From Candidatus Kapaibacterium sp. (GTDB taxonomy: Bacteria > Bacteroidota > Ignavibacteria > Kapaibacteriales > UBA2268): DNA of 64,000 nucleotides. Of this stretch, positions 1 through 64,000 are shown in pieces. Location of the stretch: contig OY761611.1 in the NCBI GenBank assembly GCA_963664875.1, positions 1,344,001-1,408,000 of the forward strand. Reading direction: 5' to 3'. The notes under the pieces were generated by a model. The model was not told where the DNA came from and did no database searches. It saw only the letters and a list, made by a program, of their open reading frames with translations. The position numbers and the translations under genes are program-made. How positions within the stretch are numbered: the first letter of the stretch is position 1; every line of letters starts with the position of its first letter.

Positions 1-433
1 AACAAGGTCTTATCATATGTTCAGACTCTGCTTGACCACCAAGAACTTCTCCATAACTAGGACGTATGATTGAAAACTTAAAATCAGGATCAATTTGACT
101 GTACTTTTGTTTTGCATTGTCATAGCTACTTGTCATGTCATTGACTGAATATGGTGTGTTCAAAGTAATCAAATTTCCGAAAGGGTAGCCATCCGAGGCA
201 ACTGTCTCTAAGTGAAATTCAAAATACTTGTATGCATAAGCGACTCCGAAATTTGCAGATCCATAACAAGAATCTACTAAAACTGAATCAGGGTTAGAAT
301 AAAAATCTGACCCACCTTCTCCTGGTTCTTCATCAGGACAAATCATCTTAAAACAAGAATCCGGTGGCATTTGAGCAATACTGCCCAAAGAGCTTAGCAC
401 TATTGCAAGTGCAAAAATTAGGAAATGTTTCAT
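1..433 (-). CDS. Secreted hypothetical protein, N-terminal part (runs off the window edge)
   Basis: ATG at 433 preceded by GGAG; reads MKHFLIFALAIVLSSLGSIAQMPPDSC..., a signal-peptide-like start; absent from the ORF track because it is truncated. Confidence 0.7.
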   Translation of the reverse strand, partial: MKHFLIFALAIVLSSLGSIAQMPPDSCFKMICPDEEPGEGGSDFYSNPDSVLVDSCYGSANFGVAYAYKYFEFHLETVASDGYPFGNLITLNTPYSVNDMTSSYDNAKQKYSQIDPDFKFSIIRPSYGEVLGGQAESEHMIRPC

Positions 434-1389
434 TAGAGCTCCAAAATAGTTAGTGAAAAATATTATTGTTACTTAATTTATTTTTCTGCTTATTAGTTAT
501 TGATAGTGAGAAGCGTTCGTAAATACAAGTTAGTTGTAACATGTATTATAAATTTAGACCTGAAGGCACTCAACTTTAATATTATTTAAAATATTGACAA
601 TATCTTACAATATTTATTATATAATTTAATAATTTAACATACAACTACAAAGGTATTAATGTAATCGGAAGAAACATACGTTTAAATACCTAACCGAATA
701 CACTTAGAGAGCAAAAAAACTACCAACCGGCAGGGCGATAACAACTAAATGCATCTAATCAACTTGGTAGATTTACCAATTATTTGAAATGAGTCTTCAT
801 CTTCATAGCCCCTAATTGGTTCGTAGTCAGGTTTTTATTTCGCACAAAGCACCCCACTTTTACTAGCCAAGTTTAATATGTACCATATTTTGCTTCTTTC
901 CTTATATTTTTTCTTGAAGACTTCCCTCGATTCCTTATCTAAAATTCTTAAAGTACACTTGTAGCAGTTTTGGCAAACTTTTGAAACTATGCTATCCGTT
1001 TTTTTATCAACGGAAAGAGTATTAAGAGAGAAGGATATTATAAATAATTAGATTGGGTTGGGTCAATTTAGGGGATAAAAACGAGTCAATTTTCAGAGGG
1101 AAGGTACAAAAATTTTACATCACAAGTGCAAAAACGGTAAACACATTTCTGACATGATGTCATAAAATATAATTTGAGATACACGATTTTTGTCTAAAAC
1201 GAGAGAAAATAAATAGGAATTTAGGTATCAGATTTTACTTCATTTGAGTTCAATATTTTAAATTCCATAGATTTGCTTTTTCGGAAGGCATTTGTAAATC
1301 TGTAAGTAAAGAAATTGAAAATCACAAATTGTCCGTATTTTGATTTTCAATTTTATAACTTATTTATTTTATAGCATTAAAGCGTTTTT

Positions 1390-1410
1390 GTGGAGGTGGC
1401 GGGACTCGAA
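1390..1410 (-). repeat. att core: duplicated 3' end of tmRNA
   Basis: Identical to 51761-51781; reverse complement TTCGAGTCCCGCCACCTCCAC is the T-loop and acceptor end. Confidence 0.93.
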
Positions 1411-1532
1411 TATACTTTTTCTTATTTTACTTTACTTTACCTATTCTTACTACAATACCGCTTATATAGCTGTTTTTCAGCATTTTAAAAATAAACTAAA
1501 TTCAAATGGAGTTAAAAGAAATAAGCAAAATC

Positions 1533-1584
1533 TGTAGAGAATATGTAGAGGATTTGTAGAGAAATTTTTGTACCTTGTGTAGAG
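1533..1584 (+). repeat. TGTAGAG direct repeats, putative integrase arm-type sites
   Basis: Copies at 1533, 1544, 1555 (11-bp period) and 1578; the same motif lies at 51687 and 51698 near the other att site. Confidence 0.7.
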
Positions 1585-1607
1585 GTCAAAATACTGAAGG
1601 TGAAGTA

Positions 1608-2819
1608 GTGAATTATAACTTTTATATAAAAGTAGAAAAGAACGCAAAAACAAAGCATCCTAATTGTATTATACAGCTATATATACGTGACAAGCGTGGA
1701 ACCATCTATTTTAATACTGGTGAAAAAATCGAAGAAAGGTACTGGGATAAAAACAAGCAAGTTGTGAAAAAGTCATATCCTGGTTCAACAGAGTTAAACT
1801 CATATCTGCGTAGCTACAAAGAAGATATAGAAAGAAAAATTCGTACAATTCAAACAGAGAAGCCAAGTATATCTCTTGCTGAACTAAAAAAGATTCTAAA
1901 GACTCCTGTCAAAGAGGCAGAAATAGTTAAAGTTAAATTCTTGGATTTGTTTCAGAAATTCATTGAAGGTAGAAGAACAACGCTAAGTCATGCAACATAT
2001 AAAAAATACAAAACACTCTTCAACCATCTGAAACAGTTTCAGAAAAAATCTAAACTCAAACTGGATGTTGAAACGATTAATGTAGATGTATTAGATCAGC
2101 TACAAAATTACTTCCTAAAACAGGGTCACAATAATAATACTACCTTCAAGCATATTCAAAATCTTCGGACATTTCTGAATTGGGCATTGGAAAGGGATTT
2201 GACTGACAATATAAAATATCAGAAATTTAATCCAATCAAGCGTGCTAATCCCGAAAGTATAGCTCTGACCAAAGAAGAATTAAAACTGATTACTGACTGT
2301 AAAGATTTAACACCAAGTCTTGAAAAAACAAAAGACCTCTTTCTTTTTATGGTTTATACAGGTCAACGGTACTCAGATGCAGTGCAATTTAACAAGGATG
2401 ACGTAAAAAATGATGTCTGGTATTTTAGGCAAAAGAAAACAACAAAGGTTATGAAAATTCCACTTAGTCGCCCAGCATTGGCAATTTTAGAAAAGTATAA
2501 TTACCAATTGCCAGTAATGAGCAACCAAAAAATGAATGCTAATCTAAAGTTTTTGGGAGAAAAGGCTGGTCTCAATGAAATCGTATCACAAGTCAAATAC
2601 AACGGTGCAAATCAAACAGTTGAAAGATACCCTAAATACAAACTACTTACAAGCCATGTTGCACGTCGAACATTTGTGTCTTTAGCAGCTTATGGCGGAA
2701 TAAGTCAACAAGTTATCAAATCATTTACGGGGCATAGCACAGATAGAATGGTATCTCAGTATTTTATTGAAAATCCGATGCAAGCCATAGATTCTATAAA
2801 TAATATATTTGAGAATTAA
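1608..2819 (+). CDS. Tyrosine recombinase/integrase (arm-binding, SAM-like and catalytic domains)
   Basis: Catalytic motifs TGQRYSD, QKKT, SHVARRTF, TGH and terminal Y; likely GTG start at 1608 (ORF track starts at 1575). Confidence 0.95.
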   Translation: MNYNFYIKVEKNAKTKHPNCIIQLYIRDKRGTIYFNTGEKIEERYWDKNKQVVKKSYPGSTELNSYLRSYKEDIERKIRTIQTEKPSISLAELKKILKTPVKEAEIVKVKFLDLFQKFIEGRRTTLSHATYKKYKTLFNHLKQFQKKSKLKLDVETINVDVLDQLQNYFLKQGHNNNTTFKHIQNLRTFLNWALERDLTDNIKYQKFNPIKRANPESIALTKEELKLITDCKDLTPSLEKTKDLFLFMVYTGQRYSDAVQFNKDDVKNDVWYFRQKKTTKVMKIPLSRPALAILEKYNYQLPVMSNQKMNANLKFLGEKAGLNEIVSQVKYNGANQTVERYPKYKLLTSHVARRTFVSLAAYGGISQQVIKSFTGHSTDRMVSQYFIENPMQAIDSINNIFEN

Positions 2820-2845
2820 TTCATTATTCCTCCCCTCTTTATACC

Positions 2846-2884
2846 ATCAGGTCAATAGCAAAAAACTACTGACCTGATTTTTTA
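2846..2884. terminator. Hairpin terminator between convergent integrase and hsdM
   Basis: ATCAGGTCA...TGACCTGAT stem followed by a T-tract. Confidence 0.7.
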
Positions 2885-4399
2885 TTTCGATTTTATCGTA
2901 TCCATGATTTCTTTGAATGATGTAAGACCTGATTCAAGATTTTGGATTATCTCCTCAGCCAATTCGTCGGGGTCAGGGAGATTGTCTAAATCTGTTAAGC
3001 TTTTGTCTTTTAACCAAAAGATATCAAGATTTGTTTTATCTCTTGCTAATATTTCTTCGTAGGTAAATTTTCGCCAACGCCCTTCGGGATTATCTTCACT
3101 CCATGTTTCTACTCGTTTGTTGCGGTTATCAGGATTGTAACATTTTACAAAGTCTTCTAAGTCTGCTGTTGTTAAAGGCTTTTTCTTCAAGGTATGATGT
3201 ACATTAGTTCGGTAGTCATATATCCATACTTCTTTTGTGTGAGCTTCTTTGCTTGCTGCTCGATTATCAAAGAAAAGAACATTTGCTTTTACGCCATGTG
3301 CATAGAATACACCTGTAGGCAATCTTAGGATTGTGTGTAAATCAGTTGTAAGCATTAATTGCTTGCGGACTTCTTCTCCTGCCCCACCTTCAAACAAAAC
3401 ATTATCAGGTAGGACTACAGCTGCTTTTCCTGTTGTCTTTAGCATTGATTTTATATGCTGAAGAAAGTTAAGCTGTTTGTTCGAAGTTGTTTCCCAAAAA
3501 TCCTGTCTGTTATAACTTAAATCTACTTTTTCAGCTTCATCATCTTCGTTTGTTACAGTATAGGAGCTTTTTTTACCGAATGGCGGATTTGCCAAAACAT
3601 AATCATAAGTTTTACTATCCGGTGCAACCAAAGCGTCATTAGGCGAAATAAACGGGTCGCTTGCTATGTCGCCTATATTATGTAGATAGAGATTCATCAG
3701 ACACAATCTACGTGTATTGGCTACAATTTCATTTCCGAAGAAGGTATCGTTCTTGAGGAATTCCTTTTCTTCTTTATCAAGCTGATTGTTTGCAATTATC
3801 CAATCATAAGCTGCAAGGAAAAATCCTCCCGTACCACATGCAGGATCTGCTATTGTTGCTTTGGGTTTAGGTTGAATGCACGCCACCATTGTTTTAATCA
3901 ATGCACGGGGAGTAAAATACTGACCTGCTCCTGATTTAGTATCTTCTGCATTTTTTTCAAGTAAGCCTTCGTAAATTTTACCTTTTATATCCGCACCCAT
4001 CAAAGTCCAATTTTCTTTGTTTATCATTGTGATAATTCGGGACAGCTTTGCGGGATCCTGTATCTTATTTTGGCTTTTGGTGAATATCTGACCTAACATT
4101 CCTTTTTCGGTGCTTAAGCTACGCAGCATCTGCGAATAAAATGATTCTAACTCCGCACCTCTTTTGCTTGAAAGTGTTTCCCAGTCGCAGATTTCTCCGT
4201 CTGTAATCTCATTGCCTTCGGTATCTTTCATCCGTGGAAATTGCAGTCCTTTAAAGTAAGGAGGTTTGTTCATTTCGTCTGCCATCTTAAGGAATAACAG
4301 ATAAGTTATTTGCTCAAGATAGTCGCCATAACTAACGCCATCGTCTCTTAGAACCCCTGCGAGATTCCATATTTTTGATATAATTGCTGAATCTGACAT
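2882..4399 (-). CDS. hsdM: Type I restriction-modification methyltransferase subunit M
   Basis: GQYFTPR, DPACGTGG (SAM-binding) and NPPF (m6A) motifs; likely start MSDSAIISKIW (ORF track 4426). Confidence 0.95.
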   Translation of the reverse strand: MSDSAIISKIWNLAGVLRDDGVSYGDYLEQITYLLFLKMADEMNKPPYFKGLQFPRMKDTEGNEITDGEICDWETLSSKRGAELESFYSQMLRSLSTEKGMLGQIFTKSQNKIQDPAKLSRIITMINKENWTLMGADIKGKIYEGLLEKNAEDTKSGAGQYFTPRALIKTMVACIQPKPKATIADPACGTGGFFLAAYDWIIANNQLDKEEKEFLKNDTFFGNEIVANTRRLCLMNLYLHNIGDIASDPFISPNDALVAPDSKTYDYVLANPPFGKKSSYTVTNEDDEAEKVDLSYNRQDFWETTSNKQLNFLQHIKSMLKTTGKAAVVLPDNVLFEGGAGEEVRKQLMLTTDLHTILRLPTGVFYAHGVKANVLFFDNRAASKEAHTKEVWIYDYRTNVHHTLKKKPLTTADLEDFVKCYNPDNRNKRVETWSEDNPEGRWRKFTYEEILARDKTNLDIFWLKDKSLTDLDNLPDPDELAEEIIQNLESGLTSFKEIMDTIKSK

Positions 4400-4406
4400 A
4401 TTTATT

Positions 4407-5153
4407 CTATTTTTTGTGATTATCAATATTATTTACTTCATCTGTTTCAAGAAATGATACTTCCCGATACATTATAGTCAATCCTTTCCCTTTGATCGTT
4501 GCTTTATATGTATCATAACCTAAATGGGTAGCTTCTATTCGTCTGATGAATGTATAAAAATCTTTTTTGTTATCGCAACCCTTTTCAAAATCATACTCCT
4601 TGGTTTTGAATACAAGAATTAGCAATACATCTAAATCTAAATCTGATTGCGTTCCAACTGTTGAATAAAGCATCTGATAACGCAAAGTAAAATCTTCTTC
4701 TTTTACTTCTTTCAGATTTACCTTCAATAGATTTTCTATTCTTTCAGGAGCATTGGTATTATTACCGTTTAATTCCTTTACCTTAGCTCTTTGGTAAACT
4801 GTTGCAACTGTGTCGCCAAACGGCTCATCAACTTTTGCTTCGAGACCAATAAAGATTGATTGCTTTGATTCTGTTTTACCCCAAATAGCTAAGTCATGTT
4901 CCCTGCCATGACCGAATTCATCAAATCTAACTTCGAATTCGGGTTCTGCCTTTTCTAAAGTAACTTTGGTATTAAGTACATTTGAGAGCATTGATTCTAA
5001 TTCTGCAGCTCCATTACGATTTAAAATAAAATCCGCAAGTGAATATGCACTTCTGTTTTCTTTCCAATGTCTTCCTTTCTTGCCACTTCCGAATGCAGCT
5101 TTCTGCCAATCATCCATGGTCTTAATTTCTGTGTTTCTATATTCGATTTTCAT
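4407..5153 (-). CDS. Putative PD-(D/E)xK nuclease-fold protein (DUF6946-like)
   Basis: HDLAIWG...IGLEAKVDEPFG resembles a D...ExK nuclease core. Confidence 0.55.
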   Translation of the reverse strand: MKIEYRNTEIKTMDDWQKAAFGSGKKGRHWKENRSAYSLADFILNRNGAAELESMLSNVLNTKVTLEKAEPEFEVRFDEFGHGREHDLAIWGKTESKQSIFIGLEAKVDEPFGDTVATVYQRAKVKELNGNNTNAPERIENLLKVNLKEVKEEDFTLRYQMLYSTVGTQSDLDLDVLLILVFKTKEYDFEKGCDNKKDFYTFIRRIEATHLGYDTYKATIKGKGLTIMYREVSFLETDEVNNIDNHKK

Positions 5154-5174
5154 TAGTTTTCCAATAGATTATTA

Positions 5175-6158
5175 TTATCTGTTTCTATTTAAGATGCTAA
5201 TTACTAATTTTTTCACAGCATTTGCTTCATCAGATTTGCTAATTGCAATAAATAAAGTCAAAGCGGCAAGGGTATTATTATCAATAATTAGAGAACCATC
5301 TTTTTTCAGTAACATATTGTTGCGTTTAAGGAAGTAAACAAAGCAAGCTGCGGCTATTCTCTTATTCCCATCCACAAAAGAATGATTTTTAACAATAAAA
5401 TAAAGTAGATTAGCTGCCTTTTCTTCTATTGTTGGATACAAATCATTACCTGCAAAACCTTGAGCAATTTGGTTAATTGCACTTACAAAACTTCCATCTT
5501 TTTGAAGAGCAAAAACAGTAGATTCAAAATCTGAATACATCTCCTGAATCAAGTGCATATAATCATTATACGATGGGTAAATAGTTTCTTTTTGAGATTC
5601 ACCTGCTATATCTAATGCCTCGTTGTCATAATCATCAAGTAGTGCTAATCCGTTCGAAAACAACTTAAAGACTTCATTATTTTCTTTATTGGCTTCTTCC
5701 TCAATCACTCTACTTACAATTCGAATGCCTGTTTTTAGATATTCTATTTCCTGCTGTTTTTGAGCTAAACGCTTTTCATTTAATGCATATCCTTGGACTA
5801 AATAATCTTTTAATCGTTGAGTTGCCCATTGACGAAATTGTGTACCTCTTTGTGATTTTACCCGATACCCAACAGAAATAATAACATCAAGATTATAATA
5901 GTCAACTTTTTTGTTCTGAGTTTTACCCTCTATCGCACCATGTTGAGTGGTATGTGCAAATTTTGCACATACCATATCCTTATCCAACTCACCTTCTTTA
6001 AAGATATTTGAAATATGCCTGCTTATTACCGTCCTATCTCTTTGAAAAAGATCTGAAAGTTGTTCACGACTCAACCAAACAGACTCGTTTTCAAATTGAA
6101 CATGTATTTCAGTATGAGTATCATTAATTTTGTAGATTTCTATTTTCTTCCCCATCAC
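5175..6158 (-). CDS. RhuM/Fic-DOC family protein
   Basis: N-terminal YNLDVIISVGYRVKSQRGTQFRQWAT (RhuM) and C-terminal Fic motif HSFVDGNKR. Confidence 0.9.
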   Translation of the reverse strand: MMGKKIEIYKINDTHTEIHVQFENESVWLSREQLSDLFQRDRTVISRHISNIFKEGELDKDMVCAKFAHTTQHGAIEGKTQNKKVDYYNLDVIISVGYRVKSQRGTQFRQWATQRLKDYLVQGYALNEKRLAQKQQEIEYLKTGIRIVSRVIEEEANKENNEVFKLFSNGLALLDDYDNEALDIAGESQKETIYPSYNDYMHLIQEMYSDFESTVFALQKDGSFVSAINQIAQGFAGNDLYPTIEEKAANLLYFIVKNHSFVDGNKRIAAACFVYFLKRNNMLLKKDGSLIIDNNTLAALTLFIAISKSDEANAVKKLVISILNRNR

Positions 6159-7642
6159 TTCTCCTTCTTAATTCTTTCCAAGAGGATGCTTGCAGGTTCG
6201 TAGTCGGGGGCTTTTTTGCATTCGGCTATTTCAGATTCGGAGAGAAGCTCTCCTTCAAATGCTTTTTTTAGTATTCTTTGGCGAAGTGCTTCTGCTTTTT
6301 CTAAAGATTCTTCTATTGTTTTTTCCACCTGATCGCATACTGAAAGTCGTGATTCTATTTCTTTGACTATTTGGTACTGCTCTTGGAGGGAGCAGATTAC
6401 AGTTTTAGATTTATTCAATTTCTCTAAAGTCAATCTCGTTATAGCAACACCTGCAATATTACTTAGCATTCTTTTACGAGTCACTTCAGAATTTAAAAAA
6501 TAGGCTACAAATTTAGGTGTTATATATTTTTGATTAAATCTGAAAACTCCAACGCTTGAAAGCAATGAAAACTCCTCTTTCAAAGTATTTACAGTCGCGA
6601 TACCTGTTGTAGCTCCGTCCTTAATATATAGTATATCACCTTCTCTCACATCTGCTCTTGCAAAGATTGAATGATGGTCTTCGGCAGAGACATATGTAAT
6701 ATTTGATAAATTAATTCCATTTTCTTTGATGTTTTTAGCTGTTATGTACTTAAAATCACCGTGAGCAAAACTTTTAGGAGAAAAATGAGTTCCATCAAAA
6801 ATTCTATCCGCAATTATGCCGAATGTATACCATTCCCAATTTTTTGGAATTGATGGTAATAATAGTATATCTTCTTCTGGCACGGAATCTTTTTTAATAT
6901 TATTCTTCGGCTTTGCAGGTTTCTTGCCTTCTTTTCCATTTTCTTCCCATTCTTTTACTGCTATTTTCCAATCAGATAGTTGTTTTTCGTAATATTTTTT
7001 ACGTTCTTCTTTTATCTGTTCAAGAAGTTCTTCTGCTGTAGGTAGATCTGTTTGCTTCTCTCTCCACTCTTTAGTCAACTCCCCCTCAAAAGCCTTTTTG
7101 AGGACAGACTGGCGGTAAATTTTAAGTTGATCTTGGGCTTTTTTTAAATCTTCTATGCCTTTATCAAGCGAAGTAAACAGATTTTCTATTTTTGTTACTA
7201 TGGCACGTTGGATTGGTAGCGGAGGGACTTTTAGAGGTAATCGTTTTAAAGCACTTTGTGTTAACTTCAATCTTGTTGTGCCAGTTACATATTCCCTTAG
7301 TTGCATTTGATTCAAATAATGTAATAAAAAATCATTGTTAAAATGAGAATTCAAGATATGAGCATGATTATTTACCCATGTTTTACCTGCTATTTTGTAA
7401 GCAACATTTCTTGTCATATCTAAAAATGGAGCACCATCTTCGCCTATAACTATAAACTCGCCATCTGTTAAATAATCATCAATAAAGCCAACCTGACCTG
7501 TCGCTCCAAAGTATGGATATAAATCTACTTGCGATTTACCTTCAATACGTTTTCTTCTTTCTGTCGCATTTATTGGTTTCCTTAAATTATCCAATATTGA
7601 ACAGACTTGTTCTAGTTTACACTCTATCCAATCTTCTTTCAT
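6155..7642 (-). CDS. hsdS: Type I restriction-modification specificity subunit S
   Basis: Two TRDs with conserved PPLPIQRAIV...LKKAFEGEL and EQYQIV...LKKAFEGEL regions; likely start MKEDW (ORF track 7660). Confidence 0.93.
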   Translation of the reverse strand: MKEDWIECKLEQVCSILDNLRKPINATERRKRIEGKSQVDLYPYFGATGQVGFIDDYLTDGEFIVIGEDGAPFLDMTRNVAYKIAGKTWVNNHAHILNSHFNNDFLLHYLNQMQLREYVTGTTRLKLTQSALKRLPLKVPPLPIQRAIVTKIENLFTSLDKGIEDLKKAQDQLKIYRQSVLKKAFEGELTKEWREKQTDLPTAEELLEQIKEERKKYYEKQLSDWKIAVKEWEENGKEGKKPAKPKNNIKKDSVPEEDILLLPSIPKNWEWYTFGIIADRIFDGTHFSPKSFAHGDFKYITAKNIKENGINLSNITYVSAEDHHSIFARADVREGDILYIKDGATTGIATVNTLKEEFSLLSSVGVFRFNQKYITPKFVAYFLNSEVTRKRMLSNIAGVAITRLTLEKLNKSKTVICSLQEQYQIVKEIESRLSVCDQVEKTIEESLEKAEALRQRILKKAFEGELLSESEIAECKKAPDYEPASILLERIKKEK

Positions 7643-7643
7643 C

Positions 7644-8906
7644 TTATTTTCCTTTCCCAATTTTCTCTAAAAGACCTAACATATTCCCTGGCATAGTAGG
7701 TGAGGATTCGTCTTTGAGCAATCCTGAATCTGCACGGCTAAATAGAGATTGTAATACTATCTCTCTTTCTCTATCACTCACAGCAGAATCTTTATGTAAT
7801 GCTAAGAAAAGATAGGTTAACTGTTCCTTCTCCTCAGCATCGCGAGCCAAGTGAAAAGCACTCAACGTAAGTTTACTCAAATGTTTAATCCCAAAAGCAA
7901 GCAAAGATACAAAAGTTATAAATGTAATCGACCATTTGATTGCAGTACCAGTTTCTTTGAAGATTCCTTCCATTATTCCATTAGATAAACAGAATAAAAC
8001 CCCGACTGCCAATACTATTCCACCAATGGAAACACCCTTTAACCATTTATTATGTTTATCACCTTCAGCTTTCAACGTGTCTGCTCTTTGTTTCCAATAG
8101 GCGGCAGGTTCTTTAAGCTTAAGAAGATTTTCGTAAGTATCTTTTAAATCCGTGATTTCTTGTTTTGATTTGGCATACCAGTCATCAAATGATTTTTCTT
8201 TTTCAGTTTTAACATCTTCAATCTTTTGAGCATACTTTTCACCATCTTTAGTAGCTTTATCCAAAACACCTTTGAGATGAGCTTCCGATTCAGTAAGATA
8301 ATTTGAAAAATCATTTCTAAGTTTACTCAAAGAAGATTTTTCACTATCATATCTTTTGGTAATTTCAGTATAATCACGTTGGATGAATTCGTATGCGATA
8401 ATATATGCTATGAAATTTTTCGGAGTATTTGGTGGGTTTATATTCCCATTTCTTTCAAAAGAAATTAAAAAATCAAATACTTCTTGATTGTATTTTGGTT
8501 GCTCTTTGTGTAGTTTAATCAAAAACTCCGTTTCGGGACGGTCATATGTTATTATTTTACGTCGTGTATTATTGTCTGTATAATTTGCAAAATGATTAAT
8601 CCATTGTTTGCTTAGCTCTTGTTTATCAATTTCTTTAGAAATATTGAGAAATTGGATAAGATGCTCATGAAATCTTTTAAAATATGAAAATGAAGGATCT
8701 AAATTAGAAGGTAATTCTCCTAAACTCTCCCAACCTTTTTTTTGTTGTGACGCATAAGTGTATATAGCAATAAAACCGACTTGATTGCAAGTAAGCATAG
8801 GAAAATCAGGAAACTTCCAATCAATTGAAACAGAATCAAACCATTCAGGATATTGGGTTTCTTTTATTTTGGCAAGGAGTTCTTTTTTAGTCATAGTAGT
8901 AGCCAT
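7644..8906 (-). CDS. Coiled-coil protein with two C-terminal TM helices (DUF6161-like)
   Basis: Long coiled coil, two hydrophobic segments and a C-terminal DAEEKEQL...LQSLFSRADSGLLK...PTMP motif. Confidence 0.6.
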   Translation of the reverse strand: MATTMTKKELLAKIKETQYPEWFDSVSIDWKFPDFPMLTCNQVGFIAIYTYASQQKKGWESLGELPSNLDPSFSYFKRFHEHLIQFLNISKEIDKQELSKQWINHFANYTDNNTRRKIITYDRPETEFLIKLHKEQPKYNQEVFDFLISFERNGNINPPNTPKNFIAYIIAYEFIQRDYTEITKRYDSEKSSLSKLRNDFSNYLTESEAHLKGVLDKATKDGEKYAQKIEDVKTEKEKSFDDWYAKSKQEITDLKDTYENLLKLKEPAAYWKQRADTLKAEGDKHNKWLKGVSIGGIVLAVGVLFCLSNGIMEGIFKETGTAIKWSITFITFVSLLAFGIKHLSKLTLSAFHLARDAEEKEQLTYLFLALHKDSAVSDREREIVLQSLFSRADSGLLKDESSPTMPGNMLGLLEKIGKGK

Positions 8907-8968
8907 GGGTACATTATAATTATAGTTTTGATTTGTGTTGCATTTGGTTGATTTGGAGTTGGTGTCTT

Positions 8969-10438
8969 TTACTCTTCTTCTTCTTCTTCAGTTTCATTTA
9001 TTACTGATCCAAGTAACAGAAGCAATTTATTAGAATCTAAATTTAAGTCAAGCGATAATAACTTTCTATCTAATTTCCACTTTCTTCCGTACCATTTTTC
9101 AATTTTCAACAATTCTATATCTTTCTCATTAAATTCAGCATGCCCCATTACATCAGTTCCAAACAATCGACAAACATTGTTGACTACATATTCTATTTCT
9201 GCAAATGCTACGTAATCGAATCTTATTCCTCGGTTGTTTAAGAAATAGGAATATTGAATATCATCTATTTGGTGAACTTCCATCATATTAAAATAGGAAA
9301 AGTACTTTTTGCTCAAGTATCTATGCATTATCTTATCTTCCAAATCACCTTCTGTAATGTAACTGTTCTCTAATGGGATAACTTCAACATCTTGCTTCAA
9401 TTGATTTATAAAATCACCGATATTTGCAAAATTTACACCCAAGTTTTGATATTCCTCTAAAAATTCATCCCACCCCATCACTTTAGTATGAAAACCAAAT
9501 AGGTTATAAAGAAATTTTGATTTTTTTTGCAAACCTTTATCTTCAGAAATCAAATAATCGCAATGAATTGCATAAAATGAATGAACTGCATCTTGTATCA
9601 TATTTGCGAATCTTACCTTACTGTTCTTTTCTCCATCAATCCCAAAAACATTCAAATACAGGTATGTCAATGTATATTGGATATAAAAATTATCTGCCAA
9701 AGGTATTTTAGAAATTGAACTAAAAGATTCTTCAACTACTTCATAAAAAGATCTTCCAATTTGAGTAAGCTTAAATTTGTCATCAAAGTCAATATCATCC
9801 ATATTTATTTGCAACTTTTTGATTTGATTCTCTTCCATGCCAAGTCTGCGGGCAAGTCCATATAGCTTTTCGTCATCATAAAATTTGTCCGCAATACTAT
9901 TGGTAAGTTTTACCCAATCAGATTGTTCATATTCTCTATTTTCTATACCAAGCTTGTTTATATAATCTACCATGTCAGCTGACGGATTTGTTGGTAAGTT
10001 TGAAATAACATATTTCTCGGGTATGTTTGTTATCATTTCGTTTAGAGCAATAGCACTATCTAAAATGACAGAGTACTGTCCAAAAAAAGGTAATTCTTTA
10101 AGTGCTGAAATCATATCTGAATTGAAATCTATATCAACTTGGCTTCTGCTATTAGAACCAATTGCTTCAACATTTTTAAATTTCACAAGAGGAAGTATTT
10201 TACTCATTGAAACATTTTGATTTTGAATATCAAAATACAAAAAATGATTTGTGAATTTACCAATATATGTTAGCTCTTCATACTTAATATCAGTTTTATC
10301 TTGCTTTAAATCATCTAAATGTGCAGGAGAATAAAGGAAAAACAATCTATCATCAGATAATAGATTCTCTTCGATCATTTTATCTTTTTGTTTTTTCAAA
10401 TTCGAAAAAATGTTCTTGTCAAAGTAGATTCTATACAC
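8969..10438 (-). CDS. Hypothetical protein with PIN-like nuclease motifs
   Basis: 489-aa ORF; N-terminal IYFDKNIF and internal DAVH...HCDYLISEDKGL follow the PIN-fold acidic residue pattern. Confidence 0.55.
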   Translation of the reverse strand: MYRIYFDKNIFSNLKKQKDKMIEENLLSDDRLFFLYSPAHLDDLKQDKTDIKYEELTYIGKFTNHFLYFDIQNQNVSMSKILPLVKFKNVEAIGSNSRSQVDIDFNSDMISALKELPFFGQYSVILDSAIALNEMITNIPEKYVISNLPTNPSADMVDYINKLGIENREYEQSDWVKLTNSIADKFYDDEKLYGLARRLGMEENQIKKLQINMDDIDFDDKFKLTQIGRSFYEVVEESFSSISKIPLADNFYIQYTLTYLYLNVFGIDGEKNSKVRFANMIQDAVHSFYAIHCDYLISEDKGLQKKSKFLYNLFGFHTKVMGWDEFLEEYQNLGVNFANIGDFINQLKQDVEVIPLENSYITEGDLEDKIMHRYLSKKYFSYFNMMEVHQIDDIQYSYFLNNRGIRFDYVAFAEIEYVVNNVCRLFGTDVMGHAEFNEKDIELLKIEKWYGRKWKLDRKLLSLDLNLDSNKLLLLLGSVINETEEEEEE

Positions 10439-10491
10439 ATAACCCTCTTTTGTCTTTGAAACAATAAACTGATTTTTACATTACCATACCC

Positions 10492-13305
10492 TTACGCAGC
10501 CAAAGCCTCATTGAGTTCATCAATAATTTTTAGCATCTCATCACCGAACAGTTGATACATCATGCCTCTGCCACCTTTTGCATCAAACGGAGTATAATCA
10601 AGGTCATCCAATTCGATATGGTAAGAGCTAACGACATGGTCTTTAATCATTCGCAGCCAATCCATTTGCTCAGGTGTGAAGCGGTTATGTTGCCCTGCAT
10701 TCTGTTGGAATATCCACTTTTTGAAATTATCATCAACTGTTTTATCATAAGGATTTAGTTCCTTATCTATACCACACGCACGGCGGATAAGTGAAACAAG
10801 GGCTGTTAGCTCATCTTTCGGTCTGTTATGTTTGACCTTTTCAATAGTTGCATAAGCATTCCAAACATATTCAGGAGCGAGTTTAGGTTTCGCACTTCTT
10901 AGCTTACTAAGCACCTCCTGAAGCATTTTAAAGGTAATCTCCCGTCTATTATAAGGCTGATTATAAAATATGCTCAGAGCTTTTATTTCGTCCTTGTTCT
11001 GTTCCAAATATTCCGTAAAATCCTTAATAGTTTCTGCGGCAGTTTCTTTGGTGAAGCTGTCCCATTCGGATTTTGTAACTGTATCAATGTTCACATGGTC
11101 GATAATCTGTTCGTGCTCTTTCCTAATGTTTTCTATTTTATCATTCAGTTTGCCATTGAAGTTTTTAGCAGCTTCACGAATCAAATTTTCCTGCACTTCC
11201 TTTTTAGTATCTTCAATTAGCTTAGGCGTTCGTTCCTCTTCAGGGATAGAAGCAATCTTTTCGTTTGTAAGATTTTCAATCACATCAACATCATAAGCCT
11301 TGATGAGATCCTGCGAAATCTGTTTCAGGTCTTTACCACCAGTATGTTCAATCAGTTCCATTCTTTCATTTTCTGTGAGTTGCTTATCTAATCTGACAAG
11401 CCGATTGGCAAGTGACAGGAACAAATCCTCGTCAATATGTCCCACAGTTACAGCACCTAAAAGATCTTTCATCGGCACAGATGGCTTACGTTCGAGTGGT
11501 CTGCTGTCAGTTTTTTTAGATTTAGTAGCACCAATAGCATCAACTATAACGAAGTGTGTTTTATGGTTTGCCGTGCTTGAGACTTGTTTTAATAACTCAT
11601 TATCAATTGTCCGTGTGCCACGACCTTTCATCTGTTCAAAGTAATTGACCGACTTAACATCACGCATAAACAGAAGAACTTCTAACGGCTTAACATCAGT
11701 GCCTGTGGCAATCATATCAACAGTAACTGCAATACGAGGGTTATAAGAATTTCGAAATCTGTTTAGTAAAGATTTTGGGTCTTCGTCAATTTTGTAAGTT
11801 ATCTTTTTACAGAAGTCATTGCCGTTATCAAATTCTTCACGGACAATACTTATTATATCATCTGCATGTGAATCAGTTTTAGCAAAAATCAGAGTCTTAG
11901 GAACCTCATACTCACCATTCTTATCGATACGATTTGGGAATATTTCCTTTTGAAGTGCACTCTTAAATTCTCTTATAATATTTCTTATCTGACTTGGGTT
12001 AACCACCTTTTTATCTAAATCATTTCTTGCATATTCTGTATCTTCATCTTCCTGCTGCCAACGTCTCTGACGTGTAAGTTTATCTCGCCTGTCAACAAAC
12101 CACCCTGCCTTAATCACATCACCGTTTTTAGATATTTCTGTTTCAATTGTATAAACATCATAAGGCACATTAACACCATCAAGAACAGATTGTTCATAGG
12201 TATATTGGCTGACAACGTTTTCGTTAAAGAAACCAAAAGTCCGTTTATCGGGTGTGGCAGTAAGTCCAATTAGGAATGCGTCGAAGTAGTCAAGCACCTG
12301 TTTCCAAAGATTATAGATGGAACGGTGACACTCATCAACCACTATAAAATCAAACTGCTCAATAGGTACTTTAGCAGAGTATTCTACAGGAAGTGCTTTC
12401 TTTTTCGAGGTTTGTTTCTGCAACCAAGTGCTTTCATTAGGATTATCCATTTCAGCAGAGTCTTCTAAATCCTCTCCCTTAAGAATGGAATACAAGCGTT
12501 GTATAGTGGAAATACATACTTGGCTATCGTCAGAAATAAAGCTTGAAGATAATCTCTGCACATTGTATAATTCTGTAAACTTACGGTTGTCATCATTCGG
12601 CTTAAAGTTCATAAACTCTTGCTCTGCTTGCTCACCCAAGTTTTTTGTATCCACAAGGAAAAGGATTCTCTTTGCATTGGCGTGTTTTAAGAGACGATAT
12701 ACAAAAGTACAAGCAGTAAAAGTCTTACCGGCACCTGTAGCCATTTGAATAAGAGCTTTGGGTCTATTCTTTTTGAAAGATTCTTCTAAATTATTGACAG
12801 CTTCAATTTGTGCAGGTCGCAATCCATCAGTGATCAATTCAGGTACATCCAGTAAACGAGTGCGAAGCGTTTTCTCCTGCTTCAGCCACTCTGCAAAAGT
12901 AGATGGTTTATGAAAGCTAAATACTTCTCTTGCCCGTGGTTTTGGGTCTCTATAATCTGTAAAATGTGTTCGAAGTCCTGTAGATTCATATACAAACGGT
13001 AAGGGTTCATTATCAAGATATTTAAGTTTGGCATTAGCATATCGGGTTGATTGCTCTTCCACAGTAGTAAGCTTGTGACCAGAGTCGTAAGGTTTTGCTT
13101 CAATTACACCAACAGGTTTGCTATCAACAAACAACACATAATCAGCAGGTCCGACATCAGTCTGATACTCTCTAACAGCCACACCATTGTTAGCGTGCAA
13201 GTTTATATCATCTTTTGATTGTACAAACCAACCTGCTTGAGATAACATAGAATCTATTTTGTCTCTTGCAATTTGCTCAGGATTTTGATTTACATTTTGT
13301 GGCAT
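10492..13305 (-). CDS. hsdR: Type I restriction enzyme subunit R (EcoEI/type IB-like)
   Basis: ADY...IEAK nuclease motif, MATGAGKT, DECH and QMKGRGTR helicase motifs; likely start MPQNVNQNPEQ (ORF track 13485). Confidence 0.95.
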   Translation of the reverse strand: MPQNVNQNPEQIARDKIDSMLSQAGWFVQSKDDINLHANNGVAVREYQTDVGPADYVLFVDSKPVGVIEAKPYDSGHKLTTVEEQSTRYANAKLKYLDNEPLPFVYESTGLRTHFTDYRDPKPRAREVFSFHKPSTFAEWLKQEKTLRTRLLDVPELITDGLRPAQIEAVNNLEESFKKNRPKALIQMATGAGKTFTACTFVYRLLKHANAKRILFLVDTKNLGEQAEQEFMNFKPNDDNRKFTELYNVQRLSSSFISDDSQVCISTIQRLYSILKGEDLEDSAEMDNPNESTWLQKQTSKKKALPVEYSAKVPIEQFDFIVVDECHRSIYNLWKQVLDYFDAFLIGLTATPDKRTFGFFNENVVSQYTYEQSVLDGVNVPYDVYTIETEISKNGDVIKAGWFVDRRDKLTRQRRWQQEDEDTEYARNDLDKKVVNPSQIRNIIREFKSALQKEIFPNRIDKNGEYEVPKTLIFAKTDSHADDIISIVREEFDNGNDFCKKITYKIDEDPKSLLNRFRNSYNPRIAVTVDMIATGTDVKPLEVLLFMRDVKSVNYFEQMKGRGTRTIDNELLKQVSSTANHKTHFVIVDAIGATKSKKTDSRPLERKPSVPMKDLLGAVTVGHIDEDLFLSLANRLVRLDKQLTENERMELIEHTGGKDLKQISQDLIKAYDVDVIENLTNEKIASIPEEERTPKLIEDTKKEVQENLIREAAKNFNGKLNDKIENIRKEHEQIIDHVNIDTVTKSEWDSFTKETAAETIKDFTEYLEQNKDEIKALSIFYNQPYNRREITFKMLQEVLSKLRSAKPKLAPEYVWNAYATIEKVKHNRPKDELTALVSLIRRACGIDKELNPYDKTVDDNFKKWIFQQNAGQHNRFTPEQMDWLRMIKDHVVSSYHIELDDLDYTPFDAKGGRGMMYQLFGDEMLKIIDELNEALAA

Positions 13306-13548
13306 ATTAAGCATTGCTAAAGCATTTGTATTATGATACTTACATTTTATATTAGAATGTTTTTGACTTGCCTTACAAAAAGAACATGTTAAAAAACACA
13401 AAAGACAAGTCGTAATATAATATATCAATCTTAATATACTAATACTAAATGAAGTACACAAACGAAACATGACAGAGACTGACATATTTTATTCATTAGT
13501 ATGTATTTTTGTAACGAATTTCAATTTTTGACGTATTATTTAGATATA

Positions 13549-13674
13549 GTATCAAGAACACTTTAAGTAGTGTGCCAACCGAGCAAGGTAGCCACGGTGG
13601 CAAATGGATACGGCTTTTAAGCAAAAAAGTCCGCTACTTGATACTCCATTTGTATAATCTTGGAGAGAGAAATC
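13549..13674 (+). promoter_or_regulatory. Conserved structured 5' leader, copy A
   Basis: Homologous to the reverse complement of 33016-33132; GTATCAAG/CTTGATAC closing stem; CTCC/GGAG hairpin over the RBS. Confidence 0.65.
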
Positions 13675-13947
13675 ATGGCATCTACAAACAAAACCTTTCG
13701 AACCTTGACAATTCTGAAGATGTTCCTAAAAGGACTAAAATTGACAAAAAGAGAAATTTTGCTACAATTAGATTCTTCAGGTGATGATGTAACTCAGAGA
13801 ACTATTGAAAGAGATTTGCAAGTGCTTCAGGAGATGCAACTTGTTAATAGTTTTGAATCTTATGGTCAGGAAAAAGTTTGGGAAGCATGGGGATATGCAA
13901 AAAAAACAGTAGCAAACTCAAATTTATACATCTACGACAATATTTGA
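13675..13947 (+). CDS. Small HTH protein resembling the N-terminal domain of WYL/DeoR-type regulators (possibly truncated)
   Basis: VTQRTIERDLQVL HTH motif; GGAG RBS before ATG 13675. Confidence 0.55.
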   Translation: MASTNKTFRTLTILKMFLKGLKLTKREILLQLDSSGDDVTQRTIERDLQVLQEMQLVNSFESYGQEKVWEAWGYAKKTVANSNLYIYDNI

Positions 13948-13993
13948 CACTCATAGAAGTATATTTCAGCAATTATAATTTAAAAGAAAATCT

Positions 13994-15105
13994 ATGTTCA
14001 AAGAAATAAACAACAAAATCAAGCTAATAACCAACGACAAAAATTGGGTTGAGAGCGAAGCAATCGAACAACTTAAGCTTGTTTCTGAACTTGAAGGTGT
14101 TCAACAAGCTATTGGGCTTCCCGACATCCATTCAGGACCAGTAGGAGTTACCATAGCAACACAAAAGATTATTTATCCGCATTTAATTGGCAATGATGTG
14201 GGATGTGGAATGGCATTATTCAAACAGACCTAAAGAAATCTAAAATCAAAAGAGATAAGTGGGTCAGAAAGCTATCAGGCTTAGAGGATTCTTATGATGG
14301 AAATATAAATGCTATTATAGAAGAAGCAGGTGTTGAATCTACCGCATATGATTCTTCTATTGGTACAATTGGTGGTGGAAACCATTTTGCAGAGCTTCAA
14401 TCTATTGAAAAGGCTTTTGATGAAAACGCTCTTTTAGATTTAGGAGTTGATTCAAAGAATCTTGTATTATTAGTACATAGTGGTTCAAGAAGCCTTGGAT
14501 CTGCAATTTTTCAAGAATTTGCAGAAACAAACACTTCTACTGGGCTCAAAATAGAATCTGAAGAGGCAACTAAGTATCTTCAGCAACATGATAATGCGGT
14601 TCATTGGGCAAAACTAAGTAGAAAGCTGATTGCTGAAAGGTTTTTAGAACAGTTAGGTAGTTTTTCAAAGACGGTTTTAGATGTAGAACACAACTGTATT
14701 GCTAAAACAACTGTTGGTCATCAAGAATACTACTTACATAGAAAGGGTGCGGCTCGTTCAGACCTTGGTGCTGTTGTAATTGCAGGGTCTCGTGGTACAT
14801 ATAGCTACCTTGTGCTACCTATTGGTGGTCAGGAACAAAATCTTTTTTCACTTGCTCATGGTTCGGGTAGAAAGTGGAAACGTAAAAACGCTAAATCTAT
14901 CCTTGGTGATAAATATACAATTGATAAAATGCAACTCACCGAAATTGGAAGTGCCGTAATTTGTGAAGATAAAAATCTCTTATACGAAGAAGCACCACAG
15001 GCATACAAGAATATTGAGCATATAATTGCAGCATTGGCAGATGCAGGAATAATAAAAGTACTGGCTCAGCTCAAACCTATCATTACTTACAAAACAAGGA
15101 AATAG
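13994..15105 (+). pseudogene. rtcB: RtcB2-type RNA ligase, frameshifted near 14220
   Basis: ORF 13994-14233 (GLPDIH, GNDVGCGM) continues in 14203-15105 (GTIGGGNHFAE, HSGSR, HRKGA, HGSGR, EEAPQAYK); one base is missing at TTC AAA CAG ACC. Confidence 0.85.
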
Positions 15106-15107
15106 TT

Positions 15108-15758
15108 GTGCTCAGTGAGAAATTTAATGTATTGAGTATGCCTTCAACTCTACGTAGAATAAGAGGATTTGATGCAGTAAATAAAGTTGTAGAAAGTAAA
15201 TACAAGCAATTTAGTAGCATTATAAAAAAGCTCGATCAAGATATAAGCTTTGCTCATAGAAATACAAAAACACAAAGCGATGAAGAATGGCAGGATATTG
15301 TGCAATCAGTTAAGAAATTGAATGAAAGATTCCGCGAAATTAATGTCCTTATCAAAGATGAAGTAAAAAGGCAATATAAAGTCGCTGAGGCAAGAGTAAA
15401 TGATAATGATGATTGGGTTCGAGATTTTGAAATTGAATGGGAAATTGAATTTTATATAGGTGAGGATGATCCTGCCTATCAAGAAGATGATGATAATTAT
15501 ATAGCTCGTTTTTCCGACAGTTTGAGCTATGATTCTTCTGATAAATTGGATGATTATATTGAAGAATTCTATTATTCAAACAATTACGATCATAATGAAT
15601 TTAAAAATTTGTCAGATGACAAATCTGATTTAAACAGCTTTATACATACATTTATGCTGCATGAACTATATGATCATCAGCATCTGTCATTTGAAGAAAT
15701 CTCACGCATAAAGATTATATGGGTTGACTTCAAAACTATTTATCAATATTATAAATAA
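15108..15758 (+). CDS. Acidic hypothetical protein between rtcB and prfH
   Basis: 216-aa ORF closely packed between the two genes on the same strand. Confidence 0.7.
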   Translation: MLSEKFNVLSMPSTLRRIRGFDAVNKVVESKYKQFSSIIKKLDQDISFAHRNTKTQSDEEWQDIVQSVKKLNERFREINVLIKDEVKRQYKVAEARVNDNDDWVRDFEIEWEIEFYIGEDDPAYQEDDDNYIARFSDSLSYDSSDKLDDYIEEFYYSNNYDHNEFKNLSDDKSDLNSFIHTFMLHELYDHQHLSFEEISRIKIIWVDFKTIYQYYK

Positions 15759-15772
15759 ACGGAAATAAGAAT

Positions 15773-16396
15773 TTGAATTGGTTACAACTTACTGCAGGTA
15801 GATGTCCCGAAGAGTGTGCTTGGGTGGTAAATAAGGTTCTTAATGAAATTACTAAAGAAGCAGAGGGGTTTAAACTTAAGTTAGATATACTTGAAAAAGT
15901 CAGTGGACAGGAACGAGGCACTTTGAAATCAGCACTCCTAAGTATAGAAGGTGATAATTTAAAATCATTCTTGGAATCATGGACTGGTACTATTCTTTGG
16001 ATAGGACAAAGCCCTTACCGTAAAAACCATAAAAGAAAAAATTGGTATATCGGCGTTAATCGCTTGACAATGCCAAAGCCAACTGAATTTTCAGAGAATG
16101 ATATAAAATTTGAAACTACGCGTTCTTCAGGAGCGGGAGGACAGAATGTTAACAAGGTGGAAACAGCAGTCAGAGCAACTCATATCCCTTCGAATATATC
16201 CGTTTTAGCAAGTGAAGAACGCTCCCAACTAAGGAATAAAAGTCTTGCTCTCTCACGATTGTTTGATATGCTTAAACATATTGACGACAAGATGCAGTTG
16301 GATGCCGAAAGGGATCGTTGGTTAAATCATTGGGATTTGGAAAGGGGTAATCCAATCCGAACTTATGTTGGTGAAGGATTTAAAAGGAAGTCGTGA
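15773..16396 (+). CDS. prfH: Peptide chain release factor H
   Basis: WLQLTAGRCPEEC, SPYRKNHKRKNWY and SGAGGQNVNK (GGQ) motifs; next to rtcB. Confidence 0.93.
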   Translation: MNWLQLTAGRCPEECAWVVNKVLNEITKEAEGFKLKLDILEKVSGQERGTLKSALLSIEGDNLKSFLESWTGTILWIGQSPYRKNHKRKNWYIGVNRLTMPKPTEFSENDIKFETTRSSGAGGQNVNKVETAVRATHIPSNISVLASEERSQLRNKSLALSRLFDMLKHIDDKMQLDAERDRWLNHWDLERGNPIRTYVGEGFKRKS

Positions 16397-16477
16397 GGTT
16401 TTAAACTTCTAATATTTGGTTCGATTGGTGTAAGATTGCTGCCCCATGGTGACCAATTAGAATATTATTGATATTTC

Positions 16478-16890
16478 TGTAAACTACACCACCTATTTCG
16501 GTAAAAGAACTCCACTTTTCACCAAACTAAACATGGCACAAAAAATGATACTCCTCTAATCGATAATAATGATTACTGATATAGGGTATTGTGTATGGCT
16601 AACAAGAGTATTTCATTGATAGATATCAGACAAATTCTAAGAATGCACCACGAGCATCATTCCATGCGTAAAATAGAAAACTATCTTGGAGTTGCACGCA
16701 AAACCGTGTCAAAGTATATTATCTTGGCTCAATCAGCAACAATTACTTACCCTGATATTCAACACCTTTCTGATGAAGAGCTGTTAGCAATAATCTTAGA
16801 ACAGAAAAACTTGAAATGAGCAATTTTAATATCTTGAGTCACAGTTTGAAGACTTTAAAAAGAAGCCCAAAAAGACAGGTCTAAGCAAGT
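16478..16890 (+). pseudogene. IS21-family remnant (left end and truncated istA)
   Basis: ORF 16589-16819 MANKSISLIDIRQILRM...SMRKIENYLGVARKTVSKY resembles the IstA N-terminus; broken continuation YLESQFEDFKKKPKKTGLSK. Confidence 0.65.
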
Positions 16891-17018
16891 TTTTTTCAGG
16901 TGTAAAAATATAGAAGCAAATCAATCATATGAAAATAAATAAGAGATTGGTATTATTTACAGCAGATGACTGAGAAAAATCAAAATCCTTTACAATACAA
17001 AGATTGACCTGATTTAGC

Positions 17019-17053
17019 TAAAAAAAAGGGCTTACTCCCGTAGGATATAAGCC
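17019..17053 (-). terminator. Rho-independent terminator
   Basis: GGGCTTA/TAAGCCC stem with an A-tract on the left (U-tract on the minus strand), just after the large T9SS gene. Confidence 0.65.
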
Positions 17054-17080
17054 CGACTTATTGAGGTATGGAAATGCGAA

Positions 17081-20000
17081 TTAGTGAATTACAACAAAAG
17101 GAATTACTTTTGTTTCGCTTCCTGCCTGTATCACTAAATAATACTGACCTGAAATGAAACTGCTCGTATCAAACCCTTTGTAATGTACCCCTGATTTTTG
17201 ATTCCCTTCATTTTTATAGTATAGTACTGTTCCGTATTGATTCCTTATCTCAAACTCAACTTTTGCCGACTGAAGCAATGTATATTCTACTGAAAATTTG
17301 TCATCTGCAGGGTGTGGCATAGTTGAGACGCTCGACAATATAGGAGATGCAAAACTCATAGTTCTCATCTGCATACAACTACTTGTTAGCTCACTTACTT
17401 CAACAGGTTGGAAGTTAGCATCGTAATAGTGAATTTCCACTTTTAGTGTACTGTCTATAGGTTTCACCAAATCTGTTAAATGGTATGAGGTGCTGAAATC
17501 AAAAGGTGATGCAGATTTCGGGTCTCTAAACTCATAGTGCAATACAACACTCGGAGCCTCCATGTCAGAAACAATGACATAATAAATGTCAATCGGATCG
17601 ACAGGTGTTTGATTTTGTTCTACATCTATGCCATATTCACAGAAATTTCCTACAGGAATTGCCATAGCTGAAGGTTCAAAAATGTCATTATCCTGGAGTA
17701 GCTCCCAATGTCTTTCAAATTCATAAGAACAGAGAACATTACCGTCTTTGTCATAGAACACAATTCGATATTTTGAATCAAGTGCTCTTTGGAAATCAGC
17801 AGGATATGCAGTTGAAGATGATTCATTGATATAAACATCATTTATCTTAAGTAGGTTGCCTGACATATCATACTCTTCGATTTCGATTTTATCGAGCATA
17901 TATCCAATTTCATTCAATTCGATAGTTTTGAACCATAGAGCATTAGTGTGAGTACGTGGATAAGCTACCTGAAGTTCATCTATATGAGTATATAAATATA
18001 GTTCTTGTGCAGGATGTCTTGGATCAATAGGAAGACCATCTTTGATAGTGTATTTGTCACATAAATTACATGAATCAACTAATTCTTTAACGCATGCAAT
18101 ACTGTCATTTTCGTCTTTAAGGTAGAATTCGAATTTGACTTCTTCACCACAATAACAAAATTCAGCATAAATGCTACCATCACCGATTATATCTTCAGTT
18201 ATATCTTCTGTTGTTCCATCTTCTTTGACTGCTCTGATGCCGTATGAAGTATAACATGTAGAGTCAGGATTTACTTCCGCCATCACTTTCCAAGCACAAC
18301 CGCCTGTAGAATCACAATCAATATCAGATGATTCTAATGTAACAGGACTTAGGAATGAACAACAGTCATCAAAAGATCCGCTATCGATGAAATTTTCACA
18401 TTGTATTGTGTTATTAGCATCCGCAAAGCCTGCATATAACTGAAAATAATTAGTTCGACCTTCGTAAACGCACGTTGTAATGACATATTCTTCACCTGCG
18501 TGTAAATCGCCTTCGAATGAACAACGTCTTGCATCTTCATTCCATTGGAAACTCCATCTGTCATCCGGCACCCAATAACTCATATGTTTGTGAGTTAATT
18601 CATTTTCAAAAAGTAGTTGTAATGCAGTATAATCACAGTCACCTGTATTTTTTATTATTAAATGATAGCAATTATCTTGATATTGTCGCACTTCAACTTC
18701 AATATTCTCATTAATGCCATTGCATGTAACACAAGTTGTATCTTCCATTTCAGGTGTCTGTGCTAAATATTTTGCTTCAACTCCTATCATTTTACCTTGA
18801 CCGGGCAGCAAGTTTGCAGTAAATGCCTCGTTTTCTTTGATAACAGTGTCAATCATGTGATATAAATCAGGCTGTCTCCAAAATTTTGAATTCAGTTCGG
18901 AATTGTCGTAACCCAATTCCTTAATCTCATAATATCTACCGCTAAAGTAGTTAGGATTATTATCTGCTTTAAAGTTAATTGGTACTGATAATTGCCTACA
19001 ACCTAAGCGTTTCCACCAAAGGTCTTTCCAAAAGTCCGAAGAGTAGTATTGGTCGTTTTTATAAAGTTCACCACCATTCTGTACAAATTCATCAAATTCA
19101 GCAGCTGAAATGAAAATCATAGAATTTAGTGGAACTTCGCTATTCAAATATAACAGAGGATCAGTTCTTCTATTCTGAATACCAAGCACAAACTTATTGT
19201 TGTCAATATCGTTTTCGCTATATCTCATGAGAGTCAAATCAAAGAATGAAGAATCATAACTTTCTTTGACTACTGCATAATTACCTGTTGTTGGTTCCCA
19301 TATCTTTTTTGTAAATAGTTTTGTTGTATCAAACTCTATATAGTTATTCCATACATCAGTTGCAGAATAACGCTCGTCCCAATTTTGCCATTGCCTATAT
19401 CCCTTAGATAGAGAAGCGAAAGGACGTAAATCCATTATTTCGTCGCTCATTAAATCAAGGAAGGTATGTAATTTAACTAATTCAGATCTGATGCTCCGAG
19501 TTCCAATATAGACTCTATCTCTATCTATTCCTGCATATTGTGCAGTTGTATCTACATAAGAAAAACGAGTACTGTCAGTTTCTAAATTCCAAGTATCATA
19601 CTCTGAATTGATAAAATCGTCACCAACTTCTCTTGAAAGAAGAGGATATGAGGTAAACTTTGATGTATCGCCTATTCCAAGACGTAATTCCCTTTTTTGA
19701 CGGTCAACATCTGTTTGATGGTCTCCATCGTAAATAAACCCTTTACACCCTCTAATCATAGAGGAATGCCATTGCAAACGGAATTCTTCAGCTGTCTTGG
19801 CTCTGTATGTGTTCCAATTAAATATTGAATCAATTGTTGTCCCATTTTGCCATGGTGTTATTTCTGCACTATAAAATAAAGAGTAAATCCACCAATTCTT
19901 ATCAGAGTAAATTAGATTTTTTACGTTAGTATTTGGGTTATAATAATATCCGTAGAGTCTTGCCTCCCAAATAGGTTGTATATTGTTTTCAACACTAAAT

Positions 20001-21613
20001 AATCTGTTAAAATAGTCATAATCGTTATTGATATTTATAGTGGGATCTAAATATGTTTCGTAATCAGAATTTAAAGAATCAGGGAAATTAATGCTTGTTT
20101 CTCTACCTTTGAATCCATTTTTTATATCCATCGCACGAGCAGGAGAAAAGTTTCCTTCTTGCCAACCATGCCGAATATATGGAGGTGCAATTGCGGCATC
20201 CCAATTATTGAAATGAAGCCCAACCCACCTCTCAGGACATAATGTATAGTATTCATAAAGTTTAGGATGTTTATAATTGTCTCTTGTAATTACCATATTG
20301 TTTGTCAGCTTGTTTGCATATCTTAATGGTCCCCACCAATAATACTTATCAGATTCTATATCCTGAAAATAAAATCTAAAAAACTGTGCATCTTGAAAAC
20401 CATTTGTTTCACTGTAAACATCATCAAGAGAAGTCTCAACGATTCGTTTTATATCGTATAAGTATGTTTTTTTTCGCTTTTCGTCACTAATTAACAATGT
20501 ATCTTGAGTGGGATCAGGTGTCAACACACAACTGGTTAAAGTGTTTCTATTCATGCTGTCAGCCACACCTGTAAGTAAGTAGTGGGCTCGCATTGTCTCA
20601 ATTCTCACCCAATCAATCGCTACATCTAAATTCCCAAAATAATTTACTTCGATGTCGATAGAGTCGATTTCAAATGGATCCTCTCCAAAATCATGATTTT
20701 TTTCTATCTCAGAAACTGTAAAAAAACATGAGGAAAATGTTATCGCTGAATTTTCTGAAGTAACAGGTATAATTCTATTTGTCACTAACATTGAGTCCGA
20801 TAAAGACTCATACATCTTTTGGTATTTCCCTCTATTTTGATGATAATTTGCGAAATATATTGAATCCTCATCTTGCTGTGGAATACTATCGAATACCATA
20901 AGTCCTGAAACGTTTTGTCCCCAATACCTGATTTTTAAACTGAGTACAGCATCATCATTTATGACATTATCTATTTCAGGATTTAATCTTCTGACATTAG
21001 CAGTTAGATACCATTTGCGTCCAAAATACATATCTGTCTGACCTGAAACATCTTTCGCAGCTCTAGAAACAAAATGAGGCTGAGGTTGTATATCTTTCAG
21101 AACTGTATTGCCTCCATAAGAAGCTACAGAGTCTTTGTATAATATCAACCTTGAATAGTTTACATCTGAGGAATTAGATAAAATTGTACCTCTTCTATAC
21201 TTGAAGCCAAATACAGGGTTCGATGAATCTTCAGGTCTCAGTATGTCTCCAAAATTATTATCATTCAGAGGTAATGTTGGTTCGTACTGCATAAAAGGAG
21301 CCCAGTAATATGCGGGAATATAACCTGTCGCATTCAAATCTGAAGGTTGATATAGTAGCAGCAAAGTGTCATTTGTCTGAAATTCTCCTTCGTGCACGTT
21401 TCCAGTACCACGTATATTATTACGAAGCGAATCATCCATTAAAGGAGTACCTGACCACTGAAAGCCGTGTACTACTGCATTTTGCTGATAATTGTTAGGA
21501 TTAAATACTTGTGATGACTGATTTCCAAATTCAAAACTCATTGGAGAGGGCTCGCTATCTTGTGCTTTTAGCAAAAACGGGGCTAATAGCAGCATCAAGA
21601 ACAATCTTTTCAT
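17081..21613 (-). CDS. Large secreted protein with T9SS-type C-terminal sorting domain
   Basis: Signal peptide MKRLFLMLLLAPFLLKA; Cys-rich region; C-terminal PHPA...SGQYYLVI...FVVIH; ORF track start 21658. Confidence 0.8.
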   Translation of the reverse strand: MKRLFLMLLLAPFLLKAQDSEPSPMSFEFGNQSSQVFNPNNYQQNAVVHGFQWSGTPLMDDSLRNNIRGTGNVHEGEFQTNDTLLLLYQPSDLNATGYIPAYYWAPFMQYEPTLPLNDNNFGDILRPEDSSNPVFGFKYRRGTILSNSSDVNYSRLILYKDSVASYGGNTVLKDIQPQPHFVSRAAKDVSGQTDMYFGRKWYLTANVRRLNPEIDNVINDDAVLSLKIRYWGQNVSGLMVFDSIPQQDEDSIYFANYHQNRGKYQKMYESLSDSMLVTNRIIPVTSENSAITFSSCFFTVSEIEKNHDFGEDPFEIDSIDIEVNYFGNLDVAIDWVRIETMRAHYLLTGVADSMNRNTLTSCVLTPDPTQDTLLISDEKRKKTYLYDIKRIVETSLDDVYSETNGFQDAQFFRFYFQDIESDKYYWWGPLRYANKLTNNMVITRDNYKHPKLYEYYTLCPERWVGLHFNNWDAAIAPPYIRHGWQEGNFSPARAMDIKNGFKGRETSINFPDSLNSDYETYLDPTININNDYDYFNRLFSVENNIQPIWEARLYGYYYNPNTNVKNLIYSDKNWWIYSLFYSAEITPWQNGTTIDSIFNWNTYRAKTAEEFRLQWHSSMIRGCKGFIYDGDHQTDVDRQKRELRLGIGDTSKFTSYPLLSREVGDDFINSEYDTWNLETDSTRFSYVDTTAQYAGIDRDRVYIGTRSIRSELVKLHTFLDLMSDEIMDLRPFASLSKGYRQWQNWDERYSATDVWNNYIEFDTTKLFTKKIWEPTTGNYAVVKESYDSSFFDLTLMRYSENDIDNNKFVLGIQNRRTDPLLYLNSEVPLNSMIFISAAEFDEFVQNGGELYKNDQYYSSDFWKDLWWKRLGCRQLSVPINFKADNNPNYFSGRYYEIKELGYDNSELNSKFWRQPDLYHMIDTVIKENEAFTANLLPGQGKMIGVEAKYLAQTPEMEDTTCVTCNGINENIEVEVRQYQDNCYHLIIKNTGDCDYTALQLLFENELTHKHMSYWVPDDRWSFQWNEDARRCSFEGDLHAGEEYVITTCVYEGRTNYFQLYAGFADANNTIQCENFIDSGSFDDCCSFLSPVTLESSDIDCDSTGGCAWKVMAEVNPDSTCYTSYGIRAVKEDGTTEDITEDIIGDGSIYAEFCYCGEEVKFEFYLKDENDSIACVKELVDSCNLCDKYTIKDGLPIDPRHPAQELYLYTHIDELQVAYPRTHTNALWFKTIELNEIGYMLDKIEIEEYDMSGNLLKINDVYINESSSTAYPADFQRALDSKYRIVFYDKDGNVLCSYEFERHWELLQDNDIFEPSAMAIPVGNFCEYGIDVEQNQTPVDPIDIYYVIVSDMEAPSVVLHYEFRDPKSASPFDFSTSYHLTDLVKPIDSTLKVEIHYYDANFQPVEVSELTSSCMQMRTMSFASPILSSVSTMPHPADDKFSVEYTLLQSAKVEFEIRNQYGTVLYYKNEGNQKSGVHYKGFDTSSFISGQYYLVIQAGSETKVIPFVVIH

Positions 21614-21614
21614 T

Positions 21615-22946
21615 CTAATTCTCCTTGACGACTTTATAATCCGCAACAGTAGCACCACAAGCAGCTCTAACGATATAGATTCCTACACTAATACGACTTA
21701 AATCAACAGTCATATCTTCACCGTTGTAATTCCATTCTGCCTGAGATGTTACATCTGCACCATTGGAATCAAAAATTGAAAAACTTGGTTCACTTGTTTC
21801 GCAGATTAAAGGTATTGTTACTATGCTTGTAGTTGGATTGGGATAGATAATGTCGTTTTTATTTTGTTCCTCAATAGATGTATCGAAGTCGTAATAGCCA
21901 GATGAAATACTCATGTTTCCTAAGCCGATAATTAAATTTGAACTTTTAGAAATCCTTGACTCTATTCCCCAGCCATAACCAGAAGGATGTTGTGAAAAAT
22001 ATACAATAGAGCCCTTTTCTAAATCTAAGATATTTGTAATAGATGAAAGTGTCGATAAAATATATTTTGAATCCTCATACAGGGAAATCTTACCAGGTGC
22101 TACAATATTACTTTCTATATTAAATCTTTCATCAACAATTTTCTTCTCTGATACATTGTAAACCGATAATCCTTGATGATTTTTATCGCTTTCAAAATGT
22201 TTGAACCTGCCCGAAATATAAATATTATCCGAGTTCACTCTTGAAAATTTCAAATCGCCAGGGTCGCCAAATTCGTTAGAAGTGTGAGGTGCCATATAGT
22301 GGTCAACTATCTGCTCTCTTGTTTCTAAATCCCAAACTAAGAGTTTTGATTTGCCTTCGCTGATGGAAGCGAGGTATTTACCATCATACGAAACAGCAAG
22401 ATTTATCAACCACAAATCAAAATGACTTTCATCTGTAAGCTCACCCACATATTCTAATGTTTCTGAGTTGTAAATAACTATCTTAGATTTACTTTCTTCT
22501 TTATCAGGCTGATTTATTATGTATTCTATTCGTAAGTACAAAAGTGGTCTAATCGGATCTATTTGCATTTGACCGTAAAACAAATGATAATCACCATCTT
22601 CAGTTGGCATTTCTATGCTTTGTACCACTTCTAATGTTTCAATATCACGTATTTCGAGGATTGTATTTTTCCTTGTAATCATTTTTGTGCTATCAGCAGA
22701 AAATTCTATATCTGTTAAATTTTCTCCTCTACTCAAGACTACTTGTCCTGTAAGAACTTCCCGTATTTCGAGAACATTGTATCGTGCAATAACGCAATAA
22801 TCATTATCAGGCATAAATTCAATATCAGAAACATACCCTTCATTCAATGCCTCTGACCATAAAAACTTCATTTCACCTGCGGTGGAAGTAGCAATAGTCA
22901 AAACTAACATACTGCATAAAATCAAAATCAAACATAAGGATTTCAT
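21615..22946 (-). CDS. Secreted WD40-like beta-propeller protein with T9SS C-terminal domain
   Basis: Signal peptide, repeated DIEFxxD/LxVWDL motifs, C-terminal IYPNPT...GIYIVR...KVVKE. Confidence 0.85.
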   Translation of the reverse strand: MKSLCLILILCSMLVLTIATSTAGEMKFLWSEALNEGYVSDIEFMPDNDYCVIARYNVLEIREVLTGQVVLSRGENLTDIEFSADSTKMITRKNTILEIRDIETLEVVQSIEMPTEDGDYHLFYGQMQIDPIRPLLYLRIEYIINQPDKEESKSKIVIYNSETLEYVGELTDESHFDLWLINLAVSYDGKYLASISEGKSKLLVWDLETREQIVDHYMAPHTSNEFGDPGDLKFSRVNSDNIYISGRFKHFESDKNHQGLSVYNVSEKKIVDERFNIESNIVAPGKISLYEDSKYILSTLSSITNILDLEKGSIVYFSQHPSGYGWGIESRISKSSNLIIGLGNMSISSGYYDFDTSIEEQNKNDIIYPNPTTSIVTIPLICETSEPSFSIFDSNGADVTSQAEWNYNGEDMTVDLSRISVGIYIVRAACGATVADYKVVKEN

Positions 22947-23685
22947 AGAGTGGACTCCAAATAAAAGAATTACAATACTTATATAATCAATGTAATAATT
23001 ATATTGATATTATAAAAATAAAATTTTAGCTAAGCTGATAATTAACTTGAAAAAATTGTATAGGTATGTTTTTTAAAACAGGTTGGCTACATAAATTTTC
23101 AATTTTTGGTGCTTCTTGGAAATATTATTGGAAGGAAAAGTTAATTTAGAGTCGTTTTTTCTTAAACTTAAATCTTTAATGCTAATATTTCGCCATAAAA
23201 TCTATTATAAGAGTTTTTCATGTTTAGCAATAAACTTTTACTGCTCTTCAATAAAAACCTAACAGAATAGATTTATGGTGCTTATTTACTATAATTTGTT
23301 TTGTTATATCTGCTTCTTTATCTCATAACATTCTATCTTAAATACTTCATATTTTATACCACTCATTCTTCTTTTGGCTTTATTTCAATCAAGAGTTTGT
23401 AGTTCATGGTAAAAAGCTAACTTGTAACAATCTTTTTCATCTTTGAGATTTGCAGACAAACAAGAAAATTGCTTTAAGTATTAGCAATATAAATCATTTA
23501 CAATATTGTATACAAAACTTTTTCCTCGCTGATTAGTTTATATAAATATACAATATTATCAGTGATGAAGCATATTAAGCTTATAAAGAATAAAACAAAA
23601 AAAATCTCTCTCTTCTACACATTTGGGGGGGGGGGAGCTTAATATAACGAAGATTGATGTACAAATGGAATCGTAAAATTTATAA

Positions 23686-24759
23686 TTACTTCAACACATC
23701 AAATTTCGAGACGTTGTCGGTAACAATGCTTCTAAATTCAGTATTAAAAATATTTCCAAATGCTCTATCGCTTACATTCAGTTTTTTGGCTATCAATCTG
23801 ATATAATTCAATTCACGTTCAGCAATTTCTCCATCAACTTTCGCTAAATCCAACAAAGTATATAGAATGTTGTGCTTTTCTAACGGATGGTTATTCAACA
23901 AAGCAAAATCAATTTGTATTAGCTTACAATCCCACAGAGATTCACCAAATGTACGTTTATCTACTTTAGGCAAGTCAGATTCAACAATTAGTTTTTCTAT
24001 TACTTTAATTTCTTGCCTTTGAAGTTTTCCATCAATTTTTATCAAGTTGATATACAAAGCAATTTTGTTGTACTCTAACTTAAGATGTTCTTCAAGTCGA
24101 TTATTGTCTTCTTCTTTTGAGGTTCTTACGATAAAGATTTGTTTAGCACGGTTCCCAATCATAAGTGTTGAGATTCCGTCAAAGGATGCTCCTACAATGC
24201 TTGCTAAGAGAGGAATACTATAAGTAACTTCTTCTGCTCCTTTGACTGATAAACGCTGTACTATTGACTTCAGAGCAGTTTCATTGATTATCTTGATTGC
24301 TTCCTCACTTAAACCTTTCACTAACAATTCGCCTGCTGTGTGGGATGCAAATTTGGCACCTACATTTTTAAGTAAATCTGCCGTTTTACCAACTGTCCAA
24401 CTTAAAAGAACAAATGTCTTTACTTTTTTATCTTTCAAATCAAACCCTGCTAAATGTGCAATTGCAGCTACCATTCGCATCTGTAGGAATGTAACACCAA
24501 CTAAAGATGCAGGAATCATAAAAGACATAGTTAAAAGACCGCCTAAGCCTGTTATAAATCCTGAAATAGAAGCTTTTGAGGTTTCTTTCCTGATGATTTT
24601 GTTTGCCATAGAAAGTAAACTATCATTTGGATTATAAACCGAATCAGCAAGCTCTATTGCAGAATATGTGCCAGGCAGTCCTTCAAAAGATTTTTCATAA
24701 GCCCAATCTATGAGCTTTTCAATTTTCTTTGAACCATGCTTAGATTTTAACATAAACAT
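23686..24759 (-). CDS. EcsC-family domain fused to a C-terminal TerB-like domain
   Basis: GFITGLGGL...QMRMVAAIAHLAGFDL (EcsC); IKIDGKLQRQE and AKVDGEIAERELNYIRLIAKKLNVS (TerB-like). Confidence 0.75.
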   Translation of the reverse strand: MFMLKSKHGSKKIEKLIDWAYEKSFEGLPGTYSAIELADSVYNPNDSLLSMANKIIRKETSKASISGFITGLGGLLTMSFMIPASLVGVTFLQMRMVAAIAHLAGFDLKDKKVKTFVLLSWTVGKTADLLKNVGAKFASHTAGELLVKGLSEEAIKIINETALKSIVQRLSVKGAEEVTYSIPLLASIVGASFDGISTLMIGNRAKQIFIVRTSKEEDNNRLEEHLKLEYNKIALYINLIKIDGKLQRQEIKVIEKLIVESDLPKVDKRTFGESLWDCKLIQIDFALLNNHPLEKHNILYTLLDLAKVDGEIAERELNYIRLIAKKLNVSDRAFGNIFNTEFRSIVTDNVSKFDVLK

Positions 24760-24790
24760 TTAATATGTAATGTATTGAGAATTATCCAAT

Positions 24791-25276
24791 TTAAAATGCT
24801 TCATAGCTTGTGAGCTCTTCAACTCTTTTCATAGCAGAAACCAAATCATCTCCATGTTTGCCGTCTTTGACTTCTTGAAGAACAAGCTTCAAAACTTCGA
24901 TAAATTCTTTTGCTTCTGCTTCTACAAATTTCTCTTCAAATTCTACAAGATCTTCTTTGGCTTTTTGCATTGCCTCTTCAAACAAGTGCTCATACTCACT
25001 TGTGCTAAATACAACTTCTTTTTGTAGCTCTTCTTCGGCTTCTTTTCTACCTTCTTCTAAAGCATCTTCTACAATTTTTGCAAGTAGAACTTTCCGTTCT
25101 TCATCATTACTGGTAAAGAACTTATAGTCATCTTCTTTATCTTTAATTTGAGTTTCTATAAATTTAGCTAACTTTTCGGCAGTATCAAGATCTTCTGCCC
25201 AATCAACAAAACTAAACCCTACCCAAACAATTTTTTTTCTGATTGAGTTTATAAAATCTGTGATAAAATTTGACAT
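24791..25276 (-). CDS. Acidic helical hypothetical protein
   Basis: 161-aa ORF with AAGGA RBS, part of a co-oriented cluster. Confidence 0.75.
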   Translation of the reverse strand: MSNFITDFINSIRKKIVWVGFSFVDWAEDLDTAEKLAKFIETQIKDKEDDYKFFTSNDEERKVLLAKIVEDALEEGRKEAEEELQKEVVFSTSEYEHLFEEAMQKAKEDLVEFEEKFVEAEAKEFIEVLKLVLQEVKDGKHGDDLVSAMKRVEELTSYEAF

Positions 25277-25326
25277 AGTGTTATTTCCTTTTTTGTTTTT
25301 ATTTTAATATTATTAAATCATATTTC

Positions 25327-26409
25327 TTACATCAATGCAGGTCCAATCAAAACATCAAAAAAAGTTAGGATCATCCATATCCAAAAACTTGCTTGAGTCT
25401 TTTGTAGAATTTTATTCCTTTTCCAAATGTAAACAGGAATCCAAAATATTGACCCAAATTGTTCAGTATCATGACCTAAATTTTTAAGTTTAGAAGAATC
25501 AATCCCGATAAATATCAGATTAAACATGATATAAACGACACCCCCCCAATTGCTTAAAAAGTGATATAAATCAGCATAAGCTTGGACGTTGGTTTGTATA
25601 TATTGCTCCCAACTGAAACTCATAATTAGAAGAAGTACAAGACTACTAATTAATGGAGAAAATGCAACCCACCAAATTGAACCATTCGGGGCATTTTCTC
25701 CTAACACAGGAGGTGGAGTGTGAATGTATTTCTTCAGCTCTGTATCTTCAACAGCAACCCAGTTATGTCTGCCCTCTTTATAAACAGCATCTCCGTAACT
25801 AATATGTTCTTTTTCAATTGCTAATCTCATTTCAAATTCTGTAAAAGGACCTTCTCTGTCCCCATTTCTGCTATAGAACCAAACTTTTGGTAAATCTTGA
25901 TTCAATCTCTGTGCATTTTGATTTACAATTATCTTAGCTTCCTGCCAATTCTCCTGATTGTCTGAACTTACTTCTGTATCAGATGAAATAGTATTATCTA
26001 AAGTAAGTTTTAATATTTTCTCAAAGTCATATGCACCATAGACTTGCCCATTTTTTCTGTAGAACCAAGTCGTTCTATTAGTCTCTTTAGTTGGAGCTGA
26101 TTGATTTGATTCTGTGTCTATTTTACTGTCATCCTCAGTTGCTACCGACTTTTGTTTATCAATAACAGTAGCATTGGATTTATGTATAAATACTTCTCCT
26201 TCCACAGCTTTACGATTTGGCAAATTATTGGTGTCACTTCCTATTTTATTTCCACAATTCGAGCAAAACTTTGAATCTTGATGATTTTCGGCTCTGCAAT
26301 TTGAACAAATTTTCAAGTGGTTAACTTTCTCTCCACAATTATTACAGAAATTGGCATTTTCTGCAATCGGTAAATTACAAGCAGAACAATTTCGCATATT
26401 ATACTCCAT
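25327..26409 (-). CDS. Membrane protein with double zinc ribbon and two GYF_2 (DUF4339)-like domains
   Basis: Two CxxC...FCxxCG units; WFYRKNGQVYG and WFYSRNGDREGPF motifs; C-terminal TM helices. Confidence 0.8.
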   Translation of the reverse strand: MEYNMRNCSACNLPIAENANFCNNCGEKVNHLKICSNCRAENHQDSKFCSNCGNKIGSDTNNLPNRKAVEGEVFIHKSNATVIDKQKSVATEDDSKIDTESNQSAPTKETNRTTWFYRKNGQVYGAYDFEKILKLTLDNTISSDTEVSSDNQENWQEAKIIVNQNAQRLNQDLPKVWFYSRNGDREGPFTEFEMRLAIEKEHISYGDAVYKEGRHNWVAVEDTELKKYIHTPPPVLGENAPNGSIWWVAFSPLISSLVLLLIMSFSWEQYIQTNVQAYADLYHFLSNWGGVVYIMFNLIFIGIDSSKLKNLGHDTEQFGSIFWIPVYIWKRNKILQKTQASFWIWMILTFFDVLIGPALM

Positions 26410-26437
26410 TTATTGAACGATTCCTATGGTTTGTTGG

Positions 26438-27286
26438 TTAATCTTTAATCAACCTAATAGAATAAAAGTTCTCCTTGTTACTGCTTTCTCGAAGAAGTTC
26501 ATCTGAGGAGTATTCAACTTTAAGAGATCTTGAAATTGCATTAGTATCTGAAAGTTCAGTAGCTGTCCACCAAGTACTGACAACACATAAACCTGAGAAT
26601 CCGTCTTCATATTTGCCACTTGGAATTGCTAAAAAACCACTTTCACCGATTTCTTCCATCTTTTCAGTATAGTTCCATAAACTTTCAAACCCAATGAGTT
26701 TTATACCAATAGATTTATTATTCCTATCGAATGACTCAAGTTGATGTTCTGACAGTCCAAGCAATGATTCTAATGTTTGCCAATCTTCATCTGTAGGAAT
26801 ACGATATCCAACTGGTGCGATTCCACGATCATCAGAGACTGCATACCAATTGTAAAGTTTCCCAAATTTTGCTCCTCGACTTTCATCAAAGTTATAATAA
26901 CACCATGCTCCAATTTTGTTTCGAGAAGCATTTTCCAATTCATAACTGTTTTTACATTGGGGGATTAAGTCTCCATTCTTATAAGATATCACATCTAAAT
27001 TGCGAGTCATCCATGTTTGATTAAAAATGCGGATTTCTTTTGCCGAAACCCAAGTTTGGATAGTTCCCCAATTAAATACAATTCCCATTGATAGAATTAA
27101 TAATGCCCCCGGAAGAAAAGCAAAGAATACAACTCTTTTGGGAAAGATTATTTTTGACTCATTTGAGCCTTTTGTATTTTGTAAAACAACCGACTCCTCA
27201 CCATCTAAAGCTATTACCTTAATTCCGCATTTGTTACAAAAGTTTGCTCCTTTCTGTATTTCTTTACCACATTCTTTACAAAACAT
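26438..27286 (-). CDS. Zinc ribbon + TM + Fibrobacter succinogenes major paralogous domain protein
   Basis: MFCKECG...FCNKCG; QTWMTRNLDV, GKLYNWYAV, GYRIPTDEDW, WWTAT and YSIRLIKD motifs. Confidence 0.85.
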   Translation of the reverse strand: MFCKECGKEIQKGANFCNKCGIKVIALDGEESVVLQNTKGSNESKIIFPKRVVFFAFLPGALLILSMGIVFNWGTIQTWVSAKEIRIFNQTWMTRNLDVISYKNGDLIPQCKNSYELENASRNKIGAWCYYNFDESRGAKFGKLYNWYAVSDDRGIAPVGYRIPTDEDWQTLESLLGLSEHQLESFDRNNKSIGIKLIGFESLWNYTEKMEEIGESGFLAIPSGKYEDGFSGLCVVSTWWTATELSDTNAISRSLKVEYSSDELLRESSNKENFYSIRLIKD

Positions 27287-27327
27287 AATGTATATCCTTT
27301 CAATAATGAATCAATATCAAATTGAGC

Positions 27328-28998
27328 TTATTGAGCCTGTTCTTCTCTTAAATTATAGAAATACCATACTGCTCCGTATATCATATAGGAATCTCCAACA
27401 TGAGTTACGTGCAAGTTTGTTTTCTTACCTTTGTAATTAAAATTTAGATTAAATGTGTTAGAGTCAAGATTTGAGTCAAGTTCTTTGAACATAACCTCTA
27501 AAACAAGCTTCCTGAATGATTCAGGCAACTCTATGTCTTTCCAAGCATAAAAGCGATTTTTATATTGCAGTCCCTTTTTATCTACTCGGACAAGCAGTTT
27601 TTCTTTTTGTTTAGGAGTGAGTTTTACTTTTTCTGCTTTCTTATTGTCTTTGAAATACTTATCAAAAACTTTTCTCAGGATATTCTTCTTTTCTTTTGGT
27701 AAAAAAGGTGAGATTATCAAATCCAATATCCAAACTACCAAAGAAGTTGCAAGATATAATATCCCAAATATCACCACTATAATGTATGGCATTGCTACCA
27801 AGAATAGAAACCAAGCGACGTAAAATGCTAATAGCATCGCAATGAAAATTAAGATATTCATCAATATATTTGAATCACCATTAAGTATATTTCTAACAAA
27901 TAACACGGAAGCAGCTATTATTGGTGGAACAAGCATAAAAACATATATATATCTATCCGAATTGCTGTAGAAAGATAGAAATTCTACCGGCTCTTCTTGA
28001 AATCCAAATACCTCTTCTATAATTTTTTCTCTGAGCTGCTTATCAGTCTTGTGAACTATTAACCTATCCTCCTTGGTTTCACTATCATTTATTTTGTACT
28101 TTTCTTCAGATATAGATTTTTTCAAATCTTGAAAATCAGCATCCATTTTTTTTGGTTGTGTTTCTATTTCTGTCTGTGTCTCTTCTATCTCTTCTTTCCT
28201 TGCGAAGTTGACTCTATCAGAATCAGAATTCTCAGTAGTGTCAGATTTCATATATAAGTACATCTCTTTCTTTTCTTCATCACTTAGTTGATTTAATATA
28301 CCGTGATGATCCGAGTCATTTTCATCATAATATTTTTTAAACCATGCCTTATATTTAGAAAACTTATATCTTTTTCCTACAAATTTTGCAATAAGAAACG
28401 GAAGAAATAATTGCATAAGCCCTGCCTGACCACTTAAGGCAGTCGGCTCGTCATTTGCGAAATCTATTCCCAGCACTTCAGAGTTAAGGTATGAAATAGC
28501 TATCAAACTAATGAAGTAAACTCCGACTTGAATAAATATTTTTGACCAACTTAGATTTTCTTTGAACTCTAAAAATCTTTTGTAAAGCGGAGCTGAGTAA
28601 TTTTTCGATATCACCTGTTTATAAGTTATATGGTAATCTTTAAACTGATTAAATGTCAAGAAGTCATCATAACTTAGTCTGTCAATATTCGGTAAAGAAC
28701 GGTTGTTATAATTACTTTTTAGTTTTATCCAAAGTTGATGTTCCCAATACATCAATTGGGCTCTGTTCTTAATTTTCCCGGTTTCAATTCGCATCTCAAT
28801 TTTTTCAATTTCGATTTTTAGCTTTTTGTAGCTTTCTTCGCCAAGTGCTGTCTTCCAATTTTCGCACTCTACTTTAAATCTTCCAAGCAATTCAGGTTTA
28901 TCAGGATCTCCGAACAATTCAAGTAAAAACATAAGAGCCATATAGAATCTAACTAAAATCCATTCTGAAGTTGTTTCTTGGTATATTGTGTTACTCAT
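27328..28998 (-). CDS. Multi-pass membrane hypothetical protein
   Basis: Long ORF with two groups of hydrophobic helices; likely start MSNTIYQE (ORF track 29031). Confidence 0.7.
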   Translation of the reverse strand: MSNTIYQETTSEWILVRFYMALMFLLELFGDPDKPELLGRFKVECENWKTALGEESYKKLKIEIEKIEMRIETGKIKNRAQLMYWEHQLWIKLKSNYNNRSLPNIDRLSYDDFLTFNQFKDYHITYKQVISKNYSAPLYKRFLEFKENLSWSKIFIQVGVYFISLIAISYLNSEVLGIDFANDEPTALSGQAGLMQLFLPFLIAKFVGKRYKFSKYKAWFKKYYDENDSDHHGILNQLSDEEKKEMYLYMKSDTTENSDSDRVNFARKEEIEETQTEIETQPKKMDADFQDLKKSISEEKYKINDSETKEDRLIVHKTDKQLREKIIEEVFGFQEEPVEFLSFYSNSDRYIYVFMLVPPIIAASVLFVRNILNGDSNILMNILIFIAMLLAFYVAWFLFLVAMPYIIVVIFGILYLATSLVVWILDLIISPFLPKEKKNILRKVFDKYFKDNKKAEKVKLTPKQKEKLLVRVDKKGLQYKNRFYAWKDIELPESFRKLVLEVMFKELDSNLDSNTFNLNFNYKGKKTNLHVTHVGDSYMIYGAVWYFYNLREEQAQ

Positions 28999-29131
28999 AC
29001 ATTTCCTTAATAGTATTTCCTTGATATTCAAGGATTGTTATCTATAAAGTGTAAAATATCATCATTTTTTCAGGCAGGTGTATAAAGAATTGCAACCTGC
29101 CTGAATAAAGTTCTAAGATTTTCTTCCTAAT

Positions 29132-29428
29132 TTATATGCCTTCTGCAGGCATATCACCTAAAATTGACATTACTAAGCCTCCGATTGCAAGTCCCATTAC
29201 TGCAAAAAGTATTATTCCCAAGACAATAGCTATACCGATTAGTATCAAGGATGCTTTTGCCCAATTTGCTTTATTCGGGTTGGTATCAGATCCAAATGCC
29301 CAAACAAATAGCATTATAAATCCGACTATAGGAATTGCTGTAATTAGATATGTTACAAACCACTGCCCGAAAGACATTTCATTTTGATTAGATGCAACAT
29401 CAAAGTTGTTTAGTGCTGTGTTTTCCAT
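29132..29428 (-). CDS. Small membrane protein
   Basis: GAGGAG RBS; SFGQW...IPIVGFIMLFVWAFG...ANWAKA. Confidence 0.8.
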   Translation of the reverse strand: MENTALNNFDVASNQNEMSFGQWFVTYLITAIPIVGFIMLFVWAFGSDTNPNKANWAKASLILIGIAIVLGIILFAVMGLAIGGLVMSILGDMPAEGI

Positions 29429-29443
29429 TTGAATTACTCCTCG

Positions 29444-29641
29444 TTACATCATGCTTAAAATAACTAAAAAGAATGCTATTGCTTGGAATGCTAATAGTGC
29501 TTTTGCCCAGTTTGCAATAACTTTGGGAGTGCTGTCTCCTGCCACCCAAACGATTAGCATAATTAGACCAATGATTGGAATTGATGCCAAAATAAGCTTA
29601 CCAATCCATTGCCCTACTGAAACTGTTGAATTTTGTGTCAT
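29444..29641 (-). CDS. Small membrane protein, paralog of 29132-29428
   Basis: SVGQW...IPIIGLIMLIVWVAG...ANWAKA. Confidence 0.75.
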   Translation of the reverse strand: MTQNSTVSVGQWIGKLILASIPIIGLIMLIVWVAGDSTPKVIANWAKALLAFQAIAFFLVILSMM

Positions 29642-29698
29642 GTTTGTTTTCCTTAAGTTAGTTGAACTATAGTTGTATTTATAATAAATAATAAATAT

Positions 29699-31426
29699 CT
29701 AACGACAACTTCTCAGTTTTGAATTGTTTATATTCAAGAATATCTCTTGTCCTGCTTCATAACCCAGCATATTCCTCATAAACCTAACAGTCATCATATT
29801 ACCTTTTAGTCTTATAAATTGAACACTATGCCAATTATAAACATTTTCATTTTCTTCATCAGAAGCCAACTCTTCCATAACTTCAGCAGTGGAGAAAAAT
29901 GCTGTCATTTTAAAACCATCTGTAAAAGTCCCAAATTGAATACAGTCACCTTGTTCTAATTTTGCAATCAAGGCTTTTTGCTCTTTTCTCCGCTGTTCTT
30001 TAAGTCTTTCTCGTTGCAGTTCTCCTTCATGTTTTAGTTCTTCCTCTTTAGTGTTTAGTTTGTCATGAATCTCTGAAACAAAAACCTTAAAAACTTGTGT
30101 CTCTACTTCTACTTCTTGTTTCGCTTTATTGGTTTTTGTTTTTATCTTCAATAATGTGTTTTCTATATCTTCTTTCTTCGAATTCAACAATTCTAATACA
30201 GTATAATTAATATTCTCTTTATTAAAATCGAAATACACCATTTTATCAGATACATCTGAAATATTTGCTTTCAACTCTTCTGAAGATTTTAGTTTTCTTG
30301 TAAGATTTTCTTCAAATTCCTGAATTTCTAATGTGAGTTGTTTACCCGAATCTTTACTCTGAGCATGTTTTATAAAGTTATCCATTTTTACTAATATCTT
30401 TTTTAATTCTAAATCAATATCATTTTTATAGGAAGTGAGAGTTGTTTTTATTTTTTTTACCTCAAGATCTTGCTCTTCTTCTAATTCCTTTAGTAGTTTA
30501 GCTAATACTTCATATTTTGAGAGTACAATGTCTTGGTATTTTTTTACCATTTCACCTTTAAGTGTTAAGATTTCTCCATCCTCATATTTTGAGTAAAAAT
30601 TAAGCCATTCATCATAGTATGCTATTTCGTTTGAATAGGATTCTTGTATTCTGTCAAATATTCTTTTAGCTGTTTTACTTCGGAGTTCGCTCTTTACCTT
30701 ATCATCTTTTAAGACTTCAATTTCACTTGCATAGATATACAAATCTTTTATTTCATAAATCTCATCAATACAATCAGTCAAGAATATCGGATACTTTTTA
30801 TCAAGAGTATAATAAGCCACAAAGTGTTCAGATTTAGGAATTGTTTTTACCGAATTTTTTGCAATCTTACTTAAAATGTTTTTATCAACTACATAATTTT
30901 TCATAGCTGAGTAAATACTTTTAAGTTCACTATTACTTCTTGCTCCAAATGTGTTTTCCTTGTCTGCCTCTAATACGTAAGCTGTACTTCCACTAAATCC
31001 AAGAAGGATATAATCATCTGTATCAAATTCGCTTACGAACCACTCTTCAATAGCAGAAGCTCCATAAATTGATTGACCTTTTGGAAGTGTGGAATCTTGT
31101 TTTATTAGGTAATAAACCCCAGACCCTGCTGCAAATAAACCTGCTGCCCATATTAAGTTTCTAATATCTCTTGCAGAATCAGCAGGGGTTCCATTTTTTG
31201 TTGCAATATCATAATATGCTTGACCTCCGCCAGCAAATGCAGCTAAAGGTACTCCTGTGAATGTCAAATATGACCATAAAGAATAAGACTCGTCTTTACG
31301 GATATTTTCGTAAATATGAAGTCCTCTTGATTTATCAGATGTCCAATCTTCTTGTTTATAAGAAATTGTAGTACATGATTGAAGCAGTACTAAGGTTATT
31401 AGGAATAGAGAAATAATACGAATCAT
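29699..31426 (-). CDS. Putative lipoprotein with long coiled coil
   Basis: Likely start MIRIISLFLITLVLLQSC (lipobox-like); ORF track start 31537. Confidence 0.7.
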   Translation of the reverse strand: MIRIISLFLITLVLLQSCTTISYKQEDWTSDKSRGLHIYENIRKDESYSLWSYLTFTGVPLAAFAGGGQAYYDIATKNGTPADSARDIRNLIWAAGLFAAGSGVYYLIKQDSTLPKGQSIYGASAIEEWFVSEFDTDDYILLGFSGSTAYVLEADKENTFGARSNSELKSIYSAMKNYVVDKNILSKIAKNSVKTIPKSEHFVAYYTLDKKYPIFLTDCIDEIYEIKDLYIYASEIEVLKDDKVKSELRSKTAKRIFDRIQESYSNEIAYYDEWLNFYSKYEDGEILTLKGEMVKKYQDIVLSKYEVLAKLLKELEEEQDLEVKKIKTTLTSYKNDIDLELKKILVKMDNFIKHAQSKDSGKQLTLEIQEFEENLTRKLKSSEELKANISDVSDKMVYFDFNKENINYTVLELLNSKKEDIENTLLKIKTKTNKAKQEVEVETQVFKVFVSEIHDKLNTKEEELKHEGELQRERLKEQRRKEQKALIAKLEQGDCIQFGTFTDGFKMTAFFSTAEVMEELASDEENENVYNWHSVQFIRLKGNMMTVRFMRNMLGYEAGQEIFLNINNSKLRSCR

Positions 31427-31514
31427 TTCTGCCTCATCGTTAGTTTTATATTTTTGTTTAAAATGGGATTCATATATTAGGTAACTAATCTTTGAGGAGA
31501 TGCAGATATGCCAT

Positions 31515-31657
31515 AAAAAAAAGGATGCCTTATACATATCTACTCAGACAAGCCCCGCAAAAGGCACAACTCATAGATACATATAGACATCCACACGTGT
31601 GGAGTCCTTATAGTATCCTTGGGGGTTGTTTAAAAATTTGCGGTTTTTGTCTGACCC
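31515..31657 (-). promoter_or_regulatory. Attenuator-like structured leader RNA
   Basis: ~19-bp stem plus U8 tract; its loop pairs with upstream UCAGACAA...CCGCAAA; stem mismatches are G-U on the minus strand. Confidence 0.6.
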
Positions 31658-31852
31658 AAAGAATCTAAGATTACTCTTATTTAAAATTTTCTGTTATATG
31701 TTATTTTTCTGATTTTTCTTTCTGATATGCGATTCTCATAAAAATGTTAATAAGTCCTACATAATAGCAATATAAAATATTAGATTCAAATTATCAAATA
31801 TTTTCTTTCATGTAAATAGAAAATATAAAATTTCGTAAATAGTAGGTTAATT

Positions 31853-31889
31853 ACAATCCTGCACTTCATTTTTTTGAGTGCAGGATTGT
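31853..31889. terminator. Hairpin downstream of the 31946-33015 gene pair
   Basis: ACAATCCTGCACT/AGTGCAGGATTGT 13-bp stem. Confidence 0.6.
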
Positions 31890-31945
31890 TGTTGTTTGAG
31901 GGGAAATTTCAATCTATATCACTATTTTATATATCTAAAATTGAT

Positions 31946-32413
31946 TTAATTTACTTTCCCTAAAACCAAATTTCTAAACTCTTGATTTCCATATCTTCTA
32001 CCATTACCCTCAATTATTATTATTTCGAAATCAGAATGGCGATGCTCCCTCTCTTGTGAAACAACAAGGTACCAATCTGCTAATCTGCTGAGTGTAGTTT
32101 GCTCCGCTTCATTTAGACCGCTGAAGAAATCTGTAGATGTTATTCTCCAACAATCAGTCTTTAAATTTTTGCGAATATGAATGTAGCCTTTCATTATCAG
32201 TGATTTTACAATTTCTTCTCTTGCAAATCCTTCAAATCGAATTTTTTCGTCATACTTCTTATAAGTCTTTCGGATGTTCATCAAGGTCAAACCAAAAAGA
32301 TTGGGATTATCAATTACAGTATCTATGTGTTTTGCTCTCACTTCAATAACAGCAGACTCTTCAGTTATATTCTTAGGTAGAATCCAATATGCGTTTGCCA
32401 TATCTCTCTCCAT
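31946..32413 (-). CDS. Hypothetical protein
   Basis: 155-aa ORF, start overlaps the upstream stop (TAATG). Confidence 0.7.
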   Translation of the reverse strand: MERDMANAYWILPKNITEESAVIEVRAKHIDTVIDNPNLFGLTLMNIRKTYKKYDEKIRFEGFAREEIVKSLIMKGYIHIRKNLKTDCWRITSTDFFSGLNEAEQTTLSRLADWYLVVSQEREHRHSDFEIIIIEGNGRRYGNQEFRNLVLGKVN

Positions 32414-33015
32414 TATTTCAAAGACAATCCCGGTAATTGTGTGCTAATAAACTTATACCACTTTCCATCATAAGCAAAAGCAGGTCTGTTGTAATCATAA
32501 AACGTCTTTTCTCTTGTAACATAAAGCTGATATAAAGGCATCCTATTTATCAGCACTTGTTTATAAACCTTTTCCTTCAGCAATTGCTGTCTGCTGAAAT
32601 CAATAGCTTCTTCTTCAGTCAAAGGATGAGGAAATCTTATTGTTCTTATCGCCCATCGGAAGACTAAATAACTTTCTTTATAAGTAGTTTCAGTCTTTAG
32701 GATTTCATCATAATACTCTTGATCTAAGGAAATTGTATATTCAATATCTTCCTTACTTAGTCCAAGAAGTTCAAGATAAGTCTTTGGAATTGGAATCAAT
32801 AAATTGTCCCATCCCTCTCTTCTTCCAATAAACTTATTTAGTTTTGTCCAACCCATTTTTTCGGCAAGGTATCTCGAGCCTTGCGGATTTTTGTAGAAAT
32901 CTTTGAATTCTGCTGAGCGAGATTGAATTAGGCAACGCGTGTTGTAATATCTGTAATACTTTTTCTCTGTCCGAGTTGGAATTGAGAATCCGGGTATTGG
33001 TTTTGCTGATGGCAT
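32413..33015 (-). CDS. Hypothetical protein
   Basis: AGGAG RBS before ATG 33015 (MPSAKP...); ORF track start 33048. Confidence 0.7.
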   Translation of the reverse strand: MPSAKPIPGFSIPTRTEKKYYRYYNTRCLIQSRSAEFKDFYKNPQGSRYLAEKMGWTKLNKFIGRREGWDNLLIPIPKTYLELLGLSKEDIEYTISLDQEYYDEILKTETTYKESYLVFRWAIRTIRFPHPLTEEEAIDFSRQQLLKEKVYKQVLINRMPLYQLYVTREKTFYDYNRPAFAYDGKWYKFISTQLPGLSLK

Positions 33016-33132
33016 GGAAAATACTCCTATGTTAAAATGGAGTACCAAGAAGTGGTTTTTGCTTATAAAAGCCGTATCACTTTACCACCGTGGCATTTTT
33101 GCTCGGTTGGTACACTTATGTGTTCTTGATAC
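33016..33132 (-). promoter_or_regulatory. Conserved structured 5' leader, copy B
   Basis: Aligns with 13549-13674; GTATCAAGAA/TTCTTGGTAC stem; TACTCC/GGAGTA hairpin over the RBS. Confidence 0.65.
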
Positions 33133-33376
33133 AAAAAATCGTTTATAATTGATTTACGTAAGAATATTGATTTTGTTATTGAAAGAACATTTCCACTTAA
33201 AATTCTAAATGACTATGATGCAAGATGTATTACAACAAATAAGATTGCAACATTCAACCAATAAGTGCAACTGATGTTAAAATATAAACTATTTTCGAAC
33301 ATCTTATAATCTATTGACTGAAAGAATAATATCACAAAGTTAGAAAGTATCGCTTAAAATAATATTTGGAATTTTT

Positions 33377-34360
33377 ATGTGTGATAAAAGACTTACGCAA
33401 TTAATATTGTACTCGAGAGACGTTCTACCGAATCAATACCCACCATCATATATTGGCAAGATGGTCAAATGTGTAGAAGATTTGCTAATACCTTTTGAAG
33501 ACACTGATAAAATAAATATAATAGTCGATGCTATATATACAATAGATGCAAAATTAAAACCGATGGATTACTTGACGGAAATTTTTGTCGAACAAGAAGA
33601 AGGCCCATATAAAAGAATCGATGAATTTGCTTATGTAAAAGCAAAATTGTTTTTATTGGAAAAACTTAAAAAGATAAAAGGTGAAAAAAACACATTTTGT
33701 AATTTTGAAAAATACGAACCGTTTTCTGAATACCCTGAGGAATTTAGATTTTCAGAAGATTTGATAAAAAATGAAATTGAATTTTTTTCTGAAGAAGAGA
33801 CTCTTGAATATTTAACAGATAAAATAAAGACACTATGGGGAATTGTAAATTTCCATCCAAATATAGATGAGACAGTTTTTGATGAGACTTTGAAAAAAAC
33901 ATATCATTTTAACTCACACACAAAATGCTCTGACATCGTTGCAAGATATTCGAAACTTCAAGAATCTGCTGCTTCAACGCTTCTGTATTTAGAGAAAGAG
34001 TATGCCTTAAGTAATAATCAAATAAAATTTCAAACCAATAATACACTTTCTAATACACGACAAGAAATAAGAAACTCTGCTTATTATACAATAGTAGAAG
34101 ATAAAATAAAATGGGAGAAACCTTTAAACCTGCTTTCAGTGTATTTATGCGAAATCGCAAAAGAAATACCTGAAATGAAAGGACTCCAAGGTAAAGCTGT
34201 TATAACATACTTTGTTGAACGATCCAAATTAATCCTAACTGAAAAAAATATTTCGTCACTAAAGACATACGCAAAAGATTACTTGAATAATACACATGAT
34301 TTCAACGATGAGCTTGATAACAAAGTAAAAGTTAACTTAAAAAATTGTCTACTATCATAA
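33377..34360 (+). CDS. Hypothetical protein upstream of the replication module
   Basis: 327-aa ORF followed by a GAGGGAAT/ATTCCCTC hairpin. Confidence 0.7.
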   Translation: MCDKRLTQLILYSRDVLPNQYPPSYIGKMVKCVEDLLIPFEDTDKINIIVDAIYTIDAKLKPMDYLTEIFVEQEEGPYKRIDEFAYVKAKLFLLEKLKKIKGEKNTFCNFEKYEPFSEYPEEFRFSEDLIKNEIEFFSEEETLEYLTDKIKTLWGIVNFHPNIDETVFDETLKKTYHFNSHTKCSDIVARYSKLQESAASTLLYLEKEYALSNNQIKFQTNNTLSNTRQEIRNSAYYTIVEDKIKWEKPLNLLSVYLCEIAKEIPEMKGLQGKAVITYFVERSKLILTEKNISSLKTYAKDYLNNTHDFNDELDNKVKVNLKNCLLS

Positions 34361-34514
34361 TCTCAGAGGGAATTTTTATTCCCTCTCATTTCTTTTTACT
34401 CTGCAAAACGACGCGTATATCAGTCCGAAAAAAAAAATTTAATCGGTAATATCTATTCCCTTACAACTCATATACTTTGCCTCATATTTGAAAACAATTT
34501 TCAAGGAGGCTCAT

Positions 34515-34664
34515 ATGAGAGCTATATCTAAAAAGATGATATCATCAGTGCAAGATGTGGATGCTGTTGATATATTTCTGCATTTAACAAATCCTAATAA
34601 CAAATGGATTTTCAATTCTTTACCCAATCTTTTAGTACAGAGTAGGAGGCAGCATGGAAAATAA
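34515..34664 (+). CDS. Small ORF (49 aa) coupled to the primase gene
   Basis: AAGGAGG RBS, MRAISKKMISS...QHGK*; overlaps the primase start by 11 nt; below the ORF-track cutoff. Confidence 0.5.
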   Translation: MRAISKKMISSVQDVDAVDIFLHLTNPNNKWIFNSLPNLLVQSRRQHGK

Positions 34665-35601
34665 ATCTTTCAGTAGTAATAGGACTAGTTGTCCTGAATG
34701 CGGAGCAAAAAGGGCATTTGCAGAATATGATGATGGCTCAGGTGGATATTGTCATTCATGTGGTAAAACTGTTATGTATAACTCGACTAAAAAGCAAGGT
34801 AAGCAAATGAAAAAACAACAAGAGAAGAGTCAATTGTTACAAACTATTACTCTTGAGCAATTTAATGAGTTAAGATCATGTGATGATTCAAATTTTAACG
34901 AGTATTTTGGTGAGCTATTTGGTGATGCTTTTAACAAACATTGTAATGATAATTATTTTTTAAGAGCTGATGATTATGGTGCAACAATCTTTACTTTTAT
35001 AGATTCTCAGGGATTTATTAGAAATTTAAAAAGCATGGCATACAAACAAGATGGTCATAGAGATAAGGTGGGATTTGTTCTAAAAATCAAGGAGAAAGAG
35101 ACTACTATACCTGTATTTTATGGATATCGATATGCAAAAAAAGGAAAATACGATATGATTAAATCCACTTCTGTGAAGAAACATTATTCACAGTGCCTGT
35201 TTGGTGAATACTACCTCAATTCACACAACTACATGATTGTAGGAGATCGAACCTATAAGTATGATGACAAGACCCCAGTTATATTATTAGAATCAGAAAA
35301 ATCTGTCTTAATATCTTCATTTCATTATCCATCTGTCATCTTCCTTGCAACAGGTGGAACGAATGGGTTAACAGAAGAAAAAGCGGAAATATTGAAAGAT
35401 AGAATTGTTTATATCATGTTTGACAACGAAGAAAAAGCTCAACTGAGAGCTGAAAAGGCAAAGATTGTTTTGACAGGAATTGCAAAGTCGGTTGATATAA
35501 TTGATATTTTCAAAAATTACAAGGTTGAAGAAGGTTATGATTTAGCTGATATTTTAGAACAACAAGCAATTTTAAGAGGAGAACAGAAAGATGACAAATA
35601 A
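34654..35601 (+). CDS. Primase-like protein (Zn finger + TOPRIM/DUF6371-like)
   Basis: CPECG...CHSCG; QCLFGE, LESEKS, LATGG, FDNE and GYDLAD motifs. Confidence 0.8.
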   Translation: MENKSFSSNRTSCPECGAKRAFAEYDDGSGGYCHSCGKTVMYNSTKKQGKQMKKQQEKSQLLQTITLEQFNELRSCDDSNFNEYFGELFGDAFNKHCNDNYFLRADDYGATIFTFIDSQGFIRNLKSMAYKQDGHRDKVGFVLKIKEKETTIPVFYGYRYAKKGKYDMIKSTSVKKHYSQCLFGEYYLNSHNYMIVGDRTYKYDDKTPVILLESEKSVLISSFHYPSVIFLATGGTNGLTEEKAEILKDRIVYIMFDNEEKAQLRAEKAKIVLTGIAKSVDIIDIFKNYKVEEGYDLADILEQQAILRGEQKDDK

Positions 35602-36652
35602 TTTAAAACCGATAAGAGAATTCAATCTTATTCAAGAGTTGAATAACTATAATCACAAAAAGATTAAACAAAACACAATGAATTTTCGATTGGAACAAGC
35701 TGCTAATCAACCTCAGATGGAAGAATTATTTGGTTCTTATTTACAACGTGGAGAAATTTCAATAATCGCAGGTAACACAGGAGATGGTAAATCCACTTTA
35801 GCAGTTCAAATTGCTGACAGAATCACAAGGCAAAAAGGAATATGGAATGAAGTGAATACGCAAAAATATCCAATAATATACTATGATTTTGAGATGTCAG
35901 ACCAATCATTGCTAAAAAGATATCAATCTTATACTTTCGAATCTAACTTTTATTGTCCTGACGTTAGTGAAATTATTAAGAATTCAAATGGCGTATTTTC
36001 TATAGATACAATCAAGAATGATATCAACACTTTTGATGCTAATATAATCTTTATCGATAATATTACTGCAATGTCGCAAAAATCAACAATTGATCAAGAC
36101 TCTGCAAATAAACTAATGCGTGGATTAAAAACTCTACAAAGTACGTACAATACCACTATTTGTGTGTTAGCTCATGTGCCTAAAATTCCAAGTAATGTTC
36201 CTTTGCATATTAACCATGTCGCAGGGAGTAAAAATATTGTAAATTTTGCAGATAGTGTGCATATAATCGGACAGAGCAATCAATTACCTAATAGACGTTA
36301 TCTGAAGCAAGTTAAAAATCGTAATTCAGAAATGGAATCACAGGTAATGGTTATAGATTTAATCTGCGAAGATTATCTTCATTTTGATTTTATCAAGATG
36401 GATGATGAACGTAATCATATCGATGTTGATACGATTATGGAAGATAATAAGAAAAATAAACATATTGACATTGCTAATGAATTGATTGGTACTGATGCAA
36501 TAAAATACACTGATTTTGTAGATAATTACGCAAAAAAATACAATAAATCGATTGAAACGGGTAAGAAAGCAATTCAATATTTGAAGTTACACAATATAAT
36601 ACAGCAGAACGAATCGAAAGAATGGGAAGTCAATCCTGACTATCTAATTTAG
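35591..36652 (+). CDS. AAA_25/RepA-type replicative helicase
   Basis: Walker A GNTGDGKS, YYDFEM, Walker B IFIDNIT, LAH, AGSK...FADS and KNR motifs. Confidence 0.85.
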   Translation: MTNNLKPIREFNLIQELNNYNHKKIKQNTMNFRLEQAANQPQMEELFGSYLQRGEISIIAGNTGDGKSTLAVQIADRITRQKGIWNEVNTQKYPIIYYDFEMSDQSLLKRYQSYTFESNFYCPDVSEIIKNSNGVFSIDTIKNDINTFDANIIFIDNITAMSQKSTIDQDSANKLMRGLKTLQSTYNTTICVLAHVPKIPSNVPLHINHVAGSKNIVNFADSVHIIGQSNQLPNRRYLKQVKNRNSEMESQVMVIDLICEDYLHFDFIKMDDERNHIDVDTIMEDNKKNKHIDIANELIGTDAIKYTDFVDNYAKKYNKSIETGKKAIQYLKLHNIIQQNESKEWEVNPDYLI

Positions 36653-37029
36653 TGTAATTAGTGTAAAAACAATTAGTGTACTTTTACACTTTACACTTTA
36701 CACTTACATCTTTCTTTGGGTGAGCTTTTAAGGGCTCACCCTTATTTTTGATTTTAATCGTAAGAAAAAAAAGAAATTTTCTAAACTATTTAAACAACAC
36801 AGTTTACTTCAATTGATTTATATCCTTATTATATCAAGAAGTTGATTTCTAAGAATACAAAGAATTCTTTTTTTATTTTTCGAAAATTATCTACCTAATT
36901 AAGTTTAGTAAGCTTCTTTTAGTTCTAAATATTCTTTTCTTTTATTTTGACAAATAACAAACCTGTTGCAATTGCAACTATAGTGTAAAGTGTAAAAGTA
37001 CACTATTTATTTTTACATCTTTTACACTA
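36651..37029. other. Putative replication origin with TTTACAC/GTGTAAA iterons
   Basis: Perfect 24-bp inverted repeat at 36674-36697 and 36982-37005 built from iterons, flanking an AT-rich core, immediately after the helicase. Confidence 0.7.
36718..36750 (+). terminator. Terminator after primase-helicase
   Basis: GGGTGAGC/GCTCACCC stem followed by TTATTTTT. Confidence 0.7.
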
Positions 37030-37395
37030 ACTCCGAAATCCAAAATCTATTTGCAAAACATACAGTCGTATGAGTCGTAATATTATAATAAGGAAGTATT
37101 TTTGAAATGGTAAATATTGAAGAAATCTATATAATTGGGTGCTCTGACGGGTGACTGGGGAAACAAAAAAAGGTAGAACCTTTACTAGCTCTACCGTTTC
37201 ATTGATACCGAGTACAGAAGGAGGGTGATTAGAATCAAAATGTATCGGATGATTTAACACATTCTTTTTTTGTTTTTCGCTTCCTCTCACAACTGAAAAG
37301 TCAAGAATTCTAAATACTCACTATGCCATCTTCAAATATTTTCGCCCGTTATCTTCAATAATCTGATTTTTCATTATTTGTATCTTTTTCGGAGA

Positions 37396-37489
37396 AGTAA
37401 GCCAATAATTTTTACAAAAATACAAAATTTATGTTTTTTTCTCTTCTGCATTTGAAAGCAATCTTATGCAGGATTAGTTTAGCAAATGG
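37396..37489 (+). repeat. Imperfect direct repeat, left flank of the CRISPR-Cas module
   Basis: About 85% identical by eye to 50544-50635. Confidence 0.8.
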
Positions 37490-37690
37490 GGATCAATTTT
37501 AATCGAGAAAATTGGGTTATTTTTTGGAAAATTAAGATATGCAACCCTCAAGGCAGCAATATAAATATCTCATATATGGTTTCCAATTATCATATAATAC
37601 ATTTTTCGAAGGAGATAATCAGTTCTATATGAATTCTAACTTGAAAATAGTTCGTCAAGTTATCCGTTCGCTTTGTAAATCTCAAATCAA

Positions 37691-37760
37691 TTCCTCAATC
37701 AGTTAATTAGAGGTATAAATTAAAATATGTAACATTCACTACCTACAAGGGATGTGAAAT
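37691..37760 (+). ncRNA. Putative crRNA-like regulatory mini-array (CreR/CreA-like)
   Basis: Two degenerate repeats (ending GAGGTATAAAT and AGGGATGTGAAAT) flank TAAAATATGTAAC, which matches 37843-37855(-) at 12/13 next to CCA. Confidence 0.65.
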
Positions 37761-37864
37761 TCAAAAGAAATCAAAATTATATAAATTCTTTTTTTAAAAT
37801 AATATTTAGATTCTTGAATCGTAAAAAACAATAGCTAATAAAGTTACATTTTTTATGGTGCATC

Positions 37865-38593
37865 ATGAGAATAGTAGTAGAGTTAGAATCTTCTAATCAT
37901 ATTCTATTACCACATTCTATCAATAGTGTTATACAGTCTTTTTTATATAATGTAGTAAAAGGTGATTCTGAATTTGATGAGATGCACAAAAGTATCAGTT
38001 ATAAAAATTTTACGTTTTCAACGATTCGAGAACGATTCCGAAAAGTAGAAGGTGGAAGACTATATGGAAATTCTATATCTTTTGTCTTCTCAACCAACCA
38101 GCAAACATTAATAAATACATTACTGAACAGTATAATGTTCGCTTCAAATTTAGATTTAGCAGGCAATTCAGTAAGATTCAAATCTGTCTCACCAATTCAG
38201 AAGAAATCCTTTACTACAACCGAGAAAATGAAGACATTAAGTCCAATAACTGTCTACGATGATATTGTGAATTCCGAAGGTAAAAAGTTTAGGAGCTATT
38301 GTTTAGATGTGCATTCTGAAAGATTCACAAGATTACTTCGCAACAATCTGATAAGAAAAGCAAGTAAACTTTATAATTGGGATTTATCGGATTCTGAATT
38401 TGAGATTGAATGCTTATCAAACCCAAAAATTGTCTCTGCGACTTATAAGCATAAGAATAATGTGATTAAAGGCATCGATGCAATATTTAAGCTTACTGGT
38501 GATGAAAGATTGATTCAAGTTGCTTATGAAGTTGGCTTAGGCAGTAAAAATGCTCAGGGTTGGGGTTGTATAGAATTTGCAGGAGAAAAATAA
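37865..38593 (+). CDS. cas6: CRISPR endoribonuclease Cas6
   Basis: YKNFTFS, TLSPI and C-terminal Gly-rich loop GLGSKNAQGWG. Confidence 0.93.
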   Translation: MRIVVELESSNHILLPHSINSVIQSFLYNVVKGDSEFDEMHKSISYKNFTFSTIRERFRKVEGGRLYGNSISFVFSTNQQTLINTLLNSIMFASNLDLAGNSVRFKSVSPIQKKSFTTTEKMKTLSPITVYDDIVNSEGKKFRSYCLDVHSERFTRLLRNNLIRKASKLYNWDLSDSEFEIECLSNPKIVSATYKHKNNVIKGIDAIFKLTGDERLIQVAYEVGLGSKNAQGWGCIEFAGEK

Positions 38594-40467
38594 TGTTTTT
38601 AAATGCTTTATACGAAATTGGTGAATATCATAAAAAAAACATACTTAACAAAGGTGGTCTTCCTGAGCTCACTTTGAAAGAGGTACAATATCTTCATAAA
38701 ACAGGTACATATCAAAAGGTTGTAATTATGAATATACAAAGTTCCAATAGCACAGTATCCTTTTCAACCGAGGAATTAGAATCGACCGGAGATCACTCTC
38801 TACACTATTTATACAAATATCGTAATGGCTCCCAAGCAGGTAACGAATTTTCTTTTACTAACAAAATAAATATACAAAAAGAAAAGGATAAGAATAAAGA
38901 GAAAGCTGAAATCGATTGGAACAAATTCTTCAACTACTATAAAGCTAACAAAAATTCTTGGATTACTTGGTTAGAAGCTTGCATAGCTGAAGAATTTTAT
39001 CAAACAACTCAAAATATATTAAGAGCAATCATTCAAAATATTGAGAATATCAAATCTTATATTGAGACCTTATTTACGAATGATGATACTTTTAAAAAAG
39101 GCTGCATTTTTACGGTAAAATATAACGGTAAATATTTAAACGAAATCAAAGAGTGCGTTGAATGTTTTGACTATTGTGTGCAAAAACACAATAAGTCAGG
39201 AAACACAGAGCCAAATGTTTGCTGCTCTTTTTGCGGAAGTAACCAAAATGTCAGATATGGTATTCCAGAAGCATTCAAATTCGCAACCATAGATAAAGAA
39301 GGATTCGCAACTGACTTCAATGTTGACACAAATAGGGATTATCCAGTTTGTATCGAATGTCGTACAATCTTGACTTCAGGAAGACAATTTATTGATGATA
39401 ATTTGTCTTATTATTTCCACGGCTTAAAATATAAGGTTGTTCCACACTCTGTTTTTAAATCAGAAGTGTTGCTTGACAATATGTTATATAACTTAAAAGA
39501 AGCCAAAAATCCAAATTTATCTCAAAATCACTCTAATTTTATGTCTGATCCTGATGGTATCATTGAAGAAGCTTCTGAACTAAACAATAGTGTATTGTTA
39601 AATTTAGTGTTTTTATCACAGAAAGGCGTCGGTGGTGAACAAATTGATCTACTTATGCAAGATGTACTTCCAACTCGCTTAGCTGCGATAATAAAAGTAA
39701 AACATGATTTAGAAAATATGTACCCCTATAAAACGAAAGATGGTGAAATTAAACATATGCTTTTCAATATGGGCACAATCTTCAATTTTTACCAACATAA
39801 GAAAAGTAAAAATGCACCATTTGATAAATCATTTTTCGAACTTGTGGAAGCTATATTTAAAGGTGGTAAACTTAATAAAGATTTGATTGTCTCTAAGTTC
39901 ATGGATAAAATTCGGGAAGATGTTTATGAACCAGACAAAAAGCACCCCCATAACTACACTAAAGATTCCATAAGAATAATGCAATTCCTATCAAAATTAG
40001 ATATAGTAGATTTCAAATATAAAGGTAAACCTATGAAAGACAATATTTTCAAAGAATATTTTGAGCAAATAGGCATAGTCGATTCTTCATACTTAGCGGG
40101 CGTAATGCTTATCGGAGCCTTAGTAACCAAAGTTCGTATAGTACAGAAAGAAAATCTGGACAATGATCCCTTCAAGAAAAATCTAAAAGGATACAATTTA
40201 AACCGTGATGAGATTATTTTGCTTGCTAATAAAGTAAAAGCGAAGTTAGAAGAGTATAATGCTTTTAAAGGAACTGAAAATATAATTTTTGGAACTGCTT
40301 TTAAGCTTATGATGGATGCAACTCCAGTATCAAATGCCATGTCAAACTGGTATCTGATTGGTGGCATGAGTTTAGAATATGAAATTATGGGCATAGCAAT
40401 CGAATACCTAAAATCGCAAAAACCAAACTCTCAAGCAGAAGAACAAGAAAGCAATGAATCCAATTAA
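38593..40467 (+). CDS. cas8b: Type I-B Cascade large subunit Cas8b (Csh1-like)
   Basis: Start MFLNALYEIG coupled to the cas6 stop; CSFC...FKFATIDKEGF...YPVCIEC Zn motif; lies between cas6 and cas7. Confidence 0.85.
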   Translation: MFLNALYEIGEYHKKNILNKGGLPELTLKEVQYLHKTGTYQKVVIMNIQSSNSTVSFSTEELESTGDHSLHYLYKYRNGSQAGNEFSFTNKINIQKEKDKNKEKAEIDWNKFFNYYKANKNSWITWLEACIAEEFYQTTQNILRAIIQNIENIKSYIETLFTNDDTFKKGCIFTVKYNGKYLNEIKECVECFDYCVQKHNKSGNTEPNVCCSFCGSNQNVRYGIPEAFKFATIDKEGFATDFNVDTNRDYPVCIECRTILTSGRQFIDDNLSYYFHGLKYKVVPHSVFKSEVLLDNMLYNLKEAKNPNLSQNHSNFMSDPDGIIEEASELNNSVLLNLVFLSQKGVGGEQIDLLMQDVLPTRLAAIIKVKHDLENMYPYKTKDGEIKHMLFNMGTIFNFYQHKKSKNAPFDKSFFELVEAIFKGGKLNKDLIVSKFMDKIREDVYEPDKKHPHNYTKDSIRIMQFLSKLDIVDFKYKGKPMKDNIFKEYFEQIGIVDSSYLAGVMLIGALVTKVRIVQKENLDNDPFKKNLKGYNLNRDEIILLANKVKAKLEEYNAFKGTENIIFGTAFKLMMDATPVSNAMSNWYLIGGMSLEYEIMGIAIEYLKSQKPNSQAEEQESNESN

Positions 40468-40485
40468 TAAAGTATAGGCAATAAC

Positions 40486-41439
40486 ATGAGTAATATTAAA
40501 TCTTCAGAAATCATATTTTTATATGACTTAGAAAAATGCAATCCAAATGGTGATCCAATAGCCAACAACTTACCAAGAATAGATGAAGAAACATCAAAAG
40601 TTTATGCAACCGATGTTTTTCTTAAGCATCATATAAGAGAGTACATGTATCAGAATACAATTCCGAAATTAGATGGTAATTTTGACATCTGGGTCAGAGA
40701 TACAAGAGAAGAAAATGGTGGGAAAGTAGTTGATGCAAAGAAGAGATATGAAAGTCTTAATATAAGTGCAAAAGATGATAAAGCTAAAGAAGAATTCTTA
40801 GAAAGATGCCTAGATGCACAAATGTTCGGTGCAGTAGTACCACTAAAAAAGGAAAACTATCATTTAACTGGAGCTTGGCAGTTTATGAATATCAAATCTT
40901 TACATCAAGTAGATGTAATTACAGATAAAGGTATTACTACTTTTGCTTCAGGTGATAATAAATCTCAAGGAACTTTCAGAGAAGATCACTACGTGAATTA
41001 TGCTTTGATGCAATCATATAGCAGAGTAAATGCAAATGCTGCCGAGAAAAATCTATTAAAACAAGAAACTTTAGATGCTGGTTTAGAAGCTATGTGGTAT
41101 GGAATCAAAAATTTAAATACACGTAGTAAATTGGGTCATGATTCTAAGTTACTTTTAGTTGTAGAATACAAAACAAACAATCGTTTTATTGGAAACAAAC
41201 TTAACAATTCCATAACTCTCACACTTAAGGATGGTGTAATCACAGAGAAAGGTATCAGAGCAGGTTCTGATTATAACCTTAATATGGATGCTTTACAAAA
41301 TCTATTAGTATCGAATAAATCTATTATCCACAAAATTAAATTTCACTACGAAGCTCATGATCCTCACGTTTCTTCATTTAAGGATTTTAAAGCTAATTTA
41401 CAAAAAGAAGGTATAGAGATTGAAGATTTAAAATACTAA
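40486..41439 (+). CDS. cas7: Type I-B Cas7 (Csh2)
   Basis: NPNGDP...LPRIDEET...TDVFLKHHIREY, FGAV and TRSKLG motifs. Confidence 0.93.
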   Translation: MSNIKSSEIIFLYDLEKCNPNGDPIANNLPRIDEETSKVYATDVFLKHHIREYMYQNTIPKLDGNFDIWVRDTREENGGKVVDAKKRYESLNISAKDDKAKEEFLERCLDAQMFGAVVPLKKENYHLTGAWQFMNIKSLHQVDVITDKGITTFASGDNKSQGTFREDHYVNYALMQSYSRVNANAAEKNLLKQETLDAGLEAMWYGIKNLNTRSKLGHDSKLLLVVEYKTNNRFIGNKLNNSITLTLKDGVITEKGIRAGSDYNLNMDALQNLLVSNKSIIHKIKFHYEAHDPHVSSFKDFKANLQKEGIEIEDLKY

Positions 41440-41448
41440 GGTGAAAAA

Positions 41449-42156
41449 ATGAAAGTTCTCATTTTCGAAATAAGTGGTGAGTTTGCACATTTCAAACCTT
41501 ATGATACAACTTCAACCAAGCTAAGTTACCCATTCCCAACTCCACCAACTGTTTTAGGAATGATTGGTGCCATTTTAGGTTTGTCAAAGCAAGATCAGCA
41601 GTATCTAAAAATATTGAACGATGCTAATACTAAAGTAGCTGTTTCAATTTTGAACCCAGTCAAAAAGTTACATTGGGGCTTAAATCTTCTAAATACAAAA
41701 GGTAACATTGTTGACTTATCTAACGGTCATACTCAAGTATTGACCGAGTTTATTAAAGATGCTCGTTATAGAATTATTGTGTCAATGGAAAAGCAAGATT
41801 TATATAATTCTCTCAAAGAAAGATTAGAAAAGAAAGAGTCTTATTATGATCTGTGCTTGGGTATCACAGAATGTTTAGCTGACTTTGAATTTGTAGGAGA
41901 ATACGAAGCAAGTCTGAACAAATATAATTCTATCGAAGTAGATTCTGTTATACCCATAGACGAATCAATCGAAAACAAGATAGACTTTACATCAGTACAA
42001 GAAAAAATAACAATGCCAAGAATACCATATAAAATGGAAGTAGGAAGAATTGCATCTTATAGGAATGTACTTGTGAACGAAGGAGCCAAACCAATAGCAA
42101 TAAAAAATATAGAATGTTATACGACTGATGTTTGCAATTTCTTGTTTTTGAATTGA
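41449..42156 (+). CDS. cas5: Type I-B Cas5
   Basis: FEISGEFAHFK...LSYPFPTPPTVLGMIGAILG. Confidence 0.93.
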   Translation: MKVLIFEISGEFAHFKPYDTTSTKLSYPFPTPPTVLGMIGAILGLSKQDQQYLKILNDANTKVAVSILNPVKKLHWGLNLLNTKGNIVDLSNGHTQVLTEFIKDARYRIIVSMEKQDLYNSLKERLEKKESYYDLCLGITECLADFEFVGEYEASLNKYNSIEVDSVIPIDESIENKIDFTSVQEKITMPRIPYKMEVGRIASYRNVLVNEGAKPIAIKNIECYTTDVCNFLFLN

Positions 42157-42157
42157 T

Positions 42158-44494
42158 ATGATTATGTTACTATCTCATCCAGACACTATATTATCAGACC
42201 ACCTCGAAGGAGTGCTGCTCAATTCTGTTCGTATGTACGAAGAAATGAATATCACTTCTTCATATGGTGTTGATTATTTAAAAGTTGTAAAGTTGGTAGC
42301 TTTGTTTCACGATTTCGGGAAGTGTACTAATTATTTCCAAAATTATATTCGTGGAGATAAAAGTGGAAGTTCTCTTTTAAGACAACATTCCATATTAAGT
42401 GCTATTGTAGTTTCACATTTAGTTATATCAGTTGTTGAAAGTAAACATGCAGAAGAACTTTCACTTTATGCTTTTCTCTCAGTATTGTATCATCATGGTA
42501 ATCTTAATAACTTATATAATAAATTGCTTGGAATCAATAGCAATGATACAATTGTATTACTCAGCCAACAAATAAATGCAGTATCCTTTGATTCAGTAAA
42601 CGAATGCTATAATCCACTGCTCAAAGATTACTTATCTATTGATATCACTTTTACGGCTGAAAAGCTGACAGAATATATTGATACTCTAAAATCTTCAATA
42701 CGTAAACTCAACAAAACTTTAAGGAAAATAAAAGAAACAAACTCTTTTGAATCTTATCTGCATTTGATGACATTCTGGTCTTTACTTGTTGATGCAGATA
42801 AAAAACATGCAAACTTCAAAGAGGTATTGCAAAAGCATTCGTCTAAAATTGATACAGATGCTGCTAAAAAGTACATTATGAAATTTCCAAAAGACGAATC
42901 ACCGATGTGTAAACTTAGAACAGAAGCTTTTGAGACAGTTGAACAGAATATTCTAAAATCATCAGACAAAGCTGATATTTTTAGCGTAGAATTGCCTACC
43001 GGAGCAGGAAAGACACTAAACGTTTTGAATGCAGCACTTCGATTGAGAAATAAAAGGTATGATGAAACCGGGAAGTACAAAAAAATTATAAACGGTCTGC
43101 CGTTTTTATCAATCATTGATCAAACAGCAAAAGTCTATAGAGACGTATTTGATTTAGATGACAGCAATTCAGATGTTATGACTGTTCAGCACTCTTTGGC
43201 TGACTATTCCTTATTCAAACAGGGGGATGTCGAATATAAAGATGATTCCAGAGCGGAGATGCTAATCGAAACATGGGAATCTGAGATAATAGTTACCACA
43301 TTTGTGCAAATATTCCATACCTTGTTTACCAATAAAAACGGCAATGCAAGGAAATTCCATACAATATCCAATTCAATTTTAGTATTAGATGAGGTTCAAG
43401 CTATTCCTTCTAAATATCATAAACTTGTAAATGAGATGTTTCAAGCTTTAGTTAAAGTTTACAACACTGATATTATTACAATGACTGCTACTAATATTTA
43501 CGAGTTCGATAATGCAAAACGTTTATGTGATGCTACATTTTATAATGACTTAGATAGAATTGTTTTGAAATATTTTGATGATGTACTAACAGTCGAAGAA
43601 TTCTTTCAAAAGCTTGATTTGCAGGCAGACAAATCTTATATGTTTGTTATGAATACAATCAAAAGTGCTAAAATACTGCACCAATTGCTGTCTGATTCAC
43701 TACAGGAAGAAGTTGCCTTCTTATCGACAGAGATTATTCCATTTCAGAGATTAGGTATCATATCTGATATTAAGAATAAAAAATATAGATTTTTGGTTAC
43801 AACGCAACTTATCGAAGCTGGAGTAGATGTTACATTTGATGTTGTCTATCGTGATATGACCAGAATGGATTCAATTGTGCAAACAGCAGGCAGATGTAAT
43901 AGGCATTACACAGATAAACAAGGAGAAGTAAATGTTATTAAGCTGAAAGACAAAAGAAAAGAGTATGCAGAGTATATTTATGATTCAATGGACTTATTCC
44001 AAACATCTGAAACGCTTAAAACATATCTTGATGGACAGAACATGATTCGAGAATCTAATTTTTACAATCTAATAAAAGACTTTAGTGCAAAACTACAGGC
44101 AAAAACAACAGATTCAAATGCTTATATTGAAGCAGTAAATCAGTTAAAATTTATCAACTCACAGGAAGACAAATATAATATTGCAACATTCAAACTGATA
44201 GATAATTCTGATTATGAGAAAATAGATGTGTTTGTAGAGTATAATCAGGAAGCCGTTGATATTTGGCAAAAGTATATGCAAATCAAGAAAATTGAAAATA
44301 GATTTGACAGGAAACTACAGTTTAAGCTTATTAAAAATATCTTCCAGAAGTATGTGATTAGCGTTTCAAAGCAAAGATATTGTACGGATTCAAATGCAGA
44401 TGGATTATATTATATACCGCAAGGGCAATTAGAATTTTCATATGGGAAGGTCGGTTTCATGGGATTTGGGCTTGAAGCAAATAATATAATTTAG
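42158..44494 (+). CDS. cas3: Cas3 HD nuclease-helicase
   Basis: HDFGK and HHG HD motifs, LPTGAGKT, DEVQ, MTAT and QTAGRCNR. Confidence 0.95.
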   Translation: MIMLLSHPDTILSDHLEGVLLNSVRMYEEMNITSSYGVDYLKVVKLVALFHDFGKCTNYFQNYIRGDKSGSSLLRQHSILSAIVVSHLVISVVESKHAEELSLYAFLSVLYHHGNLNNLYNKLLGINSNDTIVLLSQQINAVSFDSVNECYNPLLKDYLSIDITFTAEKLTEYIDTLKSSIRKLNKTLRKIKETNSFESYLHLMTFWSLLVDADKKHANFKEVLQKHSSKIDTDAAKKYIMKFPKDESPMCKLRTEAFETVEQNILKSSDKADIFSVELPTGAGKTLNVLNAALRLRNKRYDETGKYKKIINGLPFLSIIDQTAKVYRDVFDLDDSNSDVMTVQHSLADYSLFKQGDVEYKDDSRAEMLIETWESEIIVTTFVQIFHTLFTNKNGNARKFHTISNSILVLDEVQAIPSKYHKLVNEMFQALVKVYNTDIITMTATNIYEFDNAKRLCDATFYNDLDRIVLKYFDDVLTVEEFFQKLDLQADKSYMFVMNTIKSAKILHQLLSDSLQEEVAFLSTEIIPFQRLGIISDIKNKKYRFLVTTQLIEAGVDVTFDVVYRDMTRMDSIVQTAGRCNRHYTDKQGEVNVIKLKDKRKEYAEYIYDSMDLFQTSETLKTYLDGQNMIRESNFYNLIKDFSAKLQAKTTDSNAYIEAVNQLKFINSQEDKYNIATFKLIDNSDYEKIDVFVEYNQEAVDIWQKYMQIKKIENRFDRKLQFKLIKNIFQKYVISVSKQRYCTDSNADGLYYIPQGQLEFSYGKVGFMGFGLEANNII

Positions 44495-44620
44495 TCGTCT
44501 GGCTCGTATAATACAAAAATCACTGAACCTCGACGACTTATTTATTGGAGTTTGAGATACTTTTCTAATGCTACGAACGATACGATTTATTAAAATAGCT
44601 TGTTCTTTGAAAATTTGAGG
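44493..44620 (+). promoter_or_regulatory. CRISPR leader
   Basis: AT-rich non-coding region between cas3 and the first repeat; AGTCGTC...GACGACT inverted motif (44493-44538) of the kind seen in I-B leaders. Confidence 0.75.
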
Positions 44621-45244
44621 ATAGAAATACCTGCTATAAGCAGGGATGATTTGTCAGATTGTTCGCCTCTGATGCTGTTAGCTGTATAGAAATACCTGCT
44701 ATAAGCAGGGATGATGGTATATCACGAGTTGGTACACCACCATCGTAGGTATAGAAATACCTGCTATAAGCAGGGATGATGATGCAGTTGATATTGATAT
44801 TGAACCGACAGAGCAAATAGAAATACCTGCTATAAGCAGGGATGATATAGTGGTTTATAACAATGGTGAAAAAGTTACTTTTGAATAGAAATACCTGCTA
44901 TAAGCAGGGATGATTCAATTCTTTCTGGTCTATCTAATCCGAATAATTCTATAGAAATACCTGCTATAAGCAGGGATGATATGTTCTTTATGTACTTCAT
45001 TCCACTTGGAAAGTTCATAGAAATACCTGCTATAAGCAGGGATGATGGATTAAACAAAGCTCTAAAATCGCAAGGTCGTTCAATAGAAATACCTGCTATA
45101 AGCAGGGATGATTTTTCTAATTCTCCTATATAAAAAAAGCGGTCTGTATAGAAATACCTGCTATAAGCAGGGATGATTTAAGTAAGCATACATACTAAGG
45201 CAACCTGCTTCTTGATAGAAATACCTGCTATAAGCAGGGATGAT
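44621..45244 (+). CRISPR. CRISPR block 1: 10 chimeric repeats ATAGAAATACCTGCTATAAGCAGGGATGAT, 9 spacers (35-38 bp)
   Basis: Repeats at 44621, 44686, 44751, 44817, 44885, 44951, 45017, 45083, 45148 and 45215; the last 10 nt equal the IS left end. Confidence 0.97.
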
Positions 45245-46426
45245 TTGTTCTTTGTAAATATCATATAATATAGTAAATTATAGAAAGCCAAACACAAACT
45301 TTTCTAATCTGGGGGGATTTATGGAAAAGCAAACGTTAGTAAATTATCTTGATAAGTTGACAGATAAGCGTCGCAGGGAAGGCACACGCCATAATCAATC
45401 ATTTGTATTATTGCTGGTTTTGATGGCGACTATGAGCGGACAATATGGCTATCGTGGCATAGAAAGATTTATAAAGAAGAATGCCGAAGACATACTGAAA
45501 TATTTAAAGCCTCATAAAGATAGATTACCAACTTACGCAACAATTTTTAGAGTGGTAAATAATATAGATTTTGATGAATTTGCACAGATTTTTAAAGAGT
45601 GGTCAAAAGTTTATGCAAAGCCTCAAAGCGGTGAAATAATCAGTATAGATGGCAAAGCTTTGAAAGGCACATTAGTAGAATACAATTCGAAATACCAGAA
45701 CTTTATAAGCATTGTTTCTGCACATTCTCAATCAAGTAAAATGTCACTAAGTATAAGCAAATATGAGAATAAAAAATCAAGCGAGATAAGCGTAGTTGAA
45801 GAAATGATTAGAGATTTAGAACTGACTGGCGTAGTCTTTACAATGGATGCTTTACACTGTCAAAAAAACTCTAAGAACAATTGTTAGTACTAACAACAAC
45901 TATATTATTTGCGTAAAAAAGAATCAAGGTCGTTTGTACAAAGAACTGGAGAGTTTGAGTTCGAGCTGGTCAACAAAGATCGATTATTATAAAACCGAAG
46001 AAACTAATAGAGACAGACGAGAAACTCGTAAAGTATATGTATATTCATTAAACGATAAAATTAAGAACGAGTGGTCCGGATCACAGCAATTAGTAAAGGT
46101 ACAAAGGATTAGAAAAACAAAACAAATGCAGGAAGTTCATGTACATTATTATTTGAGCAGTCAAGAAAAACCAGCAAAGTATTATATGCAGAGCATACGA
46201 GGACATTGGGGCATTGAAAACCAGCTACATTGGGTAAAGGATGTGGTAATGAAAGAAGATGCTTGGAAAGTGAGAAATACACAAGCAGCTTCAGTCATGA
46301 GTATAATAAAGTCAATTTGTATCAATATTTTTAGGTCAAAGAAGCGTATTGATTGTACCAACTTTTTCTATGAGACTGCCGACAATGTAGAACTATTGGT
46401 GACTTTGTTAGAATGAATCAACCCTG
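45235..46426 (+). mobile_element. ISAs1-family insertion sequence, copy 1 (1192 bp)
   Basis: Terminal IRs CAGGGATGATTTGTTCT and AGAATGAATCAACCCTG (14/17); 10-bp TSD CTGCTATAAG at 45225-45234 and 46427-46436. Confidence 0.95.
45321..46416 (+). CDS. ISAs1 transposase split into two frames at an A7 run
   Basis: ORFs 45321-45887 (IDGKALKG, TMDALHCQK) and 45847-46416 (VKKNQ, RGHWGIENQLHWVKDV). Confidence 0.9.
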
Positions 46427-46965
46427 CTGCTATAAGGGGTTTAAACTAAAAGGCAATAAGCTGTATTTGACGTTAGGACTTGATAGAAATACCTGCTATA
46501 AGGGGTTTAAACTTTGGTAATGATGCTAAGAGCTGCAGCACATCACTAATAGAAATACCTGCTATAAGGGGTTTAAACGAAGGCAGCCATGATGACATGG
46601 TAGATGCGACAACAATAGAAATACCTGCTATAAGGGGTTTAAACTTATTTCACCTCTGTGATAAAATTTTCAGCACTAAGATAGAAATACCTGCTATAAG
46701 GGGTTTAAACAATTCTAATGAATATTCTTTAGCTGTTTCCCGTGCAAATAGAAATACCTGCTATAAGGGGTTTAAACGAAATTAAAGAAAAAAAACTATT
46801 AGATTTTGCTGAATAGAAATACCTGCTATAAGGGGTTTAAACTAGACTTCAACTGAGACATAAACTGAGAAATATTAAATAGAAATACCTGCTATAAGGG
46901 GTTTAAACCATTCATTAAAAACTTACAATAAAAAAGCATGGAAAAATAGAAATACCTGCTATAAG
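46427..46965 (+). CRISPR. CRISPR block 2: canonical repeat ATAGAAATACCTGCTATAAGGGGTTTAAAC, 7 full and 2 partial repeats, 8 spacers
   Basis: Full repeats at 46483, 46549, 46615, 46681, 46748, 46813 and 46879. Confidence 0.97.
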
Positions 46966-48157
46966 CAGGGATGATTTGTTCTTTGTAAATATCATATAAT
47001 ATAGTAAATTATAGAAAGCCAAACACAAACTTTTCTAATCTGGGGGGATTTATGGAAAAGCAAACGTTAGTAAATTATCTTGATAAGTTGACAGATAAGC
47101 GTCGCAGGGAAGGCACACGCCATAATCAATCATTTGTATTATTGCTGGTTTTGATGGCGACTATGAGCGGACAATATGGCTATCGTGGCATAGAAAGATT
47201 TATAAAGAAGAATGCCGAAGACATACTGAAATATTTAAAGCCTCATAAAGATAGATTACCAACTTACGCAACAATTTTTAGAGTGGTAAATAATATAGAT
47301 TTTGATGAATTTGCACAGATTTTTAAAGAGTGGTCAAAAGTTTATGCAAAGCCTCAAAGCGGTGAAATAATCAGTATAGATGGCAAAGCTTTGAAAGGCA
47401 CATTAGTAGAATACAATTCGAAATACCAGAACTTTATAAGCATTGTTTCTGCACATTCTCAATCAAGTAAAATGTCACTAAGTATAAGCAAATATGAGAA
47501 TAAAAAATCAAGCGAGATAAGCGTAGTTGAAGAAATGATTAGAGATTTAGAACTGACTGGCGTAGTCTTTACAATGGATGCTTTACACTGTCAAAAAAAC
47601 TCTAAGAACAATTGTTAGTACTAACAACAACTATATTATTTGCGTAAAAAAGAATCAAGGTCGTTTGTACAAAGAACTGGAGAGTTTGAGTTCGAGCTGG
47701 TCAACAAAGATCGATTATTATAAAACCGAAGAAACTAATAGAGACAGACGAGAAACTCGTAAAGTATATGTATATTCATTAAACGATAAAATTAAGAACG
47801 AGTGGTCCGGATCACAGCAATTAGTAAAGGTACAAAGGATTAGAAAAACAAAACAAATGCAGGAAGTTCATGTACATTATTATTTGAGCAGTCAAGAAAA
47901 ACCAGCAAAGTATTATATGCAGAGCATACGAGGACATTGGGGCATTGAAAACCAGCTACATTGGGTAAAGGATGTGGTAATGAAAGAAGATGCTTGGAAA
48001 GTGAGAAATACACAAGCAGCTTCAGTCATGAGTATAATAAAGTCAATTTGTATCAATATTTTTAGGTCAAAGAAGCGTATTGATTGTACCAACTTTTTCT
48101 ATGAGACTGCCGACAATGTAGAACTATTGGTGACTTTGTTAGAATGAATCAACCCTG
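46966..48157 (+). mobile_element. ISAs1-family insertion sequence, copy 2 (1192 bp, apparently identical to copy 1)
   Basis: Same IRs and length, identical translated ORFs; TSD CTGCTATAAG at 46956-46965 and 48158-48167. Confidence 0.95.
47052..48147 (+). CDS. ISAs1 transposase split into two frames at an A7 run
   Basis: ORFs 47052-47618 and 47578-48147, identical to copy 1. Confidence 0.9.
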
Positions 48158-50490
48158 CTGCTATAAGGGGTTTAAACTTGAGATATTATTGTAAAATTGT
48201 GATTATTTGATTTCATAGAAATACCTGCTATAAGGGGTTTAAACGAGTGCAAAGTGTTCCATTCTTGTCGAGCCATACGGAATAGAAATACCTGCTATAA
48301 GGGGTTTAAACCTAATATATATTTTCATTATTCACTCCTAAATTGATAATAGAAATACCTGCTATAAGGGGTTTAAACACTACTGTGTTGAAAGATATGT
48401 TAAATGCCATATCAGATAGAAATACCTGCTATAAGGGGTTTAAACATATATTCAGTAAGAAGTTTTAAACAAGACCCATTAATAGAAATACCTGCTATAA
48501 GGGGTTTAAACTTTATAATGTCGTAATCTTTGTTAGCCTGAATGTTAATAGAAATACCTGCTATAAGGGGTTTAAACTCTGCTTCCTTATGTGATTTGCG
48601 GGTAGTACTACTATAGAAATACCTGCTATAAGGGGTTTAAACGCAAAGTTGTGCATTTTAGAAGCGACTGGCAACTCATAGAAATACCTGCTATAAGGGG
48701 TTTAAACTCGTTTTGATGCCGTTTACAACTGTGCCGATGCCTGCATAGAAATACCTGCTATAAGGGGTTTAAACGCAGCTGCAACCGGGTCATCGAGCGA
48801 TACATTGAATATAGAAATACCTGCTATAAGGGGTTTAAACATGCTTTTTGATATATTATTTGGCATTTGCAATTGAATAGAAATACCTGCTATAAGGGGT
48901 TTAAACAAGTTTGGAGTTTTCAATTTCATGTCTTCGAACAAATAGAAATACCTGCTATAAGGGGTTTAAACAAATTGATTTGAACGGCGTTGCATTCAGC
49001 ACGTCAAATAGAAATACCTGCTATAAGGGGTTTAAACACGTTTGCGGCTCTAATGCCTGCTTTTAAAAAGCTCAATAGAAATACCTGCTATAAGGGGTTT
49101 AAACGTAGATTATACTTCGGAGGAATCAGTAGAATTGATAATAGAAATACCTGCTATAAGGGGTTTAAACTTAACGAATTGGTCATTAACATAACCGATT
49201 GTTTGCGGATAGAAATACCTGCTATAAGGGGTTTAAACTGTTGAAGAGGAATGGAAGCATATTACTTGTCCTCGATAGAAATACCTGCTATAAGGGGTTT
49301 AAACGAATCAATCTCAATAAACAATATATTACTTTTAGTAATAGAAATACCTGCTATAAGGGGTTTAAACTGTTGAAGAGGAATGGAAGCATATTACTTG
49401 TCCTCGATAGAAATACCTGCTATAAGGGGTTTAAACAAAGCTGTGCCGGGGTTCGCTTAAATCTCTGATAAATAGAAATACCTGCTATAAGGGGTTTAAA
49501 CATCACTAATGAAGTCAGATTGAAGGTAGCTCGTTCGATAGAAATACCTGCTATAAGGGGTTTAAACTTGGCTGAACCGCTACGAGGCAATGGTATTGAT
49601 TTAATAGAAATACCTGCTATAAGGGGTTTAAACATGAATGCCGAGGCAGTAGAGGGGCGTGCAAGGCGTATAGAAATACCTGCTATAAGGGGTTTAAACG
49701 ACGTTCTGATATTAAGTCTTTGTCCAATCTGTACGAATAGAAATACCTGCTATAAGGGGTTTAAACAATATTGTTTTGTTAAAAGCTATCTCGAAAACTA
49801 TAATAGAAATACCTGCTATAAGGGGTTTAAACTCGTTTTTACCTGTTTTTTCTTTTGTTCCATTTTGATAGAAATACCTGCTATAAGGGGTTTAAACGTA
49901 ACTCCGTGCCAATCTCACTAAATATATTTGCATATAGAAATACCTGCTATAAGGGGTTTAAACTCAAAACTCTTAATCATATCAATACCGACTTCACTTA
50001 TAGAAATACCTGCTATAAGGGGTTTAAACCAATATTTCGAGCAGATACGAAACGATGCCGAGTTTATAGAAATACCTGCTATAAGGGGTTTAAACTTGTC
50101 AGCTATTGACAAAATGCTCAATGAAGCAGAATAGAAATACCTGCTATAAGGGGTTTAAACAATTCTGAAACATATTTTGCAATTTTTTTTAGTTTTATAG
50201 AAATACCTGCTATAAGGGGTTTAAACTTGACTACATTGTTTTCTTTACATATTCTAAATACCTATAGAAATACCTGCTATAAGTGGTTTAAACATCGAAA
50301 CTTACGGCAATGTAGCGACTGCTCTGAATATAGAAATACCTGCTATAAGGGGTTTAAACACAGTTAAAAGGTTTACTTGTCATGTGATAATAGAATAGAA
50401 ATACCTGCTATAAGGGGTTTAAATTGTGCTGACTGTATCGAATTTACGGTAGAAAATGAAATAGAAATACCTGCTATAAGGAGTTTAATT
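48158..50490 (+). CRISPR. CRISPR block 3: canonical repeat, 1 partial and 35 full repeats, 35 spacers, degenerate trailer end
   Basis: Repeats every ~65-68 bp from 48215 to 50461; variants at 50264, 50395 and 50461 mark the old end. Confidence 0.97.
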
Positions 50491-50543
50491 GAATATCGGT
50501 GGTGCAATTTATTAAGGAGAAAATACCACATTTATTTCAGTGC

Positions 50544-50635
50544 AGTAAGCCACTAATTTTGACAAAAATACAAAATTTATGTTTTTTATCTTCAGCATTT
50601 GTAGTCAATTTTATGCAAGACTAGTTAGCAAATGG
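50544..50635 (+). repeat. Imperfect direct repeat, right flank of the CRISPR-Cas module
   Basis: Matches 37396-37489. Confidence 0.8.
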
Positions 50636-50707
50636 AAGGTCAATTCTCGGAGGGAATTGTCAAAAGAATCAAGCACTATTGTTTTACTTCTGCTATTTTT
50701 TTAAATT

Positions 50708-51661
50708 ATGATAATATTTAGTCAACTAAAAACGGATTTCATCATGTCAAAAAATACAATTCCATCAAATTCAGCAATTGATTTCCAACATCTCTTCAAC
50801 GAGTTGGTGTATCATTACTTCCCTACTCCAATGATTAATTATCATCTTGAGCGATTTGAAACAAAAGATGATAAGATCCTTTATTTAAAAGAAATGCAAA
50901 TTCGTTTTTATCATCTAACACTAATAAAATGTGACTATTGCGAACAGACAAAAGATATACCATTACTTCATACAGAAGCACGACCGAATTTCCATGATTA
51001 TCGTATAAGTATCAGTAATGTTAAAGTTGATGATAACTTCAAGCACTACATCTACGGACCACTCAAATTCAATGATGTAGAAGCTACAAAAGTATTTAAC
51101 AGATTTGATATACTTCTAAACAGAACACTCATGCTGTTCAAACCTGATCCGACGTTTTTAACGAACTGGGAAGAAGTAAAGGGACATCTGCAAAATATTA
51201 GTTCTGTCAAGAACAAAAAGAAGTATTTGCTGCAATTAAACTCAAACTTCAACAACCACCCTCATTATTGGGGCACAAGAGAAGAACAGGAATCTTTCAA
51301 GAAATTGCTTTCTGCAAAATATCAAAAACTTAAGCAGATAGTATTTGAAGCAAGTGCAGAACCAACATTCAAAAAACAAGAAAAAGTTGAATCCCAAAAT
51401 TTGGAAAAGCAGAGAGCTGAACAAACAACAAGTTCTGACAGAGCAAAACAAAAAACATCTTTTGCAGAGAACAATTCCAATGACTTCATAAAAATAGAGG
51501 AAGTAACGCAAATACTAAAAATTTGCAAACCTACAGTTTACAGCTATCGCAATAAAGGTTTGATACAGTCATACAAAATGGGTAGAAATGTCTATTATAA
51601 AAGAAGTGAAATCTTTGAAGCACTAAATAATGGCAAAGTAAAGTATGGTAAAACTAAGTAA
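50708..51661 (+). CDS. Protein with C-terminal excisionase-like HTH_17 domain
   Basis: FIKIEEVTQILKICKPTVYSYRNKGLIQSYKMGRNVYYKRSEI at the C-terminus; adjacent to the att site. Confidence 0.75.
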   Translation: MIIFSQLKTDFIMSKNTIPSNSAIDFQHLFNELVYHYFPTPMINYHLERFETKDDKILYLKEMQIRFYHLTLIKCDYCEQTKDIPLLHTEARPNFHDYRISISNVKVDDNFKHYIYGPLKFNDVEATKVFNRFDILLNRTLMLFKPDPTFLTNWEEVKGHLQNISSVKNKKKYLLQLNSNFNNHPHYWGTREEQESFKKLLSAKYQKLKQIVFEASAEPTFKKQEKVESQNLEKQRAEQTTSSDRAKQKTSFAENNSNDFIKIEEVTQILKICKPTVYSYRNKGLIQSYKMGRNVYYKRSEIFEALNNGKVKYGKTK

Positions 51662-51761
51662 AGAAAACATAGGAAAAAATCAATTCTGTAGAGAATTTGT
51701 AGAGATTTAAAGCCCTATTTTTTTATTCGATTGATATAAAAAGAGTTACGAGTGTAAATAG

Positions 51762-52123
51762 TGGAGGTGGCGGGACTCGAACCCGCGTCCGAAGAGCTTC
51801 AATTATAGCTTCTACATGCTTAGTCTTCCTATTTTATTTCGCATAAAGATTTACCGGAAAACGGGTGTAATTATGCTATCCCTAATTTGATCTTACGCAG
51901 CACCTTAAGGAGTAATACGTACGCCAGCCTGTCTAAAGTCGACACCTGACACAAAACGAACAGGCACATTCTGTGGCAGATGGGCTACCTTTTTATTTAA
52001 GCAGCCAATGCATAATTTTCGTTTGCATTTATTATAGTTACCGGTTGTATTTACGAGCTTCACCGGTGGAGCTCGACATGCGACCAATAACCTCCATCAC
52101 CTCGTCGAAGCCAGGTCACCCCC
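51762..52123 (-). ncRNA. ssrA: tmRNA
   Basis: 5' GGGGGTGACCTGGCTTCGAC, 3' GGTTCGAGTCCCGCCACCTCCA; tag frame 52026-51997 encodes ANENYALAA*. Confidence 0.97.
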
Positions 52124-52304
52124 ATTTAAGAACGACTTGTAATATATAGCTTTTATCTATCATTTGCAAATTATTATTTTTATCTTTTCGTTTTCTTAGG
52201 TTTTTTTGTTCTTTTTTGCTTCAAGAATCTTTTATTTCTATTATCTTGCTAAAAAGTGATAATATTCTTATTTTGTTGCTTTACTTACTTATTTGTGACT
52301 GGGT

Positions 52305-52682
52305 ATGTCTGCTGAATCAAATATTTCTTTAACCCTGCTGGAAACAGACCGAATTCTTATGGTTAAGGTTATGGGTAATTATTTTGATAAACCTAATAAT
52401 TTGGATATGATTACAAATGCTATCAAACTTTATGATGTAAAAAAGTTGCTGCTCGATTTTACAGCAGGTTCTTACCTTACCAGCCCCTCAGCGGTTTACA
52501 ATAGGCCTAATGAGGCTGTTAAAAAAGGCTTTACTCAGGAATTAAAAATTGCTACTTTGGTCAGAAATATCAATTCGAGGACTGAAATAGTAGAAACCAT
52601 TTTCAAAAACAAAGGTTTTCAGATCGAACTCTTTGTTAGCTATGATGAGGCTATTGATTGGTTAAATGAAAAAACAGAATAA
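52305..52682 (+). CDS. Hypothetical protein (SpoIIAA/STAS-like)
   Basis: KLLLDF...KIATLV...ELFVSYDEAIDWL pattern. Confidence 0.65.
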   Translation: MSAESNISLTLLETDRILMVKVMGNYFDKPNNLDMITNAIKLYDVKKLLLDFTAGSYLTSPSAVYNRPNEAVKKGFTQELKIATLVRNINSRTEIVETIFKNKGFQIELFVSYDEAIDWLNEKTE

Positions 52683-52703
52683 AGAATTTACTAAGGATTC
52701 AAA

Positions 52704-53081
52704 ATGAAATCAATTATCATTGCCGGTGTTACAGTTGTAAACCTTGCTCTTATATTTTATTCTATTGCGATTATTACAGAGCAACGCAAAAACATTATAA
52801 ATAAACGCGTTGTCTTCTTCCTTACTTTTGGTGTATTTTTTGATATTTTAGCTACAAGTTTCATGATAATAGGCTCTGAAAACAGTGCTTTCTCGCCCCA
52901 TGGTATTCTTGGGTATTCCTCTTTAACCGGAATGCTTATTGATGCTATTTTAGTTTGGCGACATAAATCAAAACATGGACTCGACACAGCTCCCACCAAG
53001 GGATTACATTTATACTCGCGATTTGCTTATATATGGTGGCTTTTAGCTTATATTACCGGTGCTATTCTTGTAATGAGATAA
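52704..53081 (+). CDS. Small 4-TM membrane protein
   Basis: AAGGA RBS; four hydrophobic segments with HGILG. Confidence 0.75.
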   Translation: MKSIIIAGVTVVNLALIFYSIAIITEQRKNIINKRVVFFLTFGVFFDILATSFMIIGSENSAFSPHGILGYSSLTGMLIDAILVWRHKSKHGLDTAPTKGLHLYSRFAYIWWLLAYITGAILVMR

Positions 53082-53137
53082 TAAAGTGATAAATGGCATT
53101 TAAAAAACCAATCATATTGCTATCTTGTTTATTGGGA

Positions 53138-53397
53138 GGCTGTCTCATACGTCAAAACAATCTATATTAACTTGACGATTACTCAATACAGTATGTGATC
53201 TGAGTTAAGTAAAATGTAGAGACGCAATGATTGCGTCTCAAGCTGGTCGCCCTTACAGGGCTCTATATTTCAATGACTTATCTTTCCCGGGGCGTTGCCC
53301 CGGGCTAATATATTTGAGGCTTTCAGCCTCCTATTGTATTAATATTTTTCGCACGAAATAAGTCTAATAAAATATAGAGGGTACTTATGAGACAGCC
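53138..53397. mobile_element. MITE-like element containing REP-like palindromes
   Basis: 12-bp terminal IR GGCTGTCTCATA/TATGAGACAGCC; internal GTAGAGACGCAATGATTGCGTCTC, CCCGGGGCGTTGCCCCGGG and GAGGCTTTCAGCCTC. Confidence 0.6.
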
Positions 53398-53518
53398 ACT
53401 TGTTCAATTATTCATGTCTTACTTTTACGAATTGAATTCTTCTTCGTAATAAATGAAGTTACAAGTATTTTATAAGTGATAATCACAAATGAGGAGTAGA
53501 GTGATTGTTTTGTCGGCA

Positions 53519-54895
53519 TCACTTTGAATCTGCAACTTCATTCATTGACTCACCGTCGAATTCCATACTATAAAAATATATTGTGCATGCTATTGCAGCT
53601 ATGCAATCATTCATGATTTTGGGATCTACCTTGTCTGGAGTATCCGACGGAGAATGATGCTCTCTGAAATATAAGTTTTCCGAATCAGGCCAAAATCCCA
53701 TGCCGGGTATGCCGTAGCTCATCATTGGACGAATATCTGTACCGCTACCTTGGTCTAATATCTCATATTTCCCGTATGTTTTTGACAAGAGATTCGCAGC
53801 TTCTTTTAGCTTTACCCTCATCGAGTCAATACCGGTATAGCCAAGTCTTGCAGGCTTATAGACTCCGGCGTCAGCTTCCAGCATGAGAACGTGTGGTTCG
53901 TTTTTGTGCATTTCAGCGTATTGCTCGCCCCCTTGACCTCCGGTTTCTTCTGCCCCCCAAAGTACAGTCCTAATAGTATGATTGGGCAAAAGATCTAAAT
54001 CTTTGAGCAATTTCACGGCAAACCATGTCGCTATACTTGGCCCCAAATCATCTTGAGCACCTGTACCCGTATCCCAAGAATCAATATGACCACCTATAGC
54101 AATGATTGAATTCGGAAATTTTTTGCCTTTAAGTTCTGCAGTAACATTGTAAGTATCAACATCATTAAGTGTTTCACAATTCATTGTCAAATTAACAACA
54201 GCTCGTTCCCCTCTTGCCTGAATTCTGGAAAACATTTGAGATTCTTCCATAGTAATAGCACCATGAGGTATTCGAGGAACAGAGTCATTATACCGCATAA
54301 TCCCTGTATGAGGCAGTTGCAGGCCATGTGGGCTCACTGAGCGAACCAATGATGCCACTGCTCCGTATTTGGAAGCACTATCTGCAGCAAAGACTCTATA
54401 CATCACATGCTGACTGTAATTTTGGAAATCCACATCATAAACAACAATCTTTCCTTTAATTTTGTCTGCATTTTTTTGCAAATCACTCCAATCATGGACT
54501 ACAAATACTTCTGAACTAATGCCGCCTGAAGGAGTGGCTACAGAGCCGCCAAGACTTAGAAATCGCAATTCTCTGTGGTGTGGTGCAATTAATGTGAGAG
54601 ACTCATTATTGCGTTTCCAGTGTGGTACTTTGATGGGTTCCTTTTTAACATTTACAAATCCGTCAGCCTTGAACAATTCGTAACATTTATCTATTGCCCT
54701 TTCCAGTCCTACCGAACCGGACAGCCTGTTACCATAGGTATCGCAAAGCATTGCCATTCTTTCCCATGCAAGAGAATCATGATGTGCTGCCTCATAAATT
54801 CTATCAAATATAGTTTTGTATTTATCCTGCAATCCGGAATGTAATAAGATAGGAGTCGTGATAAAGAGAAAGAGTATCAGTTTTAAAGTTTTCAT
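53519..54895 (-). CDS. M28 family peptidase (carboxypeptidase Q-like)
   Basis: GGHIDSWD, GAQDD, AEETG and HHSPSDT motifs; signal peptide. Confidence 0.9.
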   Translation of the reverse strand: MKTLKLILFLFITTPILLHSGLQDKYKTIFDRIYEAAHHDSLAWERMAMLCDTYGNRLSGSVGLERAIDKCYELFKADGFVNVKKEPIKVPHWKRNNESLTLIAPHHRELRFLSLGGSVATPSGGISSEVFVVHDWSDLQKNADKIKGKIVVYDVDFQNYSQHVMYRVFAADSASKYGAVASLVRSVSPHGLQLPHTGIMRYNDSVPRIPHGAITMEESQMFSRIQARGERAVVNLTMNCETLNDVDTYNVTAELKGKKFPNSIIAIGGHIDSWDTGTGAQDDLGPSIATWFAVKLLKDLDLLPNHTIRTVLWGAEETGGQGGEQYAEMHKNEPHVLMLEADAGVYKPARLGYTGIDSMRVKLKEAANLLSKTYGKYEILDQGSGTDIRPMMSYGIPGMGFWPDSENLYFREHHSPSDTPDKVDPKIMNDCIAAIACTIYFYSMEFDGESMNEVADSK

Positions 54896-55094
54896 GTTTT
54901 GTTCCAAACGAATTGTTTCCTAAACAAATCTAAGAAAAAAAACCTTATGATGTGCTATCTGATAATATAAGAATAAATACAGGGAAGGAGGGTTTGAGAT
55001 TTTAAGTTTTAAAATCGATAAAAAAAACAAGGATACACTTAAATATTATATGCATACCCTTGTTCTATTCTGTTTGAGATTGGGATTGTAATGA

Positions 55095-55598
55095 TTATTT
55101 GATTGCTTTCAAAGCTTCTTCGTAATTAGGTTCTTGAGCGATTTCAGGGACTTGTTCGTTATAAACTACGTTTCCTTCTTCGTTTAAAACTACTACTGCT
55201 CTTGACATTAAACCTGCCAAAGGTCCATCTGCGATACCTACGCCATAAGCTTTGCTAAATTCAGAATCTTCTCTTAGCTCAGACACTGAAATAACGTTTT
55301 CCAAACCTTCTGTAGCACAGAAACGTTTGTGAGCAAAAGGTAAATCTTTTGAAACGCAAAGAACTACTGTATTTTCTAATTTATCTGCTTCTGCATTAAA
55401 TTTCCTAACAGAAGTCGCACAAACAGGTGTATCTAAAGAAGGAAAAATGTTTAGAACAACTTTTTTGCCTTTATAAGATTCTAATGAAACATCAGCCAAA
55501 TCTGAAGTTGTTAATTTGAATTCAGGTGCTTTTGCTCCAACTTGTGGCAAATCGCCAACTGTATTGAAAGGATTGCCTTGTAATGTAATTTTAGCCAT
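55095..55598 (-). CDS. tpx: Thiol peroxidase
   Basis: [27 protein letters not shown] and EPNYE motifs. Confidence 0.95.
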
Positions 55599-55741
55599 TT
55601 TGAATTCTCCGCTAAGTAATTTGAGTATTGATTTATTGAGTCAGTTCTTAAAACGTAAATGCTTGAACTTTTATTTTAGGCATAGCTTAAAAAAGAATTT
55701 TTTTGAAGTGATGACATACCTGAAATGCGCTTAGACATATC

Positions 55742-57787
55742 TTAAGGTTTGCATAACAATTGCTCGGAGGCGTTGGGTATAGATAGGCTAAAAGTAGTTC
55801 CGGCAGTTGGATTGTTTTGGAAAGAAATCTCAGCATCTATTATTTTTACCATTTTGCAGGCTATTATCAGAGACAGACCTGTCCCCTTTTCACCGGCAGT
55901 ACCTGTGCGTGATTTGATTTTTTCGGGCATACAAATATGAATATTTTCTTCTTCTACGCCCAAACCAAAGTCTATGAAATCAACTTTTAAACTCCTGCCT
56001 TCTTGAATATAAGCAATATCCACTTTGGAGTTTGCAGGGGAATATTTAATTGCATTGCTGAGCAAACACATAACTACAAATTCGATAATATTGCGGTCAG
56101 TTTCTGCAGTATAGAAATTCTCGATATGATTTATAGAAATATTTTTTTCTTTTGCTCTGTTCTGCATTATCCTAATGCACCTACATACAATTTCGCTGAT
56201 ATTGGTATCTTCAAGATGGACTTTCAGATCACCTCGATTGATATCGTTTAGCAGAATCATATAATCAAGAAAATTCCTTAAAATCTTAGATGTTTGGCTT
56301 AGGATTTTTATAGGAACAGTATAGTTTTTTGAGAATTTGTTACTTCTAATTTCTTTCTCAAGTATATCGCTGGAAAACATAATTCCCTGAATTTGATCTC
56401 TGAACTCACGATAGACAACATGGGCAAGTTTTGCACTATTGTCCTTGGATTCTTTTGTCTCAACGAATAGATTTTCTGCTTGTCGTAATGTTTCTTCTAA
56501 AATATCTTTCTCTTGTTTGAGCGTTTTCATTTTCTTTTTGCGTTTACTACTTCTAACAAAAGCAAAAATGGTAAGTAAAGATATTGCTAATGTTATAGAA
56601 GACCAAATTGTAAGATGTTTATCAAATGCATGTTTTACTTTTTCAAGCTTGACATTTTTCTCAGTCAATTTTTTTTGAACATCCTGCAACTCGAAAGTTT
56701 TGTGAATTTCCTTTAAATCGCTTTTATCGTCCTGCTCTTTTACCTTTTTGAGGTATGCATACGCCGAATCAATATTTCCTATCTTCTCGAAATATCTGCA
56801 AATTTGGAAATAAGTCTCACGCAGTATGACATCATATTCGTTTGAAGTTGCAATAACAAGAGCCTTGTTGAGATATACATAAGCATTATTGAGACTATTC
56901 ATTTCTAAATACAATTCTCCCATTTTTAAAAATGCATGGGCAGAATAATATTTATTATTAGGGTCTATGGAAGACAACATCTTTTTTGCATAATACAATG
57001 AGCTGTCCATCTGATTTTTTCTGGCAAACAGGTTCTGTAGCTGACTGTAAACTATTGTAAGTTGATTAAAGTATGAGTTTTGCTTATACCAACTCTCTAC
57101 TTTATCGAGCATTGCGAGAGCTTCACTGTACTTATTCAAACTTATGAACACGGACGAAAGATTGGTGAGCATATCATGATATAGCAAGGCATTTTTGTTA
57201 GTATCTAATATCTCTATGGATTCGAATAATGTTGTTTGTGCTTTATCAAAATCTTCTATCTGAAAGTAAATCCCCGAAATAGCATTGTTAGTCATCACAA
57301 TCAGCGAAGTATCTTTGCATTGCAGAGCTACTTCTTTTGCTCGAAACTGAAGTTTGAGGGCTTCGACAAAAAGAGAATTAGATTTGTAAACAAAAGAATA
57401 TTGCAGCAGTGCCCTTCCATATAGATTACTTTGTCTTACCAATCTGACATCCCTCAAGTGACGTTCTAAAATAAAGCGAACGCTGTCCATAAGTCCGAGT
57501 CTATGATATGCTCTTGAGTAGTTGAAAATAATATCAGCACTGTTTGGCTGGTTATCTAATTTTGAATAATACTTTTTTAAAATTTCAAGACTTTTTAATG
57601 GCTCTTTGTCCAGATTTGCTATCGCACTTTGCAAAAGAGAATCCTGCCTTGCATTTTGGGTAATGAAAGCAGATTTTGATACCGTACAAACAACAAACAA
57701 TGCACAAATCAATATGACAATTATTTTTGTAATTGTGATTTCTCTCAATTTCTGATTGACTAAAAAAAGTAACTTCAATAGAATCAA
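55742..57787 (-). CDS. TPR-containing membrane sensor histidine kinase-like protein
   Basis: TPR-like helices, TM segment, LLSNAIKYS, DFGLG and GEKGTGLSL HATPase boxes; H-box degenerate. Confidence 0.8.
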   Translation of the reverse strand: MILLKLLFLVNQKLREITITKIIVILICALFVVCTVSKSAFITQNARQDSLLQSAIANLDKEPLKSLEILKKYYSKLDNQPNSADIIFNYSRAYHRLGLMDSVRFILERHLRDVRLVRQSNLYGRALLQYSFVYKSNSLFVEALKLQFRAKEVALQCKDTSLIVMTNNAISGIYFQIEDFDKAQTTLFESIEILDTNKNALLYHDMLTNLSSVFISLNKYSEALAMLDKVESWYKQNSYFNQLTIVYSQLQNLFARKNQMDSSLYYAKKMLSSIDPNNKYYSAHAFLKMGELYLEMNSLNNAYVYLNKALVIATSNEYDVILRETYFQICRYFEKIGNIDSAYAYLKKVKEQDDKSDLKEIHKTFELQDVQKKLTEKNVKLEKVKHAFDKHLTIWSSITLAISLLTIFAFVRSSKRKKKMKTLKQEKDILEETLRQAENLFVETKESKDNSAKLAHVVYREFRDQIQGIMFSSDILEKEIRSNKFSKNYTVPIKILSQTSKILRNFLDYMILLNDINRGDLKVHLEDTNISEIVCRCIRIMQNRAKEKNISINHIENFYTAETDRNIIEFVVMCLLSNAIKYSPANSKVDIAYIQEGRSLKVDFIDFGLGVEEENIHICMPEKIKSRTGTAGEKGTGLSLIIACKMVKIIDAEISFQNNPTAGTTFSLSIPNASEQLLCKP

Positions 57788-58321
57788 TTGTGGTGTTGGA
57801 TTAGTATAAGATAAGAAAAATATTTAATATAAAATACTAATTATTTGGTATGACAAACTCGTTTTAAAGCTTAGAAGTAAATACGTTTTTACTCTTAATT
57901 CCAACTACTATACACTCCAATAGATTACAGAACAGGCATTATTGGAAGCTTCAGTTAAGTAATTTAGAGGTTTGTTGGCATCAACTTATTAAGTCAATTA
58001 TAGACAGGATAATATTTTCATAAACCGAATAAAAGACTCTTTTGCATCTTGGATATATATTTCAGATAATATTTCGGCAATATAATTTAAATTTAAACAT
58101 CTAAGCACATTAGGCGTATTATACTCTATATGTTGATAATTTCAGTCGTTTTTTCTTTGAGCAAGCCTTATATTGCAAATTGGTATTATGTTTAATATCT
58201 GAAACTTTATCAATATACAAATATTCTCTTTTTGATACGTCCAATCTTATAAGAGATGCAAAACTTTTAGGCAAAGCTAATAAATCGTATAAATAATTTA
58301 ATAACAAAGGTTTCAGGAGCT

Positions 58322-60871
58322 ATGGAAGGTAATTTTTCTAATAGGGTAAACGAAGTAATCAAGCTCAGCAGAGAGGAAGCTATCCGCTTGGGTCATGATT
58401 ATATTGGAACAGAACATTTGCTCCTTGGTATTATCAGGGAAGGCGAGGGAATAGCTTGCCAAATCCTTAAAAATCTCGGCGCGGATTTATACAAACTCAA
58501 AAAAAGTATCGAAGAAACAGTTAGGCCTTCGACTTCCACTTTGACTATCGGCAACATACCGCTTACTAAACAAGCGGAAAAGGTGCTTAAGATAACTTAT
58601 TTGGAAGCGAAATTATATAAATCTGATATGATTGGCACTGAGCATCTTTTACTCTCTTTGCTAAGAGATGACGAAAATATTGCTGCTCAGATTCTTTTCC
58701 AGTTTACTATCAATTACGACGCTGTTCGAAAAGAATTAGACAATATTATTAGTGGCAATCCCTCTACTCCGCCTGCTCCGCAGCATACTTCGAAATCTCC
58801 GAAGCAAGCGAAGGAAAGAGTAAAAACTCCTGTGCTTGATAACTTTGGCAGAGACCTAACTAAACTTGCTTTGGAAGACAAATTAGATCCGGTAATTGGC
58901 AGACAAAAGGAAATAGAGCGTGTTTCGCAGGTTCTTTCTCGACGCAAAAAGAACAATCCTGTTCTTATAGGCGAACCGGGCGTTGGTAAAACTGCAATCG
59001 TGGAAGGTCTTGCTTTGAGAATCGTCAAAAAGCAAGTTTCACGCGTGCTATTCGATAAGAGAATTGTTACTTTAGATCTTGCGTCTTTGGTAGCAGGCAC
59101 AAAGTACCGTGGTCAGTTTGAAGAAAGAATGAAAGCTGTAATCAATGAATTAGAAAAAGCCCAAGACGTGATTCTTTTCATTGATGAGATACATACAATT
59201 GTAGGTGCCGGCGGAGCTTCCGGTTCACTTGATGCATCTAATATGTTTAAGCCTGCTTTGGCTCGCGGCGACATACAATGTATAGGTGCAACCACGCTCG
59301 ATGAGTACCGTCAAAATATCGAAAAAGACGGAGCATTGGAGCGTAGATTCCAAAAAATCATCGTGGATCAGCCTTCTGTCGAAGAAACAAGAATTATCCT
59401 CGACAAAATCAAAGACAGATACGAAGAGCACCACAATGTAATATATTCTGAAGATGCTTTGGATACTTGTGTGCGTCTTGCAGAAAGATATATCTCAGAC
59501 AGAATGTTCCCGGACAAAGCGATTGATGTATTAGACGAAGCCGGTGCAAGAGTTCACCTCTCTAATATTTCAGTGCCTGAGCACATTCTCGAATTTGAGA
59601 AAAAAATAGAAGATGTTAGAATAGAAAAAAATCAGGTTGTCAAACAGCAGAATTTCGAAGAAGCTGCAAGGCTCAGAGATTCTGAAAAGCGTTTGCAAGC
59701 TGAGCTCGAAGAAGCAAAAGAAGCATGGGAAAAACAAGTTTCTGAGAAAGTGTATCCTGTTACTGAAGATGATATAGCAGACATAGTGGCTATGATCACG
59801 GGCGTGCCTGTAAACAAAGTAGCAGAAAGCGAATCTAAAAAACTATTACAACTTGCTGATGACCTTAAGAAAATGGTTGTCGGTCAGGACAACGCTATAC
59901 AAGAACTTGCAAAAGCTATTCGCAGAGCAAGGGCCGGTCTGAAAGATCCAAGTCGCCCGATAGGTTCGTTTATGTTCCTCGGGCCAACAGGTGTAGGTAA
60001 AACAGAATTAGCAAAAGCTCTTGCAAGAGTAATGTTTGACTCGGAAGATGCTCTAATTAGAGTTGACATGAGTGAATACATGGAAAAATACAGCGTTTCC
60101 CGCTTTGTAGGAGCGCCTCCGGGATATGTTGGCTATGAAGAAGGTGGCCAGCTAACTGAAAAAGTAAGACGCAAGCCTTATAGCATCATTCTACTTGACG
60201 AGATTGAAAAAGCTCACCCAGATGTATTTAATGTGCTTCTTCAGGTATTCGACGATGGCCAGCTCACTGATGGTAACGGCAGAAAAGTTGACTTTAAAAA
60301 TACTATTATCATCATGACTTCAAATGTCGGTACAAAAGATGTAAAAGCAGGTGGTAAGATAGGATTCACAGAAAACACTCCGGATAGTGAGTATGAAGCA
60401 GTGAAAAACACAATAGAAGATTCTGTTAAAAATCTCTTTAATCCTGAGTTTATCAATAGGATAGATGATTTAATTATCTTCCGCAAGCTTACAAAAGAGA
60501 ATATTTATGGAATTATTGATATTCAGCTTAATCAGCTCAAAAACAGAATGAAAGTCAATAATATGACATTAGAGTTTGACCAGGCTGCTCTCGATATGCT
60601 TGTTGATAAAGGATTCGACGAAAAATTTGGTGCTCGTCCATTGCGACGTGCATTGCAAAAATATGTCGAAGACGAGCTTGCAGAAGAAATGCTGAAGGGC
60701 AATTTGCTTCCGGGTGCAAAAATTATCGGTACTTTAAATACGGAAACAAACAAAATTGAATATAATTTCAATGGCGGAGAACGAGTTATTGACGAAAGAG
60801 AAATCAAAACTCCTATCATCGAAGAAAAGGAAAACTTCGAAATAAAGCCGGGTGAAATTAACGAAAATTAA
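58322..60871 (+). CDS. clpC: ATP-dependent Clp protease ATP-binding subunit ClpC
   Basis: Two Clp-N repeats, GEPGVGKT and GPTGVGKT Walker A motifs, UVR coil. Confidence 0.95.
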
Positions 60872-60890
60872 ACCTTGCAAATTTACCTAT

Positions 60891-60930
60891 AAAAAAAACC
60901 TCTGTTTTTAGCTAAACAGAGGTTTTTTTT
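60891..60930. terminator. Bidirectional rho-independent terminator
   Basis: A-tract-CCTCTGTTT/AAACAGAGG-T-tract between convergent genes. Confidence 0.85.
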
Positions 60931-60947
60931 GAATTGCCATCAGAGGA

Positions 60948-61082
60948 TTAGTTTCTTCTGTCTTCAAAAGTTTCTTCTGATTTTTCTTTTATTCTTTTTA
61001 CAATATAAAAAACAATAATAGCAGCGGTGATTAGACCAAGCATTATGTATCCTAAGATAAAAAGTATTGGTATGAGTTCCAT
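60948..61082 (-). CDS. Small single-TM protein
   Basis: MELIPILFILGYIMLG...ETFEDRRN directly downstream of ybjQ. Confidence 0.6.
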   Translation of the reverse strand: MELIPILFILGYIMLGLITAAIIVFYIVKRIKEKSEETFEDRRN

Positions 61083-61086
61083 TTTT

Positions 61087-61404
61087 TTACTTTTTGAGTT
61101 TAACAGCAGTTCCATACACCAATATTTCAGCAGCACCCTGCATCACTGCCGAAGTAGTAAACCTAACATTCAAAACAGCATCAGCGCCGAGCCTTTCAGC
61201 ATCTTCCACTAAACGCTCCAAAGCCTGCTCTCTGGAGTCTGCAAGCAACTTAGTATAATTTGCTATTTCCCCACCTACTACATTTTTCAGACCGGCAAGG
61301 AAATCGCTACCAATATTGCGGGCTCTTACAGTACTGCCACGTACTATACCCAAATATTCAGATATTTCATGCCCTATCAAATCGTTTGTGTTTGTTAAAA
61401 TCAT
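61087..61404 (-). CDS. ybjQ: YbjQ (UPF0145) family protein
   Basis: LKNVVGGE...GADAVLNVRF...YGTAVK. Confidence 0.9.
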   Translation of the reverse strand: MILTNTNDLIGHEISEYLGIVRGSTVRARNIGSDFLAGLKNVVGGEIANYTKLLADSREQALERLVEDAERLGADAVLNVRFTTSAVMQGAAEILVYGTAVKLKK

Positions 61405-61432
61405 TAGTCCATTTCCGAAAGTATTTATGAAA

Positions 61433-62608
61433 TCAATCGATATTCTCTACTATCATTGCTACGGCTTCGCCACCACCTATGCAAAGCGATGCCATTCCAT
61501 ATTTCTTATCCCTTTGCTTCAGGGCATATATCAAAGTTGTCAGCACTCTTGCTCCCGAAGCTCCAATGGGATGCCCCAGAGCTATTGCACCACCATTTAC
61601 ATTTATCTTTTCGTATGGGATATTAAGTTTTCTTGCTCCAATAATAGAAACAGTAGCAAAAGCTTCGTTAATCTCAAACAAATCGATATCCTCAATCGCA
61701 ATACCTGCTTTATCGGCTGCCTTTTTCATAGCTTCTACGGGAGCAGTTGTAAACCACTCCGGTTCCTGAGCGTGAGTAGCATAAGCAATAATCTTAGCAA
61801 TAGGTTTCTTATTATGCTTGCTAACATAGCTATCGGAAGCAATCACCAACGCAGCCGCTCCGTCATCAATTGAAGAAGCATTAGCAGCAGTAATTGTTCC
61901 CTCTTTTTTAAATACGGGTTTTAGCGAAGGAAGTTTCTCAAAATTAACTTTCGATGGTTCTTCATCTAAATCAACAGTAATATCGCCTTTGCGTGTAGAA
62001 ATTACTACCGGCACAATCTCATCAACAAACAAACCGGATTCCTGTGCTTTGATGGCACGTTTGTAACTCAAAGTTGCAAATTCGTCCTGATCTGCTCTGG
62101 AGATTTTGCATTCATCAGCACACAACTCGCCGGCAATACCCATGTGAAATTTATTATAGACATCCCATAATCCGTCATTGACCATCGAATCTACAAGTTC
62201 TCCGTTTCCCATTCTATAGCCTGTGCGAGCATTAGGCAGTAGGTATGGAGCATTCGACATAGACTCCTGCCCTCCGGCAACAACAAGACTTGATTCTCCC
62301 AAACGAATCGACTGATCAGCAAGCATAACAGCCTTTAAACCACTTCCGCAGACTTTGTTGATTGTCATACATGGGACATGATATGGCAATCCGGCAAATA
62401 CAGCAGCCTGTCTGGCAGGTGCCTGCCCGACTCCTGCAGTGAGTACGTTACCCATTATTACTTCATTTACATGTGTTTTATCGATTTCAGCCTGAGCAAG
62501 AGCCGCTTCGATTGCTTTAGCTCCTAACTGGGGTGCAGTCAGATTCGAAAATGCACCCATGAATGCACCAATGGGTGTTCGTTTTGCAGACAATATATAA
62601 GTCGCCAT
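61433..62608 (-). CDS. Acetyl-CoA C-acetyltransferase (thiolase)
   Basis: NKVCGSG, EINEAFA, GHPIGASG and CIGGG motifs. Confidence 0.95.
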   Translation of the reverse strand: MATYILSAKRTPIGAFMGAFSNLTAPQLGAKAIEAALAQAEIDKTHVNEVIMGNVLTAGVGQAPARQAAVFAGLPYHVPCMTINKVCGSGLKAVMLADQSIRLGESSLVVAGGQESMSNAPYLLPNARTGYRMGNGELVDSMVNDGLWDVYNKFHMGIAGELCADECKISRADQDEFATLSYKRAIKAQESGLFVDEIVPVVISTRKGDITVDLDEEPSKVNFEKLPSLKPVFKKEGTITAANASSIDDGAAALVIASDSYVSKHNKKPIAKIIAYATHAQEPEWFTTAPVEAMKKAADKAGIAIEDIDLFEINEAFATVSIIGARKLNIPYEKINVNGGAIALGHPIGASGARVLTTLIYALKQRDKKYGMASLCIGGGEAVAMIVENID

Positions 62609-62876
62609 ATTTGATCTTTCCTTGAAAATTGCAAATAAAATATCTCAATAACTTAGAAACGGTATTGGCAAAATGATATTTTCAAAAATGTGTAAAAAAA
62701 AACATTATAAAATTATCTCCATGATATAATGGAAAGTCTTATAATTTATAGACTTACAAGAATTTGGTATATAATGAGTAATTTTTGGTAGAATAAATTA
62801 TCAATCTTCTACTTTAATTTTTCAAATATGTGTTATATATTTGCTTGTTGCAGTGTAACACAGTTTTGCAATAGGC

Positions 62877-63512
62877 ATGAAAATAATACAAATAGAAGCA
62901 GGTCCTCTAATGAACAACGCTTTTATAGTTTACTGCGAAGAAACTATGGAAGCAGCAGTTGTAGATGTACCTTTAGAAAGTAAAAATATATTTACTCAAG
63001 AGCTTGAGAGAGAAGGTTTGACATTAAGGTCTATACTTCTCACTCATTCGCATTTTGACCATATTGGCGACTGTGCCGAATTGCAATCATCTACCAATGC
63101 TGAAATCTATATTCATCAGGATGATGCTTATCGCTTAGAAAATCCCAACGAACATACTGTAATTAGTCTGCCTCCTATCGAGGGTGTAACAGATTATAAA
63201 CTACTTACAGATGGCATGGAAGTTGCGATAGGTAACTGTAAACTTGGAGTTATCCATACTCCGGGACATACTGAAGGTAGTGTTTGTTTTATAGATCATA
63301 TAGACAAACTTGTATTTTCAGGTGATACTTTGTTTCGAGAATCAGTAGGAAGATGTGATTTGCCGGGCGGCAATATGACTACTTTGATGCAATCAATAAA
63401 AACCAAGCTTATGGTACTGGACGACGACTATAAAGTGCTTCCGGGACACGGTCCTTTTACCAGCATAGGCATGGAAAAAAAATACAATCAGTTTAGAGCA
63501 AACTTTTTATGA
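62877..63512 (+). CDS. MBL-fold metallo-hydrolase (glyoxalase II-like)
   Basis: THSHFDH, TPGHT, GDTLF and PGHG motifs. Confidence 0.92.
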   Translation: MKIIQIEAGPLMNNAFIVYCEETMEAAVVDVPLESKNIFTQELEREGLTLRSILLTHSHFDHIGDCAELQSSTNAEIYIHQDDAYRLENPNEHTVISLPPIEGVTDYKLLTDGMEVAIGNCKLGVIHTPGHTEGSVCFIDHIDKLVFSGDTLFRESVGRCDLPGGNMTTLMQSIKTKLMVLDDDYKVLPGHGPFTSIGMEKKYNQFRANFL

Positions 63513-63997
63513 TAAAAGCAATAATATTATCCTTATTTTTGTTTTTGTCCGGATGTTCTTATTCTTTCAAAGGAGGTTCGGTACCTGCTCATTTAAAAAC
63601 TGTATATGTAGCACCCGTGATTGATAAAAGCAATTACGGCAATCCTACATACATTACTGACTTAAGTAATAAAATTATCGACGAAATTCGCTCGGATAAC
63701 TCACTTAAGATTGTAGAAATCGGTGGAGATTCGAGATTAGAAGTAACTATTACTTCTATAAATGAAAGGACTACTTCTGTTTCTGCTAATGAATTAGAGC
63801 AGGATAGGAAGGTTGTGGTAGCTTGCAAGGTTTCTTTTACAGACAAAATCAATAACAAGGTGATTCTGGAAAAGAGCTTCAGCAAAGACAGATTTTTTGA
63901 TGTTAACCAAGTACCGGATAGTCGTGATGAAGCTATCGGCGAGATAATCGGAGAGTTATCCGAAGAAATTATATTTGCGATTGTTTCGGGCTGGTAA
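63509..63997 (+). CDS. lptE: LptE-family lipoprotein
   Basis: Lipobox LSGC followed by YSFKGGSVP; C-terminal W. Confidence 0.75.
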   Translation: MIKAIILSLFLFLSGCSYSFKGGSVPAHLKTVYVAPVIDKSNYGNPTYITDLSNKIIDEIRSDNSLKIVEIGGDSRLEVTITSINERTTSVSANELEQDRKVVVACKVSFTDKINNKVILEKSFSKDRFFDVNQVPDSRDEAIGEIIGELSEEIIFAIVSGW

Positions 63998-64000
63998 ATA

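Follow-up and report, generated by a model that had tools for sequence, protein, structure and literature searches.

SAM-I/IV riboswitch leaders in front of an rtcB-prfH cassette and an uncharacterised gene pair in a Kapaibacterium genome

The SAM-I/IV riboswitches (RF01725) correspond to the 'variant SAM-I/SAM-IV' RNAs of Weinberg et al. 2010 (PMC2864571), and the features given for the class there and in PMC6890682 include a P2 helix without an internal loop and a P4 hairpin located 3' of P1. Translational SAM-I switches, such as that of the Xanthomonas met operon, repress translation of downstream genes through the SAM-bound aptamer; as described in PMC7270179, they belong to RF00162 and control methionine synthesis. 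In the RtcB2-PrfH ribosome rescue/repair module, as presented in PMC9304027, PMC9223846 and PMC13166195, prfH and a prfH-coupled rtcB form one operon. The literature searched contained no paper joining prfH, rtcB and a riboswitch, and among the papers listed nothing linked a SAM riboswitch to SAM lyase, phage or phage defence. The locus analysed here shares with the Xanthomonas-type switches the proposed repression of translation by a SAM-bound aptamer, but the RNA is RF01725 and the downstream genes are others. It likewise has prfH and a prfH-coupled rtcB in one operon, but differs from the RtcB2-PrfH module, as those sources describe it, in its SAM riboswitch, leading winged-helix gene and extra 216-aa gene. 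The RNA class is known, so that what is new are the putative targets of the switch, although the supplementary file of the 2010 paper (PMC2864571) may already list gene contexts.

The two leaders lie in a 64-kb stretch of a Candidatus Kapaibacterium sp. genome (hereafter, the window), copy A at 13549-13674 (+) and copy B at 33016-33132 (-), where a first-pass annotation had placed them. That annotation could assign them to no known family and proposed a cmscan search against Rfam, noting that a match to a known family would remove their novelty. Such a search of the whole window (Rfam 15) matched both to RF01725, copy A with 68.1 bits (E-value 3.6e-09) and copy B with 61.7 bits (9.1e-08), against a gathering score of 41.1 bits, and both cover model positions 1-99 of 99. 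The copies are thus members of a known and ordinary RNA class, SAM-I/IV, and the proposal of a new RNA family was rejected. Other elements of the annotation stand: these are structured cis-regulatory leaders with a riboswitch-like layout, and they precede unrelated operons. The features are collected in Table 1.

Table 1. Features of the two leaders, their operons and the segment that they bound (positions in the window)
Feature	Position	Strand	Details
Segment of 19.7 kb bounded by the two convergent riboswitch leaders	13509-33184		Defined by blastn against the host genome
Copy A aptamer, SAM-I/IV	13544-13638	+	RF01725 match
Copy A P1	13549-13553 and 13607-13611	+	GUAUC paired with GAUAC
Copy A P2 hairpin	13559-13572	+
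Copy A P3	13574-13601	+
Copy A P4	13612-13622	+
Copy A alternative-helix strand (putative antisequestor)	13637-13645	+	CUUGAUAC(U); pairs with 13548-13556; 9-bp helix in the unconstrained minimum-free-energy fold
Copy A putative sequestor hairpin	13644-13665	+	CUCCA 13644-13648 with UGGAG 13661-13665; forms when P1 is enforced
90-aa winged-helix-like protein, first gene after copy A	13675-13947	+
rtcB, release-factor-H-coupled type	13994-15105	+	Frames 13994-14233 and 14203-15105; NF007153 and TIGR03073 match both
216-aa ORF without family, between rtcB and prfH	15108-15758	+	Conserved in the paralogous copy
prfH (peptide chain release factor H)	15773-16396	+	TIGR03072, 245.4 bits (cut-off 166.65)
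155-aa protein, second gene after copy B	31946-32413	-	N-terminal ~85 aa form a conserved domain (AYWI.P...H)
200-aa protein of an uncharacterised family, first gene after copy B	32413-33015	-
Copy B expression platform	33022-33049	-	Alternative strand CUUGGUAC 33042-33049
Copy B putative sequestor hairpin	33039-33044 and 33022-33027	-	UACUCC with GGAGUA; AUG 33015-33013
Copy B aptamer, SAM-I/IV	33046-33137	-	RF01725 match
Copy B P1	33128-33132 and 33074-33078	-

The resemblance to the SAM-I/IV class goes beyond the full covariance-model match and includes the class features described in PMC2864571 and PMC6890682 as well as the core of the SAM-I clan. According to the cmscan structure lines, both copies have a simple P2 hairpin, free of internal loops and kink-turns, and a P4 hairpin (GGCU...AGC) immediately 3' of P1. 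The segments AUCAAGA (P1/J1-2), CCAACC and GGUG (P3) and GAU (3' strand of P1) equal the family consensus letter for letter in both, and UAUCAAGA, CCAACCGA, ACGGU and GAU are unchanged across 12 related leaders. Using the SAM-pocket residues of the SAM-I clan given in PMC6890682 and our own mapping of motifs to that numbering, these invariant motifs appear to fall in the segments lining the pocket. The P3-loop to 3'-tail pseudoknot (PK-2) of the class description is plausible in copy A, where sequence inspection finds four possible pairs (GGUA with UACU, one of them G-U), but not evident in copy B, which has no clear complement on inspection; the pseudoknot lies outside the scoring of the Rfam model. 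From P1 to the AUG, the copies measure 129 and 120 nt and share 100 identical positions over 134 columns of a global alignment. Their differences are as the annotation had it, namely a variable P2 loop and a change from CUUGAUAC to CUUGGUAC, which turns an A-U into a G-U pair in a long-range stem.

That stem had been taken for the closing stem of the RNA. It is indeed a long-range stem whose 3' strand adjoins the hairpin in the RBS region, but it is not the closing helix of the aptamer: it competes with P1. The helix is formed by GUAUCAAG and CUUG(A/G)UAC, and since in copy A its 5' strand (13548-13556) consists of the 5' strand of P1 together with the ligand-binding J1/2, it is incompatible with the aptamer fold. 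The CUCC/GGAG hairpin reported before the AUG is present in both leaders, and the UGGAG arm of copy A ends 9 nt 5' of the AUG at 13675. Folding without constraints yields the long-range helix and an open start region (-35.9 kcal/mol for copy A and -32.9 for copy B), and folding with P1 enforced yields UACUCC(A) paired with (U)GGAG(UA) 8-9 nt before the AUG (-32.9 and -29.8 kcal/mol). The predicted gap of about 3 kcal/mol is of a size that ligand binding can overcome. Two mutually exclusive folds, with the RBS hairpin accompanying P1, correspond to the layout of a thermodynamic translational OFF switch, which would be off at high and on at low SAM.

The same expression platform was found in relatives from four genera. 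Among the matches listed of a core-pattern search described below, 28 of 102 leaders contain, further downstream, a segment able to pair over at least 8 bp with the 5' strand of P1 and J1/2, whereas mononucleotide shuffles reach 3.55 on average and 11 at most; core conservation within this set exists by construction, because the pattern fixes the core. The variable P1 base next to AUCAAGA has a Watson-Crick partner in the alternative strand in 36 of 46 leaders (C-G in 29, U-A in 7), and the remaining 10 are not complementary at this position. In the 12 close leaders, variation is so low that most pairs are uninformative about the platform. As Bacteroidota are generally considered to rely little on Shine-Dalgarno pairing, the GGAG motif may matter only as an arm of the hairpin.

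Each element is thus a SAM-I/IV riboswitch that most probably acts as a translational OFF switch. Family membership, the conserved core, the two exclusive folds and the gene contexts are what the analysis shows; that SAM is the ligand, that its binding turns expression off and that it does so at translation, we infer. Binding of SAM would close P1 (GUAUC with GAUAC) and arrange the AUCAAGA, CCAACC and GGUG core around the ligand, leaving UACUCC(A) free to pair with (U)GGAG(UA); the resulting hairpin would bury the ribosome-loading region and keep the first gene untranslated. When SAM is scarce, CUUG(A/G)UAC would instead pair with GUAUCAAG, destroying the aptamer and drawing the anti-RBS strand off the RBS, so that translation could start. 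Low SAM would in this way switch on accessory cassettes, producing the winged-helix protein, the RtcB-PrfH ribosome-repair pair and the 216-aa protein from copy A, and the uncharacterised 200-aa and 155-aa pair from copy B.

It is also conceivable that the switch acts mainly on transcription or RNA stability, for instance through Rho-dependent termination when the first ORF is left untranslated. Each leader heads an operon of two to four genes, and coupling between translation of a first ORF and read-through is common in bacteria, which would suit this explanation. No intrinsic-terminator-like site (a hairpin followed by a U-tract) was found in the copy A leader between 13400 and 13720, however, and the conserved hairpin covers the region 8-9 nt 5' of the AUG. 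We therefore regard a principal action on transcription or stability as unlikely; as a secondary effect, it would be compatible with the translational OFF switch.

Copy A precedes the gene order HTH-rtcB-X-prfH, as annotated. The 90-aa winged-helix-like protein has only sub-cut-off Pfam matches (FUR, Arg_repressor and HTH_12) and a weak WYL match in PADLOC (E 8.5e-4), and this WYL-like match is the single exception to the lack of PADLOC defence-model matches among the riboswitch-gated proteins. The larger rtcB piece scores 335.2 bits with TIGR03073 (cut-off 271.8). Compared with an intact 370-aa paralogue, the gene carries a 1-nt deletion (one C of CC, near 14221) that divides it into frames of 79 and 300 aa, and this may reflect decay of the gene or a fault in the assembly. 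The 216-aa ORF matches nothing in Pfam or PADLOC. Downstream of prfH, both cassette copies contain a short ORF (16589-16819), which we take to resemble the N-terminal helix-turn-helix of IS21-type transposases.

The two genes that follow copy B, annotated as uncharacterised, remain so: neither the 200-aa nor the 155-aa protein has a Pfam, NCBIfam or PADLOC match, a tblastn search of 50,697 phage records detected neither of them, and the protein atlas offered no usable match. A 10-sequence alignment profile retrieved no relative from metagenome contigs. HMMER, run against 1.84 billion representatives, places 81 relatives in the 200-aa family at E<=1e-3, all of similar length. The AF2 model of the 200-aa protein (pLDDT 91.4) has no Foldseek match in PDB or BFVD at E<=0.001; its non-significant matches are lambda-repressor-like domains and T7-like phage proteins labelled SAM hydrolase. 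For the 155-aa protein (pLDDT 79.8), no PDB match was found at E<=0.001, and weak matches to Stay-Green, splicing-endonuclease or Cas4-like folds are taken as leads only. Within the sampled genomes of the order (Flavobacteriales sample), the 200-aa family occurs at nine loci in 6 of 201 genomes. At eight of these loci, including those in two genomes of another genus, RF01725 lies upstream, and the most distant locus is the one without it. A 28%-identical relative in a Kapaibacterium contig (L021) stands behind a pattern-level match and was not counted, the RNA being below the Rfam gathering score. Paralogues of the 155-aa protein are located behind a third type of leader, and in another genus RF01725 is directly followed by the gene for a homologue. 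In a further contig of another genus (L203), a calcineurin-like phosphoesterase gene (2237-3148, +) follows an RF01725-led 200-aa member and replaces the 155-aa protein, so that the 200-aa gene keeps its riboswitch while the partner varies.

The host genome (3.83 Mb in a single contig, 36% G+C, marked as Bacteroidota by its type IX secretion sorting domains) contains five RF01725 matches of 53-69.3 bits, two of them before wHTH-rtcB-X-prfH and three before a 200-aa-led cassette. Two of the 200-aa-led leaders are identical and precede the 200-aa and 155-aa pair; the third is diverged and precedes a 67%-identical 200-aa paralogue and two longer 155-aa paralogues. Unlike typical members of the class, these leaders are associated with rtcB-prfH and uncharacterised genes in defence or mobile islands and not with Met/SAM metabolism; as none of the five has a Met/SAM gene downstream, the argument for the ligand that the regulon normally supplies does not apply here. 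The 3.4-kb metK locus of the host has no Rfam match at E<=1. SAM-I (RF00162), SAM-II and SAM-II long-loop riboswitches, considered as candidates for serving the methionine regulon, had no match in the genome among the best 150 candidates of each, with the RF00521 control matching nowhere, a result that does not by itself establish their absence.

A survey by sequence pattern, with the core and one P3 base pair fixed, detected at least 118 stretches in contigs representing one genome per species, overwhelmingly from Bacteroidota among the matches listed, and 14 stretches in IMG/VR viral contigs. Among the matches listed, 106 of 121 passed a simple P1 check, the failures including chance matches in coding DNA, and crude ORF calling yielded a first ORF of at least 70 aa for 97 of these 106. 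The first ORFs encode MetK in 7 of these 97 cases, FGase-like proteins in 5, NADAR in 3 and AAA_5 or MoxR in 3; NACHT, radical SAM, DUF6847 and DUF4846 are among the single cases, and most by far lack a Pfam family. A similar mixture is seen in the 72 second and third genes among the matches listed (MetK 2, NADAR 2, FGase 2, cREC_REC, Gp49, AAA_15 and others). With regard to a 'defence' neighbourhood, these counts are uncontrolled. Searching the loci L007-L145 by tblastn with the host Hsd proteins detected HsdM at two loci, HsdS at none, HsdR at two loci, both from close relatives, and the second HsdR at two loci; given how seldom Hsd genes were detected, adjacency to type I restriction-modification (R-M) was rejected as a general rule.

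The same results bear on whether these aptamers, while keeping the SAM-I/IV fold, have drifted away from SAM in what they sense, for example to SAH, a product of SAM breakdown or a conflict-specific signal. Such a drift would explain their position before non-metabolic genes, in line with the lack of Met/SAM genes behind all five host copies and the low share of MetK among the first ORFs of pattern-matched leaders, and variant riboswitches with altered specificity are known in other classes. Nevertheless, no core segment departs from the family consensus, metK is preceded by leaders with this same core in other Bacteroidota, and the metK leaders show no systematic core difference from the rest, although the pattern itself fixes the core. 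A change of ligand is therefore very unlikely, and SAM remains the preferred ligand.

RF01725 is present in 6 of 61 related genomes, the host included, and one relative carries all three leader types within 35 kb of a single contig. In a relative of the same genus (L007), an orphan A-type SAM-I/IV aptamer (1501-1595, -; 64.5 bits) adjoins hsdR, its platform and cassette having been lost; a 20-nt direct repeat, present twice, and a gene resembling class V aminotransferases lie approximately 320 nt downstream of it. True prfH was identified in 21 of 401 sampled Bacteroidota genomes. RF01725 is absent from the approximately 6 kb upstream of prfH at all 20 remaining Bacteroidota loci, so the link to prfH is lineage-specific, and SAM-I/IV as a general feature of prfH operons was rejected. 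An independent echo comes from a Prevotellaceae MAG (L027), in which RF01725 (52 bits), a 56-aa ORF, metK, rtcB and prfH lie on one strand; a gap of about 300 nt precedes rtcB, and a transcript shared with metK is a candidate only. Three Prevotellaceae contigs (L017, L027 and L029) contain similar SAM-I/IV leaders. Behind each comes a small hydrophobic ORF (about 56 aa), and the cargo beyond it is metK-rtcB-prfH in L027 and a 240-aa protein without family in L017 and L029; the Prevotellaceae leader looks like a portable module. Separately, Flavo-1 RNA (RF01705, function unknown) was seen in intergenic positions upstream of rtcB-prfH at 3 of the 20 other Bacteroidota prfH loci, each time on the strand opposite to the operon (L183:3925-4002, -; L195:3776-3878, -; L194:3105-3184, +), in L183 about 0.6 kb 5' of rtcB.

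The 19.7-kb segment between the leaders has an inverted duplicate at genome positions 2110373-2131791, with 95-99% identity in three main blocks (blastn), and the two segment copies adjoin type I R-M systems at opposite ends. In the window, copy A and the hsdR gene of a type I R-M system point away from each other, with DUF6946, RhuM/Fic and DUF6161 genes interrupting that system, and beyond copy B are DUF6371 and AAA_25 genes followed by a type I-B CRISPR-Cas locus, with type I-B-like Cas6, Cas8b/TM1802 and Cas7 genes at 37865-44494. The second segment copy is flanked on one side by a type I R-M system with Abi_2, an M78/HTH gene and a PIN/DUF4411 gene, and on the other by tyrosine integrase, REase-ARP, T5orf172 and helicase genes. 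Further along the window are tandem 1.2-kb repeats (45234-46427 and 46965-48158), probably an insertion sequence, with at least five more copies genome-wide at 99.6-100% identity, and a tmRNA gene (51759-52123, -; RF00023, 199.2 bits). That the leaders are DNA-level inverted repeats ending a mobile or recombining segment, their RNA-like features being incidental, is extremely unlikely: they do face each other, the duplicated stretch does end some 40-50 nt outside the aptamers and an integrase does adjoin its second copy, yet both match the covariance model in full and above the gathering score, each has a fixed distance to the start codon with an RBS-covering hairpin, and the same leaders occur singly before ORFs at other places and in other genera.

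Returning to the SAM-I/IV riboswitches as translational OFF switches, a bolder reading is that they serve as a SAM-depletion alarm, in which a fall in SAM would derepress otherwise silent accessory conflict or back-up modules. Possible causes of the fall are starvation, the action of phage SAM lyases, which disarm R-M and BREX, and other attacks that drain SAM. Among the back-up modules, RtcB-PrfH would mend ribosomes cleaved by ribotoxins, and the others would be the uncharacterised 200-aa-led cassettes. SAM-dependent type I R-M systems adjoin the 19.7-kb cassette segment in both of its copies. The alarm would explain why the SAM-I/IV leaders found in Bacteroidota mostly precede diverse small genes that are uncharacterised or of conflict type, and why an extra metK accompanies rtcB-prfH behind the switch at the Prevotellaceae locus. 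We nonetheless consider it doubtful and put it forward as speculation.

A SAM sensor thus appears to gate a ribosome-repair operon and uncharacterised families in defence or mobile islands, as a non-canonical regulon in a genome where no SAM riboswitch was found 5' of metK. Its recurrence across the surveyed Bacteroidota suggests a general, so far unexplained, use of the SAM-I/IV riboswitch. If SAM does control these genes, the SAM level would act as a signal beyond methionine homeostasis, one that could report stress, starvation or attack, and the riboswitch would make the 200-aa and 155-aa families, as well as the regulation of RtcB-PrfH, accessible to experiment.

Follow-up and report, generated by a model that had tools for sequence, protein, structure and literature searches.

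A candidate CreR-type guide element with a very short spacer upstream of a type I-B cas operon in a Kapaibacterium-like genome

The DNA analysed here is a 64-kb window (G000:C1:1344001-1408000) of a Kapaibacterium-like genome that consists of a single contig of 3.83 Mb, and coordinates below refer to this window unless they carry the contig prefix. The window contains, on the + strand, a type I-B effector operon (37865-44494) in the order cas6-cas8b-cas7-cas5-cas3, recognised by Pfam and NCBIfam matches. The cas6 gene lies at 37865-38593 with its ATG at 37865, followed by cas8b of the TM1802/Csh1 family (38560-40467; TIGR02556, TIGR02591), cas7 (40486-41439), cas5 (41449-42156) and cas3 (42158-44494). 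Membership in type I-B is indicated by the families PF01881, PF09484, PF05107 and PF09704 together with the Cas3 domains, and a CRISPR array adjoins the operon. This array 1 (44621-50490, + strand), with the repeat ATAGAAATACCTGCTATAAGGGGTTTAAAC, is preceded by a 126-nt leader (44495-44620, + strand) that is 77% identical to the leader of the closest relative, and its leader end is placed next to cas3 because the repeats degenerate at the far end. Genes for cas1, cas2 and cas4 are absent from the operon at 37865-44494. The sole Cas1 of the genome is encoded 770 kb away, within a second type I system that has the gene order cas6, an unassigned gene, cas3, another unassigned gene, cas7, cas4, an I-B-type cas1 and cas2, and whose own array (array 2) comprises 269 repeats of a sequence that differs from that of array 1. 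An Rfam search of 36000-46000 returned nothing relevant.

Several repeated sequences surround this module. A 112-nt direct repeat (84% identical; 37387-37498 and 50535-50645) brackets the whole cas operon and array, two further copies of it are present in the congener G001, and many genomes of the family contain short stretches similar to one part of it (around 37402-37445); judging by these occurrences, it may be a promoter-like or recombination element. Further upstream, 51-nt inverted repeats with 86% complementarity (36650-36700 and 36979-37029) flank 278 nt, the element being located just downstream of a terminator-like hairpin at 36718-36741. The genes at 33377-36652 encode a DUF6371 protein and an AAA_25/DnaB-like ATPase, both typical of integrated mobile elements, and the CRISPR-cas module may lie beside or within an island.

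The feature of interest occupies non-coding DNA at 37691-37760, 105-174 nt upstream of the cas6 ATG, on the + strand. It begins with pseudo-repeat 1 (37691-37720), which carries a CCTC...GAGG stem and ends in AGAGGTATAAAT, identical at 9/12 positions to the end of the array repeat (AGGGGTTTAAAC), its last 8 nt (37713-37720) forming the candidate 5' handle GTATAAAT. A guide-like 13-nt spacer, TAAAATATGTAAC, follows directly (37721-37733), and then pseudo-repeat 2, ATTCACTACCTACAAGGGATGTGAAAT (37734-37760), with a TACCT...AAGGG core and an outer stem UUCAC/GUGAA. The predicted target lies on the - strand at 37843-37855, that is, 10-22 nt upstream of the cas6 ATG (-22 to -10), where the protospacer strand reads TAAAAAATGTAAC and matches the guide at 12/13 positions, the mismatch falling at guide position 6; the predicted PAM, CCA (37858-37856, - strand), is directly 5' of it. 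A first-pass annotation, made from the letters of the sequence, had described this feature as a hidden crRNA-like mini-array directed against the upstream region of its own cas operon, and everything that it had stated about the sequence (the pseudo-repeat ends, the 13-mer, the 12/13 target, the CCA and the distance to the ATG) was recovered exactly. Among the 13-mers of the intergenic region that directly follow a handle-like 8-mer, TAAAATATGTAAC alone has a near-perfect partner, the combination CCN+TAAAA.ATGTAAC (13-mer, position 6 free) occurs a single time in the whole genome, and among the seven CCN sites between -250 and +30 of the cas6 ATG just that of the target falls within -100 to +30. 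A promoter scan limited to sigma-70-type sites, whose output was no better than that from shuffled sequence, gave no + strand site near the element.

The relationship of the two pseudo-repeats to the array repeat was assessed by alignment, by folding and by a covariance model, and neither of them is detectably above chance as a relative of the repeat. Pseudo-repeat 1 is identical to the repeat at 15/30 ungapped positions and at 12/16 over the last 16 nt of the repeat. Its handle GTATAAAT agrees with GTTTAAAC at 6/8 positions (sites of this level number 11.7 per kb genome-wide) and at 7/8 with the variant GTTTAAAT, which is used by the closest relative and by one repeat of array 1. The gapped alignment scores of the pseudo-repeats were equalled by 26-41% of shuffles; for pseudo-repeat 1 the alignment scores were reached by 35-100% of shuffles, its full-length score by all of them, and for pseudo-repeat 2 the sequence score was reached by 10-26%. 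Under a scoring that takes composition into account, no site in the region matches the repeat better than pseudo-repeat 2, yet 10-16% of shuffles do equally well. A covariance model built from nine repeat variants of this genome and its closest relative, run with filters off at E<=10, listed ten sites in 36600-44640, and neither pseudo-repeat was among them. As for folding, the CCUC/GAGG hairpin of pseudo-repeat 1 has a z-score of -1.3, while pseudo-repeat 2 folds at -6.8 kcal/mol (z -2.09, with 9/200 shuffles equally good) into a two-tier hairpin as in the canonical repeat, but with different bases in the outer stem. With alignment scores at shuffle level and both pseudo-repeats missing from the covariance model's sites, the designation of the element as a mini-array is not demonstrable.

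The closest relative found is another assembly named 'Candidatus Kapaibacterium sp.' (G004), whose Cas6 is 86% identical. It was the one close homologue returned by a Cas6 search of 61 relatives, and a search of a genome contig collection gave only the same locus, while a metagenome contig collection contained no close relative of the locus. Among 5.8 billion proteins, 172 candidates included two Cas6 matches at E<=1e-20, one of which is a 152-aa C-terminal fragment without upstream DNA. At the DNA level the two loci are homologous from one base ahead of the cas6 ATG onwards, and nothing further upstream aligns; moreover, no arrangement of handle, seed and CCN was found upstream of cas6 in G004. 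Since this relative, the sole close one in the collections searched, has no equivalent of the element, the element is either young or not under selection.

The PAM of the genome could be derived from the spacers themselves, by searching for overlapping pairs among the 476 spacers of both arrays in this genome and in G004, where the flank of one spacer can be read from its partner. Three unambiguous overlaps (16/16, 19/21 and 25/29 matching) gave the 5' flanks CCT, CCT, CCA and CCA, and a 12/12 head-to-head overlap gave CCG and CCT, so that the read-outs are CCN in 6/6, all from array 2 spacers; in a control of 11 low-identity spacer pairings CCN appeared in none. The first-pass annotation had proposed that the finding of a PAM other than CCN would speak against its reading, and these overlaps, an indirect form of that check which draws on array 2, returned CCN throughout. 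Arrays 1 and 2 hold the same spacers in identical register five times (two pairs in this genome, two within G004 and one across the genomes). Given these shared spacers and the single Cas1 of the genome, CCN should also hold for acquisition into array 1, and one adaptation module seems to feed both arrays despite their differing repeats. We infer from these comparisons that the Cas8b of the operon reads CCN for binding. Two spacers of array 1 (50161-50196 and 50227-50263) recur in array 2, at G000:C1:2169571 and 2163632, with 35/36 and 34/36 matches.

Other sources of protospacers were searched as well. A query of 48160-50500 of array 1 (2,341 of about 5,900 bases) had no protospacer match in a phage collection, the only full matches within the own genome were spacers of the other array, and 41 related viral loci (478 kb) contained no full protospacer for any of the 476 spacers. 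Exact sub-spacer matching in IMG/VR left 4/5 without a match, and the one partial match there (22/36 nt, in a viral ATPase-like gene) has the flank TAA and not CCN. Of 20 weak in-register matches in genomes of the family the best (29/35) has CCA and the other 19 lack CCN; they were not counted for the PAM because 1/20 with CCN is about the base rate. A spacer of G004 (array 2, at 1994) with nine matches in this genome was likewise discarded, as its target is not a protospacer but a dispersed palindromic repeat, with the core TTCCCCTCTTGAGCG.

Taken singly, the components of the element are at chance level, and it is their combination that is rare. When the 574-nt intergenic region (37291-37864) was dinucleotide-shuffled 200 times, 46% of the shuffles contained a 13-mer inverted pair with at most one mismatch; by the same criterion the figure was 21.5% for dinucleotide shuffles of 37499-37864, and 9/12 matches to the repeat end occur at 0.59 per kb genome-wide. 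For the combinations, the p-values are optimistic, because the search criteria were partly set after the candidate had been seen: among 1000 shuffles, a handle of at least 6/8 directly followed by a 13-mer with a partner of at most one mismatch was found in 178, this arrangement with a target within 60 nt of the ATG in 19, the arrangement with a CCN flank in 3, and all of these together in none. In the real genome (3.83 Mb), 44,642 handle-like sites yield 484 with partners within 300 nt and 7 with CCN as well, the candidate being among them. Random AT-rich 13-mers found a CCN-flanked match at all 11 non-flipped positions, between -300 and +100 of either cas6 ATG, in 14 of 300,000 trials, which for the six handle-like sites of the region amounts to an expectation of about 3e-4. 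The annotation had judged the 12/13 match weak alone and had let register, PAM and position carry the argument, which hinges on CCN as the true PAM, something that the annotation had taken as given.

The same numbers bear on the main rival explanation, that a handle-like 8-mer, a 13-nt inverted match and a CCA co-occur without function in ordinary promoter DNA of 26% G+C, for which the probability is substantial, if short of even. In its favour, every component singly is at chance level, the covariance model misses both pseudo-repeats and the element is not conserved in G004. Moreover, the 13-mer has a direct copy with two mismatches at 37533, the region is rich in repeats (13 direct families and 92 inverted pairs in 1.25 kb), and 64 kb had been scanned for anything notable, a selection that inflates significance. 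Against coincidence, the combination is rare once the PAM, derived independently, is included, whether counted as none of the shuffles, as the seven configurations of the genome or as the expectation for the six handle-like sites; the prediction of CCN was open to failure and held.

CreR RNAs and regulatory mini-arrays, to which the element would belong if it is functional, are an established kind of regulator (10.1101/2023.03.10.532045, Liu et al.; PMC10120712, Shmakov et al.). According to the latter source, mini-arrays of type I-B lie upstream of cas6 and target a site, flanked by a canonical PAM, in the interval that separates them from the gene, and mini-array-type elements occur in about 19% of bacterial I-B loci; the arrangement put forward in the first-pass annotation had therefore already been described (PMC10120712), and the idea is not novel. 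The element shares with CreR RNAs and mini-arrays a degenerate repeat-spacer-repeat-like unit within a cas locus, a guide that matches over the PAM-proximal part only (12/13 at -22 to -10 of cas6, for a criterion of about 11-15 nt), a canonical PAM and a target in the putative promoter region of the effector operon. Its position upstream of cas6, with the target between element and gene, is that of the I-B mini-arrays, and its mismatch falls at the sixth position, where mismatches are reported for mini-array guides in the available text of both studies (PMC10120712; 10.1101/2023.03.10.532045).

On the other hand, the upstream repeat of published mini-arrays is, in the portion of the source consulted, usually 'highly similar' to the array repeat and was found by a 16-bp BLASTN threshold (PMC10120712), whereas pseudo-repeat 1 is far more degenerate and has no 16-bp match to the array repeat. 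The element's spacer of 13 nt is also shorter than the usual 20-60 bp given there (PMC10120712). In addition, unlike CreR RNAs and mini-arrays, the element is not conserved in the nearest relative and sits in a locus without adaptation genes of its own; its host is Kapaibacterium-like, a lineage that the portions of the CreR and mini-array literature compared here do not mention.

Another related system is the haloarchaeal I-B CreTA, in which, as far as the text available describes it, the CreA RNA guides Cascade to a promoter by a seed of approximately 11 nt and also represses the cas8 promoter (10.1101/2023.03.10.532045). The element proposed here would likewise be a crRNA-like RNA that directs I-B Cascade to a promoter by a short seed, although CreTA is located between cas6 and cas8 and the element upstream of cas6; no toxin gene was recognised beside the target when 37761-37864 was read by eye. 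As regards the length of the guide, excerpts of the literature on shortened spacers report that 14-nt spacers in the E. coli type I-E system assemble small Cascades which recognise targets without interference (PMC5159557), and that in type I-F regulatory crRNA-like RNAs the spacers are shortened, to medians of 19 and 25 nt, the median for viral Cracr RNAs being 19 nt (10.1101/2024.10.29.618823); the present 13 nt lie below both medians. A shortened guide, an effector with fewer backbone subunits and binding without normal interference would be common to those complexes and to the one proposed here, but those guides are engineered or viral and belong to types I-E and I-F, while the present one would be host-encoded and of type I-B. 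A natural host-encoded type I-B guide of 13 nt is not described in the portions of the literature compared. A further parallel is tracr-L of Streptococcus pyogenes, reportedly characterised by Workman et al. in 2021, a natural guide of short complementarity that is said to repress the promoter of its own cas operon; tracr-L differs in serving a type II single-protein effector and in having no repeat-derived mini-array.

A CreR-type guide fits the locus by its register, PAM and position, a combination that is rare, and the probability that the element is a CreR-type autorepressor, encoded as a degenerate and very short regulatory crRNA gene, appears to us evenly balanced. This estimate weighs the sizeable prior for type I-B loci, the PAM prediction, which held, and the rarity of the combination against undetectable repeats, the extreme length of the spacer and non-conservation. 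The autorepression by Cascade that had been put forward initially thus keeps the part that rests on register, PAM and position, while the repeats of its mini-array are at chance level and the element is absent from G004.

Transcription, processing, loading and repression by the element can be proposed from the sequence as follows. The region upstream of cas6 would be transcribed on the + strand, and Cas6 would cut at both hairpin-bearing pseudo-repeats, releasing an RNA of roughly 40 nt made up of the 8-nt handle GUAUAAAU, the 13-nt guide and a 3' hairpin. This RNA would nucleate a small Cascade with fewer Cas7 subunits, in which Cas8b would read the CCA PAM at 37858-37856 and the guide would pair with + strand bases 37843-37855, the mismatch at position 6 being tolerated since this would be a flipped-out base. 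The R-loop would be too short to license Cas3, so that the complex would only occupy the DNA 7-22 nt before the cas6 ATG and, while bound, would lower transcription of cas6-cas8b-cas7-cas5-cas3. Array 1 would be the source of competing crRNAs; as these would compete for the same proteins, and as anti-CRISPRs would disable those proteins, repression would relax when more Cascade is needed. If this is true, CreR-type autorepression of Cas proteins would extend to a little-studied Kapaibacterium-like lineage, and the guide would be the shortest natural one so far, with non-cleavage secured by the length of the guide and not by partial mismatch. If, on the contrary, the arrangement is a coincidence, it serves as a warning that AT-rich DNA often yields handle-like and seed-like matches, for which a PAM derived independently, conservation or RNA data are needed.

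Two further explanations have a low probability. The element could be a relic, either a decayed repeat-spacer-repeat fragment or an ectopic spacer integration, that is no longer expressed or loaded and whose match is without regulatory consequence today. The strong degeneration of the pseudo-repeats would agree with such an origin, as would a rearranged locus, the module being bracketed by the 112-nt direct repeats and carrying IS copies, and ectopic repeat-like sequences are reported, in the text available of the survey, to be common and short-lived (PMC10120712). A relic is nevertheless improbable: on that reading nothing accounts for a spacer match to a CCN-flanked site lying 123 nt further downstream, immediately ahead of cas6, and the folding of pseudo-repeat 2 is kept through different outer-stem bases. 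Least probable is a role of the 13-nt inverted repeat apart from Cascade, as operator half-sites for a DNA-binding regulator or in a long-range RNA pairing within a long cas6 5' leader that would mask the start region, since, although the motif TAARAWATGYAAC occurs eight times in the genome and three times within a 330-bp stretch (37533, 37721 and 37843), these three copies themselves served to define it, a rough calculation from the pair rate indicates that such triples are not unusual in AT-rich DNA, the long-range pairing is absent from the predicted fold of 37685-37880, whose stability is shuffle-like (z -0.68), and the handle and the PAM are left unexplained. The three-copy motif, together with a similarity between two stretches termed unit A and unit B, was discarded as evidence; in its left part, unit A is a piece of the conserved 112-nt element, found twice in G001.

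A second candidate guide was found in the other type I system of the genome. There, an exact 29-nt direct repeat with a period of 65 nt, which is a CRISPR period, forms a candidate two-repeat mini-array (G000:C1:2148462 and 2148527, to 2148600) that is unique in the genome and lies about 600-690 nt upstream of the cas6 gene of that system; its repeat ends in ATTGAAAA, identical at 7/8 positions to the handle of that system. The guide after the second repeat copy, TTTACTACATTGTA, matches the cas6 of the window at positions 1-11, 13 and 14, with a mismatch at position 12, so that the second predicted target falls inside this gene (protospacer 37959-37946, PAM CCT at 37962-37960, - strand). Of 200,000 random AT-rich guides, 53 matched equally well at some site of the two cas loci. 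An all-against-all scan of both cas loci gave 27 pairs of guide and CCN-flanked target, only two of which have a handle of at least 6/8, namely the guide at 37721 and this second guide, and both have targets in the first 100 nt around the start of the window's cas6, on the same strand. The second mini-array has no counterpart in G004.

Cross-regulation between the two CRISPR-Cas systems is therefore possible on these matches. In an extended form of the proposal, which we regard as unlikely, two guides would converge on the 5' end of the operon: the 13-nt guide in cis would assemble a minimal Cascade, unable to cleave, at the start region of cas6, while the other guide would act in trans from the second system, which is adaptation-competent, and this complete system would hold the orphan effectors in reserve and release them once its own Cascade is titrated or an anti-CRISPR blocks it. 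Such an arrangement, if true, would amount to a hierarchical back-up switch linking two co-resident CRISPR-Cas systems with a common spacer-acquisition machine, and the genome would offer a compact test case in which two type I systems with a single Cas1-Cas2-Cas4 module divide labour and regulate each other.

Array 1 shows further features that deserve description. An IS element of the DDE_Tnp_1_assoc family is inserted in a CRISPR repeat twice (45235-46426 and 46966-48157), its usual insertion site being a palindrome of the same kind as the dispersed repeat with the core TTCCCCTCTTGAGCG. The ten leader-proximal repeats (44621-45244) are hybrids that consist of 20 nt of the repeat and the first 10 nt of the IS end (CAGGGATGAT); it therefore seems that, as spacers were acquired after the IS insertion, the stretch copied was 30 bp counted from the leader side, and the hybrid repeats resemble a naturally preserved trace of ruler-based repeat duplication. 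In folding, the hybrid repeat is far more stable than the normal repeat. A reading of pseudo-repeat 2 as a copy of this hybrid repeat, suggested by the shared AGGGATG, was dropped as over-reading. Additionally, the same 36-nt spacer is present twice in array 1 (49239-49274 and 49371-49406), with one other spacer between the copies, and array 2 and G004 likewise contain several exact spacer duplicates.

Follow-up and report, generated by a model that had tools for sequence, protein, structure and literature searches.

In the type I-B system of Haloarcula hispanica, two motifs in the repeat's central part (positions 11-15 and 18-22) are both needed, and duplication of the repeat begins at the leader junction and ends, independently of sequence, at a set spacing from the second of these motifs (PMC4872114). 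In the portion of that study on which we draw, mutants at repeat positions 21-25, 26-30 or 23-30 still expand their arrays and copy the mutated distal sequence (PMC4872114), and the mutants Rm21-25 and Rm26-30 showed a consistent 30-bp duplication (Wang et al., 2016, PMC4872114). For type I-E of Escherichia coli, two molecular rulers have been described (Goren et al., 2016, PMC5039180; likewise used here in part).

The array reported here (array 1) lies in a window of 64,000 nt, which is the whole stretch of DNA that was analyzed, in a genome consisting of one contig of 3.83 Mb with 36% G+C. IS insertions are known to interrupt CRISPR arrays, and the same has happened here, where two copies of an ISAs1-family element are found within the array. 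A sequence-only reading of the window had called attention to the leader end of this array, where the repeats end in sequence from the element. The coordinates of the features are given in Table 1.

Table 1. Features of the type I-B locus and array 1, in window coordinates.
Feature	Position	Strand	Description
Effector operon	37865-44494	+	cas6 37865-38593, cas8b 38560-40467, cas7 40486-41439, cas5 41449-42156, cas3 42158-44494
CRISPR leader	44495-44620	+	cas3 stop codon to repeat 1, 126 nt
CRISPR array, type I-B	44621-50490	+	53 repeats, leader adjoining cas3
Ten hybrid repeats and nine spacers	44621-45244	+	repeat positions 1-20 + IS positions 1-10
ISAs1-family IS, copy 1	45235-46426	+	1192 bp; repeat 10 runs directly into the element
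Displaced repeat positions 11-30	46427-46446	+	target-site duplication CTGCTATAAG (46427-46436), then GGGTTTAAAC (46437-46446)
Canonical section between the two IS copies	46447-46965	+	8 spacers, 7 canonical repeats, repeat 18 positions 1-20 (46946-46965)
ISAs1-family IS, copy 2	46966-48157	+	identical to copy 1; same repeat position, in repeat 18; repeat-finder family D5
Older canonical section	48178-50490	+	35 repeats, first at 48215

The locus and its leader-side repeats

The operon upstream of the array encodes a type I-B effector. Cas8b matched TIGR02556 with 183.5 bits (NCBIfam cut-off 156.95) and Pfam Cas_TM1802 with an E-value of 2.5e-80; with the Csh1 model it reached 92.1 bits, below the cut-off of 104.05. 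Cas7/Csh2 (TIGR02590, 188.4 bits, cut-off 171.55), Cas5b (TIGR02592, 126.7 bits, cut-off 97) and Cas6 (TIGR01877, 126.9 bits, cut-off 58.65) also matched, and HD and helicase (core) domains are present in Cas3. The markers of type I-B, namely Cas8b, Cas7, Cas5 and Cas6 of the I-B kind and Cas3, are all found. The genes cas4, cas1 and cas2 are absent from the locus, and only 126 nt lie between cas3 and repeat 1. The locus is an I-B effector module with an array and without adaptation genes of its own. Its flanking genes are mobile-element-like, with DUF6371 and an AAA_25/DnaB-like ATPase upstream (34654-36652) and an HTH_17 protein downstream (50708-51661).

Positions 1-20 of the repeat are constant in all 53 repeats. 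A pattern search with these 20 nt gave 53 matches without mismatch, all on the + strand, where 0.01 would be expected. The canonical repeat, ATAGAAATACCTGCTATAAGGGGTTTAAAC, with the distal end ...GGGTTTAAAC, is seen in 39 of the 53 repeats, and three are point variants (50264, 50395 and 50461). A hybrid 30-mer, ATAGAAATACCTGCTATAAGCAGGGATGAT, consisting of repeat positions 1-20 followed by CAGGGATGAT, is found in the other 11, which are the ten on the leader side and repeat 18 at 46946. Repeat 18 is hybrid only as the second junction between repeat and IS. With that junction excepted, every leader-side repeat is hybrid (10/10) and no IS-distal repeat is. The ten begin at 44621, 44686, 44751, 44817, 44885, 44951, 45017, 45083, 45148 and 45215, and the last of them (45215-45244) shares its final 10 nt with the IS. 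The conserved unit is exactly 30 bp long in all ten copies, with variable bases on either side. Direct reading of the sequence, a repeat finder (family D4) and the pattern search gave concordant results for this block. Thus the sequence-only reading was right that the ten leader-proximal repeats are hybrids of exactly 30 bp. The second IS copy, in repeat 18, and the lack of cas1, cas2 and cas4 at the locus go beyond that reading. A search of Rfam over 44300-50700 returned neither a CRISPR-DR nor any other family.

The nine spacers within the hybrid block are all unique and 35-38 nt long, as in the remaining array, and the rest of the genome contains no match to any of them longer than 20 nt. 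This excludes that the block arose by duplication of existing units. Their origin as foreign DNA is putative, as no protospacer, and hence no PAM, was located in phage and plasmid collections and 130 family genomes. Matches of the hybrid block to Bacillus phages in the phage collection were at chance level (E 0.2-0.6), and the plasmid collection gave no match. The best foreign match among the 130 family genomes (34 nt, 89%) straddles a spacer-repeat boundary, and a match of 41 nt (86%) within the own genome is weak and AT-rich; neither was accepted as a protospacer. The canonical block 48158-50490 had no match in the phage collection either. Elsewhere in array 1, spacers 34 and 36 are identical (49239-49274 and 49371-49406) and stand one unit apart; duplicated units that adjoin each other are also seen in array 2 of the same genome (G000:C1 about 2166600-2166730) and in the array of a congener (L036 5320-5451).

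Array polarity is clear, with the leader and cas operon on the left and degenerate repeats on the right, where the repeat at 50395 carries one mismatch and that at 50461 three. The congener, G004, has a homologous I-B effector locus (L036, G004:C1:3600-12800) whose Cas8b is 59% identical and whose layout is the same: cas6 to cas3, a 126-nt leader and an array with degenerate repeats at the far end. No cas1, cas2 or cas4 adjoins this locus, and a Cas1 of the same type is encoded about 50 kb away. In the cas3-leader-repeat region the G004 leader aligns without gaps to that of array 1, with which it shares the conserved repeat-proximal block TTGTTCTTTGAAAATTTG.GG. It is followed directly by a canonical repeat where array 1 has its first hybrid one, and the position of the leader-repeat junction is thus common to both arrays. 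The G004 repeat, ATAGAAATACCTAATTTAAGGGGTTTAAAT, matches the array 1 repeat at 26 of 30 positions. It is identical at positions 18-29, which shows the canonical distal third to be ancestral.

The ISAs1-family element

Both IS copies in array 1 sit between repeat positions 20 and 21 and are flanked by the 10-bp duplication CTGCTATAAG. Behind each of them repeat positions 11-30 reappear (46427-46446 and 48158-48177); the second of these remnants starts with the duplication that flanks copy 2 (48158-48167). The sequence-only reading had placed the displaced repeat end beyond the IS after the target-site duplication, and this is where we located it. The reading had also identified CAGGGATGAT as the first 10 nt of the ISAs1 element at 45235. 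The genome contains seven copies of this IS, six at 100% identity and one at 99.6% (5 differences), and all seven begin with CAGGGATGAT, including four outside any CRISPR array. The hybrid repeat ends in the intrinsic left terminus of the IS, which supplies its last 10 nt.

Elements of the ISAs1 family, as collected in ISfinder, have terminal inverted repeats that start with CAGGG, and their target duplications measure about 8-10 bp. The element has an ISAs1-type DDE transposase, and its ends and duplications are those of the family. Its termini, defined by the ends that the copies have in common, are CAGGGATGATTTGTTCT at the left side and, at the right side, CAGGGTTGATTCATTCT in reverse complement; the inverted ends agree at 14 of 17 positions. 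The target duplication is an exact 10 bp in four of the seven copies and 9 bp in one; in the other two the flanks agree at 8 of 10 positions, with an AA vs TT difference. At the copies at G000:C1:2078469 and 2173057 the flanks are CCTCAAGAGG and CCTCTTGAGG, which are reverse complements of each other and not exact direct repeats. This suggests insertion at a near-palindromic site or later recombination between copies.

The transposase is encoded in two frames, 45321-45887 and 45847-46416 in copy 1, that are split at an A7 run in all seven copies; in copy 2 the overlapping frames span 47052-48147. The NCBIfam model NF033564 (cut-off 70 bits) matches both halves, with profile positions 1-151 in the first frame (122.7 bits) and 148-314 in the second (141.4 bits). 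The transposase is split although six copies are identical and so seemingly recently active. Its expression may depend on a +1 shift or on transcriptional slippage.

The five insertion sites outside array 1 are either similar to CCTCAAGAGG followed by GG or read CCTGAATGGG followed by GG. The element prefers the target C(C/T)(T/G)...(A/G)G and then GG, and the CRISPR repeat offers one. With this preference, two insertions at the same repeat position need no special mechanism, and the second identical IS in repeat 18 points to target preference. Copy 5 (G000:C1:2173057-2174248; L004 about 1057-2248) lies inside a spacer of array 2. The interrupted spacer contains the favored target in a CCCCTCAAGAGGGG-like form, and the same motif is found at the insertion sites near 2078 kb and 2086 kb.

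Two likenesses between the IS and other parts of the array were set aside. The leader block TTGTTCTTTGAAAAT (44599-44613) resembles IS positions 11-25, TTGTTCTTTGTAAAT (45245-45259); by a rough estimate about 0.3 such matches are expected over all registers, and the likeness is probably due to chance. The genome has 30 occurrences of the 10-mer TTGTTCTTTG, and 7 of them fall in IS copies. The start of spacer 6 (44981-45000) agrees with IS positions 11-30 at 14 of 20 positions, which is probably chance as well; a similar stretch is found in an unrelated region of G125 (L027 about 2040-2075). A scan for sigma-70 promoters was uninformative (6 sites vs 9.9 expected).

Origin of the hybrid block and source of the integrase

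We propose, with a probability of about 0.85, that the IS struck the then-first repeat of the array and that exactly 30 bp, counted from the leader junction, were duplicated at each of nine subsequent integrations, whatever the distal sequence. The ISAs1-family element would have entered the repeat that was closest to the leader at the time, between its positions 20 and 21, and repeat positions 11-20 would thereby have been duplicated. The integrase, likely supplied in trans by the module of a second locus (see below), would have kept using the intact leader-repeat junction, and its second cut, 30 bp downstream, would now have separated IS position 10 from position 11. A 30-bp unit of repeat positions 1-20 and IS positions 1-10 would then have been copied at every one of the nine integrations. 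The IS would have stayed whole and been displaced stepwise from the leader, with the old repeat end left behind it.

This is the only simple account of the anatomy, and in this respect the sequence-only reading, which had the IS enter the leader-proximal repeat and the integrase go on copying 30 bp, is supported. The duplicated unit starts at the leader-repeat junction and has a fixed length despite IS sequence at positions 21-30. The reading had further held that the 30 bp are measured from the leader. The fixed 30-bp unit agrees with this and fits equally an anchor inside repeat positions 1-20, from which the leader is inseparable here. We infer that the anchor lies in the leader or in positions 1-20 and, from one array state, the order of events. 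Of the anchor motif known from H. hispanica (positions 18-22), the hybrid repeat retains positions 18-20 and has CA instead of GG at 21-22; with the IS end, a G-run stands 3 nt downstream of the old one. Despite the relocated G-run none of the ten hybrid repeats is 32-33 bp long. That the G-run moved by 3 nt and the repeat did not lengthen argues against the G-run as the anchor here and leaves the leader or positions 1-20.

The same anatomy could in principle have come about without any acquisition, if the IS had entered repeat 10 of an existing array and gene conversion, or recombination between repeats, had then carried the junction sequence into the nine repeats upstream. Repeats do recombine, and the duplicated spacers in both arrays indicate that recombination or re-acquisition occurs. 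Nine short tracts would be needed, each exchanging exactly the last 10 nt and touching no spacer, and they would have affected all upstream repeats and no downstream one; moreover, recombination between repeats deletes or duplicates units and does not rewrite one end of them. We therefore regard conversion as very improbable.

Since the outer 10 nt of the left inverted repeat of the IS are present in every hybrid repeat, it could also be asked whether the transposase, and not Cas1-Cas2, made the hybrid units or helped to cut them. The sequence-only reading had listed such help in cutting as an alternative, and it finds no support. Transposition does not yield unique inserts of 35-38 nt with a period of 65-68 bp, no such structures accompany the five IS copies outside array 1, and the transposase frame is split in every copy (7/7). 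A role of the transposase is hardly credible on these grounds.

Two identical IS copies among 53 repeats are difficult to assemble, and the order of units is beyond what short-read contigs can tell, which raises the question of an assembly artefact. Parts of the stretch are contained in seven public runs from four samples and two studies, perhaps including the source of the genome, and the contigs of four runs were compared with it. Logan contigs from the four samples reproduce hybrid-flanked spacer units, the leader-hybrid junction and the IS junctions with 0 differences. Among the pieces listed they cover at least six of the nine hybrid spacer units, and junctions of IS copy 2 are found in contigs of runs X4 and X7. 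One sample has no cover over 44922-45158, to which we attach no evidential weight. Nine different spacers with a hybrid repeat on both sides are not producible by collapse or misjoining, and together with the contigs this makes an artefact exceedingly unlikely. A junction of leader and canonical repeat was not seen in the contigs of the public runs; this carries little weight, as contigs break at repeats. No RNA run was listed among the public runs that hold the stretch.

A pre-insertion array, or one with fewer hybrid units, was not found in relatives, contig collections or public-run contigs. A search of 61 genomes (the own genome and 60 relatives) with the first 20 nt of the repeat allowed up to two mismatches; only single matches with 1-2 mismatches were found elsewhere, in 5 genomes; the one in relative L006 is not an array. 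The genome and metagenome contig collections were scanned for the exact 20-mer only, and the records of the window's own genome were perhaps excluded. Each gave one lone match, in an unrelated MAG and in a metagenome contig that holds no array, respectively.

The only Cas1 and Cas2 matches in the whole genome, one of each, lie at 2155.7-2156.9 kb, ~770 kb from array 1. They belong to a second type I locus, whose genes run cas6, unassigned gene, cas3, unassigned gene, cas7-like, cas4, cas1, cas2, and its Cas1 is of I-B type (TIGR03641, 430.5 bits). As the array 1 locus is devoid of cas1, cas2 and cas4 and the only copies are this distant, integration would take place in trans, and the integrase is most probably the Cas4-Cas1b-Cas2 of the second locus. 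The adjoining array 2, outside the window, has 273 repeats (G000:C1:2157125-2176350). Repeats are 30 bp in both arrays and spacers about 34-38 nt. Read from its leader, the last base of the array 2 repeat changes blockwise (135 T, 102 A, 9 G, 24 T, 1 G and 2 T, in this order), which shows templated copying of the distal repeat end in a point-mutation version. Two old spacers of array 1 (50161-50263) recur in array 2 (2169571-2169606 and 2163632-2163667), where orientation and 5' boundary are unchanged, at 35/35 and 34/36 nt. This fits one adaptation machinery and one PAM rule.

The link of array 1 to this distant module is circumstantial: the two arrays have dissimilar repeats, and between the leaders we found a 17-nt local match that was reached by 23 of 1000 shuffles (weak). 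These dissimilarities would fit the same mechanism with another integrase, a cas4-cas1-cas2 module once present at the array 1 locus or on a plasmid and since lost. Many I-B loci do carry cas4-cas1-cas2 between cas3 and the array. The G004 locus, with its same-type Cas1 about 50 kb off, shares the arrangement without adaptation genes beside the array, so the lack is older than the IS insertion. Six 100% identical IS copies argue for a recent insertion, and the two spacers with the same boundaries are common to both arrays. Thus we find a lost module unlikely and favor the second locus as the source.

Possible consequences for crRNAs and relation to known systems

The exchange of the distal third changes what would be the 5' handle of the crRNA. 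The last 8 nt of the repeat are GTTTAAAC in the canonical and GGGATGAT in the hybrid form, with 2/8 positions kept and 6/8 changed, positions -3 and -6 among the changed ones. In H. hispanica the handle requires its last 6 nt, among which an important role falls to positions -2, -3 and -6, according to the part of PMC6582329 used here. With six of eight handle nucleotides changed, the nine hybrid-repeat crRNAs are, by this analogy, probably poorly processed or poorly loaded, and the spacers of the hybrid block may be of no use. Between the leader and the 43 older spacers there now stand one or two IS copies. Writing to the array may thus continue with little of its content being read. If the crRNAs are useless, retention of nine hybrid units would need frequent neutral acquisition, a point that weighs against the proposed course of events.

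The hybrid repeat can also form a 6-bp hairpin (CCUGCU/AGCAGG, -8.7 kcal/mol vs -4.1 for the canonical repeat) that is made by the junction of target duplication and IS end; 3/10 hybrid copies have a terminator-like score on the + strand. It is conceivable, if unlikely, that the hybrid is a working new repeat whose hairpin permits crRNA processing and loading, and that the nine spacers were kept by selection and not by neutral accumulation. An IS terminus would then have become a functional CRISPR repeat in one step. The route to a new repeat that the sequence-only reading put forward requires the hybrid to give a working crRNA, which is doubtful because the 5' handle is changed.

Under the reading that we prefer, 30 bp copied from the leader junction whatever the distal sequence, an array without its own cas1-cas2 keeps growing even though its new entries are probably unreadable, which separates the writing of memory from its use. 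It also means that the terminus of a mobile element can become fixed in a CRISPR repeat, one way for an abrupt repeat change. The case suggests a database screen for repeats with a 3' part identical to the terminus of a neighboring IS. In a literature search by full text, reports of IS in arrays describe disruption or truncation and, in the text so covered, none has an IS terminus in a propagated repeat.

In calling the array a natural record of the ruler mechanism, the sequence-only reading described the structure correctly. The mechanism itself is not new, as it had already been demonstrated experimentally in type I-B in the part of PMC4872114 considered here; what the case adds is a natural example with an IS as the mutagen, persistence over nine integrations, a bacterial host and an integrase encoded elsewhere. 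Within the same genome, the point-variant blocks of array 2 resemble array 1 in that all later repeats take over what has changed in the leader-proximal one; they are single-base changes, whereas in array 1 a third of the repeat was replaced by IS sequence. As in E. coli type I-E, to judge from the part of PMC5039180 consulted, repeat length appears to be set by distance from anchor motifs and not by boundary recognition. The E. coli work concerns another subtype, another integrase and other host-factor needs, and designed mutants instead of a natural variant.

The H. hispanica system, as far as the text of PMC4872114 drawn on here describes it, is among the closest known. Array 1 shares with it the 30-bp repeat and the assignment to I-B, by the Csh-type Cas7, Cas8b and the 'HMARI' model for the Cas1 of the second locus. 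It differs from the H. hispanica mutants in being natural and made in one step by an IS, with positions 21-30 wholly replaced, in belonging to a bacterium with nine integrations and an integrase encoded elsewhere, and in having a new G-run 3 nt downstream with no longer repeat. Taken together, array 1 is an unplanned in vivo counterpart of the repeat-mutant ruler experiments, in which a third of the repeat was swapped and 30 bp were still measured nine times.

Follow-up and report, generated by a model that had tools for sequence, protein, structure and literature searches.

The CRISPR array described here (array A), from a Candidatus Kapaibacterium genome, has at its leader end 10 copies of a 30-nt hybrid repeat, made of nt 1–20 of the array's own repeat and the first 10 nt of an ISAs1-family insertion sequence (IS). 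We propose the following origin for this block. An IS of this family, which would prefer short palindromic sites of the form CC-N9-GG, inserted after nt 20 of the leader-proximal repeat, and a second copy inserted at the same position in an internal repeat. The Cas1–Cas2–Cas4 proteins of a second CRISPR locus would recognise a related leader and would have kept integrating spacers at the leader–repeat junction. If the position of the second cut is set by a distance of 30 bp from that junction and not by the distal sequence, each integration would have duplicated 20 nt of true repeat together with the first 10 nt of the IS, giving 10 hybrid repeats and 9 new spacers. We assign a probability of about 0.8 to this explanation as a whole, that is, to IS insertion, adaptation in trans and ruler-type copying of the hybrid. 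The predicted impairment of the hybrid crRNAs is a separate matter and is weighed on its own below.

Anatomy of array A

Coordinates refer to the window, the whole stretch of 64,000 nucleotides of DNA that was analysed. Array A was parsed by script over 44621–50490. It contains 53 repeat left halves, all on the + strand, of which 11 are joined to a hybrid right part and 42 to a standard or degenerate one. Ten of the hybrid right parts lie in the leader-proximal block and the eleventh is at the junction with the second IS copy, so that the array reads, in order, leader, 10 hybrid repeats, IS, 7 standard repeats, IS, and 35 repeats.

The leader (44495–44620, + strand) carries the conserved motif TTGTTCTTTGAAAAT at 44600–44614 and is 77% identical to the leader of the homologous locus in a congener, genome G004. 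Block 1 (44621–45244, +) comprises the 10 hybrid repeats, which are identical to one another, and 9 unique spacers of 35–38 nt; the tenth hybrid repeat, at 45215–45244, is the actual junction between repeat and IS. The bases past position 30 vary among the hybrid units, showing that the repeated unit is exactly 30 bp. On the far side of the first IS copy lies the right part of the split, formerly leader-proximal repeat (46428–46446, +), consisting of the duplicated TGCTATAAG followed by GGGTTTAAAC. Block 2 (46447–46965, +) has 8 spacers, 7 standard repeats, and the left 20 nt of the repeat that is split by IS copy 2 (46946–46965). The right part of this second split repeat, together with block 3 (48159–50490, +), contributes 35 spacers and 35 repeats. 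All of the 43 older spacers of array A sit behind at least one IS copy, and for the two that directly follow an IS copy, the 5′ two-thirds of the upstream repeat is missing.

Repeats 52 and 53 are degenerate, ending ...TTTAAAT and ...GGAGTTTAATT, and mark the trailer end. The polarity of the array is evident from the leader on one side, the degenerate repeats on the other, and the occurrence of variant repeats in consecutive blocks. The repeat of G004 ends in the standard ...AAGGGGTTTAAAT, from which it follows that the standard form is ancestral. When the 20-nt left half of the array A repeat was sought elsewhere, a single unrelated match was obtained in each of genome_contigs and metagenome_contigs, and no Rfam family matched 44400–50600 at E values up to 0.1. 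A scan for sigma-70 promoters gave 6 sites, compared with 9.9 in shuffled sequences, and is uninformative for the leader. For the possible promoter-like word TTGTTCTTTG, about 15 occurrences are expected in the genome and 30 are present, 7 of which lie in IS copies.

The insertion sequence

The borders and target duplications of both IS copies can be read directly from the sequence. IS copy 1 (45235–46427, +) is 1193 bp long, with the ends CAGGGATGATT and AATCAACCCTG; the IS ends CAGGGATGATT and CAGGGTTGATT agree at 10 of 11 positions. Its transposase is in two frames, 45321–45887 and 45847–46416, encoding 188 and 189 aa, rather than in a single uninterrupted ORF. The frame change occurs at a run of seven A's near 45862–45868 and is common to six identical copies of the element. 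The element was assigned to the ISAs1 family by a match of the first ORF to NF033564 at 122.7 bits (cut-off 70) and by matches to PF13808 and PF01609 on the two ORFs. IS copy 2 (46966–48158, +) has 0 mismatches to copy 1 and lies in the same orientation at the same position of its repeat. The target duplication TGCTATAAG, which is nt 12–20 of the repeat, is found at 45226–45234 and 46428–46436 for copy 1 and at 46957–46965 and 48159–48167 for copy 2.

There are 7 copies of this IS in the complete genome, 6 of them identical and 1 with 5 mismatches. Since all 7 start with CAGGGATGAT, the CAGGGATGAT end of the hybrid repeat is IS sequence rather than repeat sequence. A direct duplication of 9 bp (possibly 10 bp) flanks five of the copies, and the other two have inverted flanks. 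The target sites read CC-N9-GG, and four of the five copies outside array A sit in the palindrome CCCCTC(AA/TT)GAGGGG, of which 16 intact examples are present in the genome. The CC-TGCTATAAG-GG of the array A repeat fits this site preference, which accounts for two independent insertions at one repeat position. A third array-located copy lies inside a spacer of the second array. Thus, 3 of the 7 copies are in CRISPR arrays, which jointly make up well under 1% of the genome.

Sequence and folding of the hybrid repeat

The first hybrid repeat, 44621–44650, is ATAGAAATACCTGCTATAAGCAGGGATGAT, that is, ATAGAAATACCTGCTATAAG followed by CAGGGATGAT. The first-pass annotation had described it as a chimera of a CRISPR repeat and an IS end that gains a hairpin of 6 bp and exchanges the 8-nt handle of the crRNA, and the analysis agrees with it on all three points. 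The chimera is established by the parsing of the array and by the IS borders. The hairpin, CCTGCT-ATA-AGCAGG, lies at 44630–44644 (+) in this repeat, where CCTGCT (44630–44635) and AGCAGG (44639–44644) are exact reverse complements separated by the loop ATA. In RNAfold, the hybrid repeat RNA has a fold of −8.7 kcal/mol with the 6-bp stem, a stability equalled by 1 of 200 shuffled sequences, whereas the standard repeat, ATAGAAATACCTGCTATAAGGGGTTTAAAC, reaches −4.1 kcal/mol, with 40 of 200 shuffles equally good. The fold of the standard repeat consists of CCU/AGG and a weak outer AAAU/GUUU helix, and the repeat of G004 folds in the same way. Finally, the last 8 nt change from GTTTAAAC in the standard repeat to GGGATGAT in the hybrid, and 8 of the 10 final positions of the repeat differ between the two. 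We found no evidence of selection for the stronger hairpin, which is a by-product of the bases that meet at the IS junction. Together with T-rich sequence downstream, the hairpin appears terminator-like at 3 of the 10 hybrid repeats on the + strand in a terminator scan, which is weak evidence.

Effector genes at the array A locus

Five effector genes precede the array on the + strand. The first, cas6 (37865–38593), encodes 242 aa and matches TIGR01877 at 126.9 bits (cut-off 58.65) and PF01881; the closest solved relatives of its product are Cas6 enzymes of the P. furiosus/P. horikoshii class (5yi6, 3qjj, and 3pkm). It is followed by cas8b of the TM1802/Csh1 type (38560–40467; TIGR02556 at 183.5 bits, cut-off 156.95; PF09484 at 271.4), for which the listed TTG start probably over-extends the ORF. 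The orthologue of cas8b in G004 is a 611-aa ORF; a broken G004 gene, as a tblastn alignment might have been read, was rejected, as both stops lie upstream of this ORF. Next are cas7 (Csh2; 40486–41439; TIGR02590 at 188.4 bits, cut-off 171.55), cas5 (Cas5h/Cas5b; 41449–42156; TIGR02592 at 126.7 bits, cut-off 97), and cas3, with HD nuclease and helicase (42158–44494). For cas3, the match to TIGR01596, at 83.3 bits, is above the cut-off, and that to TIGR01587 falls slightly short, with 97 bits for a cut-off of 102.45. These profile matches identify the locus as a type I-B (Csh/Hmari) effector module plus an array. The last cas gene is cas3, and array A begins 126 bp past its stop. Neither the ORF list nor profile searches revealed cas4, cas1, or cas2 at this locus.

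Predicted processing and function of the hybrid crRNAs

Are the crRNAs of block 1 functional? The 8-nt handles are GUUUAAAC for array A, AUUGAAAU for array B, the array at the second CRISPR locus, and GUUUAAAU for G004. These three share U, U, A, A, and A at positions −7, −6, −4, −3, and −2, and position −1 varies freely (C, T, A, and G among repeats). The conserved handle is absent from the hybrid repeat, whose GGGAUGAU keeps only −2 of these five invariant positions and departs from them at −7, −6, −4, and −3. With a replaced 5′ handle, and with a cleavage site that is now within or adjacent to a stable stem, the block-1 crRNAs are predicted to be poorly processed or loaded, and we consider this rather probable. 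On such impairment, adaptation into array A would be uncoupled from interference by that array.

The nearest experimental comparison is the I-B system of Haloferax volcanii, in which the 5′ handle is essential and change is tolerated only at −8 and partly at −1 (PMC4326828). In that system, removal of two nucleotides of the handle inactivated the crRNA (Maier et al. 2014/2015, PMC4326828). The two systems are alike in being I-B, in having an 8-nt handle that ends ...GAAGC or ...AAAC, and in natural variation at −1 (PMC4326828). The handle data of that work come from deletions and from positions −8 and −1 and do not include substitutions between −7 and −2, and the result is carried to a bacterial Csh-type Cascade by analogy only (PMC4326828).

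The main alternative is that the hybrid repeat works. Cas6 would bind the intact 20 nt at the 5′ end and cleave the new hairpin at its base or close to it, Cascade would tolerate GGGAUGAU or GAUGAU as a handle, and the nine newest spacers would give immunity and have been fixed by selection. Cas6 of the P. furiosus class binds mainly the 5′ end of the repeat, which is intact in the hybrid, so that binding could persist, and cleavage at the 3′ base of a stem is common among Cas6 enzymes. The retained 20 nt also include the part that is conserved with G004, and each of the five effector genes is intact and matches its family over the full length. Enzymes of the P. furiosus class, the closest solved relatives here, bind unstructured RNA (PMC3479195). 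Against this alternative, the Cas6b enzymes studied in the same work cleaved only their own repeats (PMC3479195), and of the five handle positions that do not vary between the two repeat families, four are changed. Furthermore, a cut at the base of the stem leaves 6 nt, and the Haloferax handle is intolerant of shortening by 2 nt (PMC4326828).

The nine sequential spacers were fixed while 6 of the 7 IS copies, including both in array A, are still identical, and this could indicate positive selection, and hence function. It is not strong evidence, however, because an integrase that serves two arrays permits hitch-hiking, and the growth of block 1 can be explained without function by Cas1–Cas2 acting in trans and by hitch-hiking with selected spacers of array B. 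Weighing these points, we regard the working hybrid repeat as unlikely, though still a serious contender, and hold function of the block-1 crRNAs to be doubtful to the same degree. A stronger form of this idea is that the IS end has been exapted as the 3′ module of the repeat, with Cas6 cutting at the base of the 6-bp hairpin and Cascade accepting a non-canonical handle. Because the 43 older spacers are behind IS copies, no part of the array other than block 1 would then still be driven by the leader. We consider this form improbable. If it were true, the locus would record the natural birth of a functional CRISPR repeat variant from a transposon, by means of an integrase from another locus.

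Spacer targets

It had also been suggested that block-1 spacers, if never used, might have escaped purging and might be enriched for matches to the host genome. All 52 array A spacers were compared with the whole genome by blastn-short, with a threshold of at least 20 identical nt. None matched outside the arrays, apart from chance-level matches of 20/22 for spacers A15 and A49 (E 0.26–0.29). For block 1 the count is 0 of 9, and the suggested enrichment is not seen. The idea that these spacers were not purged by self-targeting thus finds no support, and function of block 1 is not thereby shown.

Foreign targets were no more evident. The block-1 spacers matched only 9 Bacillus phage records, at E values of 0.2–0.6, which we take as chance, and no plasmid; the block-3 spacers gave no match to phages. 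Three 24-nt spacer patterns gave 0 matches each in viral_contigs (IMG/VR). A comparison of the whole of array A with 130 genomes of the family gave no convincing protospacer. The matches obtained were IS homologues, the G004 array, and short matches with E of 2e-5 or weaker, which overlap repeat, IS, or low-complexity spacer sequence.

The second locus and probable adaptation in trans

The genome is a single closed contig of 3.83 Mb, and in it Cas1, Cas2, and Cas4 have one match each, all at 2.155–2.157 Mb, about 770 kb from array A. The gene order at this second locus is cas6, a 204-aa ORF, cas3, a 458-aa ORF, a weak Cas7 match, cas4, cas1, and cas2. It is a divergent type I locus, whose cas1 matches the HMARI-type I-B model at 430.5 bits. 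Array B adjoins it, with 273 copies of a 30-nt repeat, CATCTAATCGCACCACTGTAGTATTGAAAT, that is different from the repeat of array A. No remnant of cas1, cas2, or cas4 was found elsewhere in the genome. Given that the array A locus is without these three genes, adaptation into array A probably works in trans, and growth of the array then need not depend on its own crRNAs.

The two arrays are linked by several direct observations. All four leaders in the alignment, those of arrays A and B in this genome and in G004, have the core GTTCTTTGA.AA.TT without variation. Two of the 52 array A spacers are also found in array B, in the same orientation and starting at the same 5′ boundary, with identities of 35/36 and 34/36, and spacers of the array A homologue in G004 also match the array B region of that genome. 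Spacer lengths are alike (35–38 nt in block 1 and 34–38 nt in array B, with a mode of 36 in both), as is the GC content of the spacers of arrays A and B. We suggest from these features that Cas1–Cas2–Cas4 of the second locus probably serves both arrays, acting on array A in trans. The action in trans and the order of events are what we infer from one genome and one congener.

Adaptation in trans is known from Flavobacterium columnare, where, as here, a locus without acquisition genes (in a II-C/VI-B pair) gains spacers by means of a co-occurring system (PMC8092290). The present case differs in that both partners are type I, with different 30-bp repeats and related leaders, and in that the evidence is comparative (shared spacers, the leader motif, and a single cas1) rather than experimental (PMC8092290).

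The effector locus of G004 is homologous to that of array A, with 78% DNA identity, and has the same junction of cas3, leader, and array without cas4, cas1, and cas2. The Cas1 orthologue of G004 adjoins an array whose repeat is identical to that of array B. As the congener has the same arrangement, the split is ancestral and not the result of a recent deletion. This bears on the possibility that adaptation genes once adjoined array A, built block 1, and were later deleted, so that no action in trans would be required. The usual I-B gene order, with cas4–cas1–cas2 at its end ahead of the array, is in keeping with such a history, and IS copies could mediate deletions. It is nevertheless very improbable, for in addition to the shared junction, the leader is homologous with that of G004 right up to the cas3 stop codon, no remnants of the three genes were found in the rest of the genome, and the arrays share spacers in both species.

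Duplication of the hybrid repeat

Each of the 10 hybrid units begins with ATAG directly downstream of the leader or a spacer and has a length of exactly 30 bp, and this constant size of the chimera points to a ruler-type duplication of the repeat. In array B, the repeats fall into long consecutive runs that differ in their last base (T, then A, then G, then T), which indicates that the first repeat is the template for new repeats in this genome.

In the I-B system of Haloarcula hispanica, the 30-bp repeat is duplicated from the leader junction onwards, to an end point that does not depend on sequence (Wang et al. 2016, PMC4872114). Mutating nt 21–25 or nt 26–30 left the duplication at 30 bp, and GTGGG, at nt 18–22, serves as the anchor of the ruler (PMC4872114). 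The likeness to array A lies in the I-B type, the 30-bp repeat, duplication from the leader junction, and the copying of an altered sequence (PMC4872114). The differences are that the present event is natural and in a bacterial host, that an IS end replaces the whole of nt 21–30, and that the integrase is encoded at another locus, beside a different repeat (PMC4872114). The motifs AACCC and GTGGG of H. hispanica are not present as such in the array A repeat. In the hybrid repeat, nt 21–22 have been replaced and CAGGG is found two nucleotides further downstream, yet the unit has stayed at 30 bp instead of growing to 32. Either the anchor is therefore located in the leader or among the 20 bp that were retained, or its recognition is loose. 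As read from these sequences, then, a ruler measured from the leader side would be the likely means by which the IS end was copied along with the repeat.

Hybrid units in public sequencing runs

Hybrid repeat–spacer units are also present, with 0 differing letters, in contigs of the public runs X1, X2, and X5, which come from three samples and two studies, and run X7 has one hybrid unit, again with 0 differing letters. The four runs were available as contigs, and coverage gaps in X5 and X7 carry no meaning. The public runs carry the same spacers and may represent the same strain; a block 1 that was shorter, longer, or free of the IS was not seen in any of the four. Given the occurrence of the hybrid units in three public runs, they are not an artefact of one assembly. 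Two identical IS copies and many repeats do hamper assembly, and duplicated spacers exist elsewhere in the arrays, but a mis-assembly or an unequal recombination between the two IS junctions, in place of spacer acquisition, is most improbable, since the nine spacers differ from one another and from all other spacers, which recombination cannot create, single contigs in X1, X2, and X5 span repeat, spacer, and repeat with hybrid repeats, and the genome itself is a single closed contig.

Significance

Insertion of IS elements into arrays, the copying of mutated repeats in experiments, and adaptation in trans are all known already. In the Sulfolobales, IS insertions in arrays are described as very rare, and ISC1359 inserted into a spacer under selection and inactivated it (PMC4390879). 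In both cases, the IS lands inside an array, but 3 of the 7 IS copies are in arrays here, 2 of them at the same repeat position, and continued growth with a hybrid repeat is not described in the accessible part of that review (PMC4390879). Our literature searches turned up no report of a natural array that continued to grow with a repeat partly of transposon origin; further examples of duplication may be contained in Data S1 of PMC4872114. Array A is the natural counterpart of the laboratory experiments with repeat mutants, and is a useful natural experiment rather than a new principle.

The rule derived in the laboratory, that Cas1–Cas2 copies a fixed distance from the leader, would here have acted in nature, nine times running. 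The lesion is a drastic one, as a third of the repeat is transposon DNA, and the integrase is encoded at a distance beside a different repeat. The locus thus offers a test of the base requirements that the integrase, Cas6, and Cascade each place on the repeat in a bacterial I-B system, and of whether the formation of memory continues once its read-out is broken. If the hybrid crRNAs are inactive, spacer content can grow without immunity, and this would matter for studies that treat arrays as records of effective defence. If they are active, array A would be an example of transposon sequence joining a CRISPR repeat.

Insertion sequence copies and their flanks

Three of the seven copies of the ISAs1-family element in the host genome lie in CRISPR arrays. 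Two are in repeats of array A, the type I-B array of the window (45235-46427 and 46966-48158), and one is in a spacer of array B (G000:C1:2173057-2174249), the 273-repeat array with a different repeat about 770 kb away. The interrupted array B spacer contains the palindrome preferred by the IS, CCCCTCAAGAGGGG. The presence of the IS in the arrays may be due to this target preference, to selection for disruption of the arrays, or to both.

Two further copies form an inverted pair about 7 kb apart (G000:C1:2078469-2079661 and 2085320-2086512), and the left flank of each is the reverse complement of the right flank of the other. Because the flanks are exchanged between the two inverted copies, the sequence suggests an IS-mediated inversion. 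At two IS copies the 9-bp flanks are inverted rather than direct (CTCAAGAGG and CTCTTGAGG).

The transposase is split over two overlapping frames, with the switch at a run of seven A (window 45860-45890) and at the equivalent place in the second window copy. The frame change is common to all six identical IS copies, and the IS has evidently spread recently; since copies of a recently spread element share it, the frame change may be bridged during expression.

The IS end and the array A leader

All four CRISPR leaders share a conserved motif whose core is the same as IS nucleotides 11-20 (TTGTTCTTTG; window 45245-45254), and this stretch is also kept in the IS homologue of another genome, G001, which is 81% identical. 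The array A leader has the form TTGTTCTTTGAAAAT (window 44600-44614). The 10-mer TTGTTCTTTG occurs 30 times in the genome, compared with about 15 expected, and 7 of the 30 are within IS copies. What the IS and the leaders have in common could be a promoter-like element or a coincidence. In the public run X2, one contig matches the window as far as 44564, within the leader, and continues with 255 letters not found in this genome. It may represent a leader-insertion variant, another organism, or a chimeric contig.

On the minus strand of block 1 (window 44630-45238), the hairpin of each of the 10 hybrid repeats, which join repeat nucleotides 1-20 to the first 10 of the IS, is followed by TATTTCTAT and is predicted to be terminator-like. 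The scan gave 13 sites for the region, both strands counted, against 1.1 expected. Because these minus-strand hairpins score as terminator-like, antisense transcription into block 1 might be blocked.

Flanking genes, repeat ends and recurring spacers

Two genes upstream of the cas cluster (window 34654-36652) look as if they belong to a mobile element: one encodes a DUF6371 protein, the other an AAA_25/DnaB-like ATPase. A 317-aa ORF downstream of array A (window 50708-51661) weakly matches MAD1, the helix-turn-helix domain of a methylation-associated defence system; it scores 27.9 bits, against a cut-off of 80.

In array B (G000:C1:2157125-2176348), the final base of the repeat, handle position -1, varies in blocks: it starts as T at the leader end, changes to A at 2166040 and to G at 2172796, and returns to T at 2174593. 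The totals are 159 T, 100 A and 10 G, with 4 single variants.

Both arrays also contain spacers identical to one another within the same array. In array A one recurs (window 49239-49274 and 49371-49406); array B has a block of three present twice, nine units apart (B124-126/B133-135), together with B144/B145, B253/B259 and B52/B60. The array of the congener, G004, has one irregular unit and a tandem duplicate spacer. Such recurrence suggests that spacers were duplicated within the arrays or taken up more than once.

Follow-up and report, generated by a model that had tools for sequence, protein, structure and literature searches.

Analysis of a 64,000-nucleotide stretch of a Candidatus Kapaibacterium sp. 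genome (contig OY761611.1, positions 1,344,001 to 1,408,000; hereafter the window) reveals a type I-B CRISPR array (array 1) in which all 10 leader-proximal repeats (44621-45244) consist of nt 1-20 of the CRISPR repeat followed by nt 1-10 of the left end of an insertion sequence (IS) of the ISAs1 family (CAGGGATGAT). Ten identical chimeras surrounding nine unique spacers of normal length suggest that the IS landed in the leader-proximal repeat, or ended up there, with spacer integration going on afterwards. We consider the whole account, an IS in the leader-proximal repeat followed by nine length-ruled acquisitions, with an integrase that likely acts in trans, to be very probable. The initial annotation of this DNA, centered on a double insertion of the IS, overlooked the chimeric repeats, which are the more informative feature.

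Array 1 holds 52 spacers in total. Its leader side was assigned from an alignment with a relative of the same genus (G004) and from the degenerate repeats at the opposite array end. The features, in window coordinates, are as follows.

44495..44620, + strand: leader of array 1, 126 bp, holding TTGTTCTTTGAAAAT, which ends 6 nt before the first repeat
44621..45244, + strand: block 1, comprising 9 unique spacers (35-38 nt) between 10 identical chimeric repeats of 30 nt
45215-45244: the tenth block-1 "repeat", which is the left junction of IS copy 1
45225..45234, + strand: left duplication copy of IS copy 1, CTGCTATAAG
45235..46426, + strand: IS copy 1, 1192 bp
46427..46446, + strand: truncated repeat right of IS copy 1, made up of the right copy of the target-site duplication (46427-46436) and repeat nt 21-30, with the GTTTAAAC end retained
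46447..46945, + strand: block 2, 8 spacers and 7 canonical repeats (ATAGAAATACCTGCTATAAGGGGTTTAAAC)
46946..46965, + strand: left junction of IS copy 2, repeat nt 1-20, with a duplication copy at 46956-46965
46966..48157, + strand: IS copy 2, 1192 bp, identical to copy 1
48158..48177, + strand: right junction of IS copy 2, the right duplication copy (48158-48167) and repeat nt 21-30
48178..50490, + strand: block 3, 35 spacers and 35 repeats

In the last four repeats of block 3, those at 50264 and 50395 carry one change each and that at 50461 carries three, the repeat at 50330 being canonical. Block 3 also contains a duplicate spacer (49239 = 49371) and two spacers (50161 and 50227) common to a second array of the genome (array 2, ~273 repeats). 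Array-finding software would call two different "repeats" in array 1.

Two ISAs1 insertions at one shared repeat nucleotide and in one orientation, as initially described, are indeed present (45235-46426 and 46966-48157, both +). Both lie after nt 20 of the 30-nt repeat, both are flanked by the 10-bp duplication CTGCTATAAG that corresponds to repeat nt 11-20, and the two copies agree over 1233 compared bases, including 20 nt of repeat per side. The earlier observations that the insertions cut 43 older spacers off from the leader (8 + 35 of the 52, all downstream of copy 1) and that canonical repeats stand 5′ of copy 2 (seven, at 46483-46908) are also correct. The possibility that the second copy is an assembly artefact can be rejected: Logan contigs of four public runs (X1, X2, X3, and X7) bear the join of spacer, chimeric junction, and IS of copy 2. 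All four runs may derive from the source culture or sample, and they therefore confirm the reads rather than an independent strain. Population variants with the IS in other repeats, which the initial annotation had proposed to look for, are not seen in the contigs of these runs, which show neither such joints nor empty sites. One X2 contig departs from the sequence at 44564, within the leader.

The IS origin of the chimeric ends is apparent from the genomic copies of the element, 7/7 of which start with CAGGGATGAT, across four kinds of flank. The distal 10 nt of the chimera equal those of the canonical repeat at only 2/10 positions. The chimeric unit is exactly 30 nt, the next base over the nine spacers being T (four), G (three), or A (two), and block-1 spacer lengths match the length spectrum of the whole array. 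This pattern of ten identical leader-adjacent 30-mers with a sequence-independent distal end is that of ruler-type duplication; integration appears to have duplicated a length-defined 30 bp regardless of the last 10 bp. In array 2, blocks of repeats have inherited the same last base (T x135, A x102, G x9, T x24), a pattern that a first repeat serving as template would produce.

In the proposed mechanism, an ISAs1-family element would enter after nt 20 of two repeats, whose palindrome resembles its home site. One copy would occupy the leader-proximal repeat, leaving 20 bp of repeat and 10 bp of IS end as the leader-adjacent 30 bp. The integrase would cut at the leader-repeat junction and again 30 bp further on, placing the distal cut without reading the last 10 bp, as a repeat-length "ruler" at work in a natural array. 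Each of the nine later acquisitions would accordingly copy the chimeric 30-mer. An IS hit in an internal repeat, with the upstream units then deleted, would lead to the same present state.

The excerpts considered from Wang et al. 2016 (PMC4872114) describe, for the type I-B system of Haloarcula hispanica, a duplication that begins at the leader junction and ends sequence-independently, and mutants of nt 21-25, 26-30, or 23-30 that still expand with a 30-bp duplication; those from Goren et al. 2016 (PMC5039180) describe two rulers for Escherichia coli type I-E. As in the repeat mutants covered by these excerpts, the template in array 1 is leader-proximal, its end lies at a fixed distance, and nt 21-30 can be replaced with the unit kept at 30 bp. 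Unlike in those laboratory mutants, the substitution is natural, comes from an IS end, and has been propagated nine times in a bacterial chromosome; the integrase is most likely encoded ~770 kb away, and the anchor-equivalent G-run has moved by 2 nt with the unit length unchanged. This G-run, which would correspond to the H. hispanica anchor (nt 18-22), changes from AAGGGG to AAGCAGGG in the chimera, and the unit is still 30 bp. The published anchor model cannot simply be transferred to this repeat: the anchor could sit upstream of nt 20, or recognition of the motif could be loose, as for some of the mutants in the PMC4872114 excerpts. Any anchor would be expected inside the first 20 bp or in the leader.

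The genome contains seven copies of the IS, with 10-bp duplications that are perfect in four, differ at the central 2 nt in two, and differ at the first nt in one; the typical target duplication of the ISAs1 family in ISfinder is 8-10 bp. Of the five copies outside array 1, four sit at the center of a REP-like 14-bp palindrome, CCCCTC(AA/TT)GAGGGG, which has 16 further empty copies in 3.83 Mb (0.0015 expected per orientation) and no match to an Rfam family. An 81%-identical relative of the element in another genome (G001) duplicates CCTTTAGAGG and CCATTAGAGG. All targets have C, A, and G at duplication positions 1, 6, and 10 and GG after the duplication, together with complementarity between positions 2 and 9 and a dyad centered on the duplication. 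According to the initial annotation, unrelated duplications at other copies would speak against targeting; the targets share a common positional pattern and central dyad, and the duplications are therefore, in spirit, not unrelated. The CRISPR repeat is a weak fit to the pattern, with its own dyad (CCT...AGG) centered on the duplication. The claim of sequence-specific targeting is partly supported: the element has a strong target preference, seen in the four copies in one palindrome, and the CRISPR repeat is a weaker, dyad-centered match to that target. In the favored account, the IS prefers the centers of short C...G dyad-symmetric sites, with the REP-like palindrome as its main home. The claim that no spacer is hit is true of array 1 but not of the genome, in which the copy at 2173057, one of the four in the palindrome, sits inside an array-2 spacer. 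Among IS elements that target REP or BIME sequences are IS1397 and ISKpn1 of the IS3 family. Like these, the element described here enters the center of a short genome-wide palindromic repeat (4/7 copies, with 16 sites empty); unlike them, it carries an ISAs1 transposase, and the CRISPR repeat is a secondary look-alike target.

A random second hit would share repeat phase and orientation with the first in about 0.6% of cases (44/(3460 x 2), simple arithmetic on a ~3.5-kb array). Recombination between repeats would yield the same picture as two independent transpositions. A single transposition, with the second copy supplied by homologous recombination or gene conversion via the 20-bp repeat arms, would make the shared site and orientation uninformative on targeting. 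The complete identity of the copies, including 20 bp of repeat per side, the dozens of identical repeats available as homology, and other traces of recombination (the duplicate spacer 49239/49371 and, in array 2, several spacer runs present in duplicate) are consistent with such an origin. We nevertheless consider it unlikely, given the target choice elsewhere (4/5 other copies in one palindrome, and the related G001 duplications) and the centering of the duplication on the repeat dyad, as in the REP site. Moreover, each arm offers only 20 bp of homology, 10 bp of which both arms have in common in an intact repeat, and simple unequal crossing-over would duplicate block-2 spacers, none of which is duplicated.

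Upstream of array 1, profile searches identified a type I-B effector set.

37865..38593, + strand: cas6, 242 aa (Pfam Cas_Cas6_C, 3.8e-29; TIGR01877, 1.3e-36)
38560..40467, + strand: cas8b, TM1802/Csh1-type large subunit, 635 aa (Pfam Cas_TM1802, 2.5e-80; TIGR02556; TIGR02591)
40486..41439, + strand: cas7, Csh2 type, 317 aa (Pfam Cas_Cas7, 3.8e-47; TIGR02590, type I-B Cas7/Csh2, 1.9e-55)
41449..42156, + strand: cas5, Cas5h/Cas5b, 235 aa (TIGR02592, type I-B Cas5b, 1.2e-36)
42158..44494, + strand: cas3, HD and helicase, 778 aa (TIGR01596; TIGR01587)

The ORF list shows no cas4, cas1, or cas2 between cas3 and the array 1 leader. The sole Cas1 match in the 3.83-Mb genome lies at 2155714-2156493, ~770 kb from array 1, in a second type I-B locus (cas6, an unassigned 204-aa ORF, cas3, an unassigned 458-aa ORF, cas7, cas4, cas1b, and cas2, in this order) beside array 2. 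Most likely, the spacer integrase of array 1 is the Cas4-Cas1-Cas2 set encoded there, acting in trans. Two spacers occur in both arrays with register and orientation preserved (35/35 and 34/36 identical positions), which points to such adaptation in trans, and the modal spacer length is 36 in both arrays. Against it, the repeats of the two arrays differ, and all that their leaders have in common is TGAAAATT, located 5-6 nt ahead of the repeat. Local alignment of the leaders gave only a 17-nt match at non-equivalent positions (9/500 shuffles were as good), and their MAFFT alignment was uninformative.

Typical type I-B loci place cas4-cas1-cas2 between cas3 and the leader. This general layout, together with the differing repeats and leaders, would fit a former adaptation module adjacent to array 1 that wrote block 1 and has since been deleted. 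Such a loss is quite improbable in view of the spacers shared in one register and of relative G004, which has the same cas3-leader junction without adaptation genes, yet a ~35-repeat array. The G004 junction also indicates that the layout is older than the IS. In G004, cas6-cas8b-cas7-cas5-cas3 are followed by a leader and a canonical first repeat ending GGGGTTTAAAT, with 89% identity to array 1 over 216 columns (cas3 3′ end, leader, and first repeat), and the system is likewise split, with Cas1b 57 kb from the array; the ancestral first repeat is canonical. A search of the window for a direct repeat of the tmRNA 3′ end, as a sign of an island border, gave no match. Adaptation in trans has a counterpart in Pyrococcus furiosus, for which the excerpts considered from PMC5737086 describe seven CRISPR loci with a shared adaptation module. 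There, as is proposed here, one integrase serves several arrays; unlike in P. furiosus as so described, the two arrays here differ clearly in repeats and leaders and belong to two type I-B effector sets.

Gene conversion of nine canonical repeats by the IS junction, or an assembly or polishing artefact, is a highly implausible source of the chimeras: beyond the general tendency of repeats to homogenize nothing favors it, exactly 10 nt would have had to move, nine times and without the IS, and in contigs of all four runs, block-1 spacers are flanked on either side by chimeric repeats, with no other letters, including an 11.5-kb contig that spans cas3 into the first chimeric repeat.

Relatives and spacer targets were also searched. 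Single chance matches aside, a scan of 60 relatives that allowed up to two mismatches did not recover the 20-nt repeat core, and the array repeat was not found as an array in genome or metagenome contig collections, where the single matches were not CRISPR; these searches thus provide no IS-free strain to give the order of events. For protospacers, blastn of blocks 1 and 3 against 50,697 phage records gave weak Bacillus-phage matches (E >= 0.2) or none, two exact 26-mers from block-1 spacers matched 0 viral contigs, in 120 relatives blocks 1 and 3 matched only over short stretches close to the E limit (the G004 array excepted), and no spacer has a full match in its own genome. With no protospacer found for any spacer, there was no basis for a PAM comparison between blocks or arrays.

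The GTTTAAAC handle is retained at the right junction (truncated repeat 46427..46446), as initially noted. The stem described there (AACCCU/GGGGUU, -6.3 kcal/mol) also exists, but is no better than shuffles (z = -1.04, with 31/200 folding as well). A sigma-70 promoter scan found 16 sites against 18.7 expected from shuffles, and the "terminator" calls in the scan are hairpins of the chimeric repeats. Among the runs listed as carrying this sequence, none is RNA. To judge from the repeat ends, block-1 crRNAs would carry GGGATGAT instead of the 5′ handle GTTTAAAC (2/8 positions alike) and are probably poor guides, and the 43 older spacers presumably rely on read-through of the IS or on IS promoters. 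A more tentative reading, whose chances we place just short of even, is that array 1 has been a write-only memory since the IS hit. The integrase acting in trans would still record invaders, and new crRNAs with an IS-derived handle and a stronger hairpin would be unusable by the I-B effector, uncoupling adaptation from interference. CRISPR repeats would mimic the REP-like home of the IS, so that arrays would serve as landing pads time and again and the IS would have the effect of an anti-CRISPR. Chimeric guides that do work would be equally notable and would show that a type I-B Cascade accepts an entirely different handle. Acquisition can go on after an array has probably been disabled, which matters for reading spacers as a record of effective immunity.

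IS-derived chimeric CRISPR repeats propagated by adaptation were not found in open-access titles and abstracts. Laboratory mutants had already revealed the ruler mechanism; what appears to be new is a natural chimeric repeat derived from an IS. The excerpts considered from PMC6889575 describe an IS21-family element resembling ISRso19 that lies in a repeat and in a spacer of Xanthomonas citri arrays, and mention IS elements in the Mycobacterium tuberculosis CRISPR locus, the arrays being used for typing. In these cases, as here, the array is split by an IS within a repeat or spacer; the same excerpts do not describe post-insertion acquisition or IS-derived repeats, and array 1 differs from the cases they cover in its two insertions at one nucleotide and its growing chimeric block. 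Array 1 provides a natural experiment on how a CRISPR integrase sets the repeat end, with 10 bp of foreign DNA copied nine times at constant length. The ruler model holds in a distant bacterial lineage as well as in laboratory constructs, and two different type I-B effector/array sets appear to share one adaptation module.

The IS itself has terminal inverted repeats, its inverted ends starting CAGGGATGATT and CAGGGTTGATT, and two overlapping frames, given here for copy 1.

45321-45887: orfA (NF033564 transpos_ISAs1, profile 1-151, 1.7e-35)
45847-46416: orfB (NF033564 transpos_ISAs1, profile 148-314, 3.6e-41), joined to orfA only by a frame change at C-A7-C (45861-45869)

These matches assign the element to the ISAs1 family, and Pfam DDE_Tnp_1_assoc and DDE_Tnp_1 also match the transposase. 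ISAs1-family elements usually have one uninterrupted transposase frame. Overlapping frames with the change at C-A7-C are found in 7/7 genomic copies, a single uninterrupted frame in none, and the split is also present in the 81%-identical G001 relative, which aligns without an indel. The frame split reads as a conserved recoding site rather than decay, in an ISAs1-family element that also has a definable dyad target.

The genome is complete, a single contig of 3.83 Mb of which the window covers positions 1344001-1408000. Array 1, the type I-B CRISPR array in the window, lies in a locus with the following organization.

Features of the array 1 locus and of sites elsewhere in the genome (window coordinates unless marked as genome)
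34654-36652, DUF6371 and AAA_25/DnaB-like genes, upstream of the cas operon
37865-44494, type I-B effector operon: cas6, cas8b (TM1802/Csh1), cas7 (Csh2), cas5 (Cas5h), cas3
3' of the effector operon, leader 1, 126 bp, followed by array 1
44600-44614, 15-mer TTGTTCTTTG[A/T]AAAT in leader 1
45235-46426, + strand, IS copy 1 (ISAs1 family), 1192 bp; the 15-mer (IS nt 11-25) at 45245-45259
46966-48157, + strand, IS copy 2 (ISAs1 family), 1192 bp; the 15-mer (IS nt 11-25) at 46976-46990
50708-51661, HTH_17 gene
51761-52123, - strand, tmRNA gene (tag ANENYALAA), just past the array 1 trailer
genome 2078459-2079670 and 2173047-2174258, REP-located IS copies related to the flip of the central two bases in the left duplication copy (loci L004 and L002)
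genome 2157125-2176348, array 2, a very long array (its start is locus L009)

Array 1 has 53 repeat starts and a canonical 30-nt repeat, ATAGAAATACCTGCTATAAGGGGTTTAAAC. Degeneracy affects three of its last four repeats, with one change each at 50264 and 50395 and three at 50461, which places the leader on the cas3 side. Within block 3, the part of the array beyond IS copy 2, an identical 36-nt spacer occurs at 49239-49274 and 49371-49406, with one different spacer between. An island at ssrA may house the cas locus; no att repeat for such an island was found within the window.

The double insertion at the same site and in the same orientation, proposed in the initial annotation, was borne out: the two IS copies show no difference across the 1233 bases compared, a span that takes in 20 nt of the repeat at either end, and both are bordered by the target duplication CTGCTATAAG, corresponding to repeat nt 11-20. 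The IS ends start CAGGGATGATT and CAGGGTTGATT, and two overlapping ORFs correspond, by profile match, to the first and second half of the ISAs1 transposase model. The insertions do cut off 43 spacers from the leader, 8 between the copies (block 2) and 35 in block 3. An assembly artefact at copy 2 is refuted by Logan contigs from four public sequencing runs (X1, X2, X3, and X7, which may include the source sample) that bridge the join between the last block-2 spacer and the IS with 0 differences. One X2 contig tracks the window to 44564, within leader 1, and then continues into unrelated sequence, while another X2 contig matches throughout; the former may represent a variant or relative that has no array 1.

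Block 1, the stretch from the leader to copy 1 (44621-45244), contains 10 repeats, and every one is the same chimeric 30-mer, a feature absent from the initial annotation. In it, repeat nt 1-20 are joined to the 10-nt left terminus of the IS, CAGGGATGAT. Since CAGGGATGAT starts all seven genomic IS copies, across four kinds of flank, it is IS rather than repeat sequence. The base that follows differs among spacers, which fixes the chimeric unit at exactly 30 nt. The nine block-1 spacers are all unique and 35-38 nt long, as elsewhere in array 1. Contigs of X1, X2, X3, and X7 contain block-1 spacers with the chimeric repeat on either side, and an 11.5-kb contig spans cas3, the leader, and the first chimeric repeat.

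The orthologous locus of a genome of the same genus (G004) contains cas6-cas8b-cas7-cas5-cas3 and then the leader; the alignment, which spans the cas3 end, the leader, and the first repeat, is 89% identical. The array there opens with a canonical repeat ending GGGGTTTAAAT, so the chimeric repeat is the derived form. The chimeras have only one economical origin: the leader-proximal repeat came to be occupied by the IS, after which each later spacer integration would have duplicated the leader-adjacent 30 bp, including 10 bp of the IS.

In Haloarcula hispanica type I-B, repeat duplication begins at the leader junction; where it ends does not depend on sequence but is set by the distance from a motif at nt 18-22 (PMC4872114). 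Mutants of nt 21-25, 26-30, or 23-30 continue to expand in 30-bp units (PMC4872114), and array 1 is the natural counterpart of a substitution of nt 21-30. Unlike in the H. hispanica anchor model, however, the anchor-equivalent G-run of the chimera is shifted by 2 nt while the unit is still 30 bp, so that the array 1 anchor may lie upstream of nt 20 or in the leader, or may be loosely read. For E. coli type I-E, two rulers are described (PMC5039180). The duplication ruler is already known from the laboratory, and IS insertions within CRISPR arrays are likewise on record (PMC6889575). A search of titles and abstracts of open-access papers found none describing IS-derived chimeric repeats propagated through adaptation.

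The single Cas1 match in the whole genome (2155714-2156493) belongs to a second, type I-B-like locus about 770 kb away, ordered cas6, unassigned 204-aa ORF, cas3, unassigned 458-aa ORF, cas7, cas4, cas1b, cas2. It adjoins array 2, which has 273 copies of a 30-nt repeat unlike that of array 1. Arrays 1 and 2 have two spacers in common (35/35 and 34/36 identical), which agree in register and orientation, and each array has a modal spacer length of 36. G004 is likewise split, its Cas1b being 57 kb from its array. From these sequence comparisons, the locus-2 adaptation module probably feeds both arrays. The 30th and last repeat base of array 2 changes from one inherited block to the next (T x135, A x102, G x9, T x24), as predicted by first-repeat copying. 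Several spacer runs in array 2 are duplicated.

For the chimeric repeat, folding predicts a 6-bp hairpin with a free energy of -8.7 kcal/mol (z = -3.1; canonical repeat, -4.1 kcal/mol). Should Cas6 cleave 8 nt before the end of the repeat, GGGATGAT would replace GTTTAAAC in crRNAs from block 1. In the 5' handle of Haloferax type I-B, base substitutions are tolerated at positions -8 and -1; deletion of the first base alone is tolerated, and larger deletions abolish interference (PMC4326828). Given this sensitivity, a loss of function of block-1 crRNAs is plausible by analogy. Blocks 2 and 3 retain canonical handles, but behind one or two IS copies.

The initial annotation also proposed sequence-specific targeting by the IS, which held in part. 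Four of the five copies outside array 1 lie in the 14-bp palindrome CCCCTC(AA/TT)GAGGGG, which forms the core of a ~50-bp REP-like element, the main IS landing site; one of the four sits in an array 2 spacer that happens to bear the palindrome, the only IS interruption of that array. Sixteen empty palindromes are present, vs. 0.0015 expected per orientation. The fifth copy has the duplication CCTGAATGGG, and an 81%-identical element in a related genome (G001) has CCTTTAGAGG and CCATTAGAGG; the flanks of a third G001 copy were unmatched. All target sites have C, A, and G at duplication positions 1, 6, and 10, GG 3' of the duplication, complementary positions 2 and 9, and a dyad at the duplication center. 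The CRISPR repeat is a weak match to this pattern, with a CCT...AGG dyad of its own at whose center the duplication lies. These common features and the dyad-centered duplication make a choice guided by sequence or shape likely. The second array 1 copy could instead have been made by recombination between repeats, which we consider improbable.

The REP-like element, laid out as TCCACCCC, a variable GC hairpin, CCCCTCAAGAGGGG, and then AAT, occurs genome-wide in 16 intact copies (e.g., 2354615, 2356741, and 2358861) and matched no Rfam family. The 10-bp left flank of REP-located IS copies is always CCTCAAGAGG, also in copies for which the REP consensus and the right flank are CCTCTTGAGG, indicating that the central two bases are flipped in the left duplication copy.

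The 15-mer TTGTTCTTTG[A/T]AAAT occurs eight times in the genome, seven times in IS copies, directly 3' of the 10 nt now in the chimeric repeat, and once in leader 1, with its end 6 nt upstream of the first repeat. In a shuffle test, 13 of 1000 were equally good. This sharing could be coincidence, a promoter or a site for a host factor common to both, or the remnant of an old IS.

The transposase frame breaks at C-A7-C (45861-45869 and 47592-47600) in all seven genomic IS copies, and both the break and the A7 run are kept in the 81%-identical G001 relative, which aligns without indels. This conservation suggests a programmed +1 shift or transcriptional slippage, neither of which has, to our knowledge, been described for the ISAs1 family. 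At genome 2078469-2086512, two IS copies in opposite orientation, sitting in two copies of one longer flank sequence, bracket a segment of ~5.6 kb that may be composite or invertible.
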